Shown: piece after piece, positions 1 through 64,000 of the stretch | How the letters are laid out: every line of letters starts with the position of its first letter | Position numbering within the stretch: the stretch's first letter is position 1 | Source: Obrimoposthia wandeli | Lineage: Eukaryota | Direction: 5' to 3' | Assembly (NCBI GenBank): GCA_977020255.1 | Contig: CDROCS010001087.1 | Location: forward strand, 744,001-808,000 | Length of the DNA stretch: 64,000 nt | Made by a program: the position numbers and the translations under genes | Notes under the pieces: model-generated | Told to the model about the DNA's origin: nothing | What the model saw: the letters and a program-made list of their open reading frames with translations, nothing else | The model's database searches: none

Positions 1-251
1 AGAAGTAAAAACGCATTTGAAAAATATAATCATTTTGTAAGAAACACTGTGCCCTTCTAATGTGAGTATGATAGATTAAATGACACAGTAAATTGCAGTT
101 AACAATCAAAATATATATAACCCGATGAAAATTGACTATCTAGGTATAATTTCTATTGTATGTAAATGTTGAGCATCAATTTATTTCTTCACTTCTAAAT
201 GGGGGTGCCGAATTCGCGGTGCGTGAGTCACCATCCATCACTATAATGCAG

Positions 252-451
252 ACCCAGCGCAACCTACGTGGATACAGGCAATGTGGACTACGGGGGCTCA
301 CCATCACTGAGCAAGTCCAACTCCGTGATCGAGTCGAACAGTGCAATCATCGCCTGTCTCGTCGTCATCTTTGTCATCCTGATCATGGCCATGCTTGTCA
401 TGTTTTTCCTCATCCGCAACAAACACGTATTTACTAAGCGCCGCGACGACG
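252..451 (+). CDS. Host gene exon encoding the transmembrane helix of a single-pass membrane protein
   Basis: GC-rich island. Acceptor tgcag|252; frame reads ...SAIIACLVVIFVILIMAMLVMFFLIRNKH..RRDD(G); donor G|GTGAGG at 452 (phase 1) matches the phase of the exon at 35192. Family not recognised. Confidence 0.72.
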
Positions 452-3400
452 GTGAGGATGCTTTCCCCAATGTACACACCCTAACAGCACATCAAATGCC
501 ACACTGACTCATTTGCATTTCCCCAAGAACATAAAGAACTTGTAACATTAATTCATCTACAGTACATCGGTATTTAACCACGATTCTAAGATTTATCTTC
601 TTTTTCATTGTTAATGATAAAAAGAAAACTAAACGGAAATATTTTTATTAATCATTACATCTGTAAATAATACTTAAAAACATAGAAAAAAAATCTTGAA
701 ACTAAAATACACTTTAATTGCTATCCATGCTATAAAAGAAACATATAAATGTTCTGGATCATAATAATATAAATCGAAATATCTATTGATACAAACAAAA
801 TTCGAAAGTAACAAACCAGCAGAAGCAACCACATGATATAACAAAAGTATGAAAGAAGAAAAAGACACAATGATAGATAGAATTATTAGATGTCTCAAAA
901 AAGGAAAAAATAAACATATGATCATTTATGCCCGAGTAGCTGTCAGTGTGGTGATGGTGCCAGGTCTCTGCCCTCCACTTGATGTAAGACATTCCTCATC
1001 CAGCGAGTTAATTGATCCTTGCGAAATGCTGATCATAGAACCAGGTCCTTGTTAGGCCACAACGTACTCATGATAAATTCAAATCAACATTTCTCATAAA
1101 GTGATATTTTAATATTTTTATAAAATCCTCAAGATAAATATTTGTAATTATTATCTAAGGAATGTATACTTTAGACATTTATATATTTCACAATAAATAG
1201 ATTGTGCAGATTATAAAAGTGAACCTTAGAGAATCAAAATTGTATAATTACAAATCATTCAATTACAAAAGTTATTAGAGAAATAATCAAATATTAAGAA
1301 TCAATAACGTTTTAACCTCTAAACTTCATATATTTACTTAATATATGACTTAGAATACGAAATGTATTGTACGTTTTCATAAGGATATGTTTTATCATAT
1401 ACATAAAGTCATTATTATTTTTTAAGATAAAAACTATAAAGTGACTTATATTTTGAAACGTTTAAAAAGAGATAAAAAGAAACTACTGAAAAGTTACTGA
1501 AAGAAAAGTTAAATACACACGAGAATTGCTGAAATGGCAAAATTCACAGGAATACTCCATCCAAAATAAGAAATAGCATTCATAAACTAAGAAACGATAA
1601 AGCACAAGTTAATAGAAAAACTAATGCAAAATCAAATTACTGGCAATCATAAAGTTCAAGAAAATGCATGTTAAGATCTCTGCTGCAAATTTCTTGAAGA
1701 ATAAACATGAAAATGTATCCATTGGTGCAAAATTTTCTTAAAACTTCAAATATGTTTATTTTGAGGAATATTCCTAAAAAGTTTGGCCTAACAGGATTTT
1801 CAGAAAAAATATTCTTTTCTAAGACGATTTTCTTTTTGCTTTATGGAACTTCGTATTTGCAAAGTTGACAGTTGCATTATGGTAGCAAAACAAATCGAAT
1901 ATATAACAAAGCTGTTGGGGTGGATATGTGCAAATTTTGGATTTTATTTCAATATAAATACCTTTGAAAATATATTAAATATCAATAAATATTTGTACAA
2001 ACTTGAGATTGATATCTTTAGAAACATACCTCTAAATCAAAAGGATAATATAATATAGCAACAAGACAATACGAACTCATAAAGACTGTGAAGTTGTTGA
2101 TTATTTATTCCCGATTGTTCGATAGAAGATAATGTAAATTTTAACAATTGTTTTAATTAACATGTGAAAGGAAAAAATACAAATGAAGATTTATAGCTTC
2201 AAAACGCTTTTACGTAAAAAATGACATAATTTCTATTGTGTTTTAGAATTATTGTACTTTGTAATTTTAGTAAACTGTATACCATCCACCGAATATCACT
2301 GGCATTTCCTCCTAACGTCTTCACTTAAAATATAGTAGTAATAATGAAATTAAATCTGAAATGAGTTGGAACTTGAAAAAAAATCAATATTTTTACTGAG
2401 GAAATGTATTTGTATTAGTTAATTTGATATTGCAAATATACATATTTTAGTTAGAAAGCAGATTTAATTTATTTATTTCATCTCTCAGATATCAAATCGA
2501 ATACTGCGGATATCCAAGTCAGACATTCAGAGTATTCTTATAACAAGAAAGATAACTCCTCGGTCTACGAGGTAGGAGGCTTGAATTTCCTTTTATTGTG
2601 AAATTTGATTCCAAAAAAGTGTCTCATCAAGTGTGAAAATTATGTGAAATTATGCGTAAATATTTATCAATATTTCAAAACTAACCATTTGTCTGTAACA
2701 TCCGAAATTTTTTTCTGATAAAAATCATTTTCACTTTCTACAATATTTCTGCATACTCTCCATACTAAATTTAGAACTATTTAAAGCTGAAAAAGTTCAA
2801 ATATATTTTTTAAAACCCTTAAATATTTCTTATTTTATGTGAAAGTAGACCTTAATAACCTACATGGGGAATCAATCTGATTTGGCACCAAATTTACCCT
2901 CAAGTTTATGCTTGTTAAAGAATTTAAAAACACAATTTCAATTGAGAACCAATTTTAAATACCTCAAAAAGCATCAGTTGGAGGGTAAAACTGGTGCCAA
3001 GTTAGATCAATTCATCGTGCCAAGTTACCTTCTAAAATCTTTTTTTAGTTTTTGTCACAAGTGAATATTTTCCTTCTAAGCAAATTTCGGAGCTTTCCCT
3101 TTGAAATTAGAAACTTACTGTACATATCTTTCCGAATACATTAACGACGGACCCAGTCATAAGAAAATTAACAAAACTTCATTAAATATAGGTCTACAAC
3201 TTTAGGTCAGAATATTTATTTTAATTATAAAAAATTAATTTAAAATGAAAGACATTTCTAAATTTAACATACTCTGCATAAAACTTTAAACCTTACAAAA
3301 TGACGAATTCTAATCGAAAAAATGCAAATGTATCCTTTTTATTGAGGTCTATTGTGACATATACTCTGTTTTAAAAGGTTTTCATGCAAATATCTTAAGA

Positions 3401-4653
3401 TTGCACAGCACAACATGAACATTTCCCTCCAATGAAAGTAAACATTTAGTCATAGCAGCTTTTTTTGATCAAAAATAGTTTTAATTCACAATCACTTCCG
3501 AAACCTTTTATATTATATTATAAAGAATTTTTATACTTTTCTAATTAAACCATTATGAGATTTGTAAAGTTTCTATATCAGGTGAATAATAAATTGATTA
3601 TTATAAAATACCGATGTTTGGAGAACATTATTAGCAAGCCAGTGTTCAGTAAACTGACGCTTTTTGAAGTGTAAGCATCCTAACTAAAACTTTTTCATTG
3701 GCTAAGGAGCTCCTTAACTCTTTCTAAAGTCTGTTTCATAAATAAAATTTGCATTTCCTTAACTAATGAAAAAGTTAAGGAAACATTTAATAAACAGAAT
3801 ATTTTGTTTCACATATTTTCAAATTGTAACAAAATCGAAGTATCAAAATTATTAATATAAAATATAGTTTAACGTTTAATTTAAGGAAAAAACTAAAAAA
3901 ATCAAACTTAAAATCAAAACTTCTAAAAAATAAGCCTTAAAACTTTTTATTTTTAATATTATTGATTAATCTACAATTGGGATTTAAATCTTTCATAAAT
4001 TATGTTTATCGAATTTTTAAATACAAAATCCTAATCCTAAAATTATATTGGAACTAACCCACTTCAAATTGAATTAGTAAATAGGAAAAAACATCTGATC
4101 GAAAAGTAGATAACGTTGACTAAGTCGAAATTAATATAATTAATGTTGTTTGTATTTTTTGTGTATTCTGTTGTGATACATGATTTTTAAGTTTTGTGAT
4201 ATTTTTATTGATTTGAATACTATTTTGATTTTATAACTGCGATGTTGAAGTTTTGATTATCTTTCTCTGAGGAAGGTTTATGAATTTGAATCTTTTTAAA
4301 CGGGAAACTGAAATACTTCATTCAAATTTGTAAAAATAGAATATATCCATAACATATTGGAGAAAATAATTAATTGTTATTATAAGAACGAATGAAACAT
4401 TATATATGGTGTATTGTGTTATCCATATAGTATTATTTTAAATTAAATAAGTGTGTACTATTGTAAAAAAACATAACTCACTAAATAAACAATTAGATAA
4501 CAATATACAAAATAACTTATCTGAACAAAATCTTGTATGTTGCGTTTATGTTTGAATTGTTCTCCATATATATGATTAGTAGAAACTGTGTTCCCTAAGA
4601 TATGAAATAACAAGTGTCTTATTGTATTGTGTTGTATTTATATATGCCTAAAA

Positions 4654-5420
4654 TGGTGACCACGACGATGAAGCTTCAACATAAAGTCTTCTAAAGATCA
4701 TTCCAAATCAAAGACCATATTCTTGACTTTTCTGAAATATATTCAAAAACTCGTAATTGATTGATAATATGTAAATGAAGAGGATCGCGATAAAATTGAC
4801 ACATGCGATAGCGGAAACGTTTAGTAAAGTCTCCAGGAAGGATTAGAAGACAAATTGGATTTCATTGGGAATTTTGAGAATCTTTTATCTTACAGAAAAA
4901 CTGTTATATCAGCAGAAGAATTCATCAAGAAGATCAAGAAAATGGTTGCGAAAGTAATGAAAAACAAAATAACAACAAGATTGGCAGCGTTCTTCAATTA
5001 CTGTATAAAAAACGAAGCTATTATGAAAAAAACCCAGAGATTCAAGATGAAAAAATAAATTTGAAATGAAAATGTTTCAAAGAAGAAGACAAATCAGAAA
5101 CGAAAGAAGACTCAAGGGGTCCTCCACCAATAAGTAAGCAATGATCATTTTGATCTCAATGAAGAAACAGAAAACAAAAGAAAACGTTTACACAGTAAAT
5201 TAGCCAAGTACGTATGCTACGGTTCTCAAAGAATGAAGTTGAGGGAACAGTTTCAGCCTAGATTTAAAATATATGTAAACTCGAAATGGAGATCAAACGT
5301 GAAACGCAATCCAAAGATTCAAAGTAACAATCGCTCGTATTTTCGTTTTAAGCACCAAGCTTGTGTTATATATCATGGATGTCACAAGAGAGGACATATT
5401 CGGAGTTTTTTGTGACACAA
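4654..5420 (+). mobile_element. Ty3/gypsy LTR retrotransposon remnant (PBS plus decayed gag)
   Basis: PBS-like TGGTGACCACGACGA at 4654, similar to the PBS at 44421-44435; downstream gag-like ORF fragments ending in a degenerate CCHC knuckle (HGCHKRGHIRSF) at ~5370-5415. Confidence 0.55.
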
Positions 5421-8400
5421 ATGAAGACAGTTAGGCGATGTTTGTTTCAACAAGAGAAAGTTTGGAAATGAACATTAGCTAATTTGGATGAGGATATAAC
5501 AGAAGAACTACATACAAAAAAAATCAACATCGGAGAGAAGTTTTAAAGAAATATTAACTAAATAAGTAGCTGCTGTCAACGATTTCGATATTCTCCAGTA
5601 GTCAAGTGATGTTAAAAGTTAAGCCGGGAAATTAGCGGAGACATCAATCAGAGTACTCAATATACAATAGAAAAGGATTGTAAAAATAAATGTTTGAGAA
5701 ATAGAAAATGTAATTTTTAAATTAATACTTTATTCATTAAAAATGATAACGTTGATAATGAATTAAGTTAATTAAGTACTGTCAATTTTCAGGATAATAG
5801 TACAGATTATTTTAATGATGATAATTATAATTTTAAAAGTGAAGATTATTTATGTTTTATTAACCATATTTATGCTGTTTCTTATTGTAAAATACGCTTA
5901 TTTTTCGCAACAGAATAACTGAATTAACTGGTTTATATATATATGTATATGTGTCAAATCGCATTTCTGTATCGCACTTCCCAAAATCCTTAAGAAATGG
6001 AATTTTTTAACTAATAACACATTTCGTTATACGCAATAATAAACGATATTATTTGTCATACACTGTTATTTGCTGTGTGGGTATGGAGTAAATTTAGATT
6101 AAGTATAAAAGAGAATCAATTAAAAACTACTTTCAGTAATTGATTTGTTAGGATGTAATAATTAATAGAGAATATTCTAGGAATATTAATATGCAGTCTA
6201 AAAATTTACTCACCAGATTGAATTTCTTTTACAAAATATATGAAAATTAATTTCAATAATTGTTTTATTTGAAAACGTTCTAAATTATTTTAAGTTTCTA
6301 ATAATATATGAAAATTTAATTTAAAATAATTTTGTTTCAATTTCAGAATATCAACCAACTCAATTTTTTATTAGAATAATTATTTGAAAACTGAATTTGA
6401 AAAACCATTTTCTACAATTGTGAAGTTGATTAACGGAATTAAATGAAAAAGTGAAACAAAAGAATTAATCTGTCGATTTCTGCAGACTATTTCAACCACC
6501 ACAAACTTCAGTTTACGTTGCGAGCAGGAAATTAAATTGGATTCTGTGAAATCTTTGGGCAACAGTGGATTCTTTATTTGCTATTTTATTGAAAATTAAG
6601 ACCTACTAATACCACATCGACTTTTCTGTCGTAGCTAAATTCACATTTGCAAAGTTCATGAGCATAATTGCAAATAGAACAGCAATCGTTAGAAATTGAA
6701 ATAAAAGTTATCCTTAGGTATCCGTTTGGATTTTTATTTTAATTATTAATTGTAAGCAGTAAAAATAGAAACAAAATGGATTTTGTATTAAAAAGAATAT
6801 TTTTAAAAACTAATTTTCAACGAAGTGATATAATATACAATAAAACAAGGGTGGCAAAGTTATTGACCGGTCGATCGTTTCCACAATATGAAGTTAATAA
6901 TATTTTTTAAAAATTTTATAAATTATACCAACCAATATTTGATCATTTAAATATATTTTTTGAGATCTTATTAAGCTACTTATCATAAGTAAGCTTTGAT
7001 TTAAATTTTTAACTAACTTTAACAAATTTATAAGGGTTCTAAAAAATTCATAGAAATTGGTTGTGGAATTGGGCTTTCTGGCAATATTTTTATTTAATCT
7101 ACAACAAACTTCATATTGCTCTAAAAATATCGTATACAAAATCACACTGGTTTTTTTTGGAACAATGAAAAATATGTATTTAAAATTAACTTAGCAAGTC
7201 AAATGATTTATATTACGATTTAATGATAAATATACAAATTATGTACTTTGTAATAGTTTTAATTTACTTAAACTTTACATTTGATCTTAAATTATTTATT
7301 ATATCGAAGCTATGCAAATCATAAAAGTGTCAATGTACTCATGAAATAGTATACTAAATGTTTTGTAGCTGTCAGTTATAAGTGACATAAGTAAATGAAG
7401 GCTAATGGAAGATTTTGATATTCGATTTAATTACTTCAAAAAGATTACACAAATAGCGATGTTCTCCGCATTTTCGTTTAAAATAAATCTAGACGCATGT
7501 TATATCACTGGACTATAAATTTAATATTAAATAGAGATATTTTCCTAAGGACTCGTGCTTCAGAAAAATAATTCTGAAAGCATGTTACTCAAGTAAAATA
7601 TAAGAATGTCAAAACGCACTGTGAATATATACATTCGTGTTTCGGGACAACTTGCTTTAGGGAATCGGATTTTTCTTGAATGAATCATATAAATATTAAT
7701 AATCGTTCATGATTATCTGATTCCCACTTCCTCATTTCCTGATACTGTTTTTATCAGAGTATAAGCCTAGCTAAAAAATTGTACTTGAAACGAAAGCTCC
7801 AATATTTCATTAATTTATGTTTTCAATTTTTAATAAAAATATTATGCAAGTTTATTTTCCCTCTCCTTATTTTAAATGTCCGGAGTCAATCTCCACCCAA
7901 ATATTTTAGCCACCTCTTTTATATAGTATGTTATTCAACAAATGCATTTAAACATTTTTTAAAACTATTTATTGTATTCGTTTAACATTATTTTAGAAAA
8001 ATTTTAATCTATATTCAAGATACATTTTAAAATTCCAGTTTCCAGCTGTAACTTTAGTTTAAATTTAATTCACTAGAAAGAGGCATATAGGCTTCTGACG
8101 GAAATCTAGCTGGACGTCCCATATTTGTATTTTGTTCCGTATATTACTTCATTTATCCGGGATGTCCCTGCTAATGCTTGGCTGGAACTCTCCTTCGAAC
8201 AACTGATTGTGCATGATAAATTCAGAACAATCTTCAAAAGTAATGTAAAGTTTTTTTAAAAAATTATTGATTTGTATCTAAATTGAAATTGAAAGTAAGT
8301 TAGTCGAGAATAATTTTGCTTCAATGATTCAAAATAGTTTGATAGATAGTCAAATAGCCTTTCTAGTAGAAATTGATTCAAACCTGTTCAAACTAGGTTC

Positions 8401-8795
8401 CTGATTCCACTCGTTCTGACGCATCCTCACTATATCAACTCAAGAAAATCACTCGTTGGGCTCGTCCATATCTATTTTAATTCCGACCTCACAAGTAACA
8501 AAACACCGTATATTTAAAATATGGTTTAATGTAAATCTTTATTTGAAAAAAATAGAATATATTCAGAAATGTGACAATGATATTGATTGTTAAAATATTG
8601 TATAATGTTTTTTTTAATTATCCTAAAACACACTTCATTAAAAAGGAAATCTTTTAAAAATAAGATAAATTGTGAATATCTGTTCTTAGAAGGTGCAATT
8701 AAACTTGTTATTTAAAAAACAATTATTTGTACTTATAAACAGTTATTCGACACATTATCATCTGTAATTATTAATAATTTTAAAACTCAACCGGC

Positions 8796-9023
8796 TTAAA
8801 TGAAATAATCTGCAAATAAATAAAGATATGTATCGTGAGCCATATGAGCGGTAAAATCATCTTGTAAAACATTTATTCTTAAATGCCTGTGTTGTAACAG
8901 ATACGGTCTCCTGTGGTTGGTTAGCATATTAAGAGCTGCAACATCATCGACCTTACCAAGAAAGAAAATGGTTATCTTTATCTTTAATACTTCTCTCTCT
9001 CCAACTATGTTACCTCGAGACAT
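8796..9023 (-). mobile_element. Possible Tc1/mariner transposase fragment
   Basis: LQDDFTAHMAHDTYLYL resembles the (F)QQDNAPAH-A--T motif; short and degenerate. Confidence 0.3.
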
Positions 9024-11699
9024 GACACAGAAGTCAAATAAATTATAGTACGTTGTAAATAATTAATTATAATACATGGGATTCACCAAAAATATGCTGT
9101 GTTTCATCTGTACGGCTTATTCAGCGAAACACGGTGAATAATTATACAGTTGAACCTGCATACGCGGGAGAAAATTTCCAAGTAAAATCTTGTCATTCCC
9201 TTAAAAGAAATGAATCCAAAATTAAAAGAAATTAAAAATGGAATTATGCAAGAATACCAGGGAGACCAATTGTTTAAGATATCCATGTTATACAACATTC
9301 TAAGTCCGACGGTATAATTATATACTATTTCAAAATCCATGTAATTTTTCAAATAAGCTTTTTCTGATTTCAAAAATAAATAAAATTTTGTCATTTTGTA
9401 ATTTTACAATTATAAACAATAAATTTAATTCAAATCATATATATTACTAAACAAAAACAGTTATGAAAACTCGCACATGCTAAACAAAAATATCAATTTA
9501 ATTACAAAAATAATAAATTTAAAAGAATTTTCAAATATTATAAATCATTAATCCCTTTAGAATGGGAATATTGGGAATAATTCTAAAGTGTTTTTGTGTT
9601 TGCAAATTTTGTGTGGGACTGATAAATGTCATAGTTAAGTTGTTTAAAACTGGCAAGAAACATTCAACAAAGAACGCAGTTAAATTGTTATATAAACTTT
9701 GGTTTGTATATCATTGTATATCATGATTATTTTGGTAAAGAAGAATTGTAAAGTATTTTAGTTTCCTTGAATTAGTTTTTTGAATAAATTTCAAAAGAAT
9801 ATGCATTTATTTAACAATTTCGACATACTTTACTGCTTATAAGCCAAATGCATATAAACTTAAATCTTTTACAAGACAGGTAAGTGTCTAATGAATTACG
9901 CACAAGTCGCTCTAATAAAGGGAAAACATTGCTGAAAGTTTAAATAAAGTTAAAACTAAATAGATATTATGGATAGTGTTTCTAGCTTCCTGGTATACTC
10001 TCTTTTGAGAGACACAATGGTTTATAACTCTGGTAAAACACACGTCTAAAAATATACAAAATTTTGATAATTTAGAAGATAAGATAATTTATTCTTAAGT
10101 TTAAAACTAAGAATAGCTAATCAATGACATTGACAATATGGTAAAGACCTATGCTTTTGACGATGATAGCTAGACAGTTGATAATAAGACACTTGAAAGG
10201 GACAGGGTGATAATTTCGGCGATTATGGCGAATGTCCTAAAATTATGTTTTGCATAAAGTTATAAAAAAATATTTACAAACGTATTTCTCACAATTACGC
10301 ATCATTGGCGACTAATATCGAATACGTTTTACATGACAGAGTAACACTACGTTATACGACATTAAGAAAGGGAAAATTCATAACATACGCCGCAAACACA
10401 CGTAGAAAACGTTCTTCAGCAAAATGTCCAACACGCTCTCTTCCACTTAACTTGTTCGATTTAGTTAACCGACAGCTTATTCTAAATAGAATCAAAATCG
10501 AAGATACTGCTTTTCTTCTCATCTTTATACCATCATGCAATCTTCGAAAAATCGCCATTCGATTTCTCTTCGACAAAAGTTCCTTTGCAAATATCTGTAT
10601 AGATTTGACAAAATGGCTCAATGAACCCAATAACAGATTTTGGAGTGAATAAAACGGCAAAATCAGTATACAATGCTGCTTAGAATGAAAGAAATGCGTC
10701 ACCAAGAAGTTTTATTTGTCTCATTAGAATATACAGATGTTATTGGAACATGAATTCTCAACTAAAGATTAAACTTAATATGTCCTTAAAAAATATATAA
10801 GAAAGTAAGCTTGAATATTTACTAATATTGTAACTGAATCGGATAATTTTGTTAAAAATAGCGCATCTGATGATTTTGTCGGATAACGTTATATGCGTGT
10901 TAAACAGTATAGTTTGGCTGCTTTAAAAGAAACGTAGGGGATGAAACGAGATGTGGTATCGTATAGCAGAGATGATACGCGTCTTATTATATCAAGAGGT
11001 CAAAGCATTTTCAACACTGATTTTCACTAGAATTTTTTTTTTTGAAACGAAATTAAATGCATTTTTAAAATGTTTTCCAACAAAAAGGTGACATAAGGAC
11101 TGTTATGCTAAATATTAATAAGGTATACAAAACTTTAAAATGTTTTTTTAATGTTTTCATGATAACCCTCTGAACATCTCCTGAAATTTTAACTAATATT
11201 TGTCAAAAAATCATTTATTATTAAGGTTTGGAATTTAGAAATATGAAAAATCGGGTGAACTGGATTGCCAATCAATTGATTTTCCTACTATGTGTATTGA
11301 GACATTATAGCTGCAGCCTGACTCTCAGTTCAAAGTGACTGGAAATGTCTTAAGTTATTGTGGTAACGGTGAAATAATAAATATGATTTATCGACTGTTA
11401 CTGACGATAAATAATTTATTTTACGAGCAATCCAAGATACTTTGAGTTCAGTTTCAATCTTTAAATTGAAATTTAGTTTCTTTTTTTGCGAACTTCTTTG
11501 AAACATGCTGGAAAAAATATGTAGAAATTACTTTTCATTGTTTGCAATTTTAAAACCCGATTTAAAAAAAAGAAACGAAAAACGTGTGATATATAAATTG
11601 TCCAAATATGTAAAAAATGATATGTTTTTAAAAATGGTTTATGGTTGCAGGAGCTTATAATTTATGCAAACCAAGAGCTACATGTATTCAATGTCAATA

Positions 11700-12070
11700 T
11701 AAATTTTTTTTAGTACAGTATCAATGGGATATTTTAAGAGGTTTAAAATGTGAAATAAAATCAGAAAACATATTTTTTGAGAGGAGAGTAACGTTAACAT
11801 AAAACAGTTTTCTATGTGGAAAGATCAGCATCTTAAAATTATAATACAAGATTTTACAATGCTGATAACACTGCACTATATTGGGAAAGACTACCATCCA
11901 AAAGCCTCACAAAGAAAAGCAAATTATTACTTGGAGCAAATATAACTGGTGAAAATCTGCCACTTATATTTATTGGAAAATCAAAATGTTCAAGATCATT
12001 TTCTAAACTTCACAAAGTTCCAGTTGAATATGCAGATAGCAAATAATCGATGGATGACCAGTGTTGTTTT
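11700..12070 (+). mobile_element. Tigger/pogo transposase remnant (DDE domain)
   Basis: Frameshifted motifs FYNADNTALYW, LLGANITGE-LPLIFIGKSKC-RSF, PVEY and NNRWMTSVVF, typical of pogo/Tigger DDE_1. Confidence 0.7.
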
Positions 12071-12403
12071 TTTTATATATAAATCACACTAATTGTATAT
12101 TAATTTTCTAGTTATTATATTATGCCAAAGTTATCAGATGTAACTATTTTATCTTTACCATCAAATAGTCCTTTAGACTGTGGAATACTCAACATTTTCT
12201 GGATTTTTTCATTATTTATTGAATTTATCCCAAAATTTCTTATTTGTGCATTTGAAGCTGAAACAGAATTTCAACTAAACGTACTATATATTAGAAGATA
12301 CTAGAAAGAAAAAACATATTTAACTATTACAAAAAATTTCCTATAATAATTTAGTTAGCCCAAGATCACCTATTAAGTCATTCAACTCCTTTGGATTAGG
12401 AAA

Positions 12404-12870
12404 CTAAGGCATCCTTTCATCATTGAAAAAATCTAAATCACTGGAATAACTTTCATCTTCATCTACGCCGGAGGATTCATTTCTAACAATTTCAGGAGGA
12501 TGTGGTATAGGCAGATTATCACTATGAGGAATAAGAGCAATTGAAGAAGGAATATCAGGATACTCAATTTGTTTGGCTTTATTTCCTTTTCTATGTTTTG
12601 AGATATCAACCATGCAAAAGAAACGATCATCACCATGATGTTTTTTGTTTACGCCATACTCTGGGAATACCAAATTTCATTGCAACTTTCTTTCCTTCAT
12701 ACCAACCTAAGAAATTCAAACTGCTTATAATATGCAAAAAAATAATACCTTGTAATGTTGTTCTACAAATTTCACAGACACCATTGGAGCCCAATTCTTG
12801 TCTTGGTTGCCAACTCTCATATGGAAATAGGACTTATATACTTAACACAATTTAGGCATTGATGACAAAT
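12404..12870 (-). mobile_element. Chapaev3-type (CMC superfamily) transposase N-terminal fragment
   Basis: YFHMRVGNQDKNWAP..MKFGIPRVWR..HHGDDRFFCMVDI..YPDIPSSI..IPHSDNLPIPHPP matches the G-QDK-WAPH / PMVWREP..DCYFC / YP-LPS-..VPH..LP-P pattern I associate with Chapaev3 transposases. Confidence 0.65.
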
Positions 12871-13689
12871 TGTGCTTTCTAGAAATCTTTGTAATATAAA
12901 TTCCACAAACATAACAAAAATTGTCAGACGAATTTCGACAATCTCGAGAAGAAGCCATAGCTATCAAAGCAAAATATAGTTTAGATAAATCCAAAAAATG
13001 AAGAGATCAGATATGAATAAAATTGATTAATCAATATTTCTAAAATGTTTGATGTGAGTGTATGAACGAAATTATTTAACTACAATACAGCATGTAATGA
13101 GTTATTAATATTTAACTATTTAATTTTTTTTGTAACACAGTGTAATTAAGGATCTTGTCAGATTTCTTTTGCGGAATTCTTTAAAGTAAGACGACTATTA
13201 GAATTATTACATAATGGAACTGTTTTTATTATAATTGAACCAAGTCATGGATAATGTATTTCGTATAAATCTTATCAAAGTTCATACTATAAATTTAGAA
13301 GTGTTTTATTTATAAATAAATGTAGCATTGGTGCGTGATCTTTTAGCTTTTAACATAGAGGCCAACATAATTTATTTTTATTTAAAAAATATGCTTCATA
13401 AAATTATCAAAAGGGAATAGCAGGATTATGGTAGAAAAAGGTGGATACTATTATAATGAAATTGTGACTTCTCAAAACACACAAAGTTGCACATGTATGA
13501 AAAAAGCATTTACATATTTATATTTAACAGAGTGAATTATCTAAGTCTCTAATATAAATTTGTAAACAACTTGTTTTTTTTGTTATACCTTGATTGTCTT
13601 TTTATAGTATTTTTACTCAATATCGTCAATAATTTTCACTGTTTTTCGTTTATTATTAAATTTTAATTGTATACTTATACTGTAGATAT

Positions 13690-13950
13690 CGTCAAATATT
13701 CTTAAAACGTTCAATGGAATTTTCAGGGGATGTAATATATCTAATTTCTTAACTATCTGTATTCTTGACGTATACGTGTCATTACGAAGTACTGCTTGAA
13801 ATTTGTCTTCGATATCCCTACTTGGTCACCTAAATCGATTCATGTCACTCAATTAGAATCTATTAATCCAATTTCTGCATGTACTCAAGTTAACAGTGCT
13901 TCTTCCTAACGTGAAATCCACTTCATTCTCGATTTAAATTGGCGAGAGAG
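13690..13950 (-). mobile_element. Mariner transposase N-terminal HTH remnant
   Basis: LGRSTVNLSTCRNWINRF..AVLRNDTYTSRIQIVKKL resembles the mariner paired HTH region. Confidence 0.45.
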
Positions 13951-16900
13951 ATCTTTTTCAGCAATAGTAAATTTTAGTGAGTAATACCTCTTTTGACATA
14001 TTTATTGTAAACATTTGAATTCCGATACACATGTGATGTCATTCAGTAGATAAAACCACATGAAAGATTTTTCATAGACAAATATCATAGATATTGCATT
14101 TTTGAACTTCTTTGAAATTAAAATATCGTCACATGATTGAGTAAATAGACCACGAACAGAATTATACTTCACAATTTTAAAATCAAGAAACTGTAAATCT
14201 GGATTCATTTGAAAGATCAAGAAAATATTGTCCAGTAAATATTTCCAAATGACCTTGGAAAATTATATAAATGTATCTGTATGTAGTCTGCAGTGTGTGT
14301 ATGGGTATAATGTCAACGGGATATATGGGGGATTGTGATTGAAGCCAGATAAGCGGGAATCTAGCGATTCCGGAGATTTCTGGGAGTGGTTGGGTTCCAG
14401 AATTCCCGATTTCCGCGATAATAGTAATATTCATTTTAATAATGAGGATTGTTAATTGTCAGCTTCGTCTCTATCAAATTGATCGAGATCGCATGGCCAT
14501 TTCTTGTGATGCTTGGTTTGTTTATGTCGAGGGAGGTCTTGGCCCAAGAACAGACCTTTAATTAGTGCAGATACTCATCTCCTAAATGTAAATAAATCAT
14601 TTTTAAAATATTTTTATTCGTCTGAAATTATTTATTGTTTCTTTAAGAGAACAAATTAGAAGGGGTATAAGTACATTATATAGATCTCTAAAATGTTTTA
14701 ATAAATCAATCACCATTGAGGATGGAGAAAAACGATTTCTTTTAAAGCCACTACCATTTCGTAAGGACACAAATACTTTAATTAAATAATAATACAGTTA
14801 ATATATCGATAATATCAAATAAATATATCTTTTATCACTCAAACGCGCTTCTTTCTTTCCACCATTCCTCTTAATATCCATCGGTATATTGTTGTTAAGA
14901 TTTGAAGCACAAATTTCAAATATCCCATCACAGTTTGTTACCTGGGAATTAGTTAATCAATCTGCAGTCCTCATCGTTGCTCCTAAGATTCATATACATG
15001 CTTACTGCACCAGTCTCGAAAAGAATATAACAATATTTGGGCTATTGTGAAATAATACATTTTTAAATAATAATAAATGGGATTTTGAATTCAATTCTGG
15101 CATTGATCAGTAGCAAATGGAGCTGCATTAAATGTTAACTTGTACCAGCACTTTTCTTATGTTTGAATATAATCCTGAAACTCTTGTTTAAGTTGTTTTG
15201 CAAATGATATGATTAATTGGTAGAAAATTCAACTGTAAAGAATTTAAAAAATAAAGTCTGAATTAAAAGTCTTTCGATAAAATTCTGCGCATAATTCAAA
15301 ACTTTACTCATTTAAAAATTGTATCCTCATTGACTTTCATGGCTTTATGTGTAATTCATTTTCCATTTTTCGAATTAAAATTGTTCTTGAAATACTTAAA
15401 TCATCAAAGCGTCTTCAAGAAAATGACTGTCTTGGTGTTGGAGATCTTTATTCAAATGTAACCTCCATCGTGTTTCCTACTTCATTGGATCGCCCCAGGG
15501 GACTTTTATAAAAAAATGTTTCTTATTACGACCACCCTTTCTTCTCAAACAATTAAGCAATGAACTTTTGGTGGTTCAGTACTGGACATTCTCTCACACA
15601 ATATTCTCCCAACAACTCACATTGGAGAGTTTCAGTTACCACTGAAATGTTATCGTAAACTAAAATATTGACAATATCAAATAAATTTTTTTCTAGTGAA
15701 CCTTATAAATGCCACTATTAAAAGAATATATAATTTATGGACCCCTCTTTACAAATAAGGAATGTGTATTTTTCTGTACTCATGTTCTGCCCTGTCCAGG
15801 TCACTGACGTCAGTGATTCATCTATTCTTAATTTGTACAGATAATTATTATATACTGAATGACTTCAATTAAAAAGGAACAACAGGCTGGACTGTATATT
15901 TGATATTTTGCGATAAAATTAGATCCAGGGAGATGCGTACTTTAGTCTCTGTGGCTAATCGTTTCATCGTTCTCACGCACAAATGAATTCGCATGGACAT
16001 TATTGCCAGTATCAATTAAAATTTTAATGGATGATTTGAATGGTTTTGGGGAAATGAAATGAACCAAAGTGTTTGGTATTAAAATTCATTTTTTGAAAGT
16101 AAAATCTTTCACGGAGCTAAAAGGAGAAAACGAAATAATTTTAAAGGAGTTGCAAGCGATAAATAGAAAATCCAAACCCCTACTTTATTTTAATGCATAC
16201 ATTTGCTCTATGTATCTATTTCTACAATTTGAAAAAAAATTACTGGTTTTATTTTGTAATTGTACTTCAAAATGTTTTCAACTGTGGCTGTATATTTAAA
16301 GTGAGATAATATAAATACTTTTAAAATTCAATACAACCGTGTTCCTCTGCTTATATACTCTCTCTATTTTTATACAACTCAAATTGTTTTCGTAGAGAAT
16401 AGAAGATCTACTGGAGATAATTTTGAATACAGTATCCTTTATTTTTAGGCGTATACATTAAAGAATTACATGTAAAACAAATATTTTCTCAATCAACTGA
16501 AATAGAAATGATATGTCTGATTTTAACATGATTAAAGAGAGATGAAGACACTTTTTGTCAAATCAGCCGGTCATTAAAAGTGGATTTTTACCGTCATTTT
16601 CCGGTCTCAAACTGAGCTAATAAACTCGATGCTTAGGTAATGACGACTTTTAACAGATTGTAAGGGAAAATATACAAAATAATAATTAGTTTTACTATAT
16701 CCGAATTATTTTTATTAAATAATTTATAAAGTAAAATTATTTTTATTTTGCAGTATTAAAATATTATTAAAATATATTTTAAATATCGATAAATATCGAT
16801 AAATAAACTTCAATTTTTTGAATAGTGAAGTATTCGGTTGCTTTTGAAAATTTTTGACATTGTTACAATTTCTTATAAATTTCAAATATTCCATAAAATT

Positions 16901-19900
16901 TGGTTATTATTTGAAAATTTCTTAACCAATCTGCATTTATCATCGTAGCTCCTAAGATGTATATAAATGCTCACTGCTATAGGCTCACGAAGATCATGAA
17001 AATATTTGGGATTTAGGAAGAAAATACATTTTTCGATAATAAGTAGGATCTTAAATTCAATCCAGGAATTGATCAATAGCCAATGAAAAATTAACATGTT
17101 TATTTTAATTTGAATATAATTCTGACGGCTTTGTTTAAATGTTTTGGTAAGTATGAAATAAGAAATTAGGCAATTTGTTGTTAGTTTATTTTTTGATACA
17201 GGAGATAATGTAGGGGATGGTTTAAAGTTGGAAACGTTCATTCTAGTTAATATTAAAATGGTCGAAAAGAAATATAGTTCGAATTTAAATATATATTCAA
17301 AATACATGAAAATATGAAATTTATAAAAGCCCAACAGTTACATATTCATTCAGTCTTTTTTATCGAAAGTCTGTTGTATTTTTAGGATTCTACAACTATA
17401 GAAAAATTGTTAAAGTTAAACAAATAATAACTATATAGTTCGTGAAATATTTATTATTTTTATTTAGTTACGATGCTTATATAAACGTTTCTAAAGAAGG
17501 TAAAACTAAACTGAGCTTGGGATTTTAGAAAATGATATATCAGACGACACAATTGCTCAAGAGTGTGTTAGTTTGATTTGTAAATTTCAGTGGGAAGTTG
17601 AATGAATCTTTATTTGAATTGTCGTTGAGTGGAATTTCTTATGCAAACTTTTACTGAGAACATTCAAAGACAAATTATTGATCCAGAAGCATTATAAATT
17701 CTTCATTTATTGAAGCACCGTTTAGACCCAATATGACGCAAGAAAACACATAAAAATCAGAAAGTAATTAAGCGATTATTTGGAAATATAATTTTAATTT
17801 TCCCCTATATGCTGAACACAAACAACTTTATGTTGATTTTGATTCTAATTAAATCACATTTTCTGTAACCGAAAATCTAATAAATAAAATAGCTTCATGT
17901 AAGAAATCGAGACAATTGTTTTCCTTTATAGTCATTCGTATTAGTTTAAAAAAAACAGCAATCGCATAATATAAAAGAATCCCATACATAGATATCGTTA
18001 TATTCTTCAAATTTGTGCTATTTATTGATGTAGCCGTTCAACATGTTTATTACATATATCACAAAAATCTAGTCATAAAATAGTCATCATCAGCTGATTT
18101 AATGAATTCGGTAATAAACTCTTCAGTTATAATTTCATTAATTCTAGTTGAAATTGATATATCTAAACAATGAGACACTGGTTTCATTACTGATTCAAAA
18201 TTAGGTTCTTAAATTTTCTTTATTTTCATTCCCTTAATGCTTGTTAAACAAAAATAACCATCACTGTCATGATCGAATGTCATATTAACATTTTCATCAC
18301 CATACTACTTCAAAAGAGTTTATAGGAAATTAAATTCAGAGCCAATAACTTTTCTTGGTCTTCTACCTGACATGAGAAATTGCTATAATAAGCTTCACAT
18401 GCAACGTTGCTGATTTTTTGTATTGTTGAGAAATTTTAATAATGTATTTGAAATCAGCAATAAAAATTCACCACAAATATATAACTCTATTCCAGATGCT
18501 AAAGAAAAATTGAAATTTGTTGTGTAATAAAGCGCCCGTAAGGAGTCAATATAACATTTTTTCATGATTTATGTCATACTTTACTTCAAAAGATGATTGC
18601 AGATTTAGTATAATCTAAAACATGAAATAGACAAACAGTATAGTTAGTACAGTTGAGTTGTTTCGCATAAATATTATTTATTGCTATCACAACTATCTAC
18701 TTCCTGATTATCTTTTGTTATTTACAATAAAAAGCTAATATTCTATCATTTTGTCTATTTTGTCTACTTTTCCTAAAGGTGTTTATTCATTCTAATGCCT
18801 TCTATAAAGCAGTGATCGAGGAATGAACTTAAGTAGAAGTTGACCCGCAATCTAATATTTACAAAATATTTCCCGTAATTGAAAATCCCTAAATCCCAGT
18901 AAATAATTGTCTTTTCGTAATTTGATTGGATAGAGTCAAGTGTTTCAATTTGTAAAGTAGGTAAGTGACCGTAAAAATGTGCAAACCAACTTTTTTACGA
19001 CAAATGTTTCAATAACCTTATACTAATCAATACTTTTACATTAGTGCATAACAAAAGTTTAAAACCTAACGACAAAATTATATTTTTATGACTCAAATAT
19101 ATTTTTAAAAGTTTTTGTATCTAATTTCGTTACATTTAAGTATGAATGGTTTTTTGAATACTATAATTACTAAATTCATTTCGTTGTAGCTATTTTACAT
19201 ATGTTTAAATTTGCATTATAAACAAAACGTAACAAATCTTTAAAACTAGTTTAATTTTTTGATATAAAATTTTGAATTCTTAAGTGCAAGCTAATGTATA
19301 ATACAGATTTATAAGAATTAGTCAAATTGGCCAAAAATTATCTGAATCAAATCATCCATAAACAAAGAAAATATGTGACCTATAGAAAAATCAATTATTT
19401 TAGAAATGGTTTGGGTGTGATAACTTTGAATATGGCTTCAAACCATTAGTATTTGCTATGAACAATATAAATTTGGAAATTTATATATACAATCTACAAC
19501 TGTTTGATATTTACGTAATATTTTGCTACACTCTATATATATTTATAAATTGTTTGGTTATGTCGACAATAAATCTTTAAAAACTTAAAATAAGAAAATC
19601 TTCTATTGGGTATCTTTGAATAGTAAAAATATTTTAAGATATCATTTTTATCATTCACAACTGCTAAATTCCTGTAAAAACTCAGAAATTTTGAATTAAA
19701 TGAACAAATAAATATTGTTTGAATGCTCTTAAATTGTTGAAATTTCACACAAAACTGGATTTAAAAATAATCATTTTCTAAGCATGAAGGTAAAACTAAT
19801 AAATAAGTCATTCTATTTTTTCCATATTAATAAAACTAAAGTTAATAATATTGTATTCTTTTGAAGTTAAAATTAATAATTGTAACATTTATATATTTAA

Positions 19901-22900
19901 CAGATATTATAACTTTTAAATAGATTTTTATATTTAATTCAAAATTATATTTAACCTATTTTAAATCACACTTTTAAATGACCTAATAAAGTTTATAAAT
20001 TTAATTATTAAAAACTTAAATAATTTTTAAAAATAAATGTATTACTTACTTTTTCAATTAATAAATATATTTATAAAAGGTTAAGCATACATTTGTCATA
20101 AATTTAATATAATTAACTATAAATTCCATATGAATTCAGATTATTTCCTGGGATTATTCTCTTGTTACCAAAAATATTATTAATTTTTTTTTTAATGTAG
20201 TTTTGTTATTGAAAAGGATTTTAGCATAAGAAATTTGGTCTGAAACTTCTAGGATCTTTTAAAATAAAATCTTTCTGTAAAACTGTTATAATATGTTTAA
20301 GATAATTTCCAAATTCTAGTCACTGACTGGTCAGAATAAACGAGTCTCTTGATTTTTTAAAATATTCCTGGATAACAAAAAAATTTAAATATTGTGTTTC
20401 AATACTTAATATCATGATATAAATCACGTGATTATCGATAATTATTTTGTCTGGATCTATTTATTATTTCTTACTACAATGTCCAAGAAAAGGATTTTGA
20501 CATTGAAATCTTTGCATGAAAAGTCAAAAGTTTTTGACAAATATATACTCCAAAAATGAAGAAGATGTGAAAGTTAGCTTTTTGTTCAAAAGTTAAAGTT
20601 TCATATTATTAGATCAGAACACTTAAATTTAAATCGATATTAGAATAGTACATTAAATAAATAGATTGGAACCTTTAAGGTAGCTTGTAGGTTATAAAAC
20701 CATTTTCACACTTTCTAAGATGCAGCTACAACTGATATACCATTTTGTTGATCATAAAATATAAGTTCATTTAAAACTAATATCTGCATAAATTATACTA
20801 ATTAGCACAAAATGGTTGCCATTTTGTAAAAAAATAGGGGAAACGTTGGTACAATAATGTGGTAAAACTTACCAACCAATTTCAATCAAAATTTCAGAGA
20901 ATACTCTTCAGATATAATATAAGGGATGATAGGATGTTTTCAATTAAATAGTACAAAATTCTGGTTAAAGTATAATATGTTGTATATATTTTATGCTATG
21001 ACAACTTTATTTTAATAAAAGTTTAGTATTAAATTTATTTAAAATTTATAAAAATATGGAAAAAAATTCTATTTCATTAGGTTTATAAGATATAAACATG
21101 GTCAGGAAGCACATCTTTATGCACAATATAACGAATTGACATATATTTGAAACAGCATATTTATTTATAAGAATTAATTATTAGGTACAAAGCAGTTGCA
21201 AAAACATGATTGCAAAAAACATGATTTCTAATAGATTCCGTTACAAAAGTGAACCAAGTATTTCAGCTTACCGTTTAGAAAGATTCATGTATCTCAGAAA
21301 TGCATTTAAATGAATCTGACTAATTATTAAAGGTTCTATTGACATCGTCATTTCGTAATTTGTATCTGTAATCATTTTCTATAATAATTTCTTCAGTATC
21401 TACCTCTAAAATAGAAATTTTACAAATACTATGTAATTTAATTAAATAACGATACAAATATTAAAAATGCTTTTTACGCAAAAATAATAATTTTTCTTCT
21501 TCACACGTTATTGTATTTTTATGAAATCAATTTACAACATTATCCCTTAAAATCTTATTTTCATGTAAAATTGTAGAAAATTTTGATAAAATTAAGTTGC
21601 ATGATTTTTTTAACTTAACTAATTTTTAAAGCCTAAAACGATTTTCAGCAACTAGCGTACATATGACTCTAAACGTTTAGTATAGAAGATATTACAACTT
21701 CATAATTGATATTCTCAAGATATCGAAGTAATATAAGATAAATATTTCCTTATATTTGTAAAGTACTTTTCAATCAAAACGATTACGTATGTATATTTTG
21801 TGAAGAATAAATTGAAAAATATGGGCCCGAATTGAATCGAATCACTTTGCTAATGTAATTTGTTAGGCTCCTGTAAATGAACAACCATTTTGCTGATCAG
21901 TTTTTGCTGTTGAAATAAAACGAATGTCATGTTGAACTATGAGAAGGGAAACAAGTATATTTTTTGGAAATGCAGATAAAAAAGAGAAAGGGGGAGAAGG
22001 AAAGTGAAAGTGAGTAATGTTTTGTCAATTTTATTTACAATAATAAATCCAATTAGTGGAGAATAGGTAATGTGGAATTGTTTCACCACAGTCACTAGAC
22101 AACACACACCACGGGAACTTTCGCTGGTGACCTTGAATGGGTGAGGCCATAATCACAGAGCGGCGGTGTCCATTAGATAATGAGACTAGAATTACGGGGT
22201 GGTTCGTGCCACCGAGCAGGGCTTCTAGACTCACAGTTGTACTCAGCATTAGCGACCGGTTCAGCTGCTGATGCAGCTGATGATGATGTCTGAGATTCAA
22301 ACAATAAAGGGCAACACAAGCGTTTCGATTAGCGACACATTTTCATAGGCAAAAATTATATTTTTATATTGCTCCATCAGACAATATTACTCTTGGGTTT
22401 TGCCATGAATTTTTGAGCATTTTTATGAAAAACATATATTATATAATGTTAAAAGGTTTTCACGATATAATCGAAAAAAAGTAAAATTTTATTAGTATCT
22501 ATTATAGTCAATTCGATAATATTGCAATATTGAGAACTTTATATTTTTGTATTGTCGCAAACCAAATTGCTATTATAAGGCGACAATGAACACCTGCAAC
22601 AAAATATACCTCAATTTACAGAATAAAGTTTACAGTTTTAATAGTAACAATATGTAAATGATTTTAATAAAAAAATAATAAAAGGACTCAATCAAGGCAT
22701 TGAGTATTTATGTAATCTGTTATCAAATACTTTTAGATTAAATATATTTTAAAAATAGAAATAATTCAATTTGTTTTTATTAATATTTAAGCAGATTTCC
22801 AAAGTTATTAGGAAAGATTGAGAACGTCCAAGAATTTGAACTTGGAAATAGCTTCTGTGTTTGAAATGTACAAAACCACCGAGAAAATAAAATATTGAAT

Positions 22901-24699
22901 TATTCCTGTCTTTCTAGGTTCAAAGTTGAAACATTTGGTTGTAGATCTGGGATCCTATTTCTTTTTTCATTTCTCTTTACTCAGGGCAGGCTTTTTTTCA
23001 GAAAGAAAAATTGTTTGTATTTTTTAAATTTATTTAAATATTATCACATTTCATCTGTATGCCTCAAAATGAATAAATTACGGCATTTGTATTTGTTCTC
23101 TACAATATTATCGTATAATTGTGACAACTTGCACTAAGAATTGTCAAATTGTCAAAAAAGGTGTATATGTTAAAGGTCAATTAACTGATAAAAGTTTTTC
23201 TGCGACAGTGAAGTTCGTCTGTTTACAATCAGCAACTTCAAATCTTGAGAAGTTAGCTAGATGCAAAAGACTGGAAAAGGGTGAGAAAATGTGTAATAGT
23301 TTTGCTTAAAATTTATTAAAACAAATTGTTATGTCTATTTTGAAATTTTTCATTCATTTATTAAATTAAAATTTCCACTTCGATTTATTTTACTTAATTA
23401 ATAAATTCAAAATATGTGATATGAAAGATGAAATTTGACGGTATCACGTGACGAATGCCAAACACCAATACTTTTAATGGAAATAATCCGAATATTACAG
23501 CAATTAAGCAAAGGAATGACACATTATATTGCTTACAATACGTCAGATGTTTGACGGTGTAGTCAACGGAATCACTGTATCTAGGAGGAGAATAAATTCG
23601 ATTGTTTCTGCTGCTGCAGTTGCAACTCGAGTGAGCAAAGTTGTGAGCTGATTTAATAATCGGTGCAACAGTTGGGAAAGGGAGCGAGGGAGCTGTGATT
23701 ATGAGCCATACAAAATCGATTAATCAATGCCTCACCCTCTCTTTTGGATAATCGTGAGATCGACCGGCTGGCCGATTTTTGGAGGCTGCAGTTCCGAGAA
23801 TTGCAGATCAGAACTCGTATAGAACCGCGCTCCTACAAAGCAGGGGAAACCAAACCGAGAAAGAAAGCAAATAAGAAATCCAGCGAAAACGAGAGAAGTA
23901 GAGAGAAAGAGTCAATTACGGCTTAATGCTTCAACTAGTTTAATGATTGATTAGCCGAGAGGATTAATCCGGGATTTGTAGTGTGGCCAAGAACGATGAG
24001 GAAGCAAATATGGCTTGTTGGGTTTTATTGGCAATCAGAAAGCAATGTGAACCGCTCGGTTGTGCTCTGGTGGGTTTTTGATTGACCCTTGAGTCTGTGT
24101 TTTGGTCTGAACACGGATCCGGGCAAGTCACAGTGACTGGTTTTGGTAGGCATAAACTCCAGAAATGGAAATAGTGGATACTGTTAGACCAAGACATATT
24201 TGAGGGGATTTCTTTAATTCACTGCTTCATTCATTTACATTCAACAAAGATATGGTCAAGCTAAATACATTAGTTTGCTATTTTTTTATAAATAACTTAA
24301 GAAATTAAATTTACTGAAACATGAGGTTTTTATCTGTAACTTCATCATTGACAACTGAATTCTTACAATTAGCCCTTCGCTTATAAAATACTAATGTAAA
24401 ATTGTCTAGTATCCAGATGGATTATTTCTCTTCGCTGAACTAACTTTATGATTTTTTAATACTTTATAGAAATTCTTTACATACGTTAATACACTTATTT
24501 TCTTGTGAATGAAACGGAAAATTTGTCATTAAAAAGTCATATTAAAAATAACTCTTCAGTATGTAAACCACTATTGCTATCCCAATCGAGTTGTCAGTTA
24601 GTATGTCATTGTATGGGAGTTTTGTAATCTTACATGTGTCTACTTTCATATAATACTCTTCAATGACTCTGTTTATTGAGGACTGATATACTCGAATTC

Positions 24700-25260
24700 G
24701 TTTTCATGTATCTCTTTGACTGGAACAAACATCATATCTCATATCATTAACAATTTCTATTTTCGTCTGCCAGGAGTTGTGATTTGAAGTCATCAATACG
24801 CGATATCGGAAACATACTACAGGTCTCGAAAAGTCGTTTGCACCAGAAAGATTCTCTTAAGTAGGTGGATGTGTCCGGTCTAATCCACACCCCTCCCCCT
24901 TGTCCTTTAAAACCGTGCATGTGTGTGGAGTGAAATTTCGTGTAGGTGTGTGGAGTATAATTTCACTCCACACACATGCACGATTTTAAAGGACAAGGGG
25001 GGTCCCAAATTTTTATTTCGCCCCCTTGTCCTTTAAAACCGTGCATGTGTGTGGAGTGAAATTTTACTCCACACACCTATACGAAATTTCACTCCACACA
25101 CATGCACGGTTTTAAAGGACAGGAGGGTGTGGATTAGACCGGACACATCCACCTACTCTCTTACCTTCCAATAAAATTATTTCTATCCTTTCGTTGGTGT
25201 ATCGTGGATAATTCATTTTTGACATATTGAATCAATAATGATTGTTAAGTCTGTACGAAA
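24700..25260 (-). mobile_element. Possible Helitron RepHel remnant, interrupted by the mini-Polinton
   Basis: After removing the insertion, fragments FYW..SGA..TFRDL..V..LLADE resemble the Helitron FYLRLLL..GPTSF-DL..GLL-DD region; weak. Confidence 0.3.
24860..25157. mobile_element. 298-bp non-coding mini-Polinton (left and right termini only)
   Basis: Starts AGTAGGTGGATGTGTCCGGTCTAATCC and ends GGATTAGACCGGACACATCCACCTACT, the same termini as 46067-57175; exact 6-bp TSD CTCTTA (24854-24859 / 25158-25163); two subterminal palindromes joined by a ~20-nt spacer. Confidence 0.95.
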
Positions 25261-25779
25261 ATTCAAATTATATTCAACACCAAAATCTGCCGTCCTCTTT
25301 CTGTGTGATTTTTTAAGTAAAGCACACTGTGGGGAAATGCAGGTAGTTATGAAATAATATGAAGACAATTAGTTACACAATCATACAGGTACCAACATTC
25401 AACTAATTAGTTTATTGTGAGATTATTTACATAAAAATGATATCAAGTTTAAATCTAACTAAAATGATATTTCATCATTTGTAAATATAAATGCATATAG
25501 AGCATAGATATTTTCCATTTAATCTCACTCATGGAATCATTGCGATCACCATATATGTGATACGCACAATATTATGTTCTACAAAAACAAAATATTCATA
25601 CAAATATATACGAATGGAATTTTGAATGATAACTATTTATTTTGAAGTTAAAATTTTTGAAACTTATATATTTACACTTCATAATTGTTGATAGATCAAT
25701 ATAAAAATGCAATATGGCCACCATTCACACCCGAAACTGTTTGCAAATGACCAGGTAACGTTTACCCAGCATCCATCAA

Positions 25780-26200
25780 ATGACACTTGTCAATAAGCCG
25801 CATTTGATGAACATTTCTTTCCTCAAAGCAACAATGCTTGTTGGTCAATGTTCATAGACTTTAGCCTAGAAAGCTTTGGGGCTACATGTTCTCAAAATGT
25901 TTTCCAATCAAAGCATTTTGATAAAATAACCCTTGTAGCACGTTTCTCGTTATGTTGGCGGTGTGTGGTGTTTCTCCGTCTTGCTGAGAACTGTGGATCG
26001 CAATACACCATTTTCCTCCAAGCAAGGAATCAAAGCATCTGAATAATTTATGCATATCGCTCAGCAGTGGCAGTTTCTTCAAATACTTATGTAGGTTACG
26101 ATTTTTAAATCAATTCATTTCTTCCAGCAGGTTTCCACTTTAATTTATTTTTGAATATTATATAGGTTCGTCTAGATAATCTCATTACTTTTTTTATTTA
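25780..26200 (-). mobile_element. Tc3-like (IS630-Tc1-mariner) transposase remnant
   Basis: FEETATAERY and SQQDGETPHTANITRNVLQGLF..LI match the FQQDGA-PH-A motif. Confidence 0.7.
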
Positions 26201-28029
26201 CAAATTGAACGTATATTAAATGATTTTCCTCTGGGTTTGCGAATCAAGAGAATGAGAAAGTTTTCCGAACGTTTGTCACTGAACTTCTTGATTAACCACT
26301 GATGGGGATTGCGACAAAAATAACTATACATCTCTATTTTTTCTTTTCATATTTCTAGCGTATTAAGAAATATGATAGAATGAATTATAAAACCTTTCAG
26401 TGTAATCAAAAGACAGATCATTCAAACTATCTCAATAAGTAGTCAACATCAGACCACTGAGTTGTATACGTCGCTCCTGGAAAATTCAATTCAACCGATT
26501 CTCTTCTACTTTCTAAAAGATGCAAATACAAAGGTATAATGTATATGGTTACAACATTGGCGAACCATTGTGAACCAAGACTTTGTGTCTTAAGACGTTC
26601 AGAATTTGCTTGGCAACATACGAATATTATTTTATCTGCTCTTTAGTATAGTTTTACCGTTTTTTTAACAAATTGTATAGATAAAACTTGCTTATGTTTC
26701 TATTTTTCATCACTCTTTTTGGTTTCTTTCTAGTACATTTTGCTCGAGCGGTTGTTTATGTATCTTCATTGCGATTGAGAAAATCGTATGATATCGGCTT
26801 CGAGATTTCGAATTCCTTGAAGTACATCGTGCTTAAGTAGTATTTGACTACAATATCTCTTCACTATTTTCTGAGAAGGAACGGACTTGTGAAATCAATA
26901 TAAGTAATTAAATTTTGAAATAACATAACCAAATTTATTATGTATCTTAAAACATTTTCAATACTAACTTTATAATGAATGGCTTTCTTAACTACATTAA
27001 TAACGTACAGATAACCTGGTATCTGTACATTTTTGATTTAATTTAATAATTTTAACGACAGGGATACCTAGTAGTATTTTAAGGATATATCATAATTATT
27101 ACTCTATTATTTATAAGTCAAATGTAAAAAAAACGATCTGTAACAATTACTAAATATCACTTTAAAACATTTAAATTTCAAATGTAAATACTTTTTTATT
27201 CTCAAAAGCATATTTTGAGTGAATTTCTTTTATAATGTATCAAATCGAGTAAATATTTCATACAGTTCCTAAAAATTCAATAATTCTGGAAATAATGTAT
27301 TAGTAAAGTTTAATGATAGAAATACATCAATTTACACATATATTTTCAAAGAAACCTTAAACCGTTTCGAATTTGCAACTAAATAATTTTTGGACTCCCT
27401 AAAAAAATAATTAAAAAATGACTTAGTAAACAACGATTCTTTTATTGAATGGTTTAACACAGAAAATCAAAATGCCTTAATACGTTTTCCAGAAACGCCT
27501 CAAAAATGTATCGAATAAAAAAAAACTTTTTAAATGTATATGTTTATATTACTTAATTATGCTTCTTTTTTAAAATTACTCTATGAAATGCATATACATT
27601 TGTAGATAAGATAATTTCAGAAAAAAATTTAAACATATTTATGAGTTAAAATTGCAAAATATTTTTTGTTACATTACTGAAGTATTAAACATTTTTTGGT
27701 CATAAATATATAGAAACACACGGAGAAATAAGTTTGTTACAAGCTACAGTTTCTAAATAAAACTCAAATGAATTTATTTTATACAATGTTTATCTAAGTT
27801 TGGCGACTTTAAATTATTGGTAAAGAAGTTTGCGCAAAACATCATTGAATTCGCATTGCAATTAAGATAGGATATAAGTTTATTTTTTAGAAATTTATAC
27901 GATTTCCAGTTAATCTCTGTACATGATCAAATATAAGGCTAAGTCAGGTAGTAACTGGTCGACCAGGAAACTGAAATAAATTATTAAAAGTTATTTTTAA
28001 ATCTTCAGTTGCATTTTCCAAGTAGCATT

Positions 28030-28620
28030 TATAGCGATGAAAGAGAGTTTCAAATTATCTTTCATTTTTTTGTGAAACCAATTTAATTAAATAGAAAAGC
28101 ATTTTAAAAATCAATTCTTGATGTAATGATCACATGAGTGAGCATTGTGGTTATTTCAGTAGTAATGTATTTTCTTATTATAATTTTCTTATTATAATTA
28201 CCTTTTTTGATATGAATGTTGCATGTTTTTATCACTTTTAATTTGACAATTAATGGTAAATTTTTCATCGATGGTGTAACCAATGTTCTTTAGTTTAGTT
28301 TTTAAATGAGTAATACTTTTACCGACATATAGGAAACTATTTTATCCTTCAATGCCGTTTATATTATTCTTATATCCAAATAATGTAGCCTTAGTTTTAT
28401 TTACATTTATCTTCAATTGTTTTGATTTCATCCACATAGCTATTTGATTAATTAGATTTTTCATTACAAAAATGCGATTTCATAGTCATTAGAATCAAAA
28501 TTAACAGAAATTTGTGTGTCATCAGCATAAAGGTGAAAAGTTATATTATATTTCTTAATAATCGATATAATCAAGGAAAAAGTATAGAAGTTCCTTAGCA
28601 AAGGATATGTAAAGTTACGA
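28030..28620 (-). mobile_element. Non-LTR (L2/CR1-like) reverse transcriptase remnant
   Basis: FHLYADDTQISVNF (~28510-28540), WMKSKQLKINVNKTK and KNIGYTIDEK motifs. Confidence 0.75.
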
Positions 28621-29176
28621 AAGGTTCTTAAATACTGCCCGAAGTTTTATTTTGAAATAATTTAATTGAAGTGTTTTTACAATGATAATTTTCTGTCATA
28701 TTAATTTGTTTTAAATTAAAATAAATAACAATATTTAAAGTAAAATTTATCATTTCAGGGAGATTTTCTGCTTCTTGGAGAACGAGGGAAAATGAACAAT
28801 CTTTTGATGCAAAATTCAAGTAAGTACAAAGTTGACAAACGTTTTTAAGTCAGGGCCTTAATTTGCATCAGCTGAATTTAAGGGGGATAAATTTAAATGT
28901 TAAAACTACAAAACAAGATTTTCAAAACTAAAGTTATTTACTGAAGGACATCCTGGTAGTATTTAAAACATGATAAAAAAATTAAAATTTGCGACACAAA
29001 CTACATTTAAAAAAATCAGTTGAAATGAAACTTTATTAGAGATTGATATTTAAAAGGAACACGTGTACCTCATAACTACTTATATTCATAACTATATTGA
29101 TATTTTAAACTGAATAAATGTAAATTTTAATAAATACTAACTTCATTTATATTAAATATATATATCCTATGAGCTA

Positions 29177-29940
29177 TGTTTTCTATCGTAGACATAATTT
29201 AAAAGAGTCAAATACCTAAAACACAATATATAATTTATACATGTATACAAAAGATTCTATAAATATATATTGCCAGTAGAATATTTTCAATTTCTGATTA
29301 CATAATTATCCAGTTCACTAATCAAACTTGCACCTCTTCAACTATTAGATTATCCTGGGGTGGATCCCCCTTGGAAACTGAATAAGTCCAAAAATTATAT
29401 TATTCTATATGGGTATTCATACATGTCACATTTCTTGCTTCTTTTAATTGGGTCCTTTTTAACAAGCACATTTTCATTAACTTAAAAAATCCCTTCTCCA
29501 TTTCTCTTACTATTTAATTTCTCTAACTTTTCAGCTTTTATTTGTTGATTTTCCTTACGTCTTGAATGATATATTCTTTTTTATTTGTTGCACTTGGTGA
29601 TTGACATTTTATTTTTCTTCCATAAATGATCTCAAACGGGAAAAGTCTTCAAGAACTGTTTACTGTTGCATTTATAAAAAATTATATTTGTGATAATAAA
29701 TCGTGTCAGCATTTTTTTGTTTTAGTAGACGCTATTGTCGTTACAATCATATCTATTACCGTGCGTATAACTCTTTCTGCTAGACCGTTAGCTTGGTGTT
29801 GATAAAGTGATGTATCAATACAAAATATTCGTAGCCAATTCTGAAAATATTTTCCAATAAATATTCATCCTCTATCTATTAAAATGAATTTAGGTTTCCC
29901 AAATTTATATATATCCAATTATACAAACATTTAGTTTGGC
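29177..29940 (-). mobile_element. Ty3/gypsy integrase remnant with adjacent 3' LTR (29177-29302)
   Basis: FGKPKFILIDRG..HQANGLAERVIRT..INAT..PFEIIYGRK (rve core), then VNENVLVKK..YEYPYRII; 126-bp TGT...ACA segment whose ends match the LTR at 44440-44532. Confidence 0.75.
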
Positions 29941-31149
29941 TCCCTTGGCTTCATAGACTCAGTGCCATTGAGCCTACCTTTAAAATTTTTCTGTTTTATT
30001 AAAATAAATTGTCAAAACATTTTTGTGGAAAGAATTAACACTTAACAGGCATTTATTTAAACAAATTATTCAAAGTTATTCTGCTTTTTCTTTATAAATA
30101 AAGAAATGTGTACAGAGTTGAGCAATTTTAATCTCTAAAACTATACTTTTAATGTACATAAAGTTAAAGTACATTGTACATATTCACTCTAACGTTAATC
30201 CAATTCTTCAAAAGTAGCAATAAGATAATTCAGATTTATGTGATATATATGTTTGAACAGTAATTTATACCGATAGTCACATATATACTTTATAAGCTGC
30301 TTTTAGATTTAATGATTAATATGTGTGTTTTAGAACTAAAAACTTTCAAAATAAGCTAATTTACAAATGAATCTTATCAAAATGTACATAAGCGATATGT
30401 TTATAGAAAGGTCTAATAAGTAAATCCATCTACAAAGGAATAATGAAGAAAATGTTTTATCTTAGTCAGAGACTTTAAAACACAACTAAATAACAAATAT
30501 TATATTTTTATTGTATCTCATATGAGAATATTTAAATTTTAATAACCAATTTCACTACAAAATAAAAATATCTGCTTTAGTTTTCCTACAAGGAGCACAT
30601 TAATCTGCATTTAGAAGAGCAGAAAAGTGGCCTTCAGTATGTACACGCTAACACATATGTTTAAAACTTTTAAATTATTTAATGAAATGAAACAATTACA
30701 TATTTTTTTAAAATCGTTAATATGATCAAATCGTACATCAACAAAAGAACCCTGCTAACATTGTTTCACAAAATTCCTTTCATCTATTGTTAAAAATACC
30801 CACAAATAATTATCATTATCTATCTAACTTATTTAGTCTCATTTTGTCGTTTAATGCACAAACTAGTGTACAATAAAGAATAAAAAAATATTTAAGAGTG
30901 TTTCTTAATAACTGCTTATTATAGAATTACTTCCTTTTTATATTAATTTTGATTATTTATGAGAACAAAAATAATATAAAGTCTAATTTTTATATAGTTA
31001 TACAACTTTAACAGTCTTTAAAATGTGAACACCATCAAATAGGTTTAACACATTTTACAATTTATAGTTTTAATGATTCCAAATGTTTCCCTTCAGCATC
31101 CTGGACTTATTACAATTTTTCAGTCACTAAAAGATTGATACTTTCAAAT

Positions 31150-31620
31150 AATTCACTGGAAATTGTTGGAAATTTAATATAGGTTCACTAGAAAAAAATC
31201 TATTGGTGTCATGTAACCATATAACAGATAAATTCTCATTTAAAAATTAGGCATATCTGTTGAATCGTGAGCTGGTGCTCCATCTTTCATTAAGTAAATG
31301 TTTTCGTTGTTTGATAAAAGAATGAAAGAGTACAATTTATTTTTGAACATGTGAAAATATGATTCAACAGTTCAAAGAAGAATGGACACCTAAAACGTGG
31401 CACCCTAAACCATTACATCAGGAGAATTTTCTAACATAACAATATTATTATGGATATTTTCTTAACCCAAATACACATGATTACAGATCAATCTACATGT
31501 AATTTAGCATCACCATTCCAAATGATAAGCTTGGCTAAATTTTCATTGTCAGTCAATATTTCATCGAATGCTTCACAACATTTGATTTATCCATCAAAAT
31601 ATTCCTGATAGCTGACGTCT
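31150..31620 (-). mobile_element. Tc3-like transposase remnant
   Basis: IIWNGDAKLH, SPDVMV, PFFFE and YLMKDGAPAHDS motifs of the DD(34-37)E catalytic region. Confidence 0.7.
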
Positions 31621-32499
31621 TAAATGAGGTATGTAACACTTGAACTTGCATTCAGATGCATTCTTTCTAATAGTGCTGTAGGACGCATCTAGCCGAATTG
31701 ACATTTTTCTGAGGGATGGGTTTTATTAAAATTACACAAGTTACTTTCAAATCTTTGACTATTTTGACATTTTGATATATTGAAATATTTTATATTTGAA
31801 AATCAATTTGATAATCAATGACAATATAAAAATATTTAGAATGAATACTAACTTACATGTAGACAGGATCTTTATTTACATAATTAAACGCAATATCGCA
31901 AAGAAGAACATTTCTTATTAAAATTAATAAAATGAAGCAAGGCAAGAATCGTACATTTAAAAAAATTTTAGGTACGAATAAAAATAAAGTTTCCAGTAAA
32001 TTATGTTCCTTGGACGATTTAAATTGTCAAATCATTCAATCATTTCTAATTCATTGTGATTACTTTGGAGCATTAAAAATCACAACAGGAGATTGAAAGG
32101 GTTCCAGGGTAAAATGTTTCATGTTCTGAAATAATTGGAATTATCAGCTGATGAGCATAGTTAGGTAAAATATGGTCTAAATTTTATTGTTTATGTCGTT
32201 AGTAAACAGAAATAATTTGAACATTTAATATATTGGTCCAATAATAAAACAAACAAAATCAGCAGCAGTGCACAACATCTATTATGTTGCTAACGTTGTT
32301 AACTATTAAAAGTAATATTTTGAATTATGTTTGAAGAGTAAGTAACGTTCTCAATACATATCACAGTACGACACGTTAATATATACTTCAAAAAATACTC
32401 TGCAATAAAATAAATACATAAAATACAAAGTCAACAAATACATATTTTATTTAGTTAAAGATGTAACAAATCTGAAATCTTCGCTGAATTATATAAATT

Positions 32500-33200
32500 G
32501 ATGTCTTAGGCGACGCAATTTTTTTTCACCCTTTGTTAAAATGTCCCTAACATCTGTGTCTGTTTGGTGTTTATGGATGTAATTTGCAAAGATTTCAAAT
32601 TATTTGAAAGCTTCACTAAAATTGGGTCTTGTATCTGGTCACTGGAATCTGCATTATCATCATCGGCTTCTTCTGCCTTCTCATATTGCATTGGTTCAAT
32701 AAACTCATTGATTATGTTCTCCCATGTAATATCTTCTGTTACATTCTCTTCTTTGTTAAGGTTTATGTATTCTTCGAAACGTTCGTTCTCTTCTAAGATC
32801 TCATTGTCCGTAATAATCTTTCCCATTGAAATTGTATCTGATATCTGATCTTCATTTTCAATTCACCCTTCAATAAATCCAGCTTGACCAAAACAGATTC
32901 GGATTGTAAAAATATTAAAACTATTCCACGCACAACTAAAAAAATCCAGAGCAATTCTAAGTTGTAGATGTAAATCAAACTTTTCAAAATAACAAAGTAA
33001 GTAATATTGCCAGAAAGCGTTTCTTAATTTTTAATAATTTTTTATAAAATTAATTCTGAATTGTAAGAAGTCAAGTCTTTGCTTTCATCATTAAATATAT
33101 ATGTATATATTTGAATTCGATACGGATAAGCAATAATAGAAGTTTGCAATATAATACTACGCATGACATTTGTTGTACCGCACTTATCCTTCAAGTATAT
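32500..33200 (-). mobile_element. Tigger transposase C-terminal remnant
   Basis: IALDFFSCAWNSFNIFTIRICFGQAGF followed by the acidic tail FEEYINLNKEENVTEDITWENIINEF. Confidence 0.65.
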
Positions 33201-34892
33201 ATCACTGCGCTTTTTTAGGTTCTGGAGACTATCTCGTTTCTCCTATTAGGAGTACTAGATATCCACTATAGAGTTCTATATATGTTGCAGAAATACTGCA
33301 GTTCTAATTACTTTTATCTTTAAATATTATATACTTTTATTCTTTGCTTGCTGTGCCGATTAGTGTTTTTCTGTTATATGAAAGTTAAGTGATCGTTAGC
33401 AAATAAAAATTCTAGACTAAAAGGGTTTTATCTTAACTTAACAATGCAAAATTAATTAATGATTTGAGAAGTATTTCCATCAATATGTAGAAGTATATGC
33501 AGAAAAATTCACAAAATTAAAAAATGTATTTTCCATTCATATCTTCAATAAAGTTTTACCAATTAAATTATACTTTTTTCATTTTGCGTTAAATGCAAAA
33601 ACAAATTGTATCGTAAATTTTTATTTTATTAATTTTATTTTATTACTAGAAATCATTAATTGTTTATTTTTAGAGTGATTCAAAAGATTAAAACATTTAT
33701 AATAGATCGGAAAGTACATTTATTTAGATTTTTTCTATACGTTTAAAGAACCATTTTATTTTTAGAATGGTTTTTGTTGAATCAAACTTTTTCGAAATCT
33801 TGTTTTGTTAATATATTTTAATAGAAGCAAAATATTTTTTGTCTTTTAATTTTTTTTTAAAGAAATAATAGTTTGTTGAAGTGATTTGTAAACAGAAACA
33901 TATGTTGGTCTTCTAATATCCAAAAGTCTACATTTCGTTTTGGAAATTACTTTAATAACATGATTACAAAAAAAGCTAAAAACAAACAAACAAAAATGAT
34001 CATTAAAAGCAGGGTGCTGATAATTTTGTATGCTTGTAGACATTTACTATATTAGTCAAATTAATAACGGCAATGATGACGATGACTTTTAAAATAATTT
34101 ACACTTCACTATCTCAATTCCTAATCTATTTACCTTTGATACGCTCGGAGGGCCGGTTCAGTTGAAAACTAGAATTATTCTAACTATATCTCTTGAAACT
34201 TAGGCTTATATAGTTTAACCGTTTTTATAAGATAACTGAATTTTTATCTTGGTATTGCAAAGTTTAATGCACTATATAACTTTTGTTACCAAAGGTTCAA
34301 TTTTGACAAAATATGCAAAAATCAAATGTATGTCTGCTTTAAAATTTTGTTTGATTCATTAATTAACAATGTTTTATTGCATAAAAAGTCATATATAAAA
34401 TTTAATTAATTAACATATTTAATTAATAAAAATGACGTTTTTGTGAATTATTTCTTATACATAATTTGAAGAATTTTCAATAGAAGATGATATAAAGGAA
34501 TATTTTATTATTCATGTTGGTTTACTGATTATCAAAAAATTTATGGTACAAAAATTAAAATTTTTGAACTGTTGATTATTTTCGTAGATTAATAGGTTAA
34601 TTTTTTACGATTATTTTAGTTTAGAATTATTTGATCATTATACCTAATTTAGTTTTCTCATTTTTTGTTTTGTAATTAATTTCCTATTTCCTATATACTT
34701 TATCTGTCTCTAGTAAACGTGCATTGGAAATAAGAATCTAATTAGTGTATTTTGTATATTGAAATAAAATAAATAGAAAGAAAATCGATTTTCAACGAAG
34801 CATCAAATATTGAAAATTGTTTTAATGAGGAAAATAACAAAATATATACAGTGTTGGATTAGTATATTTGGAGTTCGTGATATCGTCTAGAT

Positions 34893-35148
34893 CAGCGGTT
34901 TCCAACCTGTGGGTCGCGACCCCAACTGGGGTCGCCTGACAATTTGCCTGGAGTCTATTGTTGTGTCGATAAAATTATTATGATTTAATTATTGAAAATT
35001 TGTAAATAAAAAACATTGTGCCAATAAATTTTTTGTAGTTAAAATATAACAAATTGGTGTGTTGATAAAATTATTTTATCCTTGGGGTCACCGCAACTTG
35101 GCAAATGTTATCAAGGGGTCACCGCACCAGAAAGGTTGGGAACCGCTG
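34893..35148. mobile_element. hAT (Charlie-like) MITE
   Basis: TIRs CAGCGGTTTCCAACCT / AGGTTGGGAACCGCTG; 8-bp TSD GTCTAGAT / GTATAGAT (7/8), matching the NTCTAGAN Charlie target consensus. Confidence 0.88.
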
Positions 35149-35191
35149 GTATAGATGATCTATTATTAACAAAGTTCATGTTTACCTGCAG

Positions 35192-35423
35192 GATACTCGC
35201 CAAAAATCTACGGCGAGGCGAGACTCAACAACCAAGGCGCTGAGTCCCCGTGCTACCGGACAGTAGATCCCCAGGCCGCTCAGATGGCCTCGTCAGTGTA
35301 CAACCCGGTCCTGGTTCTGGCTGCGCCACATGCAGGCGCGGACATATACGGCACAACCTCAGGAGTGCCGTCACAACATCACCATCACCACCACTCGAGA
35401 GGAGCTTCTGAGCCCGTGTACAG
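35192..35423 (+). CDS. Host gene exon (cytoplasmic tail)
   Basis: cctgcag acceptor, gtgagt donor; phase 1 to 2; (G)YSPKIYGEARLNNQGAESPCY...HHHHHHSRGASEPVY(S) with no stop. Confidence 0.8.
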
Positions 35424-35593
35424 GTGAGTGAAAATTCCTTGTACGGACACAGGTACAGGGATAGGAGAATGAAATCACCTAAAACACGAATTGTAAGATT
35501 CAAAATCATGTCAATACAGATGTGTCTATTTAAGGAATAATTACAAAATTAATAATACCTCAATTAACTCGCCTGAAGCTGCGGTTCCGACAG

Positions 35594-36018
35594 CAGATAT
35601 TCGAATCTGAGCTCGGTGGACCGCGGCTCTCTAAGTCCAGAGCCACGCTTCTTCCCGAGCTCCGTCTCCTATTATCAGCAAGCGGTAGCCCCCGGTGGGG
35701 GCTCATCCACGATGCGCCTGTGTGCAACAACCAAGCGACAGCAGCAGCAGCATCAGCAGCAGCAACAACAACAACAACAGCCGCAGCAGCATGGAGTTTC
35801 ACCTGCAGTCGGTCCCGGTCAACCGGGAGCGGTGATCGTCAACTTTCACTCGCCACGACACCACAACAACCCCGACAGCGCGGTAGCAGAAGATGTCCAT
35901 CTCAACAGCCGCACGCTACCGCGTTCTTCTTCACTGGCGCGCTTCTACGAGAAGAACAACAATGTACGGCTGGCCAGTACCAGTCATCACGCAGGCTTGT
36001 CGGCGACTCCACTCTCAG
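35594..36018 (+). CDS. Host gene exon (polyQ-containing cytoplasmic tail)
   Basis: gacag acceptor in phase 2 continues the frame: SRYSNLSSVDRGSLSPEPRFF..QQQ..RTLPRSSSL..TPLS; donor G|GTGACT at 36019. Confidence 0.8.
35739..35789 (+). repeat. CAG/CAA coding trinucleotide repeat (polyQ)
   Basis: cagcagcagcagcatcagcagcagcaacaacaacaacaacagccgcagcag, in frame with the host exon. Confidence 0.9.
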
Positions 36019-36139
36019 GTGACTATGTATCCTATTTGGTAGAAGCTGTCGAACCTGCACTTTGACAATTTCGTTTAGTTTTATGTATATTTATGCACTT
36101 GTTTTTAAAAATGTTTACCTAATAAAAGAGTTATTAAAT

Positions 36140-36324
36140 AGTAGGTGGATGTGTCCGGTCTAATCCACACCCCCCTCCCCCCCTTGTCCTTTAAAACCGT
36201 GCATGTGTGTGGAGTGAAATTTCGTGTAGGTGTGTGGAGTGAAATTTCACTCCACACACATGCACGGTTTTAAAGGACAGGGGGGGGAGGGGGGTGTGGA
36301 TTATACCGGACACATCCACCTACT
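36140..36324. mobile_element. 185-bp near-palindromic mini-Polinton
   Basis: AGTAGG...CCTACT termini as in 46067-57175; a single central palindrome; exact 6-bp TSD TTAAAT (36134-36139 / 36325-36330). Confidence 0.95.
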
Positions 36325-36339
36325 TTAAATGTATTTTAA

Positions 36340-36660
36340 ATGCGCCTTATAATATGGTGCGCTTTATGTGTGAAAAATACCTGTTCATAGAGTATGCACC
36401 TTATAACCAGGTGCGGCTTATCGTCTCGAAATACGTTATATTATTACATTACAACAAATATAGCTCTAAAATCTATTTACACACAGTACAAATGTCGGAT
36501 GTGATAAATCGTTGTTTTCGTGCGTCTTATCCGTGGGTAAATGCGGTTATTGATATATTTTAAAGCTATATTTCTTGTAATGTAATAATATACCGTATTT
36601 TCGGGACGATAAGCCGCGCCCTATATGAACAGGTATTTTTTCAATTGTAATATATTTTTA
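36340..36660. mobile_element. pogo/Tc2-like MITE fragments
   Basis: A right end CGGCTTATCGTCTCGAAATACG (~36414-36435) and a left end TACCGTATTTTCGGGACGATAAGCCGCG (36591) that are reverse complements; internal GCGCCTTATA-type repeats. Confidence 0.55.
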
Positions 36661-39530
36661 AACAGGTTCATGAATATCTTCCAAAGAGAACATGGAAGCA
36701 TTTATTTTTGTTGCCAGAAAAATTATACATTAATATTTTTATATATTGTGTTTTTTGTGTTGTATCAGATCCAATATCATCTTTCATCAATATCTCTATT
36801 ATTTTTGTTTGTAGTTTGATAGCACAATCTTAGTGCATCTTTTGAATTAAATTACGTTTTAAATAATCTAATTTTCCCTTCTTTCCCTTTTTACAGGTAG
36901 ACAATTCACCCCAGCTTTTGCATAACAGCATAATGTACACACAATTTCGTTTTCACCATCATTAATATATTTATTAAGAAATACTTCAGATTTTATCTTC
37001 TTGTTGATGGAATTTCAGTTTCAGTTTTGAATTGCAAATAATTTTTGTTGAGAACCTTAAAAAACCATTCCTTCATTTTCCTGTTAGACATGTTTGTGTA
37101 GAATGAGTTAATATTATATTATTCTAGAAGTTATATAAAACATACTCAAATCAAAATGACAAAAAATACATTTTAACTTTTCATAAATACATGAATGACA
37201 ATTAAAAATTTCCCAACAAATTATAAAATCAAACAGTCATAGAAAGGTCAAAAGTTTCAGAACAAGTTTAATCAGATTTATTATTCTATATAGTCACGTA
37301 TTTGTAATTCTATTTCAAGTTTTATATTTGATTCTAAAAAAAAGTCATTTGAACAGAAATTAAATCGTTTAACATGAGTAAAAACTCGAAATTATTCGAA
37401 ATATAAAAAAGGCAATGAGTTTTTAGTTTTTAAAAAGCATTTTGAATATTATGGCTTGTACAGTTTGAGGAAATACGATGTGAGTGTGCGGGAGATAATT
37501 GAAAGGGGTGTGACCGCTCAGCTGCGTAGCTTAAATAGAACAATGTTTAAGTATCTTCTCAACTGTACTCTACTTCAACATAAGTAGATTTATTTTCCTT
37601 TAACAATTGTTTAAAATTACATGAATGAAACCCTTAGTAACATAACATTCGAACAATATTCTTGTGCATACATTTTATAATCCCATCTATTTGTATCTCT
37701 AATAACGTCATTTTTGAAATTATTTTCAAAATACGAATAACATCTGTGATATACAATGCTAATTTTCCTTGAATTATTACGTATAGAAAAGTAAAACAAG
37801 TCCTTTTCTTATAAAAAGTTGCATATCCAATTTATGGAGTTGAATGGAGATTAAACATGTTATTATTAATTTTTGAGAAAGTCCTCTTATTTTCTGCTAA
37901 CATCGAAACAAAGTTGAAATTTACTAACATATTCTCTAATGTATCGGTTTTCAGTTATTTTGCCATCCAGTTCTCTGAATCATTCAAATAAGATACTCTG
38001 ATCACTAAAAATAGTTAGCTAGAAAAACGGTTATCCAGGCAATTTTCATTTTTGCTTTTTATCCAAACTACTATTTTGTTAATTTTTTCTTTTATTCTAA
38101 AATTAAATACATTTCTAGAGCATTTTCTTTTAAAGGGACTTCAGATTTAAAATAAATACTTCGTATTCATAATCTAAAATCATACTTATTATAAGAATAT
38201 GAAAGACTAATTATATTTTTAATAATGAGGCAATTAAAGAAAAATAATTTTAAAATTCGAAAATATGGCCAATTAAAATTTTATCGCTTAAAAAACAAAA
38301 CAGGATATGAAAAGAAGCGATTTAAAGTATAACTATAATTTGTTTTATGAAGTTATTAAATTACGCTATTAAATTTATAAAGATATTTAAAGGAAGTGAA
38401 CATTGTTTTAAATAAGGCAATCTTCATTTTAACATTCTTTTTTATAAATTAATTATTTGCTTTTAGGCCTCTTGTCACCCAGCGTAGTTCTACCGGTTAT
38501 TTGCCAGCCTGTTTTTTACCTCAAAATATTTATTATTTGTACTTTTTATTATCTGTTATTTAAAATTAATAAAAAACTTATTTGACATTTTTGATACATT
38601 TTTCTACAGCAATTTTAACTGTCACTTAATGAATTTTCACAATTATAGAAAAATTATTCATTCATCAATCTAGTACAGTATAAAATTTGTCTATTTTATA
38701 TATTTGACTTTTTCATAAAAAAGTATTATAGAAAATTACAATATTTTATTACTCCCAAGTTTATCGTAAATTTGTTAAAATCTTATTCCTATTATAGTAT
38801 TTTCTTATAATTCTTGCTAATAATGTTGTCTCTTATGAATATGAACAACGCAGTCAAAATTTTAAATAACTTAGATAAAAGGTACAGATAATATATAGCC
38901 TCGGTGGCAAATGATCGGTGACACTGGTCCGGATAACTAAGGATCTTTTCCTGAATTATTTACCCTTTATGACCAATAACAAAATAGTAGAAGTAATTTA
39001 GAACAAATATTTAAAATGAGTTTAAATTTATTATTCTATTAAAAGATTTTTTTCGATAGATTTATGAGAAATCTTTGAAGGGTATTTCTTTTTCTGTACA
39101 AAATCATTCACTAAAAGAATCGTGGTTTACTAAGCCATTTTATTTTAGTTATGTAGTCGAGTAACAAAATGTTATAATCTTTAAAATATACAGGGGTAAC
39201 GATCTGTAAATTTATATCCATAATCTTTTCTCTTATATTGGTCTGAAATCTAAAAATCTAATTAATAACTAAATGAAGTATTGAATCCATCTGATACATT
39301 TTTGAATAATTCAAATTGCTTTTAAATAAAAAATAACTAAAATTATAATTTTCAAAATATTAAATAATCTAGTTATAAAATGGAATTTCCATAATCACCG
39401 CATCTCTGATCATTTCACGATGCTTTTGTCTAACTGCCTGATTTTATTGATGGGAAAAAAATCAAACATTCGCTTACACTACTCATAATTAACTTTTATG
39501 TGAAAATCAATAACTGTGCAACATTTTCAG

Positions 39531-39700
39531 GTGGTGACTCTCCTCCAACTACAGCGGCAGCTGCTGCGGCCGGGAATTTAGAAGCCAGCTGCAAATCTGA
39601 CCTCCAGAACTTTCCTGCCGACGAGGACACCAGCGTGGTCATCAACAACAACCGGTCCAAGTACGCCTACGAGGCAATGCGAGAAGCAAGCTTCATCTAG
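39531..39700 (+). CDS. Host gene terminal coding exon
   Basis: ttttcag acceptor, phase 1; GGDSPPTTAAAAAAG..YAYEAMREASFI* ending in a class I PDZ-binding-like S-F-I. Confidence 0.8.
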
Positions 39701-41089
39701 CTCTTGAATTGATGGTCCACCTTGAATGGTCTAGAATTTACTAGAATTGTAGTAGATTACATTTCAAATACTGACTCAGAATTCAAGGTGAGCCATCAGT
39801 TCAGAGTCCCAATATCACCTCGCTTTGTACATACTCCCCAGACTTCTTTGCTGAGCTCTCTGACAAGTGATTTATTTACCTTCACTGTATTATCTCTTCT
39901 TCTTTGTCTCTTTGTTTCTAGTAAAATCAGGTTAACGTTTGTCCTAAAGATCAAACAAAATGAACAAAATGAACAAGAGAAATAAAAGTGTATTTTACTA
40001 TTTATCCGTGTTGCCTGTGTTTAATATGGTTCAGCGCAAAAACAATTTATATTTGATAAGTATGCTATACCATTAAATAAAGTACCTTAACGAAAGAAAA
40101 AGTTCTAGAAAAAATAATACTAAGTTCAGCAATTTCACTTATTTTTGAATTTTTTAAATATATCTAAATAAGGTCAAAAAGTTGCTTTTTATTTGTTATA
40201 TTTTATAAAATTTTACTTAGTTTTCATGAATCAAGTCATATCGTTTTAATTGGTTTCTTATTTTGTAAGCAAGACAATCGAATTTTACCAAAATAGATAC
40301 TTGAATTAAGCTCACGTAAAGAATATTTATATTTTACATGATAATAAATCGCTGAATAAAAATAATTTTGCTATAAAAATATGTACAGTGGAAGATGACC
40401 AATATGTATTTAAAAGTTGATTCAAAATAACTTTTACGACTTCAATTATTCCTAATAATTAACAAAAAAACTGATTGTATGCAATTATTGTATTTTGTGA
40501 ATTTCTAAGAATTGAACTTGTATGAAATTATTTTGAATCAATATTTACACCTATCAAAAAATTATAACAGGTAGTTTATATAATTGACTTTTTGCACCAT
40601 ATTGTATCTGCTGGCAATCATTAATGACTGGACTTTTAGTTATTTCAATTCACTCGCATAAATTAAAAAATGTACTAATTTCAAAAGTATGGTTCCTTAC
40701 CAAAAATCAAAAGAGATTTGTGAAAATTATTTACATTTAGAATTACAGTTTAATAATAAATAAAAATGTTCAAATAAATTCATTGACCTATTTACCGTCA
40801 ACTCCAGAAATAATTGCAGGATTCCTTTCTATTGTTGTTATGTTACTTCAATCTCATAATTTAAAATATTATAAAAAGTTAAACTAAAATAGTTTCGAAT
40901 CAATACATAAATTTGTTCCATTTTCACAACTTAAGCGTAATCTACGGTTTCAGATAATTGAGGAAAACAACAACAAAATTGATTAACATTTATTAAATAT
41001 GTACAGATTTGCTCCTCAAACAAAAATGTACAATAGTACAGTATGGTGGTAAATGTCTATGATTAGTTTTTCAATCTGCATGTATTTAT

Positions 41090-41400
41090 CGTTTGTTACT
41101 TGCACACTCTACATTTGATTCGTTTAACACCTTGAGAATCGTACGATTGTTCACTGCAGTTTTTGAGATAGACTAAGACATTAATTTGGAAGGACGACCA
41201 GGTTGTTGTGGAAGTGGAGGCTTTGTAAGATTGATCAAAATAAATGCTGTCTTCAATAACTTGCCTGAAGACAAGACAGTATATTGTCATGCCTAGCCGT
41301 ATGTTTAGTCGTCATGCATTTATTAGAGCAGTGCCACTAATATTGACAAACAAGGGTCACCATCACTTTTGTTGTCTTAAAGGTCATGTTTGGTGTATTG
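41090..41400 (-). mobile_element. piggyBac-like transposase C-terminal remnant
   Basis: RQQK-W-PLFVNISGTALINA-RL resembles KKWWWPLF..D-A..NAW; followed by FRQVIEDSI and a Cys-rich tail (RIKCRVCK). Confidence 0.55.
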
Positions 41401-43849
41401 ACTAAATGGAAAGGGCTGCTTGACAGTGAATTTTTATTTTATTTTTAGCAAGTATACTTGCGAAGGTTGAACAGTTTCGAAATTGCTAATCAAGCAAACC
41501 CAGCATTATTATTTCCTTTCCGGCATTGAATTCACCTTCAAGATGAAAGGTAATATGAAACAATTCGTTCGGTCTTGGTAATCTTTTTGTTGTTGATCAG
41601 AATACATTAACTCAACCTGCTTGTTCTCACAGTTGCGGTAAAAAAACAAAATGTCGTAAAGCAACCATGGGAGAGTGCGATGTAAAAAAGTCCGAAATGT
41701 AATGCATGTTACTCAAGCTATGAAACAATCTGGAGTAGTTCCTTCACAACAGTCGTTCCCAAGCCGAGATCGGAATCAAAATTTGCATTCTTGTATTAGT
41801 TTTGCAAATAATTGTATTGATACCCCAAAAAACTAAAAAGGTACCATAACTTGAAATCGAAACGTACCCGTTTTTCCTTTGATAAACATTTTTGCACGAT
41901 GTTGGTTTGATATAATTCTTCCATGAAATTCTTTCTTATCTTATTATAAATTTTTGAATACTCAAAATGTGACTGCTGTACAATTTATATTTTAGTAAGT
42001 AATAAGTAGAATATTTTTTCACTAGTCCACGGCAGTAGTAATAGCAATCAGCAGTAATAATTTTGCAAGTTACTAATATAATACCAATTTAATACCAATT
42101 AATATACCAAGTTACACTCATGTAATGCAAAGTTCATTTTTTAACGAGAAATGTACCATATTATCCCCACCTTGCGTAAACGAAACATCAATGTCAAAAC
42201 ACATTTATAGGAAAAAAATTATGCACATAGAAATTTTGTATTCCTAATATGTAAATAAATAGTGAATTGGTACTTACTGTGAAAATTTACATGTGACAAG
42301 ATGTTGAAGAAGTGTAAGAACGTATCGCTATTACCATATATTGTGAAAAATATTTTAAATAAATGTCAAATAAACTGTTAAACATTAGTTTTATCACCAA
42401 TTGAAATAAAAGTATTAATTGCGTCAATTCATGTGACTTGAGTAGGTAGATATGATGACTCCAAGACCCCTACTCGACAAAGTTCATCTGCCAAAGTCCA
42501 TCAGTGACTAATGTTCAAGGTTGTACACTGGATTTGTTTACACAATGCTCAGTTCACATCATTACTGTGTGATGACACGCTTCACCCCACTATCACATCA
42601 AATGTATTTTTTACTAACATATTACGTAACGTTTAAACTATATAAACTGAATGATTTTTCATTCAATTCATTTTCAACAATTGATAAAATAGCACAAGAA
42701 CATTTAAACAATATGAAATTCAAACTTCATTGAATGAATAATCAAGAAGAAATTTTTGAACAGGAATGTTTAGATCATGTGAAGAACGTTTCCCAGAAGA
42801 AGCTGAAACTCGAAGCTCTGACAATGTCACAATATCAGACGACTCTGAAATCCCAATTTGTGATTGTGAAGTACTATTTCTACATAGGTTTCAAATAAAT
42901 GCATTATTCTTCCAACAGCCTTCTTATGGTTGAGCAACGACTCAAATGCAACGAGTAATTATCAAACAATTATATAATCTATTGTCAAACATAAAAAATG
43001 AAGAACAGGATTATAGATTACGGTCGTTAGAGCAAACATAAAAACCACATTATGAAGAAATCATCAAATTTGTGAGTAAGCTCAACATTTATCGTTCAAA
43101 GAACCATATTAAACCAATACACAATTTATGAAGCACATCTAGACTGGCAACATAGAATCATGAAAGCTTTAAAAGTTGAGGAAGATAACGTTCCTATTAT
43201 TAACCGTGACGACTTTCAGCTCAAGTTGGATGGAGAATATAGGAATTTATACGTACAAAAGAAAACATTTATGGAGAATAGCAATAAGAAAACGTGAAGG
43301 ATATGTTATTGAATATATTTACTTTTATTTTGGAAAATTGTTTAATATTAAACCTTATTATTCATTTAGAAGGATGTTGTAAATATGGTAGATATAGATA
43401 TTACCTAGACAAGCGTGGGTAACCAGATAAGGAGGTGCTTCTAAAATTATGGCGAGCGACAAACCTTACCAAAGACAATACGGGTACTTTAACTTATATT
43501 GATAATATATAATTTTTAATATATGCTTTATTACGGTTTCATACTAGATTATATTGTAAAATAAAATTAATTCCGTAATTAAATTATTTATCTAATGAAA
43601 AAAATAAAAATAACAATTATATAAATAAAAATAAATTTGTAGTTACAAATATTTTTATTTCAAATATTATTAGCAAAAAAGAAGAAGCCTCTAAGTTGAT
43701 ACATTTATTATACAAAATCACAAAAATAGCGTCAAATAAAAAATTAAAATGGAAATATCATCATGATAAATAATACGAAATATAATTGAGTCAATATTGC
43801 TGTATTTAAGCCTACCTATTTACGCTTATTATCAAAAGAACTTAAATAT

Positions 43850-44532
43850 ATTTACTGTATTTGCATACGTATCCTGAACTTGTACAATCACGGTAGTCTT
43901 TTTCTCGATTTCGCTATATACTTTTGCCAACGCCTCTATTTCTTCTTTTGGCATATGTGGTTTTAATAATAACTGCTCCTTCAGTTTTCACTTCTTTCTC
44001 TCTCTTTAATGAAAGCGTCAGTCAGCTCTTCTTTGATAACATTATAGTATTTGACTATTGATAGCATCAACAAAGTTTTTCCTTCTAATACTGAACGATG
44101 AGAAACGCTCGCCTTTTACTTGCTTCACTTTTGCAAGTTTGAAAATTTGTTAACTATGGATTTTCTTTCTAGGACATTTTCTTCAAACCATTTTTTGACT
44201 TCGATTTCTGAATTTAACCTTTCACTGGCATATTTCCATAATAATCCAGCTTCGTTGGTCAACAGAAACTCAAATGCATCCCCAATATTAATTTGATTTT
44301 CGTCAACCCATTCTCCTATATCTTTTAACCATTGTTCACCTTCCTTTGAACTCATTCCATCGTATTTTCTTATCTTATACTAGAACATCCTCATTTGCTC
44401 TTCAGGATATTATATTTATTTCGACGTGGTCGCCAGTTTTGTTTTCTATCGTAGACATAATTCAAGACTTAGATTCCACAATAAAAATTTATATTCTGGT
44501 TATTTAAATAGTAAATCCGGTTTCTGATTACA
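43850..44532 (-). mobile_element. Ty3/gypsy 5' LTR (44440-44532), PBS and gag remnant inserted in the old pPolB
   Basis: 93-bp TGTAATCAGAAA...GATAGAAAACA; PBS TGGCGACCACGTCGA 4 nt downstream (44421-44435); gag-like ORF 44125-44355. Confidence 0.65.
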
Positions 44533-45900
44533 TAACTTCTGATAAACAGTCTTATGATATTTTCTTTCTACGAAGGCCTCAAAAACATCAGCAAGCAAAT
44601 ATAAATATAAGTTTAAATATACACGCATTTAATCATTTGGACTTTCACAATTGAATTCATTAAACATTACAGTATCTAATTCAGTAACAGGAAGTAACGT
44701 ATTTAAAACTTCTTCTGATGTAACTTATTCATATGGAAATACTCCCTCGGATATTATTTGGCTATTTGATAATTCTATACTTGTTAAAGGCAGGTTTTTC
44801 ATCTTACTAACTAATTGAAACAAACTTTCACTCATAAATTGAAAATAATCTATAAAATGCAATATAGCAAATCGTGTTCTTACGGCAAGAACATTTCAGT
44901 TGATAATGGTATACACGAAAAATCTTTTTTTAATTTAGATATAGCATGTTTTAAGTTATGTAATAAGATTGCCAAAACAGGAACCTCGTTTAATCTACGA
45001 GATATATTTCATTTATTACAAACAGCTTCTAAATATTTATCAGTCATGGGATCATGATACTAAAAAGGTTTATCTATTTTTGGATGACATAAGTAACCAT
45101 TTTTGGCTGTTTTGTATGCTCGCCAATCCAAAGATTTCATTTTAATACTTTATTAGTGTGAGTATTAAACCAGGGTTTTACATTATATTGCATTAAACTT
45201 TACTAATAAATTTTGCAAAAATAGTTTTAGAAAGGTCCACAAACTTGGAAAAAGTCTTTGCTAGAATTTTGTGAAGTGAATTGCCCTGTTTACTCAATGT
45301 ACATAATTTAAGATCTTTTTATATGTATTTTGTTGTCTAAAACAATGTAGACATTTTTGACACAATTTACTTTGAATGCTTCTTTTACGATAATTTGAAA
45401 GACGATCTAAATCTGTTACTCTTATATAATGAAAGTTTCTATCATTCCGTAACATAGAGAGATTGAAGACTTCATCTTCATGATTCCTAGTCATATACAT
45501 AACATTTACAAATTTATGTTTAAAAAAGATCATAACTTCCATCATCAAAATCCTTTTCATCGTCATATATAAATATTTTAGATTTAATCATCATATTTAC
45601 AACATTTTCGTTCTGTATTTTAACAGTTTTGAAAAGAAATAAAGTTGTTTACATTATTATCAACAAATTCACGTGTAATATAGCTATCATTCAAATCGCT
45701 TGTTACTTCAGCTCTAAATTATTTTATATGTTTTGATGAAGTTGAAAAACGATTATTTATTTTACGCTTAAAGGGGACTTTTCAATTGGAACATATGACA
45801 CTTTTTTCTTTCAAATTATGTTTATGAGATGCATTGAAATTTGCATAGCTATCAATTGAAAATAGGATATACAAGTAGGATATACATAGTAACTAGTACC
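44533..45900 (-). pseudogene. Degraded protein-primed DNA polymerase B of the older element
   Basis: FHYIRVTDLDRL..CQKCLHCF, HDPMTDKYLEAVCN, LLHNLK, GVFPYE and YLLADVFEAF are collinear with motifs of the pPolB at 51362-52695. Confidence 0.85.
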
Positions 45901-46066
45901 TGCATGTTGAAGTTTATAATATGGTTCCATGTTGTCATAATAATTGTTATGAATCGTACTTAAAAAATAAAATAGATAAAGTTGACATAAGAATTATAAA
46001 ACCTAATGTTGATGTGGAATGTATTGTTGCTCAAATGCTGATAACTGCATTGATGTTGATGCATAT

Positions 46067-46350
46067 AGTAGGTGGATGTGTCCGGTCTAATCCACACCCC
46101 CTCCCCCCTGTCCTTTAAAACCGTGCATGTGTGTGGAGTGAAATTTCGTGTAGGTGTGTGAAGTGAAATTTCACTCCATACACATGCACGGTTTTAAAGG
46201 ACAGGGGGGTCCCAAAAAACGTTTTCGCGCCTCTCGGCGCGAAAGGCTCGGGACGGGTGTATATCACAGACTTCCTTGGGTGATGGATGTTAGACGGTGG
46301 GTGTAAGTCGATGAGTGATGGGTGTAAGTCGTTGGTGGGTGGTGGGTGTT
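46067..46350 (+). repeat. Left terminal inverted repeat with subterminal palindrome
   Basis: Core ~145 bp matches 57030-57175 in reverse; further similarity 46250-46350 to 56880-56975; palindrome arms 46103-46147 and 46165-46209. Confidence 0.92.
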
Positions 46351-46516
46351 GGTGACTACACATGTAGACGACCCGTGTCATACCCAAGACCCTAATACAC
46401 ACCACCCGCCCCTTTGTGGCGGGCTTCATTCTTGATCTCCAGGCACGAAAAACATTACAAAAAATAAATTATTTGAATAAGAGGCTCTCATTGGACAATA
46501 AAAGAGGGTTAGTAAG

Positions 46517-48388
46517 ATGTTTGTGTATATAAAGACACGTCCGTTCATTATTTTTCATAAATCAACAATTCCATTCTACAACAACGTTGACCTAGACGAA
46601 GAGACAGAGGTTCAACTCTATGGGGATCTCTCTCCAGTGCAGCAGCAAACGCCACCACCGTCGCAATACATTGACTTACATAGTCAAGACTCATCGGTGG
46701 TGAGCTAAGGAGAAGCAGCAGCAAGAGCAGACCTGTTGGAAGAAGAAGCCCCATTGGCCAGCTCAACTCCAAGAGAACAACCAATGGACGTGAGAGGCGG
46801 GGTACAGAGATCCCAATATATTGACCTGACAAGTCAGGATTCGATAAAGAATTGGGGAGACTGTACTCCCAGGCAAAACATAGAAGCTGTTCGTCCAGCA
46901 ACTTCGGCAGTAGCAGCAAGGAAATCCTGGCCATGGAAATTGATCCCGCTGTCGCAGCCGGAGAAAGTCCTCGCACCAGACTCAGACGAGGAGTTGTTCA
47001 CCGATGACGTTCCGTCGGATGGGGAGGAGGACTTGATTCCATTCATCGATGAATGGATACAGCCAAGTATTGGAGCCCCAGGAGCCAACGAGTCGATGGT
47101 GGCAGAATTGGACGAGGACGAGTTGCACCTGTTCACCTATGATAATAAACCTATGATTGGGATGGTCTCACTTCCTCTGCTACTCCGAAAGCGGATAATA
47201 CAACGCCTGAACCATTCAAAAGGCCGAAATCTCCTGTTAGGAGAATAAAAGCGATGAATGAGGTTAGACATCATTTATTTTAAATGTTTTTAATTTCATT
47301 TTCAGAAACTTCAACTAGATTTGGCACCGTCAGTGACCATGACGGAGAGGCTGATTGAACTGCAGTACTTGGCGAGTCAATGTAGTCAGGAGCTGCCAAG
47401 GAGTCAGCTCCGATACCTAACGTCTCCAGATAATTTTAAGGTAAATTATTAGATATTAAATTTAATAATTCACATAGATGGAGAACATTCTCGAAATGGC
47501 GACGCCTATTCAACCGGTGGATAGGAAGCAAGCGGCAGTTAAGAAACCGCAACGCCATCGGGTCAAAACCCACACTCGGAAGAAGGCCAAGTTGGTGAAA
47601 CAGGCTAACCTGCCCATCATTGAGGTAAAATATTTATATGTTTAAATGTTATTAATATTTTGCAGGAATCCGTCCAGATAATTGAGGAGAAATGGGGAGA
47701 AATTACTCCTTTCCCGCGGAAACGGACGAAGCGAGCAGAGATGAAGAAGGCGAAGCGCTCAAGAACATGTTCCACCTCAATTGGCCATAATTCTGAGACA
47801 GTGATTGGACGGCAGGAGATTCTCCCATCTCCAGTGGACGACGGGGCAATTCTATACGAGAGGATCCCAGTCTCACCGATCGAGATTAGTCCGCCATCAA
47901 ATCAACGACGCGTACAGGAGACATCAAATTTGGCCAGGGTTTGTGAGACTGCATCTCCAACAACCAGCCAAAACTTGAAGAGGGCCTGGGATGAAGCTGA
48001 ATTGGATGAATTCCAGGCGGAACTGGATACACCGGCAATGCTTCCAGATTCGCTAGGGAAACAGGATGCCGTCTCACGTCAGCTTCAGTGTGAGAAGGAG
48101 GAGAAACAGAAGAAAACTCCGCGGGAGAGGAAGACTACTGCTTTTATGTCAGGGCCATGAACATCGGCTGCACCTCCTCCCAAAAAGTTTCGGGAAATAT
48201 TGCCAAAACCTGAGGGAAGGACAATTGCTACAAACCAACAGGTGAAGGCGAAAAAGAAAACGGGCCGTCCAAAGAAGAATTAACCAGTACCGCTTTCTCC
48301 ATTAATACTTAGTCAGAGGGATTTCGATCCGGATGATCCCAATGATGACTTTGTAAAGATGTTTAAGAATATAATTTATAAAAATTAA
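46517..48388 (+). pseudogene. Orphan low-complexity nuclear protein gene with three introns
   Basis: Phase-0 introns 47263-47305, 47441-47477 and 47625-47665 join an open frame (..RPKSPVRRIKAMNE|KLQL..PDNFK|MENIL..LPIIE|ESVQ..); in-frame stops at 46706, 48158 and 48281 plus a frameshift near 47153; true start uncertain. Confidence 0.75.
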
Positions 48389-48605
48389 TTTCATATATTT
48401 TCTTCCTTATATTTATTTTTTTAAAAATTTTAAATTAGAAATATTAAAATACTATCTTTAAGTTTATTAGGTTTAAATGCAAGATAAGTTATAGATTTAT
48501 TAAACTCTTATTTGATAAATAAAAATATATCATATTATTGGATTAAAAAATATCTTAAATTTATATACATAGGTTCAAAATTATGAACCTCATCATAATT
48601 AAAAA

Positions 48606-48928
48606 ATGGAATTCATTAAAATGAAGAGTCTGGTAACGAAGATTGAAGCAAACATCAGAAGAAATGAGAAGAAATGGGACTTAAGAAAGAGGGTCCTCAA
48701 TCAGAATATGTATACTGCTGTCGCGACCGAGTGGAATCATCGGGTGGAGATACAAGATAGGAGGTTAGCAGAAAGACGTCGAAATATTGGAGTGGAATAA
48801 GAAGATCGAAATGGAAAAGAAGGAAGTGGATGAAAAAAGAAGAGAAGAGATGGAGGATAATCGTCGAGCAGCAAGAAAGAGAATCCTCCAGATTAAACCG
48901 GAAGAGGGTCCTTCTAAAAAAAATTAAT
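48606..48928 (+). pseudogene. Small charged coiled-coil-like orphan protein
   Basis: MEFIKMKSL..RRRNI then a frameshift to LEWNKKIEMEKKEVDEKRREEMEDNRRAARKRIL..KKN*. Confidence 0.55.
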
Positions 48929-49068
48929 TTTTGATTATTATTTTGTCTTTATTGATTATGTTACATAGGAGAATTGACAATATATACCAATCTTAACATG
49001 AAAGTACTTTGTTATTTTAATGAATTTTTCGTTATAAACAACGGGATTTGCTGCAAATTTAGATAATT

Positions 49069-49560
49069 ATGCAGGAATATATTATAGATTTTGAGGCTTT
49101 CATTAACAAAAATGGTGATTATATTATAAAAAAATTATGTATTATGGATGTATGCGACGTTTTTCATCCTTTGCATTTCATATTTCAAATAGATATCCCG
49201 TTTAAAAGTTTAGATTATAAGAAAAAATTTACTAATTTATATCTAACTAATTACCTTCATTTATTAAAATGGAAAGAAGGACATAAGGCTTTTTGTGAAA
49301 TATGTATTTTTGATACAATAACATTTAATTTTGATATAGAAATTGGATTTTTTTATGTTTTAGATGAAATGGATGGCAAAAAGTATAAGACTTTAAAAAA
49401 ATATTTTCCCAAATTGAGATTGAATACTTTAAATATTTCACGTGATCATCTATTAAAAATTCCACGAAATATTTGCTGTCGATATCGTAATCATGGTGAC
49501 CATTGCACATATTAAAAATGTTTAAGTCTATCTTATTATTACTTGACATGTAGATAAACA
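49069..49560 (+). CDS. DEDD/DnaQ-like 3'-5' exonuclease family protein
   Basis: ExoI-like IIDFEAF..IIKKLCI, LKWKEG, and C-terminal CRYRNHGDHC..KC; probable premature stop at 49513. Confidence 0.6.
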
Positions 49561-49747
49561 ATTCGTCTAATTCATAATTTTCATTCAATTACAAACAATT
49601 CTTTTGATTGGAGGAATAAAAATTATTTTTTCGACCATTTACAATCCTTCTAAATTTTTTTAATCCAATAGGAAAAGAGCATGTGTGCATAAATTTTAGT
49701 ATATAAGCAAACACTTTCTTCATTTAAATCCCCGACAATTTGAAATA

Positions 49748-52700
49748 ATGACTATTGTAAGAATCTATACTTATTATTTCCTTATTAATATTTATTATTT
49801 CAGATTACTTGTATCCTGTTTCCAGCATATTGTGGTGCTTCAGCTCCACATGGAGGATAGACCTGCATGGAGATAATGTCCGCCTACTATCAGACAAAGT
49901 CTCGAGGGCTTCACTTCTTCGTCTGCCCCTTCTGCAGAACAATGGAGGAAAAGGAGTTTCGAGTCTTCTTCGGTGAACATCGAGCTCATCTATCGTGTTT
50001 CACGGCCAACAAAAAGAAGAGGGATATCGTGCAATTGGTGCGCGATTCGCTGGCCGCACCTGCTCCAATTCCAGTTGCAGTCGATCAACCCGTTTACGGT
50101 CCTGCAATTGATCTCCTGGCTCCTGATTCTGCCCCATCCACTCAAATGACTAACAATGAGTGGATGAATGACATATCCCAGTCAGATTTCGAGATGGAGC
50201 GATAACTCCTGGTTGGAGACCACCGAGGAATTCGATTTCGTCGAGATAACGGACGACAGCTGGATGGATTCCATCAATGAAGATGACTTCATTCCAGCTC
50301 CAAATGTATTGCCTTCATTAGGTATTTTTTATTTATATTTTTTTAAAATTGTAATTATATATATTATTGTAATTATATTTTATTTTAATTTTTTATTCAG
50401 GAAATACCGTGATACAGCCGTCATCCGTTACGACAGCCATGCCTCCCCCATCGCGAGTGCCTACATCGATGTTAGCACGTCTTAGAGGTAATAATATTAA
50501 AAAATATATTTTTTTTTTAATATTTTTTTTCAGCAGCATTATCCTCTACAACAGCCGCTTCTTTATCGGCAAGGTCAGCTCCTACCTCAAATGCAGCATC
50601 TACAACTGCAGCAGCACTTACTTCAGCAGCATCTACTACATCAGCTGCGATTGCCTCAACATTGGCAGCATGTCCAATAGCAGCACCTTCAACCTCAACT
50701 GTTAATATAAATAGTTGTCTTCCCGTTCAATTAGGGGGAGGTTTGTCAGCGACTGTAGGAAGAAAGAGGCGAGGCCAATTTCTTAATAAGGTCCCACCAA
50801 AAAAACGTAGAGAAAACGGTGCTACTATAGAGTATTACTTAAATAATAAATATGTTATAGTTAAGGTGCCATTAGGAAATGAAATTTTATTAAACGTAGG
50901 TGTAGATTCAAATATTGAAAATCTTTTAAAATCAGAAGTGACTAAATTAGGACAGGCTAAGGTTCAATTTTGCGCAACAGTGCAGTTTAAAAATGTCAAT
51001 GAGGAAACTAAAACTTGGGTAATTTCACATAAAGCAACTGTTTTCTATGTTAATTTTGTAACTGAAATTGGAAGAAACCTAGATGAAAGAAAATTGCTAA
51101 TTATAGCGAGTTAAGTAGTGGATGGACTCTGGTAAGAATTCACGATGTTAGCTTTGTTCTAACAAAGTTCAATGACATTATATATCTTTCGTGGAGTTCA
51201 TATATTCCTTCACCTAGATCTCTTTAACTTTCACCTTCCATTGTTAACGTACAAAACAGTGATAACCTTTGCTTTCTGTATAGCGTGTTGGCCATCCTCA
51301 AAAGAATGTAATTATTGAGCACAGAGAGCGTGTCAGAAAATATACCCCTTTTTTAAATGAATTGCATTATCATGGAATAGATTTTCCTGTTAAATTAACT
51401 GCGATATCAAGATTTGAACACCTTAATAACTTGAATATTAATGTATTCAAATATAATACTGATATCTCAATTAATGTAACAGATGAAGAAATTAAAAAAA
51501 AACATTTTGTAGATGTAATTTATAGGAGCAAAAATGAGGAGACTCAGGTCAACTTCATTTTGCTCGAACATAATAAAAAATTCCACTATGCTGCAATTCC
51601 CAATTTAGATCGTCTTCTAAATTTAGATAATGGAGCCTTACCGGTTAGGATAAGGTGTAAGTGGTGTCATAGATGTTTGCATGGATTCCGATCCGAGCTC
51701 TCTTACAGCAAACATCTGACATTATGTTCACTGAATCCTGATGACAATACGCTATATAACATGCCTAAGGATAAGGATTTAAAATTCAAGTATTGGACAA
51801 AATGCGTAACCGTGGAATTCAGGGTGTATGCTGATTTTGAGTCAAATTTAGCATTGCACGATCAGTATGAGAGTATTCACATACCGGCTTTGGCAGGCCT
51901 ATTATTCTTAAGCCCCAATATTACACAGTATCATAAATCTTTCGGTCCAAATTGTATTTTAGATTTTATGTTAAAATTAGAAACAACAATTGTCAAACTG
52001 TGGTATGATCTTAATGCTCATCAAGCAATCATCATGACAGGCATATACTGGGTTAATTTTAATTCTTGTAGATTATGTTATTTGTGTGGAACCCAGTCTA
52101 AGTTAGTCAGAGATCACGATCCTGTTACGGGGCGATACTTGGGAGCGATGTGCAACCTCTGTAACCTTGGCCGTCGTCTCCCTAAAAAACCACGAATTCC
52201 CATCGTGTTTCATAACCTCAAAGGATATGATTTGCATCATATACTTAAATATGCGTTGGGTACATTAAGCTCTTGGGAAATTTCATGTATACCTCAAACT
52301 TCAGAGAAATATTTATCTTTAACTGCATATACTGAATTCTGCAGTTTAAGATTCATAGATTCTTTGCAGTTTTTGAGGGGGTCTTAAAAAATTTAACGGC
52401 ATCTTTAAATGCATGGCCTATCACACAGTCAGTGTTTCCAACTTCGGTTAATGATAAGGGGATTTTTCCGTATAAATTTCCGTATAAATTTGCGAAAACC
52501 TTTGCAAATTTAGAAAATACTACAGAAATCCCACCCATAACTGAATTTCAAAGTGTAAGTCTTCAAGACTATAATGACGCCCGTATATTTTGGGCGAATA
52601 ATTGTCGAAATCTTCTTGAATATATGCTTTATTATATGAAATTAGACATTTATCTTTTAGCTGATGTTTTTGAGTCCTTTCGTGTAAAGTCTTAAGCAGA

Positions 52701-54119
52701 AGATGGGCTAGATCCCATGCATTTCTTTAGTTTACCTGGTCTTTCATGGGCATCAGCAATAAAAACTCTTAAAATTAATATCGAGTTACTGCAAGATCCC
52801 GCAATGTATCAAATGTATGATTATGGTATACGCGGTGGAATGACTTTTGTCAACAAACATCATGTTTTCAAAAATTAATCCACGGAGATTCTGTACATCG
52901 ATATTACTAATTTGTATGGGTGGGCGCTTACTCAACCTCTATCTCATGGCAACTTTAAGTGGGTTTATGACGAGGAAGAGTTGAATAAGTTGATGACAGA
53001 TTTGGCTACTGTCGATACAGTTTCATCATACATCGGCTATTTGGTTGAGGTTGACTTAACAATCCCTTCCAATGTGCATGATAAATTAGATGATCTTCCA
53101 GTAGCGCCTGTTCATTAATCCCCACCTAATTCAAAGGTTAAGAAATTATTGTTAACCCATGAAGACAAGTTGAATTATGTTGTGCATTGGCGGCTTCTTC
53201 AATTCTACTTAAAGTTGGGAGCGAAAGTTACTCGAATTCATCGTGTTATAAGCTTCAGTCAAACCTTGTGTTTAAAGACTATATTGAGAAGAATTCTAGA
53301 AAACGTAATTTGGCTACTAGCAAATTCGATCGGGATTTTTACAAGTTAAAAAATATTAGTCTCTTTGGAAAAACTGTAGAGGACTTGCGGAAACGTATTT
53401 GTCTACGGTTTTGCAATGATGAGCGTAAATTAATAACATATACTAGCAAGTACAACTTCAAGCGTAGTTTTACAATTGCAGATGACTTGGTAGCAGTGTT
53501 ATTAGGAAAACAGAGTATTTGTCTCGATCGACCGAGTTATATAGGTCAAACGGTTTTAGACATTTCTAAACTCAGAATGTACGAGCTTCAATACATAGAA
53601 TTGGAGAAATATAGACAAGAATTCAATTGTGAGATCAAAATCGCAGCTGGGGACACTGACTCTTTCTTTTTAGAATGTAAAAATGTTAGTTTAAATAATC
53701 AATTATTACCGGCAATGTTTAGGGACAACTTATTAGATACACATAAATATCCCGCTAACCATCCTCTACACTCTATGAGTTTAAAGGATATTATCGGGAA
53801 ATTTAAGGATGAAAGCGAGAGACAAGTTTTGTATGATGATTGTATTTTCCTACGCCCTAAATCCTACAGTTTACATGCATCTAATAATACATGTTCAATG
53901 AGAGCAAAGAGTGTGGAAAGAAACAATCTTACATATGAGGCCTACCGGAAAGTTTATGATACTGGGTGTATTGAAAGCGTTGAGCAAACTAGATTTATTT
54001 CAAGAGCCCATCAACAGTATTTCCATAAATCAACAAAAATCGCTTTGAGTAGTAATGATGACAAGCGCTTTTGGGTAGAAAAGAACGCTAGCCTGGCTTA
54101 TGGACACTTCCGAATTTAA
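49748..54119 (+). pseudogene. Protein-primed family B DNA polymerase (pPolB) with spliced N-terminal extension
   Basis: Motifs HNLKGYD and FIDS (exonuclease), YIDITNLYGWAL (A), KLKNISLFGKT (B), GDTDS (C); N-terminal SGWTL..NVQNSDNLCFLYSVLA; introns 49757-49803, 50322-50400 and 50488-50533; multiple stops and frameshifts. Confidence 0.93.
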
Positions 54120-54314
54120 ACGGTTTTCATTTTTTGATTTTTTTAGTTTAGTTTTTTTAAATTTTAGATCACTATGGCACCTTGACTCTAACTTTTTGTT
54201 ATTTCAAAACAGTTTTAAGGATGGACCTTATCTTTGCTGACAGATCTCATTGTGATGTTGTTTTTAATAAATGTATTAAAAATAATTCGTCTTATGTCTT
54301 TTATTATTTTACCC

Positions 54315-54752
54315 TTATATTTTAAGGGATTTAAAAATATAATTCAAAATAAAACATTTAAAATTTTTATTTTTATAACACACTAATCGTTTTGCATAAA
54401 ATACATAAATGTCCACAGTTTCTCGTCGCAGGATCCTGATATTGTATCTTGTTGTAAAATACTCTTCTTCGTCCTTTTTGAATAGTTGAAACAAGTTTGT
54501 GTGGATAATACATTGCAAGTGGATCAAATACATTATTGTCCACTCTCTAACATAAATAGCTATCCAATGTTCTCCTGGTAAATTCGAAGTATGAGTATTG
54601 ATAATGTATCCTCCAGATTGAAAAAATGGAATCATATCAATAGGATAAACTCCATTGAATTTATCACCCAAGACCTTCTCTGTTAATTCTTGTACTTGTA
54701 CTGAACTAAATAAAAATTAATAAATATAAATTTAAAAAATATCTTACTTAAT
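54315..54752 (-). pseudogene. Adenain-like cysteine protease (Polinton PRO)
   Basis: GVYPID..IINTHTSNLPGEHWIAI (His), VFDPLA (Asp) and, after frameshifts, QYQDPATRNCGHLC (Cys); 42-nt intron 54706-54747 near the start; start codon appears lost. Confidence 0.85.
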
Positions 54753-54859
54753 TCTATAATATGACAGTTCTGTTTTTATTTATTTAGGTAAAACATTATC
54801 AAATTCATCAAACGCTTTTTGCCTTATTTTAAGCTTTTATGGTTTTTATTGTATGGGTT

Positions 54860-55409
54860 TCAAAGGTATTTCTGTTTAAACCAATTGTTTTTAGCGAGTT
54901 TATCATCAAATAAAACTCGTATTATATTGCTCTTTACTGTAAACGTTATTTTACTATTTTTCAATGTTAAACATTTATCGAAATATTCACTACATTCCTT
55001 CTGTATTAATTTACAGAAATTCACTTCACTATCTAATTTATAATCTTTTGAAAACATTTTCAGTTCCACTACATATTCAAACATGCATTTTTCTTTCATT
55101 TTCTCTGCAGTTTTAAAAAGATTTATCTGTTTCCTAAGATTAGCCGAAATCGTGATTGATTGTATTGCAGTGATTCGAATTCCAAATGGTAAATTGAACC
55201 CAAGCATTGGTATTTTGCATCCCATAACACGACAATTTCCTAAAATAATTCAATATGAAAATAAAATAATAAAACTAACCTGTAGGAAAAATAACAACTG
55301 TAAAATTGTCAAACATTTCCACATATTGTCTCGGCTTCCATTCATTGAATGGTAAGTACGAAACATCATCTTCTGTTCTATCTTTATAATTTATATTTAC
55401 GAGTTTCAT
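54860..55409 (-). CDS. TATA-box-binding-protein-like protein (divergent)
   Basis: ATG at 55409; phase-1 intron 55240-55279 gives MKLVNINYK..KPRQYV..TVVIFPTG|NCRVMGCK..IQSITISANLRKQINL..CMFE, collinear with TBP QLQNIVST..TALIFSSGKMVCTGAK..IQNMVGSCDVKFPIRL..SYE; C-terminal part does not resemble TBP. Confidence 0.6.
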
Positions 55410-55624
55410 TAGACTAAAATTGTATTCTGTAAATTCTTCTTTATATATGTCTGAACCTGTTTTTTATTGCACATTTCTTGTAATTATCTTGCAAACCTAT
55501 TATAATTGGATGATATATTTAATCCAATCAAATTCAATGCTTTAGTTATATTAACCAATGAGATTCATGTCTTTGTTAGAAATTAGTATAAAAGAATGCG
55601 CCATTGGAGGACAAATCACAGTAA

Positions 55625-56109
55625 ATGCATTCATATCAAAGACAATTATCAACAATGGATGATAGCCAACGGGTATTAAGCGGTGACGAAGATTCGGAAA
55701 TATTTGAAGAATCGGATAAGGATATGTATGAAGAAGTGAAACAGTATTTCAAATACAAAGTCAGATTCTTGAAGAAGGCTCAACTGATTGCTTTAGTTAA
55801 TCCTGTGACAATTGAAAGAAGAAAGTTCAGCTACTATCTATCAGGTATTCAAAAACCTGATTTTCAATATCTTAAACAGAAAATAGAAAAGACAGTTCCA
55901 AATTTTACTTTCAATAAGAACGAATTTTATATCCGAGGACCAGATTTCTAGCATTTCTAGATGACTATGGAAGATATGTTGATATTGATGCGTTTCCGAA
56001 AAAGAAGCAATGGACTGTAACAATTCGACTTTATGGTTACAAGAAAGATGAAATTGGAACAAAGTTGCCTATGTGGAAAATTGAACGTGCTCATATTTCT
56101 ATGTTTTAA
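55625..56109 (+). pseudogene. Putative OB-fold ssDNA-binding protein, paralog A
   Basis: Frameshift near 55950; clear similarity to paralog B; C-terminal WTVTIRLYGY..LPMWKI. Confidence 0.45.
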
Positions 56110-56246
56110 CTTTTGCATGTCATAAATTGTAATCAGTTTTACTATGTTTCTTTCATTTAATAATCAGTTTTATTTATTTAAATATTTGTATCTTATATGT
56201 ATTTTTTTATAAACATTGTTTTTTTAATCAGTTTCCTTATTTTAGA

Positions 56247-56651
56247 ATGGATAAGAGATGTGTAGCAAATTTTTCTCATCCAGAAAGAATTTCAAAAGAA
56301 AAACTATGTAATATATTAAAGAGGCATCAAATTATACGAGTTATGAATCCTGTGAAAATATCAAAAGTGGAGAATAAATATCTCATCGAAATTTTAACAA
56401 CATCTGATTTTGATCAATTGAAAAATATTTTGGGATTTTACATTCCTGATTATGTATATGAAGGAAATTGTTTCGAGCTTGAACCTGATCCCAGTCTAGA
56501 TTTTAAAGATGATCTAGGATATTTGATTGCTCCAATTCTAGATGAAGAACTATGGAATATCTCAATACGTCTCAATGGATATTTTGCTGATGACGGGAAA
56601 ATGCAGCCTCTTTGGACTTTGAGTGAAGCCAATATGTTGTTTTATGTTTAA
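56247..56651 (+). CDS. Putative OB-fold ssDNA-binding protein, paralog B
   Basis: Intact 134-aa ORF; C-terminal WNISIRLNGY..G..QPLWTLSEA; the SSB function is inferred from pattern only. Confidence 0.5.
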   Translation: MDKRCVANFSHPERISKEKLCNILKRHQIIRVMNPVKISKVENKYLIEILTTSDFDQLKNILGFYIPDYVYEGNCFELEPDPSLDFKDDLGYLIAPILDEELWNISIRLNGYFADDGKMQPLWTLSEANMLFYV

Positions 56652-56789
56652 TAAATGTTTTGAAAAATAATTTTGAAAAATAATTTTGACTCGTATTTTG
56701 TTTTTTCTCCTCTAAATTATATAGATCTGACCGATTTTTTATCCTATAAATTCTAAAACTGACATAGATATTTAACATGTAAGGATATT

Positions 56790-56930
56790 CATCACTTTCA
56801 CCCATCACCCACCGATTTTCACCCATCACCCATCGACTTTCACCCAACACCTATCGACTTTCCCCCAACACCCATCGACTTTCACCCATCACCCAACGAC
56901 TTTCACCCAACACCCATCGACTTACACCCA
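56790..56930 (+). repeat. 21-bp tandem repeat (~7 units) in the right subterminal region
   Basis: Consensus CATCGACTTTCACCCA(A/T)CACC; ~3 inverted copies at ~46287-46345 in the left end. Confidence 0.9.
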
Positions 56931-57175
56931 CCGTTCAACATCCATCACCCAAGGAAGTATGTGAAATACACCCGTCCCAAGCCTTTCCAATACAAGCCTT
57001 TCCAATACACCCGTCCCAAATGTTTTTTCGGACCCTCCCTCCTGTCCTTTAAAACCGTGCATGTGTGTGGAGTGAAATTTCACTCCACACCTACACGAAA
57101 TTTCACTCCACACACTTACACGGTTTTTAGACAGGGGGGAGGGGGTGTGGATTAGACCGGACACATCCACCTACT
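56880..57175 (-). repeat. Right terminal inverted repeat with subterminal palindrome
   Basis: Reverse complement of the left end; ends ...GGACACATCCACCTACT. Confidence 0.92.
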
Positions 57176-57259
57176 GCATATTATAATGAAACTGTATTAG
57201 AAGATGTTTATAATCTAGAGTATACATAGAAGCCTAGACAACATTTGGAGTATACTATT

Positions 57260-57500
57260 ATATTTATCAAAACTGATTATCATCCGAAATTACAGTGGAA
57301 TGATGGAAATGATTTGATACAAATTATTGAAGATTCGAAAAATATATATTATGTTGTGGGTCAGAAGAAAATATATGTATTTAAGTGAATCTTTCTTAAT
57401 TGGAAGTTTACAAAATTTAATATGAACTATCAAAATATGGAGTATCCTTGAAACATAAGATGTACATTTCGTGAACATGGTATTTAAAGTATTTGAATAT
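57260..57500 (+). pseudogene. Decayed DEDD-like exonuclease homolog of the older element
   Basis: HPKLQWNDG..YYVVGQKK..P-NIRCTFREHG parallels HLLKWKEG..FYV..GKK..PRNICCRYRNHG of 49069-49560. Confidence 0.6.
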
Positions 57501-59299
57501 GTTTGCCTTTCTAATAAATAATTATTAATTCTGTCTTAAATGCTATTGAAATTCCAGCAAATATTAAAAAAAGCAATGTTTAAACTGAGTTTAAAAATAT
57601 TTGAAATTTTTTAATATATATAACAACGATCTCTTTTTTAATTAATTATTATCAGATTATTTTAAAGTTAAAAAATTAGTTAAAGTTAACTTTATTTTAA
57701 AATTTGTAACACATAATTCTAAATTTTATTTTAAAAATGTGTAAAAATTAAAACAGTTTTACTCAGTTTACTTGAAAAATGTACATTGATTTTATTAAAT
57801 ATTTTTTTACTATAATTTTTATAAATACTTAAAATCTATTATGTTTAATAATATAAAAAATAACTGATAATAAATATATATTGTTTGTTTAGTTTTTAAA
57901 ACAAAAATAATAATAAATTACATTTGTTGGATGAACAGACTCTCCTAACATCTAATAAAGTAGCTCCCATGAGATCATCTGATCCAGATGACATTTGTCT
58001 TGGTTATCAAAAAGTTGATGATGGAGGGGAGTATGTCTGGTAATTGATATCTTTGAGAAAATATTAGAAATCAATATAAGACATTTTTATAATCAACTTA
58101 CATTAGATGTTCAACCGAGATTCGTTGATGAAGCATGTGGTAGATCCATTGTTGAACAAATTAATAAAGAAATAAAATAAAAACAAAACTTATATTTCCT
58201 GACAAATTATCGACTGATTGTTGCTGTTGTTTTCTTTATTGTGAATAATAATTAAAAATTAAAAATTACTATATTATTTCTGCCATTGATGTGAGCCATG
58301 AATGAATACTAATTCATAACTCCGGTTTTGAAGTGGTTTCATTTAAACATTTTAAATGAAAATCTTAGTTAACATGTGAATATATACCCTATTTGAATTT
58401 TGTATGGTTGATCTAACAACATCTGACGATTGTAAAGTGTTTCAATAAATCAAATCTGATGACTTTGAACCTGCGTGTTCAGTATCAATCATCAGTTGTC
58501 ACTGAATTACTTCGGTAGATGGACTTTGACTGGGTTCGGTCAACCTTTTCGGTTGACTTTTTCGGGGTACCTCTTTTCCTAGAGTCCTCATATCTACATA
58601 CTTATTTGTAATATGTGTTTTTTAATTTTTAAAAATATTTATTACGGTATATTTTATAAATGTAATGACTTCATATTTACAGAAAAAATCGAAATAAATA
58701 TTTCACATTCACCACTTTCTTGATTTTATTCACATATTTCATTAATAGGTTTGATATAAAATTATACGTTTATAAATGCAAATCGTTGATAAATATTTAA
58801 ATTAAATTAATTTATTTCAGAAATAGAATACACAGAGTAACATTTATTGTTTTATTCTATTTTACATGTTTTCTTTATAATCTGAGGTCACGGAGATCAC
58901 GATTCTGACATTAATTTTTCAATTCCATAAATCTGTTTAAATTATTTTTAGTTTTCAATATTTAAATATAGTAGAAATTACGAAAATTTGAAGAAATAAA
59001 TAATGCACTTATCAAACACAAGAAAATTATCCCACTTATTTATATATATAAAATCTGTAAAATTAATAAGAACAAAAGTCAATTTTTCAAATGATCCATA
59101 TATTTAAAAAAATAACCGTGTCAGGTAATGTTTCAATAAAATCCATAAATAAAATTACAAATAGTCAAAATAAACAACTTTATCTAAATTGAAATTGAAC
59201 ATTTCTGTTGACATTCTCAGTCAGTATTGCCTAATACGTTTCAAATATAATTCATGGTAATGTTCTATAATTTTATTTGAAGTATCGAAATATTTTTTA

Positions 59300-59364
59300 A
59301 CGCGACCCTTTTGGAAAATCAGTCGTCCCCCTTGTGGTCGTGCCCTACACTTTGGAAACCGCTG
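59300..59364. mobile_element. Right end of a Charlie-like hAT MITE
   Basis: CGCGACCC...TTTGGAAACCGCTG followed by CTCTAAA, similar to the ends of 34893-35148; left end not found. Confidence 0.5.
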
Positions 59365-62329
59365 CTCTAAATCCTTTAAAACTTTTATTAGTTTCATGTG
59401 GCTTCAATGAAATGTAGTCAGAGTTGATTAGTTTATTCGATTATCATCGATTTTGAAACTTTTTTGTATAGTTTGAATTTTGTAAAAAGCATTGATCAAA
59501 ATTATCAAAATCGAAACCCCGAGTCCAGGTACCAAGGACGACGGCGGCAAAAATATCAGACATCGTCAATGTTATGTCAATATCTAGCTATTGGCTAATA
59601 ACTGTAGTTGCATAAACATTTTGTAATTTAAATATTAATAAAGAAATATTAGATAAAGAAAAGTAGCAATAAAACTAAACGCACATGACAATAAAAGGCT
59701 TTTTAATGATTAAACAACTATTTAAAAATCAAAAAGGTAACATTAGAATATCTTAAAAAAAGTCAAATGAAGAAAATTAACAATACATATAAATTCAAAA
59801 GCCGAAAATTAAATAGTTCGTAATAGTGGCTAAAACAAATTTTTTAGACTAGTCTTTAATAAATAAAAATATAACGTAATACTCATAATATATGCTACCT
59901 CTCCCTCCTTTATTTTGAACATGAACTTAAGTCATATGTGGAATTAAATTTAAGGCTTAATTATTCTTTTTAAGAATAATAAAGGTGTCAGCTTAGTACA
60001 GCAGCACAACATTGAAGAGCAACGATGTAATAATACGGTGTAATTAATAGGTAAATGGGGATTTCTAAGGTAGAAAATAATACTTACCCTCAGCACATAA
60101 GAAGCAGGTTGAGTTTAGGTAATATTTAGGAAGCAAGTGAGTCGTATAGGATATTTAGTTTGTAAAACTTTCATATATTGTTAGTTACATTATTTGGAAT
60201 TTAATATATATAACTTAAAATTTCTCATAGCAAATAAATTTTTGTTGTAGGAAATTTTGGACATCAGTCAAAAATAAACTACACACAAATATAATCCTGG
60301 AGACAACGTTTTAACTACTCCTGCTTAATCTCGCTGACCCAAGTTAATGAAAAACTAGACAGATTATGCATTCATGTTTTAAGTTTATTTCATGAAAGCT
60401 TACGCTTCTCTCAAGTCTAACATACAAGTAAAAAGACCTTTGTTCCCGATAAAACAATGCAAGAATTAATTTTAGTTTCCAGACCACTGTTTCCTTATTA
60501 AATCTTGCAAACACAACAAATTATATACTTTAAAAGGATAACTTAAGCATTTTTATATTAATATCCTAAAAATATAAATTTTTAATATAAATTTAAAAAA
60601 TTATGTAATTCACTAAAATGAATGTTTATGAAAATTAAACATAGCAGACTAAAATTTTCTCGGAAACGTTTCTGTTTCTTGGTGTTTGCGATGTTCAGCC
60701 TCATAAGTAAGGTAATAAATGTTCATTATAATTCTCACAAACTGTGTGCATGATAATTTGCCGTTTATATCATTTATCCTACGAGTGCATATATGACACT
60801 GACTTTAAACAGTACAACGAAAATATCGGAGTTTCCAAGGTTGTACCCGTTGGATTCTTCAGTACCCATTTAAGAACATACGTTTCATCTTGCTAAAATA
60901 TATTGCGAGTATGTCATGTGTCATTTTATTATGTCAGAAGAATTAAAGTAGTAAACGTTTTCACATAATAATTAATTTGAGATAGAACTCTAAATTTCAC
61001 AAAACTTATAATTTAAAACATTGCTTGGTCCTCTTTAATTAATGATTAGTGGTTTAATGAGTTTTAAATTTATTTTTAAAGTTGTTTTAGCAATTTTAGT
61101 ATAATTGTATTTCTTATATTTTCCTTTAAATTTATATTTTAATTTTAACTAAATTTAATTAAATTTTAGAATCATTTAATTTGGATTTATTCATTCTAAT
61201 TCACTTTGATAGTTATATGCAAACTTCCGAAACTTGTTTATATGTGCTTTCTAAAATTTCGTTTCCATATTGAAAAGTTAAATCAATAAACTGTACAGCT
61301 CATTCTGAAATGAAATTTTCTTTCAGGACAATATCTAAATTTGTCAGTATTCTCAAACTTGAGAAAAAAGAAAATTGGAGCAATTTAACTGAACTGTTCT
61401 CAGAACTGCGGTGTGAATCAATAAATTGTTCGTCAAGAAACAAAAAAATCGTCGACAAAGTGTACAAGAAATGCTAAAAATGCAAGTGCTGAAGAGGAGA
61501 GACAGAAATTAGGGGGAAACAAATGAAGCCGGGGAAAGAAGGCCACTCTGGGAAATCGGAGTTCATCTTCTTACTCGAAATAATCGAATCGAAGCCTCAT
61601 TTCATGCTCAGTTGATTTAGGTCACATTTAGCAAATTGAAATTAAATTACAGACATAGATAGTTTGTCATATGTCATTCGTTTTTGACTTACAGCACTCT
61701 AACACGTCTCGCTACAGATTCGGATAGAAAGAAGACAGGGAAAAGACAAATGTATATGCTCAGCAGATGAACTGTCTGTAGACAACTTGAACTTGTGTTT
61801 TCGACTTTTGTTTTCCCAAGGAGATTGAATCACAAGATGGTGGAAGCTCCCAAAACCTGACACAACATTTGCATTACTTTTCTATTATAATCAATTTAAA
61901 ATTTAAAGACAGTATTATTATGTTTCTAACGACACGTAGGAAAGGGGAAGTGAAATCCTTTGGAAAGACGAAACTAACGAACCTTTCAGAGTATTCATCC
62001 GTAATTACTGACATGTTTGCTATCTTATCAACAACAAATGAATCCACTTAAAATGAAACAATGTAGATGTATAAATGTTGGTGAAGTTTAACAATTTGCC
62101 TGGAGCTATTTGAAGCGAATGAAACCAAGACCTTTATTGAAAAGGTTTACCGCTTAAGGAAAGTGCGCAAAAAAGAGAAATGTATGTCTATAGATTTTCA
62201 TCAGCATATAAAGAATAGACTTCCCAGACTTATTTAAACATCAATTTACATAAGCCACAAAGATGTACCCTGTACACTCTCAGCCAAGAAGGAGATTGTT
62301 GATAATGGAGTTCAGAAATCAACTTTCTT

Positions 62330-62900
62330 CTTACAATTCGAGATTAACACTTCTTCCTAGTCAATATCGCAAGAAATCGTAACGTCATTAAAGTGTCATT
62401 TGTTAATGGGTATGGTACTTAAAAGAGACAACCGAAAGCCTTGAAGAATGACGTTGACTAGGAGCTTCTAATCTGATTTACTGAGGTTAACTATCAGAAT
62501 TTGTCTGATTATGATTTACTAGCTGCTGAAAAATAAAATAACTTTGTTCTCCAATTGCTAAGAACTTCACTGCAAGCAATGGTCGGGTTATGTGACAATT
62601 ATGTCCCACCATCAGTATAAAATATTGTAGTTATCGATCAGCAGAGTATTAACAACTTTGATTCTTATTTCTTCATTGATATGCATATGCTGTTAACCAG
62701 TGAAAATCTTGAAAATACTGAATTTGTTGCAGAAGTACAAAATATGACAAGCACTTCTGAAGAAAAAAGGTTGATGAAGAATATGCTACCGGTGGCGTGT
62801 ACGAGGCTTCTTCAACAAAGAACACTATTAAAAGAACATATATTTTTCGATATTGCTGCAAATCCAGTGTAACTTCGAATAATGCAGTGTATACGTGTCC
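62330..62900 (+). mobile_element. Internally deleted Tigger transposase remnant
   Basis: CENP-B/Tc5 HTH-like ELLI-FTEV..NL..LLAAEK..FTASNG joined to the C-terminal FDSYFFID..LTSENLENTEFVAEV. Confidence 0.55.
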
Positions 62901-63263
62901 TTCTTCAACACCTTGAAGTTTAGGCCAGAAGAGAATGCAATTAAAGAAAATTATACTTTTTCTCGCAAACAAAATATATTTATGATAAATCAAAGACAGA
63001 TGCTGTAATTTCAATTAAAAAGATAGAGTGTTTGCTCAGTTAAAATTTAGATATTACTACAACCAAAACTATTTTTGAATATAAAAGTGGATTTAGTGCT
63101 CTTTTTATTATATATTTACTACAATAAGTAGTATATATAGATATAGTAGATAGAAAAAGCCAGAAAATTTGTGTTAATTGAAATATATTCACATGTACTA
63201 ATGTACCAAACCAGTGGCTTTTGGAAATATATGAAATATTTGAATATATAAAATGTGTATATA

Positions 63264-63290
63264 TACGTGGTACGTTCAAAATGTTCCTGG
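63264..63290 (+). repeat. Possible mariner-type TIR
   Basis: TACGTGGTACGTTCAAAATGTTCCTGG resembles mariner TIRs; partner end not convincing. Confidence 0.25.
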
Positions 63291-64000
63291 TTTAACATAG
63301 AAATAAGAATGTAAACAAATATTTTTTTTATTTAACGACAACATATAAAGTTTATTTTTCTGTATAGGACAAGAAATCAGGATCACATTTATAAAAAATT
63401 CGCGAACACTGTCGATCAAATAATATCTGGTGTTGAACTTAATATCTTTCAAATGCTATATATAAGGTTTATGGTGTAATATAATAATATATAAAGGTAA
63501 TTTTAGCCGTAGAACATAAACTAATGTTATACATAGAAATAGTTATGCATCTGCAAATGTGTGTTCCGGACAAAAGACGAGATTTGTTTATATGGTATTG
63601 ACATATCTCTGGTCGAAAGTTATTAAAATGCATAGATATAAGCCACGTTAGTTAAATTCCTATATGTTTGTTTTTATATCTATAGTCAAAATGTAAAGTG
63701 AATTTTAAAAAAATCGTTTACATTCTTAATATAAAAGAAACAATTTCTTATCTATGGTGAGATTTTTAGGTGAGCATTAGGGTGTCACATTTAATTATTT
63801 AAAGAATTAACAGTGCGAATAGTAAATATTAGATTCAGTATATGTTAAAACATAACTATGTGATATTTTAATTTAACATATTATATATTCAAATGAGGGT
63901 GAATGTTTTTATAAAAAGTAAAAACAATAATTTTTATTATTATACAATTCACGATTCGTAATTATTGTTAAATTTTAATACAAAAATGAATTCTTGACGA

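Follow-up and report, generated by a model that had tools for sequence, protein, structure and literature searches.

The window which we have studied, a stretch of 64,000 nucleotides from Obrimoposthia wandeli, contains two short insertions formed only by the ends of a Polinton-type element. We call them mini 1 (298 bp) and mini 2 (185 bp). They have no coding capacity and differ in structure: the first one has two hairpins, the second one has a single hairpin. They are real features and belong to a set of end-only derivatives with two classes; the genome around them is rich in such ends.

End-only copies in the window

A preliminary description of this DNA had correctly placed a 298-bp copy at 24860–25157, with an exact 6-bp target site duplication (TSD). 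It overlooked mini 2, a second end-only copy with its own 6-bp duplication. The features of both are the following:

24854–24859, no strand assigned: left copy of the 6-bp TSD of mini 1 (CTCTTA)
24860–25157, no strand assigned: mini 1, a 298-bp near-perfect palindrome of Polinton-type termini with two hairpins
24860–24889, + strand: outer terminal segment of mini 1, first letters AGTAGG
24895–25001, + strand: left large hairpin of mini 1, 43-bp arms, 21-nt loop
25003–25020, + strand: central spacer of mini 1, one copy of the small imperfect palindrome of the terminal inverted repeat (TIR); symmetry axis
25021–25127, + strand: right large hairpin of mini 1, 44-bp arms, 19-nt loop
25158–25163, no strand assigned: right copy of the 6-bp TSD of mini 1, covered by an exact public contig (25134–25288)
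36134–36139 and 36325–36330: TSD of mini 2 (TTAAAT)
36140–36324, no strand assigned: mini 2, a 185-bp palindrome with a single hairpin (outer end, arm, loop, arm, outer end)

Mini 1 starts with AGTAGG, ends with CCTACT and has CTCTTA on both sides; at the local composition a 6-bp match of this kind has a chance of about 7e-4. As had been described, it holds only the two hairpin-bearing termini of the 11.1-kb element found at 46067–57175, namely the outer 140–160 bp (approximately) of each end and nothing more. When aligned with the left end of the long element its left part is identical in 148 of 162 columns; its right part and the right end share 144 of 167. As single-stranded DNA mini 1 folds into a single hairpin of −164.5 kcal/mol (z −37), and none of 200 shuffled sequences folds equally well. 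The corresponding values for mini 2 are −106.1 kcal/mol and z −25. Neither mini has an Rfam match at the gathering threshold.

With up to four mismatches allowed, a pattern search detects three left ends and three right ends of the family in the window, and two of the three copies are minis. An exact 6-bp TSD, as in Polinton/Maverick elements, flanks the long element and both minis; the chance of each duplication is between 3e-4 and 1e-3. All six ends carry AGTAGG, five letters of which agree with (AGT)2; the Polinton end motif is either (AGT)2 or (AG)3. Duplications of 6 bp and ends of the AGT or AG type are also described for vertebrate Mavericks in the accessible text of PMC8097293. The minis are derivatives of Polinton/Maverick elements, not members of the group.

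Several other repeats lie close to the minis. Just to the right of mini 1, positions 25236–25445 correspond to another high-copy repeat, with a summed depth of up to 158,000 in public run X1. A 77-bp inverted pair (17773/28488) which flanks mini 1 was kept out of the element: it is formed by two copies of a dispersed repeat with 78% identity. Two unrelated palindromic MITE-like repeats, 73% self-inverted, are found at 36410–36620 and 40411–40547; the first of them lies 85 bp to the right of mini 2.

The long element

The features of the long copy are the following:

46067–57175, no strand assigned: defective Polinton-type element of the same family as the minis, 11,109 bp, TSD GCATAT
46067–46348, + strand: left TIR, with the large hairpin at 46103–46209 and a small imperfect palindrome from 46209
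49876–54116, + strand: broken gene encoding protein-primed DNA polymerase B (pPolB) with an endonuclease VII-like zinc domain
54397–54725, − strand: broken gene of an adenain-like maturation protease (profile iE 4e-11, two frames)
56883–57175, − strand: right TIR, with the small palindrome at 57013–57033 and the large hairpin at 57037–57139

Its TIRs have about 282–293 bp and 84% identity, within the range of 46–1,500 bp given for Polintons/Mavericks in the accessible parts of PMC8097293 and PMC10748475. With TIRs of this size, mini 1 holds the outer half of the parental repeat and mini 2 about one third. The inner right TIR has a 21-bp tandem array (56790–56930, 6.8 copies), which has 2.4 copies in the left TIR. 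The exact terminal patterns of the family have no match in the viral, metagenome and prokaryote collections.

The polymerase has 55% identity with PF03175 proteins (E 2e-98), with 101 matches among 2,113 candidates; against P0001 it shows four frame changes and four in-frame stops. The protease has matches from eight loci, and its piece in the long element matches nothing in the PDB. An alignment of 20 of the 101 pPolB homologues was used to gather relatives. It did find some viral relatives, whereas the single pPolB piece of the long element, when used as query, found none. In this way 94 relative loci were obtained: 80 kept of the 497 confirmed in metagenomes and all 14 from viral contigs. 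The closest ones are contigs of 1–4.5 kb without ends, and the family termini have no blastn match in any of the 94 loci. One distant Polinton relative (L076, with rve, ATPase and protease) has a large hairpin at its positions 3–251, with 77-bp arms and 92% identity, at the contig end upstream of pPolB; it is one of ten loci checked, most of them without ends.

Ten profiles prepared from the ORFs of the relatives were run on the six frames of the window, and only the protease profile matched the long element. The sensitivity of the profiles is limited by the pPolB identity of the relatives, about 30%, although the approach still detected the protease and an unrelated integrase remnant. Among relatives with the same type of polymerase the rve integrase is present, with 4 of the 16 ORFs tested above the Pfam cut-off. 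In the long element the best match inside to the rve profile (25 ORFs from 25 of the 94 loci) has an iE of 6.5, and none of its 17 ORFs has a Pfam rve domain. Two profiles of the packaging ATPase (10 and 15 ORFs) gave nothing better than iE 3. Profiles of putative capsid proteins had no match; their seeds, ORFs of 436–449 aa in the relatives, are candidates by size and place, without a Pfam match, and several ORFs of the long element carry no assignment. The rve integrase is part of the definition of Polintons/Mavericks according to the accessible text of PMC5499653. Since none was found, the 11-kb copy is a defective Polinton-type element. The preliminary description had taken it as a full Polinton: the family assignment holds, with pPolB and protease present, but both genes are broken and neither integrase nor ATPase was found.

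Short AT-rich introns seem to be present in the genes of the long element, at 46784–48280 and 54700–55300, as read from the sequence; intact vertebrate Mavericks are reported as intronless in the available part of PMC8097293. The best atlas match of the ORF at 54863–55249 is 0.77, with no lead. A 150-aa ORF at 49063–49515 (+ strand) has an N-terminal D-x-E motif and no Pfam or PHROG match. This motif may point to a DEDD exonuclease. A decayed integrase-like remnant at 29577–29897 (− strand, rve profile iE 2e-8) shows no link to Polinton ends; it could come from an LTR retrotransposon.

Hairpins and junctions

In the TIR of this family two hairpins follow each other: a large one with 43-bp arms and a small imperfect one just inside it. 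The axis of the mini 2 palindrome is the large hairpin, that of mini 1 is the small one. The preliminary description had noted two near-repeats of the mini 1 spacer at 46210 and 57014 in the long element. Both motifs are there, and the interior between them is about 10.8 kb. They represent a single imperfect palindrome, present once in each TIR: in 15 of 21 columns the left motif is identical to the reverse complement of the right one. When the right terminus is folded, the motif there gives the small hairpin just inside the large one. The fit of the spacer to both motifs holds well for the right one (16/18) but not for the left one (12/18), and the exact stretch common to both is only 8 bp (at 46209 and 57013). 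The crossover of mini 1 is placed within 25002–25009.

Owing to the palindromes within each TIR, direct repeats are common to the left and right ends of the long element. We have found eight exact ones of at least 8 bp. A switch at the 41-bp repeat of the arms gives a product of 175 bp (175–179 bp for the large arms), compared with 185 bp observed in mini 2; the 8-bp motif gives 305 bp, compared with 298 bp in mini 1. The centre of each mini coincides with one of the two hairpins of the TIR, and a template switch there would account for the two of them. The removal of the interior by one switch, as suggested in the preliminary description, agrees with these sizes but does not apply to this particular copy: mini 1, which has a TSD of its own, is an independent insertion and does not derive from the element at 46067–57175.

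It had also been suggested that a junction common to many minis would point to their amplification as a unit. This test is weak, since the TIR palindromes fix the position of the junction: collapse in place or repeated birth would also yield shared junctions, which therefore cannot distinguish mobile minis from collapsed insertions.

Abundance of the ends

Four public runs from one sample contain the stretch and may be the source of the assembly. Their contigs were placed on a region of 900 bp (24576–25475) at 82% likeness; in run X1 there are 30,514 of them. In X1 the ends reach a summed depth of 1 to 7 million, compared with about 47 for single-copy pieces. Contigs of this run exit into unlike flanks in at least 239 cases at the left end (87 + 152) and at least 109 at the right end. 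For X1 and X2 alike, dividing the summed depth by the single-copy depth gives a rough estimate of about 5,400 to 169,000 ends, according to whether the maximum overlap inflation (31-fold) is applied or not. This range should be taken as a rough bound and not as a number of copies; it joins minis and long copies, and it may halve if the single-copy depth is per haplotype. The data suggest, as a rough bound, that the host has at least about 5,000 such ends.

The ends are not uniform. At places 24901 and 25122 there is a common terminus variant (108 and 224 contigs in X1) in which about 13 bases at the foot of the large hairpin are different; the family therefore has subfamilies. Another 117 contigs exit at loop position 24951. 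Some rearranged termini have joints in X1 at about 10 to 56 times the single-copy depth: 24951 to 24893 (depth 453) and 24879 to 25083 (depth 2654). These multi-copy joints are a weak hint of copying after rearrangement; one of their sides is anchored by 20–25 letters, and they may belong to long elements. Two other signals were discarded. The joints from 24995 to 25121–25134 (19 contigs in X1) were first taken for minis with a single hairpin, but any ordinary end splits in this way, because the right tract of mini 1 is short. The depth of the spacer bin (210,129 in X1) was not accepted as proof of a shared junction: the bin includes 12 bases of the arm, which could explain its depth.

Origin of the minis

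We propose that the minis, non-autonomous and without genes, derive from a Polinton-type family, were born by copy-choice at a hairpin and were then replicated and inserted in trans; we consider that this proposal has an even chance of being right. The switch would take place at the hairpin, in one of two ways: the new strand folds back, or it slips between the paired ends. Both give the same product, because a palindrome within an inverted repeat is a direct repeat at both ends. It would occur outside the chromosome, during the protein-primed, strand-displacement replication of the element. In the published model, as summarised in the available part of 10.64898/2026.07.28.741278, the TIRs anneal, the element is excised, pPolB copies it and it is inserted with a new duplication. 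A product with two intact ends could therefore be copied and inserted by the polymerase and integrase of an intact member elsewhere, with a new 6-bp TSD. In this view the minis would correspond, among Polintons, to snap-back defective viral genomes, with a MITE-like behaviour.

Several observations favour mobile minis: their hairpin-centred anatomy, their own TSDs, the predicted product sizes close to the observed ones, their proportion among the copies in the window, the great abundance of ends, and the fact that the long copy has intact ends and a TSD in spite of having no integrase match. Non-autonomous Polinton families with thousands of annotated copies in zebrafish also agree with it. 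Against it, the spacer depth can be explained by the arm edges and is no evidence for multi-copy minis or junctions; the spacer of mini 1 is about three small changes away from the right motif of this parent copy; and an intact integrase of the family was not found in the window. High counts of ends do not require mobile minis either, since vertebrate counts omit gene-less remnants and zebrafish has thousands of Polinton fragments.

Collapse in place predicts identical sequences and TSDs, and it is a serious competitor, quite possible but with the balance somewhat against it. Where the chromosome is single-stranded, at a fork or a break, the TIRs of a long insertion would pair, slippage between their direct repeats would delete the interior, and a 'solo terminus' would keep the old TSD, so that the minis would be scars which never moved. 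The same logic applies to the nearly precise excision of Tn10 and to solo LTRs. The exact direct repeats of 41 and 8 bp in the long copy yield both observed size classes. The accessible text of PMC12524634 documents, in a Tn10-type transposon, copy-choice deletion at short repeats stimulated by long inverted ones, and Polinton remnants reduced to TIRs appear at one C. elegans locus in that of 10.1101/2024.01.15.575659. However, each mini would need one long insertion, hence thousands of them if minis are common (a rough bound). Furthermore, mini 1 used an 8-bp repeat although repeats of 41 bp were available, and a weak argument comes from the rearranged ends which look multi-copy.

Another possibility is that the minis are ordinary MITEs of a family mobilised by some unrelated cut-and-paste transposase, the 11-kb element being two MITE-like ends around decayed polymerase DNA. 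The lack of a detected integrase in the long element fits this idea. So does a second, unrelated pPolB remnant at 44563–45530 (− strand), more decayed, with 28–43% identity to the homologues and loose about 540 bp to the left of the long element: it indicates that polymerase debris is common here. We find this explanation improbable, since the TIR of the long element reaches about 140 bp beyond the content of the minis, a single TSD flanks both its ends with pPolB and an adenain-like protease inside, and the 6-bp TSD and AGT start resemble those of Polintons. An assembly artefact, in which a long repeat was collapsed between its ends, appears very improbable. Whole mini 1 is spanned by none of the public contigs listed and its left flank is mostly uncovered; but its right end, TSD and flank (25134–25288) are matched by one public contig with zero differences, possibly from the same sample as the assembly, and the two minis each carry a distinct TSD and distinct differences from the long copy.

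A wider form of our proposal is rather doubtful, and we put it forward tentatively: thousands of 'defective-interfering' Polinton minireplicons of 185–300 bp, formed by polymerase fold-back and replicating and integrating in trans, would outnumber their parents and define a minimal cis-element of about 90 bp per end for the replication and integration of Polintons.

Comparison with known systems

Non-autonomous Polintons are already known at sizes of 10–15 kb. In zebrafish the families Polinton-1N1_DR, -2N1_DR and -4N1_DR have consensus lengths of 15,469, 11,092 and 10,436 bp (PMC9341512, in the part available), with 1,874 to 5,744 annotated copies (its supplement 3). The minis are also non-autonomous, but they differ from these families by being only termini, of 185 and 298 bp, centred on the TIR hairpins. 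Two thirds of the supplements of PMC9341505 gave no match. For vertebrate Mavericks recognised by INT and pPolB a median of 8 per genome, with a maximum of 287, is given in the accessible text of PMC8097293. Insect Polinton insertions without polB are reported in that of 10.1101/2025.02.07.637071, while an apparent absence of non-autonomous copies is mentioned for Anolis in the available part of PMC3014272. Polintons below 1 kb are not described in the accessible parts of PMC6431247, PMC8504770, PMC11296320, PMC10748475 and 10.1101/2023.06.07.543989. The earlier remark that MITE-sized Polintons are not well described agrees with our search, in which no paper on such derivatives was found; Repbase, Dfam, subscription journals and bioRxiv supplements lie outside it and may hold entries. 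Neither the size below 1 kb nor the hairpin-centred anatomy appeared in the literature covered.

MITEs are defined as short, non-coding elements with TIRs, TSDs and a stable fold-back structure. The minis share all these traits with the MITEs of cut-and-paste transposons, but the parent of a MITE encodes a transposase, whereas that of the minis is a self-synthesising pPolB element and their amplification is putative. In solo LTRs and Tn10 remnants the interior is lost and the TSD is retained. The minis resemble the remnants of nearly precise Tn10 excision, where the loss takes place between short direct repeats near the ends (PMC12524634, accessible text), but they differ from these and from solo LTRs by keeping both complete ends, which could still serve a polymerase and an integrase. 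The snap-back defective genomes of AAV (PMC8235507, accessible text) are also palindromic, with one terminus and its mirror image; unlike the minis, they are primed by hairpins, do not integrate with a 6-bp TSD, and their particles keep promoters and gene parts. The virophages and PLVs of Halocafeteria have palindromes in their TIRs and gene-poor fragments with TIRs and TSDs, like the minis (10.64898/2026.07.28.741278, available part). Their palindromes have 52 nt, lie beside the TSD and accompany replication genes other than pPolB, whereas those described here belong to a pPolB element, with a start about 35 bp inward from its end.

Implications

The transposition of Polintons has been inferred mostly from genome sequences. 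If copies of 185 bp insert as such, the signals for priming and integration would lie within the outer 90 bp (approximately), and DNA of genome length would not be needed for integration. If the minis are scars, Polintons would have an exit similar to that of solo LTRs, and counts of such scars would reveal many more past insertions than those based on genes. If the minis are mobile, Polintons would have MITE-like parasites, which surveys based on integrase and polymerase would miss.

Follow-up and report, generated by a model that had tools for sequence, protein, structure and literature searches.

A 185-bp hairpin unit of Obrimoposthia wandeli is an end-only derivative of a Maverick/Polinton with palindromic terminal inverted repeats

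Solo-LTRs are the product of a collapse that keeps the target site duplication (TSD), and in copy-back or snap-back defective viral genomes a terminus is joined to its own complement. A 185-bp hairpin unit of Obrimoposthia wandeli, found in a 64,000-nucleotide stretch of contig CDROCS010001087.1 (assembly GCA_977020255.1, positions 744,001 to 808,000; here called the window), resembles both, having kept its TSD like a solo-LTR and joining a terminus to that terminus's complement like a copy-back genome. Unlike solo-LTRs, it has a direct repeat of only about 45 to 50 bp, which it owes to a palindrome. Copy-back viral genomes involve free replication and helper interference, whereas this unit is known here from genomic sequence.

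Small two-ended derivatives have also been described for DNA transposons. In PMC3814204, mini derivatives of Ac, P, Tc1, Mutator, and mosquito MITEs are traced to abortive gap repair with microhomology joining: strands extended from the flanks copy the element ends, leave the template, and finish by microhomology. The MITEs Gnome, Elf, and Goblin arose through the same kind of interior loss at short homologies, for which template switching was proposed, and the terminal inverted repeat (TIR) of Goblin was lengthened by an inverted duplication of subterminal DNA, as appears to be the case here (excerpts of PMC3814204). Each of those families is described there as amplified from a founder; the units in O. 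wandeli, in contrast, show no founder lineages, have a Maverick parent, and are accompanied by many intermediates that copied host flank. The solo-TIRs of casposons (PMC4779613) and Galileo (PMC3573991) are likewise described, in the sections consulted, as TIR remnants arising repeatedly from full elements, but they consist of one TIR without a partner, whereas the 185-bp unit keeps a pair of intact, opposed termini together with both copies of the TSD. Finally, snap-back synthesis by Polymerase theta leaves reverse-complement insertions of flanking DNA at repaired junctions, the same kind of copy that we describe below; unlike in PMC5068794, priming here is fixed by a built-in palindrome, and copying continues past the terminus for up to 207 nt. 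A full-text literature search returned no title or abstract opening that dealt with two-ended hairpin minis or inverted-flank scars of Mavericks. Non-autonomous Polintons are reportedly described in the founding Polinton/Maverick papers of 2006-2007 and in Repbase, so the mini family may already be on record.

The unit (36140-36324) consists of two 84-nt arms (36140-36223 and 36241-36324) that surround a 17-nt loop and differ at two mismatches, at element positions 21 and 45. The original prediction had described a terminus, one palindrome, and an inverted terminus capable of forming a long hairpin, and folding bore this out: the DNA formed one hairpin of -107.1 kcal/mol (z = -28), which none of 200 shuffled sequences equaled. 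In order, the unit contains a terminus (T), a double C tract, arm A, loop L, arm A', a G tract, and T' (Table 1). A self-complementary octamer, GAAATTTC, forms the end of arm A and the start of A' and closes two tandem 25-bp repeats. The tracts of the window copy are full length on both sides, and its two differences are unmirrored. The unit is non-coding, without the length of 13 to 25 kb and the core genes of an autonomous Maverick/Polinton, and an Rfam search gave no matches.

The hexamer TTAAAT flanks the unit exactly at 6 bp, and no other repeat length from 2 to 12 bp fits; as a chance level, 51 of the window's 63,690 possible 185-bp intervals had an exact 6-bp flank repeat. The insertion interrupted a host repeat whose paralogues carry the hexamer only once, as seen in all five that we fetched (one with a substitution). 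Therefore, TTAAAT is a true TSD, as had been proposed. The loop sequence was correctly quoted in the original prediction, but the conclusion drawn from calling it left-type, that the crossover lay in arm 2, did not hold. Because T-A-L-A'-T' reads T-A-L'-A'-T' on the reverse strand, that strand carries the other loop, and a crossover in arm 2 becomes one in arm 1 when the opposite strand is read. Every product is thus left-type on one strand, and this symmetry rules out the loop type as a map of the crossover.

Table 1. Features of the 185-bp unit and its relatives in the window
Feature	Position	Strand	Evidence or remark
Left TSD copy TTAAAT, 6 bp	36134..36139	+	Exact flank repeat; single-copy in 5/5 host-repeat paralogues
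Maverick terminus T (28 nt) and double C tract	36140..36185	+	First 30 nt: 12,605 exact genome matches
Subterminal palindrome arm A, last 8 nt = self-complementary GAAATTTC	36186..36223	+	Inverted-repeat analysis
17-nt loop; with the next octamer completes second copy of 25-bp tandem repeat	36224..36240	+	
Arm A', reverse complement of A	36241..36278	+	Inverted-repeat analysis
G tract (junction side) and inverted terminus T'	36279..36324	-	Tract heterogeneous across copies
Right TSD copy TTAAAT	36325..36330	+	Exact flank repeat
Unrelated host repeat hit by the insertion; right end approximate	36059..36404	.	Paralogues compared
298-bp relative: two complete palindromic TIRs and short spacer	24860..25157	.	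TSD CTCTTA
11,109-bp defective Maverick, palindromic-TIR subfamily	46067..57175	+	TSD GCATAT

Upstream of the unit, the window contains a small element (34894-35148) with inverted ends and a near-exact 8-bp flanking repeat, which we take to be hAT-like, and a GC-rich stretch with His and Gln runs (35190-36030). Read by eye, the latter is probably exonic host sequence, which would likely place the mini in the following intron. On the other side, a 48-nt inverted repeat at 36429-36600 probably marks another small element.

The original prediction derived the unit from a larger element with the palindrome in its TIRs, and the window itself contains such an element. Termini of the form 5'-AGTAG...CTACT-3' are common to the 185-bp, 298-bp, and 11,109-bp members, each flanked by its own exact 6-bp TSD. 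The 11,109-bp element is defective: its pPolB is interrupted by stops and frameshifts and matches PF03175 weakly (E 0.002), and its comparison with a 17-kb member left the integrase, ATPase, and major-capsid stretches unmatched. The coding capacity of the family is better seen in two 17-kb members. Pieces of both match pPolB (PF03175, E 2e-12 to 2e-8), which carries an endonuclease VII domain, and both have a retroviral-like integrase (PF00665, rve; E 1.5e-12 and 1.2e-8) with a weak chromodomain match. The packaging ATPase (PF04665, Pox_A32; E about 2e-6) passes the curated cut-off, and a 197-aa candidate capsid fragment resembles double jelly-roll (DJR) clusters (score 0.96-0.97), with a recognition value of 2264 that falls below the tool's mark of 2300. 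Candidate ORFs that, by their motifs, may encode a cysteine protease and a minor capsid protein had no Pfam match. A 6-bp TSD with AG...CT ends was present in 3/3 window members, 2/2 17-kb members, and 5/5 further long members. The TSD length, end motif, and TIRs that the unit shares with Mavericks/Polintons, and the pPolB, integrase, and packaging ATPase of the 17-kb members, agree with descriptions of these elements in excerpts of PMC8097293, PMC6431247, and bioRxiv 10.1101/2023.08.22.554363. By these sequence features, the parent family fits the Maverick/Polinton definition, and the 185-bp unit is a derivative, made of end sequence only, of a Maverick/Polinton with a palindromic TIR.

The palindrome is a subfamily trait. 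A-L-A' is absent from the TIRs of both 17-kb members examined; unlike those members, the parent subfamily has a palindrome with 45-bp arms in its TIR, and the unit encodes nothing. Genome-wide, 3,516 palindromic loops mark this subfamily, to which the 11,109-bp window copy belongs. Exact copies of the terminal 30-mer number 12,605 across the 1.35-Gb genome (control, 0). Because there are this many termini, the sequence indicates a very large expansion of more than 6,000 elements, a figure far above the vertebrate maximum of 287 given in PMC8097293; in Trichomonas, Mavericks have been reported to make up over 30% of genomic DNA. There is at least one further family, represented by 1,010 exact matches to a 25-mer. 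Long non-palindromic members (L274-L283 and L067-L070) often have unequal ends, in the tract variant and the inner sequence, and a TIR of only about 100 bp. The palindromic TIR itself looks like the result of an earlier fold-back at GAAATTTC that was then amplified. In the 17-kb Mavericks, an ORF resembling TATA-binding protein (PF00352, E about 2e-11; best solved match 1mp9) adjoins the ATPase (L069:2325-2945 and L068:5985-6605); the literature search returned no relevant title on such a protein in Mavericks.

The unit is not a single-copy curiosity. A genome pattern requiring loop, A', and T' in order had 314 matches, a lower bound since the pattern skips even the window's own copy. We fetched the first 100 of these in contig order for classification. 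Clean minis of 168-199 bp made up 68 of the 100; their TSDs, exact in 62 and with one mismatch in 6, were all different, although one of the 68 lies within a TA run and is ambiguous. In 14 units, the sequence continued past the terminus into an inverted copy of the unit's own left flank; 8 continued into other element DNA, and 10 were unclassified. Among the best 30 BLAST hits, 23 of 29 two-ended copies had an exact TSD. A second class consists of loop-less minis of 144-163 bp centered on the octamer GAAATTTC. The loop-less pattern matched 109 loci, some of which are short versions of the 185-bp type (36 of the first 50 read as loop-less), and 29 of 35 fetched loop-less loci had a 6-bp TSD. 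Several size registers were seen: 144-163, 168-199, 201, and 298 bp. We also considered two-TIR units like the 298-bp relative as the main precursor and set them aside; a pattern for such units with spacers of 6-30 nt had no genome match, which shows rarity only, as this pattern also skips the window's own 298-bp copy. By itself, the 185-bp copy is thus an ordinary member of a large set of Maverick end-only remnants.

A site with both a full element and a mini allele was not found. The unique flank of the window unit occurs once in the genome, and an all-against-all comparison of 305 termini gave only duplicates in the same state. One duplicated site (contigs C176 and C369) has two filled copies, both minis, among 1,010 exact flank matches. 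Over about 27 kb, these contigs match collinearly at 97-99% and differ by many homopolymer indels, which points to redundancy and run-length errors in the assembly. Because of homopolymer errors, we did not trust the lengths of single-base tracts; the 7-nt difference between tract classes used below follows the loop on both contig strands.

If the minis descended from a common founder, they should share variants. We compared 66 minis of up to 192 bp with a natural reference end, having dropped two longer ones. Minis in general diverge from such an end by about 1% (1.4 substitutions per 132 nt); in this set, the commonest variant occurred in 5 of the 66, and none of the 2,145 pairs shared two substitutions. 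The original prediction had counted a lack of shared diagnostic variants against itself, but this result favors repeated independent origin. Taken with the heterogeneity of the junction side and the existence of the 144-163-bp class, it makes many independent origins of the minis the most likely reading of their sequences.

The junctions carry a further signal. Among 54 minis with a long tract on the other side, the junction-side tract was short, with about 7 nt lost, in 18, compared with 932 of 6,496 ordinary ends (14%; p = 6e-4); the reverse case, with a short left tract, occurred only twice (18 versus 2, p = 4e-4). Scarred units had short junctions in 10 of 20 cases (versus clean minis, Fisher p = 0.28), and both tracts were full length in 36 of 67 minis. 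The short junctions would be explained if the G run slipped onto the outer C run when synthesis was primed; recombination within the arms does not explain their excess. In addition, an ACT tract variant was present on only one arm in 3 clear cases (and 1 doubtful case) among 94 units read and in 2 of 29 loop-less minis. The same variant occurs on only one end in 4 of 5 long elements, which were picked by eye for asymmetry, and in 1 of 2 17-kb members. Because some minis carry different end variants on their arms, the sequences suggest that joining of two different ends also occurs. Mirrored variants were absent among 90 arm variants of clean minis, a comparison of low power in which the search anchor fixes 13 positions; as a test for fold-back it is uninformative, proven scars having no mirrored variants either.

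Direct traces of fold-back were found in the units that continue into inverted flank. In the 14 units among the first 100, T' is followed directly by 21-207 nt of the unit's own left flank, and 4 more such loci are among the best 30 BLAST hits, one of them identical to one of the 14. Because the copied DNA is the flank of that very locus, these units can form only after integration. The palindrome therefore primes fold-back synthesis on chromosomes. Most inverted-flank units rejoin the element just inside the TIR. Of seven non-mini units traced outward, four (three inverted-flank scars and one trans-templated unit) reach a far terminus with a matching TSD about 3-16 kb away; two had no far terminus in the fetched DNA, and one did not match. 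In L024 and L029, the whole interior is gone, both TIRs and an intact TSD are kept, and 93 and 91 nt, respectively, of inverted flank are present; L212 has the same structure with only 4 nt of flank copied. Some elements thus lost their whole interior in place.

Other units copied DNA from farther away. In L055, T' and 12 nt of flank were copied from a neighboring mini about 10 kb away, and L024 contains 129 nt copied from 1 kb upstream; both represent template switching typical of aborted repair synthesis. Like the scars, they point to a free 3' end that sets out from the palindrome and changes templates. L145 (2148-2303 and 4940-5128), about 3 kb long, carries fold-back scars with inverted flank on either end; the two are in different registers, and the TSD is intact. 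L141 (C420:40342-40815) consists of a hairpin unit, 125 bp of foreign DNA, and then a full TIR, and its hexamers fit a fold-back scar whose original left flank was replaced. The inverted flank copies differ from their sources at 15 of 967 nt. We discarded dating by divergence, as this value, the approximately 1.2% per arm site in minis, and the approximately 0.4% between the two collinear contigs are too noisy for timing.

We consider it reasonably probable that the 185-bp unit arose where it now lies, through host repair of a break in an integrated element with loss of the interior; repair of such a break is the simplest single account of the units. The break would most likely follow excision, which we assume, with abortive gap repair, or else stalling or cleavage at the hairpin. 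One idea is that pPolB cuts the hairpin through its EndoVII/HNH domain; nuclease insertions of this kind are already known in that polymerase. A single-stranded 3' end bearing arm A' and the G run could then snap back on arm A and copy the terminus, or anneal to the other TIR's copy of that arm. Pairing of the strand with the other end would leave a clean mini that retains the old TSD; if the strand ran into the flank and rejoined the interior, an inverted-flank scar would remain. The palindrome would serve both as a fixed snap-back primer and as a direct repeat between the ends, and outcomes would therefore converge on few registers. Clean minis outnumber inverted-flank scars by about 5:1, and no local feature proves that a clean mini was made in place. 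An intermediate that copied the right flank and then returned to the interior was not seen in 49 minis screened. The window copy may have arisen by either snap-back or annealing.

In its broad claim of collapse by recombination or copy-back, the original prediction stands in part: a copy-back trace is present in the 14 of 100 units with their own inverted flank, and end joining is suggested by the 3 clear two-variant minis, but plain recombination between arms fails as the only route. It did not include the Maverick/Polinton parentage, the hundreds of sister units, or chromosomal fold-back. Ordinary homologous recombination, in which the two TIRs exchange at their 45-bp arm repeats and neither fold-back nor repair synthesis takes part, would yield exactly this structure and keep the TSD, and the full tracts in 36 of 67 minis and in the window copy, as well as the minis that join two end variants, agree with it. 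It fails to account for the excess of short junctions, for the loop-less minis joined at the 8-bp palindrome, and for the scars; it is excluded as the sole route and as such very improbable, although it may account for some copies, the window copy included. Amplification of one or a few founder minis by Maverick integrase is also improbable, if somewhat less so. The minis do look like a MITE family, being short, two-ended, non-coding units with TIRs and a TSD, present in hundreds of copies about 1% diverged from the natural reference end; however, their lengths and junction tracts are heterogeneous, tract variants of the parental subfamilies recur among them, and they lack shared pairs of variants, a test that is blind to a very fast burst from parent-identical founders.

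Free copy-back genomes are a more serious possibility, though still an unlikely one. Protein-primed replication outside the chromosome would fold back at the palindrome or switch across paired TIRs, and a helper integrase would insert the product, creating a new 6-bp TSD. In favor are the two intact ends, the clean TSDs of 68 of 100 units, each different, and the presence in the genome of helpers with integrase and pPolB. Fresh junctions and a star phylogeny are expected; numerous copy-back products that arose independently during free replication would likewise form a star-like mini family, and arms from two different ends could arise across the panhandle. Such genomes cannot make the inverted-flank scars, however, so that an in-place route whose junctions are similarly distributed exists in any case. 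On the loop-5' arm, short tracts (13 of 67 minis) do not rise above the 14% baseline (p = 0.22) and give no sign of arm homogenization in a second replication round; short tracts on both arms were likewise ruled out as a sign of free replication, since 14% of ordinary ends are short. Were Mavericks nonetheless to spawn 150-200-bp two-ended hairpins de novo from the TIR palindrome, replicated and integrated by helper enzymes, which we regard as doubtful, these would be the smallest mobile form of a DNA virus-like element, and the scars would show the same self-priming end at work on chromosomes and mark Maverick excision. We give almost no credence to fold-back chimeras of long reads. The assembly does contain homopolymer errors, seen where two collinear contigs disagree at G/C runs, one of them in a mini arm. 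Against chimeras, however, stand exact TSDs that differ between units, paralogues without the insertion, scars that return to the interior with the far TSD still in place, and inverted copies that differ from their source; moreover, one scar recurs in two separate contigs, and the bias toward short junctions goes with the loop on either contig strand (13 minus, 5 plus).

The exit of Mavericks from chromosomes and the origin of their non-autonomous forms have so far been mostly a matter of inference. In O. wandeli, hundreds of remnants survive alongside dozens of frozen intermediates, each showing synthesis back into host DNA primed by the element's own palindrome, and the value lies in this set, above all in the frozen fold-back intermediates, rather than in the single copy. 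If the scars are footprints of gap repair, they would be indirect evidence of excision that could be tested by genotyping locus by locus. The remnants and intermediates also reveal a built-in means for a giant element to delete itself or to create local inverted duplications.

What the first reader, a model, noticed from the sequence alone, without database searches (positions are those of the whole stretch)
46067..57175. Capsid-less, integrase-less Polinton-like replicon carrying transcription and replication accessory genes
Termini, 6-bp TSD, pPolB and adenain protease are Polinton hallmarks (established). The canonical RVE integrase, double-jelly-roll major capsid, penton and FtsK/A32 ATPase are absent, and every intergenic gap is under ~250 bp, so they cannot be hidden. 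Instead it has TBP-like, DEDD-exonuclease-like, two SSB-like and two orphan genes, several with introns and TATA promoters. This looks like a linear-plasmid-like or satellite lineage that self-replicates and borrows integrase (and perhaps capsid) in trans. It is the best candidate for an undescribed system here.
Basis: partly seen in the sequence, partly recalled or inferred. Interest (0 to 1): 0.9.

Follow-up and report, generated by a model that had tools for sequence, protein, structure and literature searches.

The report
Decayed, gene-poor Polinton (Maverick) copy
This is a real 11-kb Polinton/Maverick-type mobile element with clean ends and no integrase or capsid genes, but its DNA polymerase gene is broken at least six times, so it is a dead, helper-dependent copy of a known kind of element and not a working new replicon.

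Summary
The structure is real. The element runs 46067-57175 and has terminal inverted repeats of about 280 nt with perfect 46-nt tips. A 6-bp target-site duplication flanks it. [quoted passage not shown] No open frame of 60 aa or more matches an integrase, packaging ATPase or capsid family, and no unassigned space could hold a major capsid gene.

The pPolB has 3-4 in-frame stops and 3-4 frame changes that are not introns. One of two paralogous right-end genes has one break, and the protease-like gene is split over two frames. This copy cannot replicate itself.

No tool supported the labels adenain, TBP-like, DEDD-like or SSB-like.

The same termini flank two miniature elements elsewhere in the window (298 bp and 185 bp), each with its own 6-bp duplication. 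The family therefore produces stripped derivatives that are inserted in trans. An older pPolB relic lies about 140 bp to the left.

Best reading: a non-autonomous, decaying member of a Polinton family. Capsid-less Polintons are already described. I could not test whether intact relatives also lack integrase and capsid genes, because I did not fetch other copies.

The parts
46061..46066 (.). Left copy of the 6-bp target-site duplication (GCATAT)
   Evidence: Read directly; identical to 57176-57181.
46067..46348 (+). Left terminal inverted repeat. It has a 46-nt tip, a subterminal near-perfect palindrome (46103-46209), and about 2.4 copies of a 21-nt repeat.
   Evidence: The hairpin folds at -58 kcal/mol, z -15.
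46526..48283 (+). Left gene. It has GC-rich exons (about 46% GC) separated by three introns of 37-43 nt, and a TATA-like motif with a CCAAT box upstream. The predicted protein is acidic/basic and low in complexity, with no family match. One probable frame change and one possible early stop, neither checkable without relatives.
   Evidence: Sequence reading; intron predictors; promoter motifs; Pfam and NCBIfam negative.
48603..48931 (+). Short Lys/Glu/Arg-rich open frames with no family match; coding status uncertain.
49069..49515 (+). Function unknown.
   Evidence: No Pfam, NCBIfam or PDB match. AlphaFold pLDDT 38.
49700..54119 (+). pPolB gene. It has a TATA-like motif, a leader intron and two short coding introns in the 5' part, then an intron-free body carrying an Endonuclease VII-like insert. 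The span matching relatives is 50959-54116. It is a pseudogene with 3-4 in-frame stops and 3-4 frame changes, and possibly one more frame change in the first coding exon.
54315..54747 (-). It is spread over two overlapping reading frames (at least one frame change), with a predicted 42-nt intron (54706-54747) just upstream. Its identity is not confirmed by any tool.
   Evidence: negative searches.
54860..55409 (-). Two-exon gene of 169 codons with a 40-nt intron (55240-55279) and its own TATA and CCAAT motifs. Open as spliced; function unknown.
   Evidence: Sequence reading; intron predicted; promoter motifs. No TBP or other match when searched exon by exon.
55625..56109 (+). One break: it is split over two frames.
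   Evidence: promoter motifs.
56247..56651 (+). Right-end gene B, an intact 134-aa paralogue of gene A. No homologues found; function unknown.
   Evidence: AlphaFold pLDDT 40.
56790..57175 (-). Right terminal inverted repeat, including 6.8 copies of the 21-nt repeat, the subterminal palindrome and the 46-nt tip.
57176..57181 (.). Right copy of the 6-bp target-site duplication (GCATAT)
24860..25157 (.). Miniature element of 298 bp made only of the family's two termini, flanked by its own 6-bp duplication (CTCTTA).
36140..36324 (.). Miniature foldback element of 185 bp (tip, palindrome, tip), flanked by its own 6-bp duplication (TTAAAT).
   Evidence: Folds as one hairpin at -106 kcal/mol, z -25.
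44554..45930 (-). Older, more diverged relic of the N-terminal half of a pPolB gene from another Polinton-like element, about 140 bp from the insertion site.
   Evidence: tblastn with full-length relatives; tblastx is collinear with the element's own pPolB gene.

Best explanation
The element is a non-autonomous, decaying copy of a Polinton/Maverick family in an AT-rich eukaryotic genome. Members of such families are thought to be copied by their own protein-primed polymerase and inserted by a retrovirus-type integrase that makes a 6-bp duplication. This copy arrived that way, but the integrase must have come from elsewhere because it has none.

Shown: the termini, the duplication, the pPolB homology, the breaks, the absence of integrase, capsid and ATPase matches, and the two miniature relatives.

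Inferred: the missing genes were lost by internal deletion from a fuller ancestor, the insertion was made in trans by a complete family member, and the copy has since drifted neutrally. Its small genes are lineage-specific accessory genes of unknown function.
For: - Long TIRs and a perfect 6-bp duplication. The same tips bound two miniature elements with their own 6-bp duplications, so stripped derivatives of this family are inserted in trans.
- The pPolB homology spans 50959-54116 in three frames. It has 3-4 in-frame stops that alignments to 31-61 of 61 relatives run through, and 3-4 frame changes with no extra DNA.
- No intron is predicted inside that span, and no homopolymer run lies at the frame changes.
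- The gene ends at a TAA where the relatives end, so the standard genetic code applies.
- Gene A has one break relative to its paralogue. The protease-like gene sits in two frames.
- The TIR arms are only 83.7% identical away from the tips, which fits an old insertion.
- At 11.1 kb it is shorter than the 15-20 kb given as typical. Elements lacking the capsid module are documented (PMC4028283, PMC4405056).
Against: - The element is compact, with no recognisable truncated remnant of an integrase, ATPase or capsid gene that would mark a deletion junction.
- About 5 kb is taken up by six non-hallmark genes, several with their own promoter-like motifs and introns. That looks organised rather than like debris.
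- No fuller copy with these termini was examined, so deletion from a complete ancestor is inferred and not shown.
- The protease-like gene would argue for a capsid-bearing ancestor, but it is not confirmed.
Confidence: 0.7

Rival explanations
1. This is a decayed member of a distinct helper-dependent lineage. Its intact members keep a polymerase and accessory genes, never carry integrase or capsid genes, and rely on a complete Polinton for insertion and perhaps packaging.
For: Compact, gene-dense layout with no visible deletion scar. There are six non-hallmark genes, including a duplicated pair. Genes have their own promoter-like motifs and introns. Trans-insertion is evidently available in this genome.
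Against: It rests on a single broken copy. None of the accessory genes has a detectable relative or an assignable fold. A protease-like remnant, if real, has no role without a capsid.
Confidence: 0.2
2. The genes are intact and the breaks are assembly or sequencing errors.
For: The genome is AT-rich, where indel errors are common in some technologies.
Against: None of the 3-4 frame-change zones lies within 20 nt of a homopolymer run of 7 or more. The 3-4 in-frame stops are substitutions in effect, and all or half of the 61 relatives align through them.
Confidence: 0.04
3. The in-frame TAA/TAG codons are sense codons in a host with a variant genetic code.
For: All in-frame stops inside the alignments are TAA or TAG, none TGA. 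The genome is very AT-rich.
Against: There are only 3-4 such codons in about 1050. The gene ends at a TAA exactly where relatives end. The small genes also end at TAA. The frame changes remain unexplained under this reading.
Confidence: 0.02
4. It is not a Polinton but an integrated relative of another pPolB-bearing group, such as a linear plasmid, a polinton-like virus or an adintovirus.
For: It lacks the integrase that defines Polintons (PMC5499653).
Against: A 6-bp duplication with long TIRs, repeated at three independent insertions, is the Polinton insertion signature (PMC3014272). The pPolB with an Endonuclease VII-like insert groups with a large set of 1150-1400 aa relatives.
Confidence: 0.04

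Closest known systems
Polinton/Maverick elements (polintoviruses)
   Same: Protein-primed family B polymerase, long terminal inverted repeats, 6-bp target-site duplication, nuclear-type genes with introns, and several lineage-specific small ORFs.
   Different: No integrase, double-jelly-roll capsid, penton or packaging ATPase. It is 11.1 kb against a typical 15-20 kb. The protease is not confirmed. The polymerase is a pseudogene.
Capsid-less Polintons, for example the Trichomonas vaginalis expansions and the Repbase entries lacking MCP, PRO and ATPase (PMC4405056, PMC4028283)
   Same: Loss of the virion module while keeping the termini and the polymerase.
   Different: Those elements keep the integrase and so are still autonomous transposons. 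This copy lacks it as well.
Non-autonomous and miniature derivatives of DNA transposons (MITE or foldback type)
   Same: Family termini and duplication retained, coding capacity lost, insertion in trans. The two miniature elements in the window are of exactly this kind.
   Different: The 11-kb copy still holds a polymerase gene and other genes. Miniature foldback derivatives of Polintons did not turn up in the three literature searches I ran.
Linear pPolB plasmids of fungi and plants
   Different: Those plasmids are extrachromosomal. This element is chromosomally inserted with a target-site duplication.

Membership tests
Polinton/Maverick | [quoted passage not shown] | tested here: met
   Relatives pass the DNA_pol_B_2 cut-off. 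The invariant DTDS and K-x-Y columns are present in the open C-terminal piece. The gene is broken, however.
Polinton/Maverick | Retrovirus-type (rve) integrase | tested here: not met
   No rve match in any frame of 60 aa or more. One sub-threshold Integrase_p58_C hit lies in the tandem repeats of the right TIR and is an artefact.
Polinton/Maverick | Long terminal inverted repeats and a 6-bp target-site duplication | tested here: met
   The duplication is also seen at both miniature elements.
Polinton/Maverick | Virion module: double-jelly-roll capsid, penton and packaging ATPase | tested here: not met
   No family match, and no unassigned stretch is long enough for a major capsid gene (and the Pfam calls above). 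Very divergent remnants cannot be excluded by profile searches alone.
Polinton/Maverick | Adenovirus-type cysteine protease | tested here: inconclusive
   No Peptidase_C5 or other protease match in Pfam, NCBIfam or PDB, and no homologues. The protein I had in mind is the adenovirus maturation protease (adenain); it did not come back as a hit.
Non-autonomous derivative of an autonomous family | An autonomous copy with the same termini exists in the same genome | not tested
   This needs other copies from the host assembly.
TATA-binding protein family | Match to the TBP domain | tested here: not met
   Searched exon by exon with Pfam at E up to 10 and with PDB phmmer at E up to 10; no TBP hit.
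DEDD 3'-5' exonucleases | Match to an exonuclease family or fold | tested here: not met
   The AlphaFold model was unusable, pLDDT 38.
Single-strand DNA-binding (OB-fold) proteins | Match to an SSB family or fold | tested here: inconclusive
   No sequence match. The model was unusable, pLDDT 40, so the fold is undetermined.

The most novel reading that the evidence does not exclude
The intact relatives of this copy form a Polinton-derived satellite lineage. It would keep its own protein-primed polymerase and a private set of small nuclear-expressed genes, including a duplicated pair, and would never carry integrase or capsid genes. It would depend on complete Polintons with matching termini for insertion.
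Probability: 0.18. Interest if true: 0.55.

Novelty: new member of a known kind. Interest (0 to 1): 0.3.

Why it matters
As it stands, this is an annotation result: a dead Polinton copy, two miniature derivatives and an older relic within 64 kb. It shows that the family was active in this genome and that it sheds stripped, trans-inserted forms. The miniature foldback derivatives and the six unassignable genes are modestly interesting to people who study Polintons. If many copies turned out to share this exact reduced gene set, it would document a helper-dependent polymerase-bearing satellite of Polintons. That would be a step between self-sufficient elements and plasmid-like replicons.

Tried and rejected
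- **Single-sequence and profile PDB searches.** Queries were the pPolB pieces, the protease-like pieces and the small ORFs. Nothing meaningful came back.
- **Word-based homologue searches.** The 134-aa gene and the protease-like piece gave no hits.
- **AlphaFold.** The models of the 134-aa and 148-aa ORFs had pLDDT 40 and 38. I did not run fold search, because matches to such models are meaningless.
- **Rfam and tRNA scans of the window.** Both were empty.
- **Naming the host.** Host ORFs gave no informative family and cluster look-ups gave no taxon. The host stays unidentified.
- **Introns as the cause of the pPolB frame changes.** Rejected, because no extra DNA sits at the junctions and no intron is predicted there.
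- **A variant genetic code.** Rejected.
- **Homopolymer assembly errors.** Rejected.
- **An Integrase_p58_C hit.** Rejected as an artefact of the TIR tandem repeats.
- **The first junction test.** The 'bridged by an intron' count was flawed: it required no stops across whole alignments, which could not hold once stops lay inside them. One search replaced it.
Full report
**What is there.** The element runs from 46067 to 57175.
- Its ends are inverted repeats of about 280-290 nt. The outer 46 nt are perfectly complementary, and the arms are 83.7% identical overall with seven gaps.
- Each arm holds a near-perfect subterminal palindrome, which folds at -58 kcal/mol, z -15. Each also holds copies of a 21-nt repeat, about 2.4 on the left and 6.8 on the right.
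- The hexamer GCATAT flanks both ends.
- The host DNA is 23-32% GC. The left 2 kb of the element is 46-47% GC.

**The family in the window.** The first 32 nt of the tip occur six times in the window against zero expected.
- Besides the two ends of the 11-kb copy, they bound two miniature elements: 24860-25157 (298 bp, flanked by CTCTTA) and 36140-36324 (185 bp, flanked by TTAAAT).
- The miniatures share only the terminal 140-150 nt with the large copy, at 92-97% identity for the best-matching arm.
- The 185-bp one folds into a single hairpin at -106 kcal/mol, z -25.
- That makes three independent insertions with 6-bp duplications, two of which have no coding capacity. Insertion in trans is therefore a normal event for this family.
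- An older pPolB relic lies on the minus strand at 44554-45930, about 140 bp left of the insertion site.

**The polymerase.**
- Pfam gives only weak, collinear DNA_pol_B_2 hits to two open pieces, plus a weak Endonuclease_7 hit.
- Homologue searches are decisive. The N-terminal open piece finds 84 proteins, best E 5.8e-70, several annotated with PF03175 and PF02945. The C-terminal open piece finds 4805 proteins, best E 2.8e-90, most full-length relatives being 1150-1400 aa.
- Among six relatives scanned, two pass the DNA_pol_B_2 cut-off and four of the six hit Endonuclease_7, three of them above its cut-off.
- In an alignment of 30 sequences, the invariant columns include the DTDS and K-x-Y positions, and this copy has them.
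- A profile of that alignment found no solved structure.
- The closest relatives are 42-58% identical and come from unnamed environmental or run-level assemblies.

**The polymerase is broken.**
- Alignment of 61 full-length relatives to the element covers 50959-54116 in three reading frames.
- Three in-frame stops lie inside the alignments of all 61 relatives, and a fourth inside 31 of them.
- There are three to four frame changes, each with no extra DNA between the aligned blocks. They are small insertions or deletions, not introns.
- Two generic intron predictors, run over the whole element without regard to the breaks, find no intron in this span.
- None of the frame-change zones is near a homopolymer run of 7 or more.
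- The gene ends at a TAA where the relatives end, so the standard code applies.
- That gives at least six breaks. A further frame change in the first coding exon is possible but cannot be checked.

**Gene models.**
- Short AT-rich GT..AG introns are predicted in the left gene. Two were found by script and a third of 37 nt by reading.
- More are predicted in the 5' part of the polymerase gene: a leader intron plus coding introns of 79 and 46 nt. The phases I worked out from the frame coordinates link three open exons into the polymerase body.
- One intron splits the minus-strand gene at 54860-55409 (40 nt), and one lies just upstream of the protease-like ORF (42 nt).
- TATA-like motifs with CCAAT boxes 20-120 nt upstream precede the left gene, the polymerase gene, the minus-strand gene and right-end gene A. 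Such motifs are denser in the host DNA than in the element, so I treat them only as consistent.
- Spliced models were searched exon by exon, by reference.

**The other genes.**
- The two right-end genes are paralogues (E 9e-8). The alignment shows that gene A matches gene B along its whole length but in two frames, which is one break.
- The protease-like gene lies in two overlapping frames.
- The left gene shows one probable frame change and one possible early stop, which cannot be checked without relatives.
- The 148-aa ORF, the 169-codon two-exon gene and the 134-aa gene B are open.

**Labels tested.**
- Every stop-to-stop frame of 60 aa or more was scanned with Pfam. The main ones were also scanned with NCBIfam.
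- Nothing matched an integrase, ATPase, capsid, cysteine protease, TBP, exonuclease or SSB family. The sole integrase-like hit is sub-threshold and sits in the TIR tandem repeats.
- PDB searches at E up to 10 gave only noise.
- AlphaFold models were too poor to compare.
- The absence of integrase and virion genes is therefore supported. The protease, TBP-like, DEDD-like and SSB-like labels are not.

**Interpretation.** The termini and duplication are those of Polinton insertion. PMC3014272 describes a 6-bp duplication and long TIRs as typical.
- Polintons are defined by pPolB plus integrase (PMC5499653) and are typically 15-20 kb (PMC4028283).
- Loss of the virion module is documented. Nine analysed elements lacked MCP, PRO and ATPase together (PMC4028283), and capsid-less Polintons expanded in Trichomonas (PMC4405056).
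- A copy that also lacks integrase is by definition non-autonomous.
- Together with the breaks and the diverged TIR arms, this supports an old, stripped, trans-inserted copy that is now decaying (confidence 0.7).
- The main rival holds that intact relatives share this reduced gene set as a helper-dependent lineage (0.2). One copy cannot exclude it. The compact layout with no visible deletion scar is the best argument for it.

That census is the decisive test and is listed as descriptive future work.

Noticed in passing
window 24860-25157 and 36140-36324: Two miniature elements (298 and 185 bp) are made only of the Polinton family's termini, each with its own 6-bp duplication. The smaller is a near-perfect foldback. 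Miniature derivatives of Polintons did not turn up in the literature searches I ran.
   Followed up: yes
window 44554-45930 (minus strand): An older, more diverged relic of the N-terminal half of a pPolB gene from another Polinton-like element, about 140 bp from where the 11-kb copy inserted. This suggests clustered or repeated insertion in the region.
   Followed up: partly
window 49700-54119, between the first two exonuclease motifs of the polymerase: The polymerase carries an Endonuclease VII-like (His-Me finger) insert. Most of the relatives scanned share it (4 of 6, three above the family's cut-off), so it is a clade feature, not an oddity of this copy.
   Followed up: partly
window 46067-48300 versus 48300-57175: Composition is split within the element. 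The left gene and the 5' exons of the polymerase gene are 40-50% GC, like the host's exons, while the other genes are 25-35% GC. Whether the left gene was captured from the host could not be tested.
   Followed up: no
window 35170-36062 (plus strand): Probable host exons at 56-58% GC, encoding His- and Gln-rich low-complexity protein, separated by an AT-rich intron. The 185-bp miniature element sits about 80 bp downstream of the end of that open frame. No informative family match, so the host stays unidentified.
   Followed up: partly
window 46296-46349 and 56790-56951: The 21-nt subterminal repeat is present in about 2.4 copies in the left arm and 6.8 in the right, so the two TIR arms are unequal inside. 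These may be protein-binding sites.
   Followed up: no
window 55447-55587: A short divergent intergenic region carries TATA-like motifs on both strands and shared CCAAT boxes between the minus-strand two-exon gene and right-end gene A. It looks like a bidirectional promoter.
   Followed up: no

Follow-up and report, generated by a model that had tools for sequence, protein, structure and literature searches.

Predicted spliceosomal introns in core genes of a Polinton family from Obrimoposthia wandeli

The window, a stretch of 64,000 nucleotides from Obrimoposthia wandeli, contains a Polinton in which eight short GT-AG segments interrupt four genes, all present at the lengths given in a preliminary description of the same DNA. 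As read from genomic copies, these segments are non-coding interruptions of colinear genes that were fixed in the family before its expansion, and two of them are common to distant families. They are very probably ordinary major-spliceosome introns in the genes of an autonomous Polinton family. The preliminary description called Polinton core genes usually intron-poor; the parts of the literature consulted agree, describing Polinton/Maverick core genes as intronless (PMC8097293; 10.1101/2022.07.12.499685).

The element and its genes

The window element is a decayed 11.1-kb copy of a family, here called family A, whose full-length, integrase-bearing members measure about 15.7 kb and number in the thousands; the assembly holds 17,727 exact 20-mers from the family's ends, against 0 for the control. 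Families B and C are other Polinton families of the same genome. The features of the window copy, introns apart, are as follows.

46061..46066, no strand: left target-site duplication, 6 bp, identical to 57176-57181 (sequence reading)
46067..46342, + strand: left terminal inverted repeat, AG at its start (arm complementarity)
46517..48283, + strand: ORF1, accessory low-complexity protein upstream of pPolB, broken here; exons 46517-47262, 47306-47440, 47478-47624 and 47666-48283 (per-copy survey)
48606..48927, + strand: ORF2, encoding a small charged protein; broken in this copy, with no intron seen and no Pfam match
49069..49515, + strand: ORF3, conserved accessory protein, no intron seen (homologues)
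49748..54119, + strand: pPolB gene, broken here; exons 49748-49756, 49804-50321, 50401-50487 and 50534-54119 (motif reading)
54383..54752, - strand: adenain-type cysteine protease, broken here; two exons, 54748-54752 (5 coding bases) and 54705 down to about 54383 (homology to families B and C)
54750..54785, - strand: major capsid gene, 3' remnant (sibling comparison)
54817..55075, - strand: putative penton gene, middle fragment (label from position and size)
55076..55409, - strand: TBP-like gene; exon 1 55409-55280, exon 2 from 55239, cut by a deletion at 55076 (Pfam)
55625..56109, + strand: right-end accessory ORF R1, broken here (ORF reading, sibling comparison)
56247..56651, + strand: right-end accessory ORF R2, acceptor-like site directly before its start
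56886..57175, - strand: right terminal inverted repeat (arm complementarity)

The Polinton markers found were terminal inverted repeats, a 6-bp target-site duplication, pPolB, integrase, packaging ATPase and an adenovirus-type cysteine protease. Animal Polintons/Mavericks, in the parts of PMC8097293, 10.1101/2022.07.12.499685 and PMC8502044 consulted, likewise have the repeats, the 6-bp duplication, pPolB, an adenain-type protease, an rve integrase and a packaging ATPase, together with a pX-like protein, accessory genes upstream of pPolB and capsid genes, the last being putative in the present family; family C carries an IAP gene, as Starrett et al. 2021 describe for adintoviruses (PMC8502044). 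The repeat arms are 100% complementary at 46067-46112/57130-57175 and 89% at 46241-46342/56886-56987. Two internal deletions have removed about 1.8 kb at 54785/54817 and about 2.8 kb at 55075/55076, the latter comprising the integrase, the ATPase and small genes. Stops in frame or frameshifts interrupt each of ORF1, pPolB and the protease, and the protease start codon is absent; the window copy is a dead, deleted one.

Sibling copies supply the missing genes. Their integrase matches PF00665 (E 4e-13 to 1.5e-7) and has a chromodomain, and their packaging ATPase matches PF04665 Pox_A32 over the cut-off (E 3e-6, 2e-5). The frames of integrase, ATPase, penton and major capsid are uninterrupted in siblings, where no introns were seen in the integrase, ATPase and capsid genes. 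A relative's major capsid protein matched, at an Atlas feature score of 0.98, a cluster of which 30% of the members carry PF21738 DJR-like, and Pfam and PDB sequence searches gave no match above chance; the putative penton is a conserved frame at the expected place with no Pfam family match. ORF3 has homologues 28-43% identical in family B and in five Polinton-type metagenome loci. No Pfam family passed the cut-off for ORF1 or for the 24 window ORFs outside the element.

Exon 2 of pPolB holds a zinc-finger-like part and exon 4 the catalytic motifs: five exonuclease and polymerase motifs lie at 51827, 52208, 52894, 53343 and 53646, all in the last exon, so that the three introns are upstream of the catalytic core. 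In siblings the open stretch of that exon reaches about 1,200 codons. Fragments of pPolB reached PF03175 under the cut-off (E 0.004), and the PDB sequence search gave no solved-structure match.

Splice sites and reading frames in family copies

The eight introns of the window copy are listed below with what the copies show of them.

47263..47305, + strand: intron 1, 43 nt, phase 0, ORF1 (43-45 nt in copies)
47441..47477, + strand: intron 2, 37 nt, phase 0, ORF1 (38 nt in 28/30 copies)
47625..47665, + strand: intron 3, 41 nt, phase 0, ORF1 (per-copy survey)
49757..49803, + strand: intron 4, 47 nt, phase 0, pPolB, after the third codon (per-copy survey)
50322..50400, + strand: intron 5, 79 nt, phase 1, pPolB (73-115 nt in copies, 75 in 11/18)
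50488..50533, + strand: intron 6, 46 nt, phase 1, pPolB (31-49 nt in copies)
54706..54747, - strand: intron 7, 42 nt, phase 2, second codon of the protease (site shared by families B and C)
55240..55279, - strand: intron 8, 40 nt, phase 1, TBP-like gene (34-40 nt in copies)

As described before, the segments are very AT-rich (GC 0.06-0.19 vs mostly 0.28-0.53 in the flanks). All eight have the U2-type signals of a GT donor and a YAG acceptor; a T-rich tail and, mostly, an AG at the exon end are further features. A TNAAY branch-like motif occurs in 8/8 (shuffle p 0.007) and in 9/17 host introns, the motif and its search range having been picked post hoc. Before ORF R2, a ninth candidate had an acceptor-like site in 13/13 siblings inspected but no clear donor, and is left out of the count. 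Inspection by eye for a common acceptor ahead of every start codon, as leader splicing would give, showed none.

Each site was surveyed in 12-30 family copies, the window copy counted. GT and AG were kept in most copies. For introns 1-8 in order, GT was kept in 28/30, 29/30, 28/30, 17/19, 18/18, 16/17, 12/12 and 18/18 copies, and AG in 30/30, 29/30, 29/30, 19/19, 17/18, 17/17, 12/12 and 16/18. Unspliced reading hit a stop or frameshift in 160/164 copy-sites; by intron, it was broken in 30/30, 30/30, 30/30, 19/19, 17/18, 16/17, 12/12 and 18/18. Internal exon lengths were constant (135 and 147 nt in 29/29 copies, 87 nt in 12/14), while for the introns several copies each differed in length by amounts not divisible by 3, intron 8 measuring, for example, 35, 38, 39 or 40 nt.

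The phase of the stop-free flanks was clear at five junctions. Copies with a stop-free flank in phase 0/1/2 numbered 20/0/0 upstream and 25/0/0 downstream of intron 1, 25/0/0 and 25/0/1 for intron 2, 25/0/1 and 25/0/0 for intron 3, 0/15/0 and 0/16/0 for intron 5, and 0/15/0 and 0/17/1 for intron 8; the chance of a phase match at all five is, by arithmetic, about (1/3)^5 = 0.004. Introns 4 and 7 follow just 9 and 5 coding bases, with ATG first in 17/19 and 11/12 copies. Removal gives a protein colinear with intronless homologues for introns 7 and 8, indirectly so for introns 5-6, and by phase only for introns 1-4. The claim that the introns restore the reading frame holds locally at the junctions and fails across whole genes in the window copy, owing to its stops, frameshifts, deletions and missing protease start.

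At intron 6 the upstream phase was clear (0/15/0) and the downstream phase was not (5/15/13). The stops thus leave the downstream phase undecided, and 9/17 copies have, 12 codons into exon 4, an in-frame Met from which a long polymerase could start without splicing; exons 1-3 would then make up a spliced gene of their own, and there would be no need to remove intron 6. We consider this very unlikely, as families B and C have the exon-2 domain and the polymerase in one open frame (E 2e-10, 5e-9), and exon 2 has a length of 1 mod 3 in 13/18 copies and exon 3 is stop-free in 15/17, as a continuous gene needs. In the Atlas, the exon-2 domain gave leads under 0.9 only, RING-like. A single pPolB gene with three introns remains our reading.

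The preliminary description expected GT/AG and phase to be conserved while intron interiors diverge. Within the family no difference in conservation between splice sites and interiors was found, as is expected of copies decaying after insertion. Substitution rates in exons and introns were equal (0.0278 vs 0.0283), so this comparison is uninformative and only the comparison across families has weight. There the expectation was borne out by the protease intron.

Introns shared between families

The family A protease, in which His, Asp, Gln and Cys motifs can be read, is 53-64% identical to those of families B and C, which reach PF00770 under the cut-off (E 0.006). Its intron occurs at the same codon and phase, with a different interior, in family B (2/2 copies, 39-40 nt) and family C (3/3 copies tested, 42-44 nt), although the family C acceptors are weak (AAG or CAAG, pyrimidine tract absent). 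Capsid proteins of the families that share intron sites are 50-58% identical, the figure for the two families with the protease intron, B and C, being 50-56%, and the introns are old enough for sharing across that distance, in keeping with the preliminary view of spliceosomal introns in a Polinton. On the capsid tree, families A, B and C and the metagenome relative L113 form a clade (support 100/99). The metagenome relatives L104, L109 and L161, whose protease lacks the intron, fall outside it; the L113 contig stops 15 bases into the protease, with the donor alone visible. An ATPase tree of 10 rows left relationships unresolved. Most likely, the protease intron was gained once in the ancestor of this clade, the other introns being younger or turned over. 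Introns 1-6 have no counterpart in families B and C, since ORF1 was not found there and the pPolB N-termini differ.

The fourth intron-bearing gene is a TBP homologue, which the preliminary description missed; exon 2 in siblings matches PF00352 (E 2e-10 to 4e-12), and in the window a deletion has fused TBP-like with penton sequence in the frame that follows intron 8. An intron lies at the same site in family C (5/5 copies inspected) and in L113 (40 nt), and is missing in family B (2/2 copies), where the site reads AG-GT. In an alignment of 74 rows, 69 of them intronless, none had a gap within 8 columns of the junction. The set includes 50 database proteins biased toward uninterrupted frames. 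The five intron-bearing rows are scattered on the tree, as repeated independent gain might leave them, but a single clade was not rejected (p-AU 0.41, 36/74 rows). An IMG/VR scan for TBP-like relatives gave 40 pattern matches, 0 confirmed.

These comparisons bear on a reading without any splicing, in which the AT-rich segments are junk, expanded by slippage or inserted, that broke the genes once the element had integrated, or else spacers that separate distinct small ORFs. The interiors are indeed rich in homopolymers and variable in length, every copy examined shows some decay, and splice sites mutate at the background rate within the family. However, the same segments occur in nearly all copies and so were present in active ancestors; codon and phase are identical in the distant families; the TBP-like gene is colinear, gap-free, with its intronless homologues; and the protease start codon would otherwise be useless, the first Met of exon 2 being at codon 23 in 11/12 copies. 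We therefore regard this reading as extremely improbable and retain that of introns.

Origin, expression and annotation

The introns might have arrived in captured host genes, as in nematode Mavericks, leaving the viral core intron-free. ORF1 lies in a GC-richer region by the left repeat, a setting that resembles the zone of intron-bearing cargo in Widen et al., who, in the part consulted, place Maverick introns in cargo genes only (10.1101/2022.07.12.499685), and TBP is ultimately a cellular gene. Against this, the protease and pPolB are core genes (PMC5718144, seen in part). The host TBP gene has an unbroken frame through the element's intron-site motif, its introns lying further 3'. Of 68 candidate metagenome proteins, 60 are TBP-like homologues without interruption, 38-60% identical; 12/80 metagenome loci adjoin Polinton genes. 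Cargo origin is unlikely for the introns as a whole, and may apply to ORF1 (introns 1-3).

Alternatively, the introns could be introners, copies of one intron-generating transposon, as in dinoflagellate Maverick-Polinton-like elements, which likewise have spliceosomal introns in integrated elements (Gozashti and Corbett-Detig, PMC11957031, in the part consulted). The uniform size and a weak likeness of introns 1 and 3 (p 0.013) fit this, and similarity would have faded in very old introners. The dinoflagellate introns, however, are repeated transposon copies, mostly post-integration, whereas those described here are mutually unrelated (2/91 pairs at p < 0.02, about chance level), fixed in the family as a whole, not scattered over single copies, and shared between families. 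We judge an introner origin very unlikely. Cryptophyte Polinton-like viruses also have introns, but these are self-splicing group I introns of 309-376 nt (PMC12220804, in part).

The claim that seven of the introns are far shorter than the host's was not confirmed, and the host introns of 170 bp, 3.5 kb and 34.7 kb on which it rested were not located. A search restricted to 25-130 nt recovered 17 introns from conserved host genes; they measured 39-105 nt, and 10 of them 39-51 nt, the class of the element introns, which are thus host-sized (2/18 rows with GC above 0.5, likely false, were dropped and a TBP intron added). One host intron of 39-51 nt is on a contig carrying 18 element ends, and some 'host' loci could stem from another organism, as the assembly also contains many bacterial genes.

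Polintons copy DNA to DNA, without the reverse-transcription step that would purge introns. Introns, probably gained singly at proto-splice sites close to where genes begin and within N-terminal regions that vary, would thus persist through copying. Integrated copies would be transcribed in the nucleus, and the host spliceosome would remove the introns as its own minimal ones. Adenoviruses are nuclear relatives with pPolB and adenain whose mRNAs the host splices. Like pPolB and the protease of this element, the adenoviral polymerase and terminal protein begin in a very small coding exon further upstream. Adenoviruses, however, splice long leaders to alternative acceptors, whereas here the introns are minimal and local, in an integrating element.

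A split protease and pPolB N-terminus, with a protease intron marking the whole capsid clade, differ from described Polintons. The departure may be less complete than it appears, as Repbase, supplements, figures or subscription journals may hold such cases; the parts consulted of PMC10748475, PMC6431247, 10.64898/2026.10.13.758929, 10.1101/2024.03.25.586562 and 10.64898/2026.07.28.741278 held nothing relevant. A TBP-like gene beside adintovirus-like PolB is already labelled in MELD viruses in a figure legend of PMC8502044 (seen in part), which gives neither element nor spread; here the gene occurs in three Polinton families of the host genome and in 12/80 metagenome loci with Polinton neighbours, and is split by an intron in some.

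Surveys of endogenous DNA viruses assume that introns are absent, and Bellas et al. used a prokaryotic gene finder for that stated reason. ORF callers would clip the protease by 23 codons plus its start exon, and also the first TBP-like exon and the pPolB zinc finger, and would split ORF1. The preliminary warning that surveys miss or truncate these genes was right on N-termini and ORF1 and overstated otherwise, as most core genes stay whole; for family A the effect on discovery is modest. Given the family's size, junction reads should be easily found in host RNA, and shared intron positions offer a new inherited marker for Polinton families.

The start of the protease coincides with the major capsid stop codon or is no more than 4 bases away from it, and its first exon has just 5 coding bases. 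We tentatively suggest, as a doubtful but possible role, that the protease intron, which would predate the family split, works as a control by which the protease is made only upon host splicing. If so, protease would be low and late relative to capsid, and introns would travel between hosts with the element. Together with an element-encoded TBP-like factor, this would give a group regarded as free of introns a gene programme that is nuclear and depends on splicing. For a virion-maturation gene to be expressed, the nucleus and spliceosome of the host would be required, with consequences for where and how such elements replicate.

Genes split in the Polinton element

The window holds a dead copy of a Polinton/Maverick element, and its features were compared with those of other loci.

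Polinton element and TBP-like genes
Window 46067-57175: Polinton/Maverick element with inverted repeats at its ends, flanked by a 6-bp target duplication
Window 55076-55409 (-): TBP-like gene, family A (the window element's family)
L080 1806-2237: TBP-like gene, family B locus
L082 1754-2240: TBP-like gene, family C locus
L113 243-714: TBP-like gene, metagenome contig

Relatives were numerous in the 1.35 Gb genome (G000): the 39 best other DNA matches were 92-94% identical, and a 20-mer from the element's end occurred 17,727 times genome-wide, gene-less derivatives included, compared with 0 for a control. As siblings reveal two deletions in the window copy (~1.8 kb at 54785/54817 and ~2.8 kb at 55075/55076), we place the full length of family A at ~15.7 kb. 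In siblings these stretches code for an integrase (rve) with a chromodomain, an ATPase of the Pox_A32 type, a pX-like protein, the major capsid protein and a putative penton. The same terminal repeats form two short gene-less elements (window 24860-25157 and 36140-36324).

The preliminary description was correct in placing introns in four genes, including pPolB and the protease. Introns 1-3 split ORF1, an accessory, low-complexity protein to which a Pfam search assigned no family. A repeated YIDL(T/H)SQDS motif in ORF1 (window 46660-46860, +), which we take to resemble a SUMO-interacting motif, varied in copy number among siblings. Introns 4-6 all lie upstream of the five catalytic motifs of pPolB, intron 7 sits in the second codon of the protease, and intron 8 interrupts a TBP homologue (PF00352) that is cut by a deletion in the window copy. 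Two further Polinton families in the same genome, B and C, have the polymerase and the zinc-finger-like region of pPolB exon 2 in one open frame, which supports the joining of exons 2-4 in family A; however, 9/17 copies have an in-frame Met 12 codons into exon 4, which argues against it. Immediately ahead of ORF R2, an acceptor-like site (window 56230-56247, +) was kept in 13/13 siblings displayed and possibly belongs to a 5' UTR intron with no clear donor.

Copy-by-copy tests of the eight introns

All eight segments in the window ran from GT to AG at the lengths originally proposed, with a GC content of 0.06-0.19. Copies were tested singly, using the window with 29/29 loci for introns 1-3, with 18, 17, 16 and 11 of 20 loci for introns 4-7, and with 17/17 chosen loci for intron 8. 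Frame restoration across every junction had been claimed. Introns 1, 2, 3, 5 and 8 showed a single open phase on each side, identical upstream and downstream, but the phase at intron 6 was clear on the upstream side only, and the long window frame at intron 8 proved to be a chimera with penton sequence. Only 9 coding bases, start codon included, precede intron 4 in pPolB (ATG in 17/19 copies), and only 5 precede intron 7 in the protease (ATG in 11/12).

Unspliced reading led to a stop or frameshift in 160/164 copy-sites (one intron site in one copy). Internal exon lengths of 135 and 147 nt were kept in 29/29 copies and one of 87 nt in 12/14. Shared intron length variants in family A differed by non-multiples of three; a 1-base variant occurred in two exon stretches, in two copies each. 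Conserved splice sites with diverging interiors had been suggested as a check, but within family A exons and introns had equal substitution rates, so within-family conservation alone is no proof of introns.

Introns shared with distant families

Families B (L078, L080) and C (L082-L085, L088, L090-L092, L094) were reached through a TBP search of the genome; capsid identity to family B was 56% for family A and 50% for family C. The comparison between families was more telling: B and C interrupt the protease in the codon and phase used in A, with introns of 39-40 and 42-44 nt respectively, and the intron interiors differ between families. In a capsid tree of 8 rows, A, B, C and L113 formed one clade (100/99). 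Three metagenome Polintons with an uninterrupted protease start (L104, L109, L161) fell outside it. The separate metagenome contig L113 stops 15 bases into the protease gene, with a start and donor that match families A-C. In DNA comparison the segments interrupt the genes without coding and without loss of phase; they had become fixed ahead of the family's expansion, and distant families share two of them.

Late genes were closely packed (L080 7629-7633; L082 8711-8717; L060 5575-5582; L089 7830-7838; L113 7166-7175). Capsid and protease overlap as ATGA in families B and C, as do integrase and penton in family A; the capsid/protease spacer is 1 and 3 bases in family A and L113. A bolder and rather unlikely reading is that the protease intron, lying beside the stop codon of the capsid gene, holds down the amount of protease made.

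A short TBP-like gene was present in all three families, with the TBP score limited to its second half; 60 metagenome homologues were found, with Polinton neighbours at 12/80 metagenome loci. Starrett et al. (PMC8502044) use the label TBP-like in a figure legend. The intron lies at one site common to A, C and L113 and is missing in B and in 11/12 metagenome junctions displayed; with the junction marked as X, 0/74 alignment rows had a gap within 8 columns of it. Either a single gain followed by loss or repeated gain at an AG-GT site could account for this, and we favour neither. Inheritance from the host TBP gene was rejected, as the 47-nt host intron lies at another site. Host TBP (L066/L067, G000:C238 872059-873736) gave two head-to-head matches on opposite strands, ~1.2 kb apart. 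Two other TBP-like ORFs (L069 1066-1761, L070 1036-1761) have both repeats in full and no introns; they are divergent and resemble neither host TBP nor the Polinton gene.

Family C and L113 carry short introns of their own at other sites, which points to intron turnover in the lineage. The family C pPolB has an N-terminal intron of 40-42 nt in 4/4 copies scanned (L082 9500-9760 and siblings) and an intron-like segment immediately before its start codon, and L113 has two further 40-nt GT-AG segments in accessory genes (830-869 and 1303-1342). Family C also encodes a BIR+RING IAP gene (L082 2288-3172) and, as read by eye, an exonuclease-like ORF (L082 about 560-1220) and a ubiquitin-like LRGG end preceding the pPolB zinc finger (L083 about 953-995).

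Host introns, origin and significance

Seven of the element introns had been described as far shorter than the host introns noticed in the window. This did not hold: a search of 40 conserved-gene loci for junctions of 25-130 nt gave 18 rows, 2 of which were dropped (GC above 0.5), and with TBP the 17 host introns, a sample rather than a genome-wide distribution, measured 39-105 nt (median 50). As 10/17 were 39-51 nt, the element introns are host-sized. The assembly is mixed with bacteria, yet one contig has both a 48-nt host intron and 18 element ends. This host and microbe mixture shows in dozens of GroEL and HtpG genes of bacterial type that lack introns (e.g. L191-L204); many eukaryotic proteasome genes were single-exon.

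The introns were not copies of one another (2/91 pairs alike at p < 0.02), in contrast to the introners of dinoflagellate Polinton-like elements in the accessible text of PMC11957031. The upstream exon ends in AG at 6/8 introns, suggesting gain at proto-splice sites. Integrated copies would be transcribed in the nucleus and their introns removed by the host major spliceosome. Polintons replicate from DNA to DNA, which may be why the introns persist.

In the portions of these papers available, introns were not seen in any gene of intact vertebrate elements, in agreement with Kapitonov and Jurka (Barreat and Katzourakis, PMC8097293), Widen et al. (10.1101/2022.07.12.499685) described intronless core genes with introns in cargo, Bellas et al. 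described introns as absent from endogenous viruses, and group I introns were a further precedent in cryptophyte viruses (PMC12220804). Full-text searches, in a library poor in subscription journals and without figures or supplements, turned up no account of spliceosomal introns inherited in the core genes of Polintons.

The original observation was borne out, its interpretation in part. The prediction that ORF surveys would miss these genes was too strong: the introns avoid the catalytic cores and the family would still be found by standard searches, which, with introns ordinary for the host, limits the import of the finding. The comparisons nevertheless give good support to a real intron-bearing Polinton lineage, one that runs counter to the common intronless description of Polintons and supplies a testable marker.
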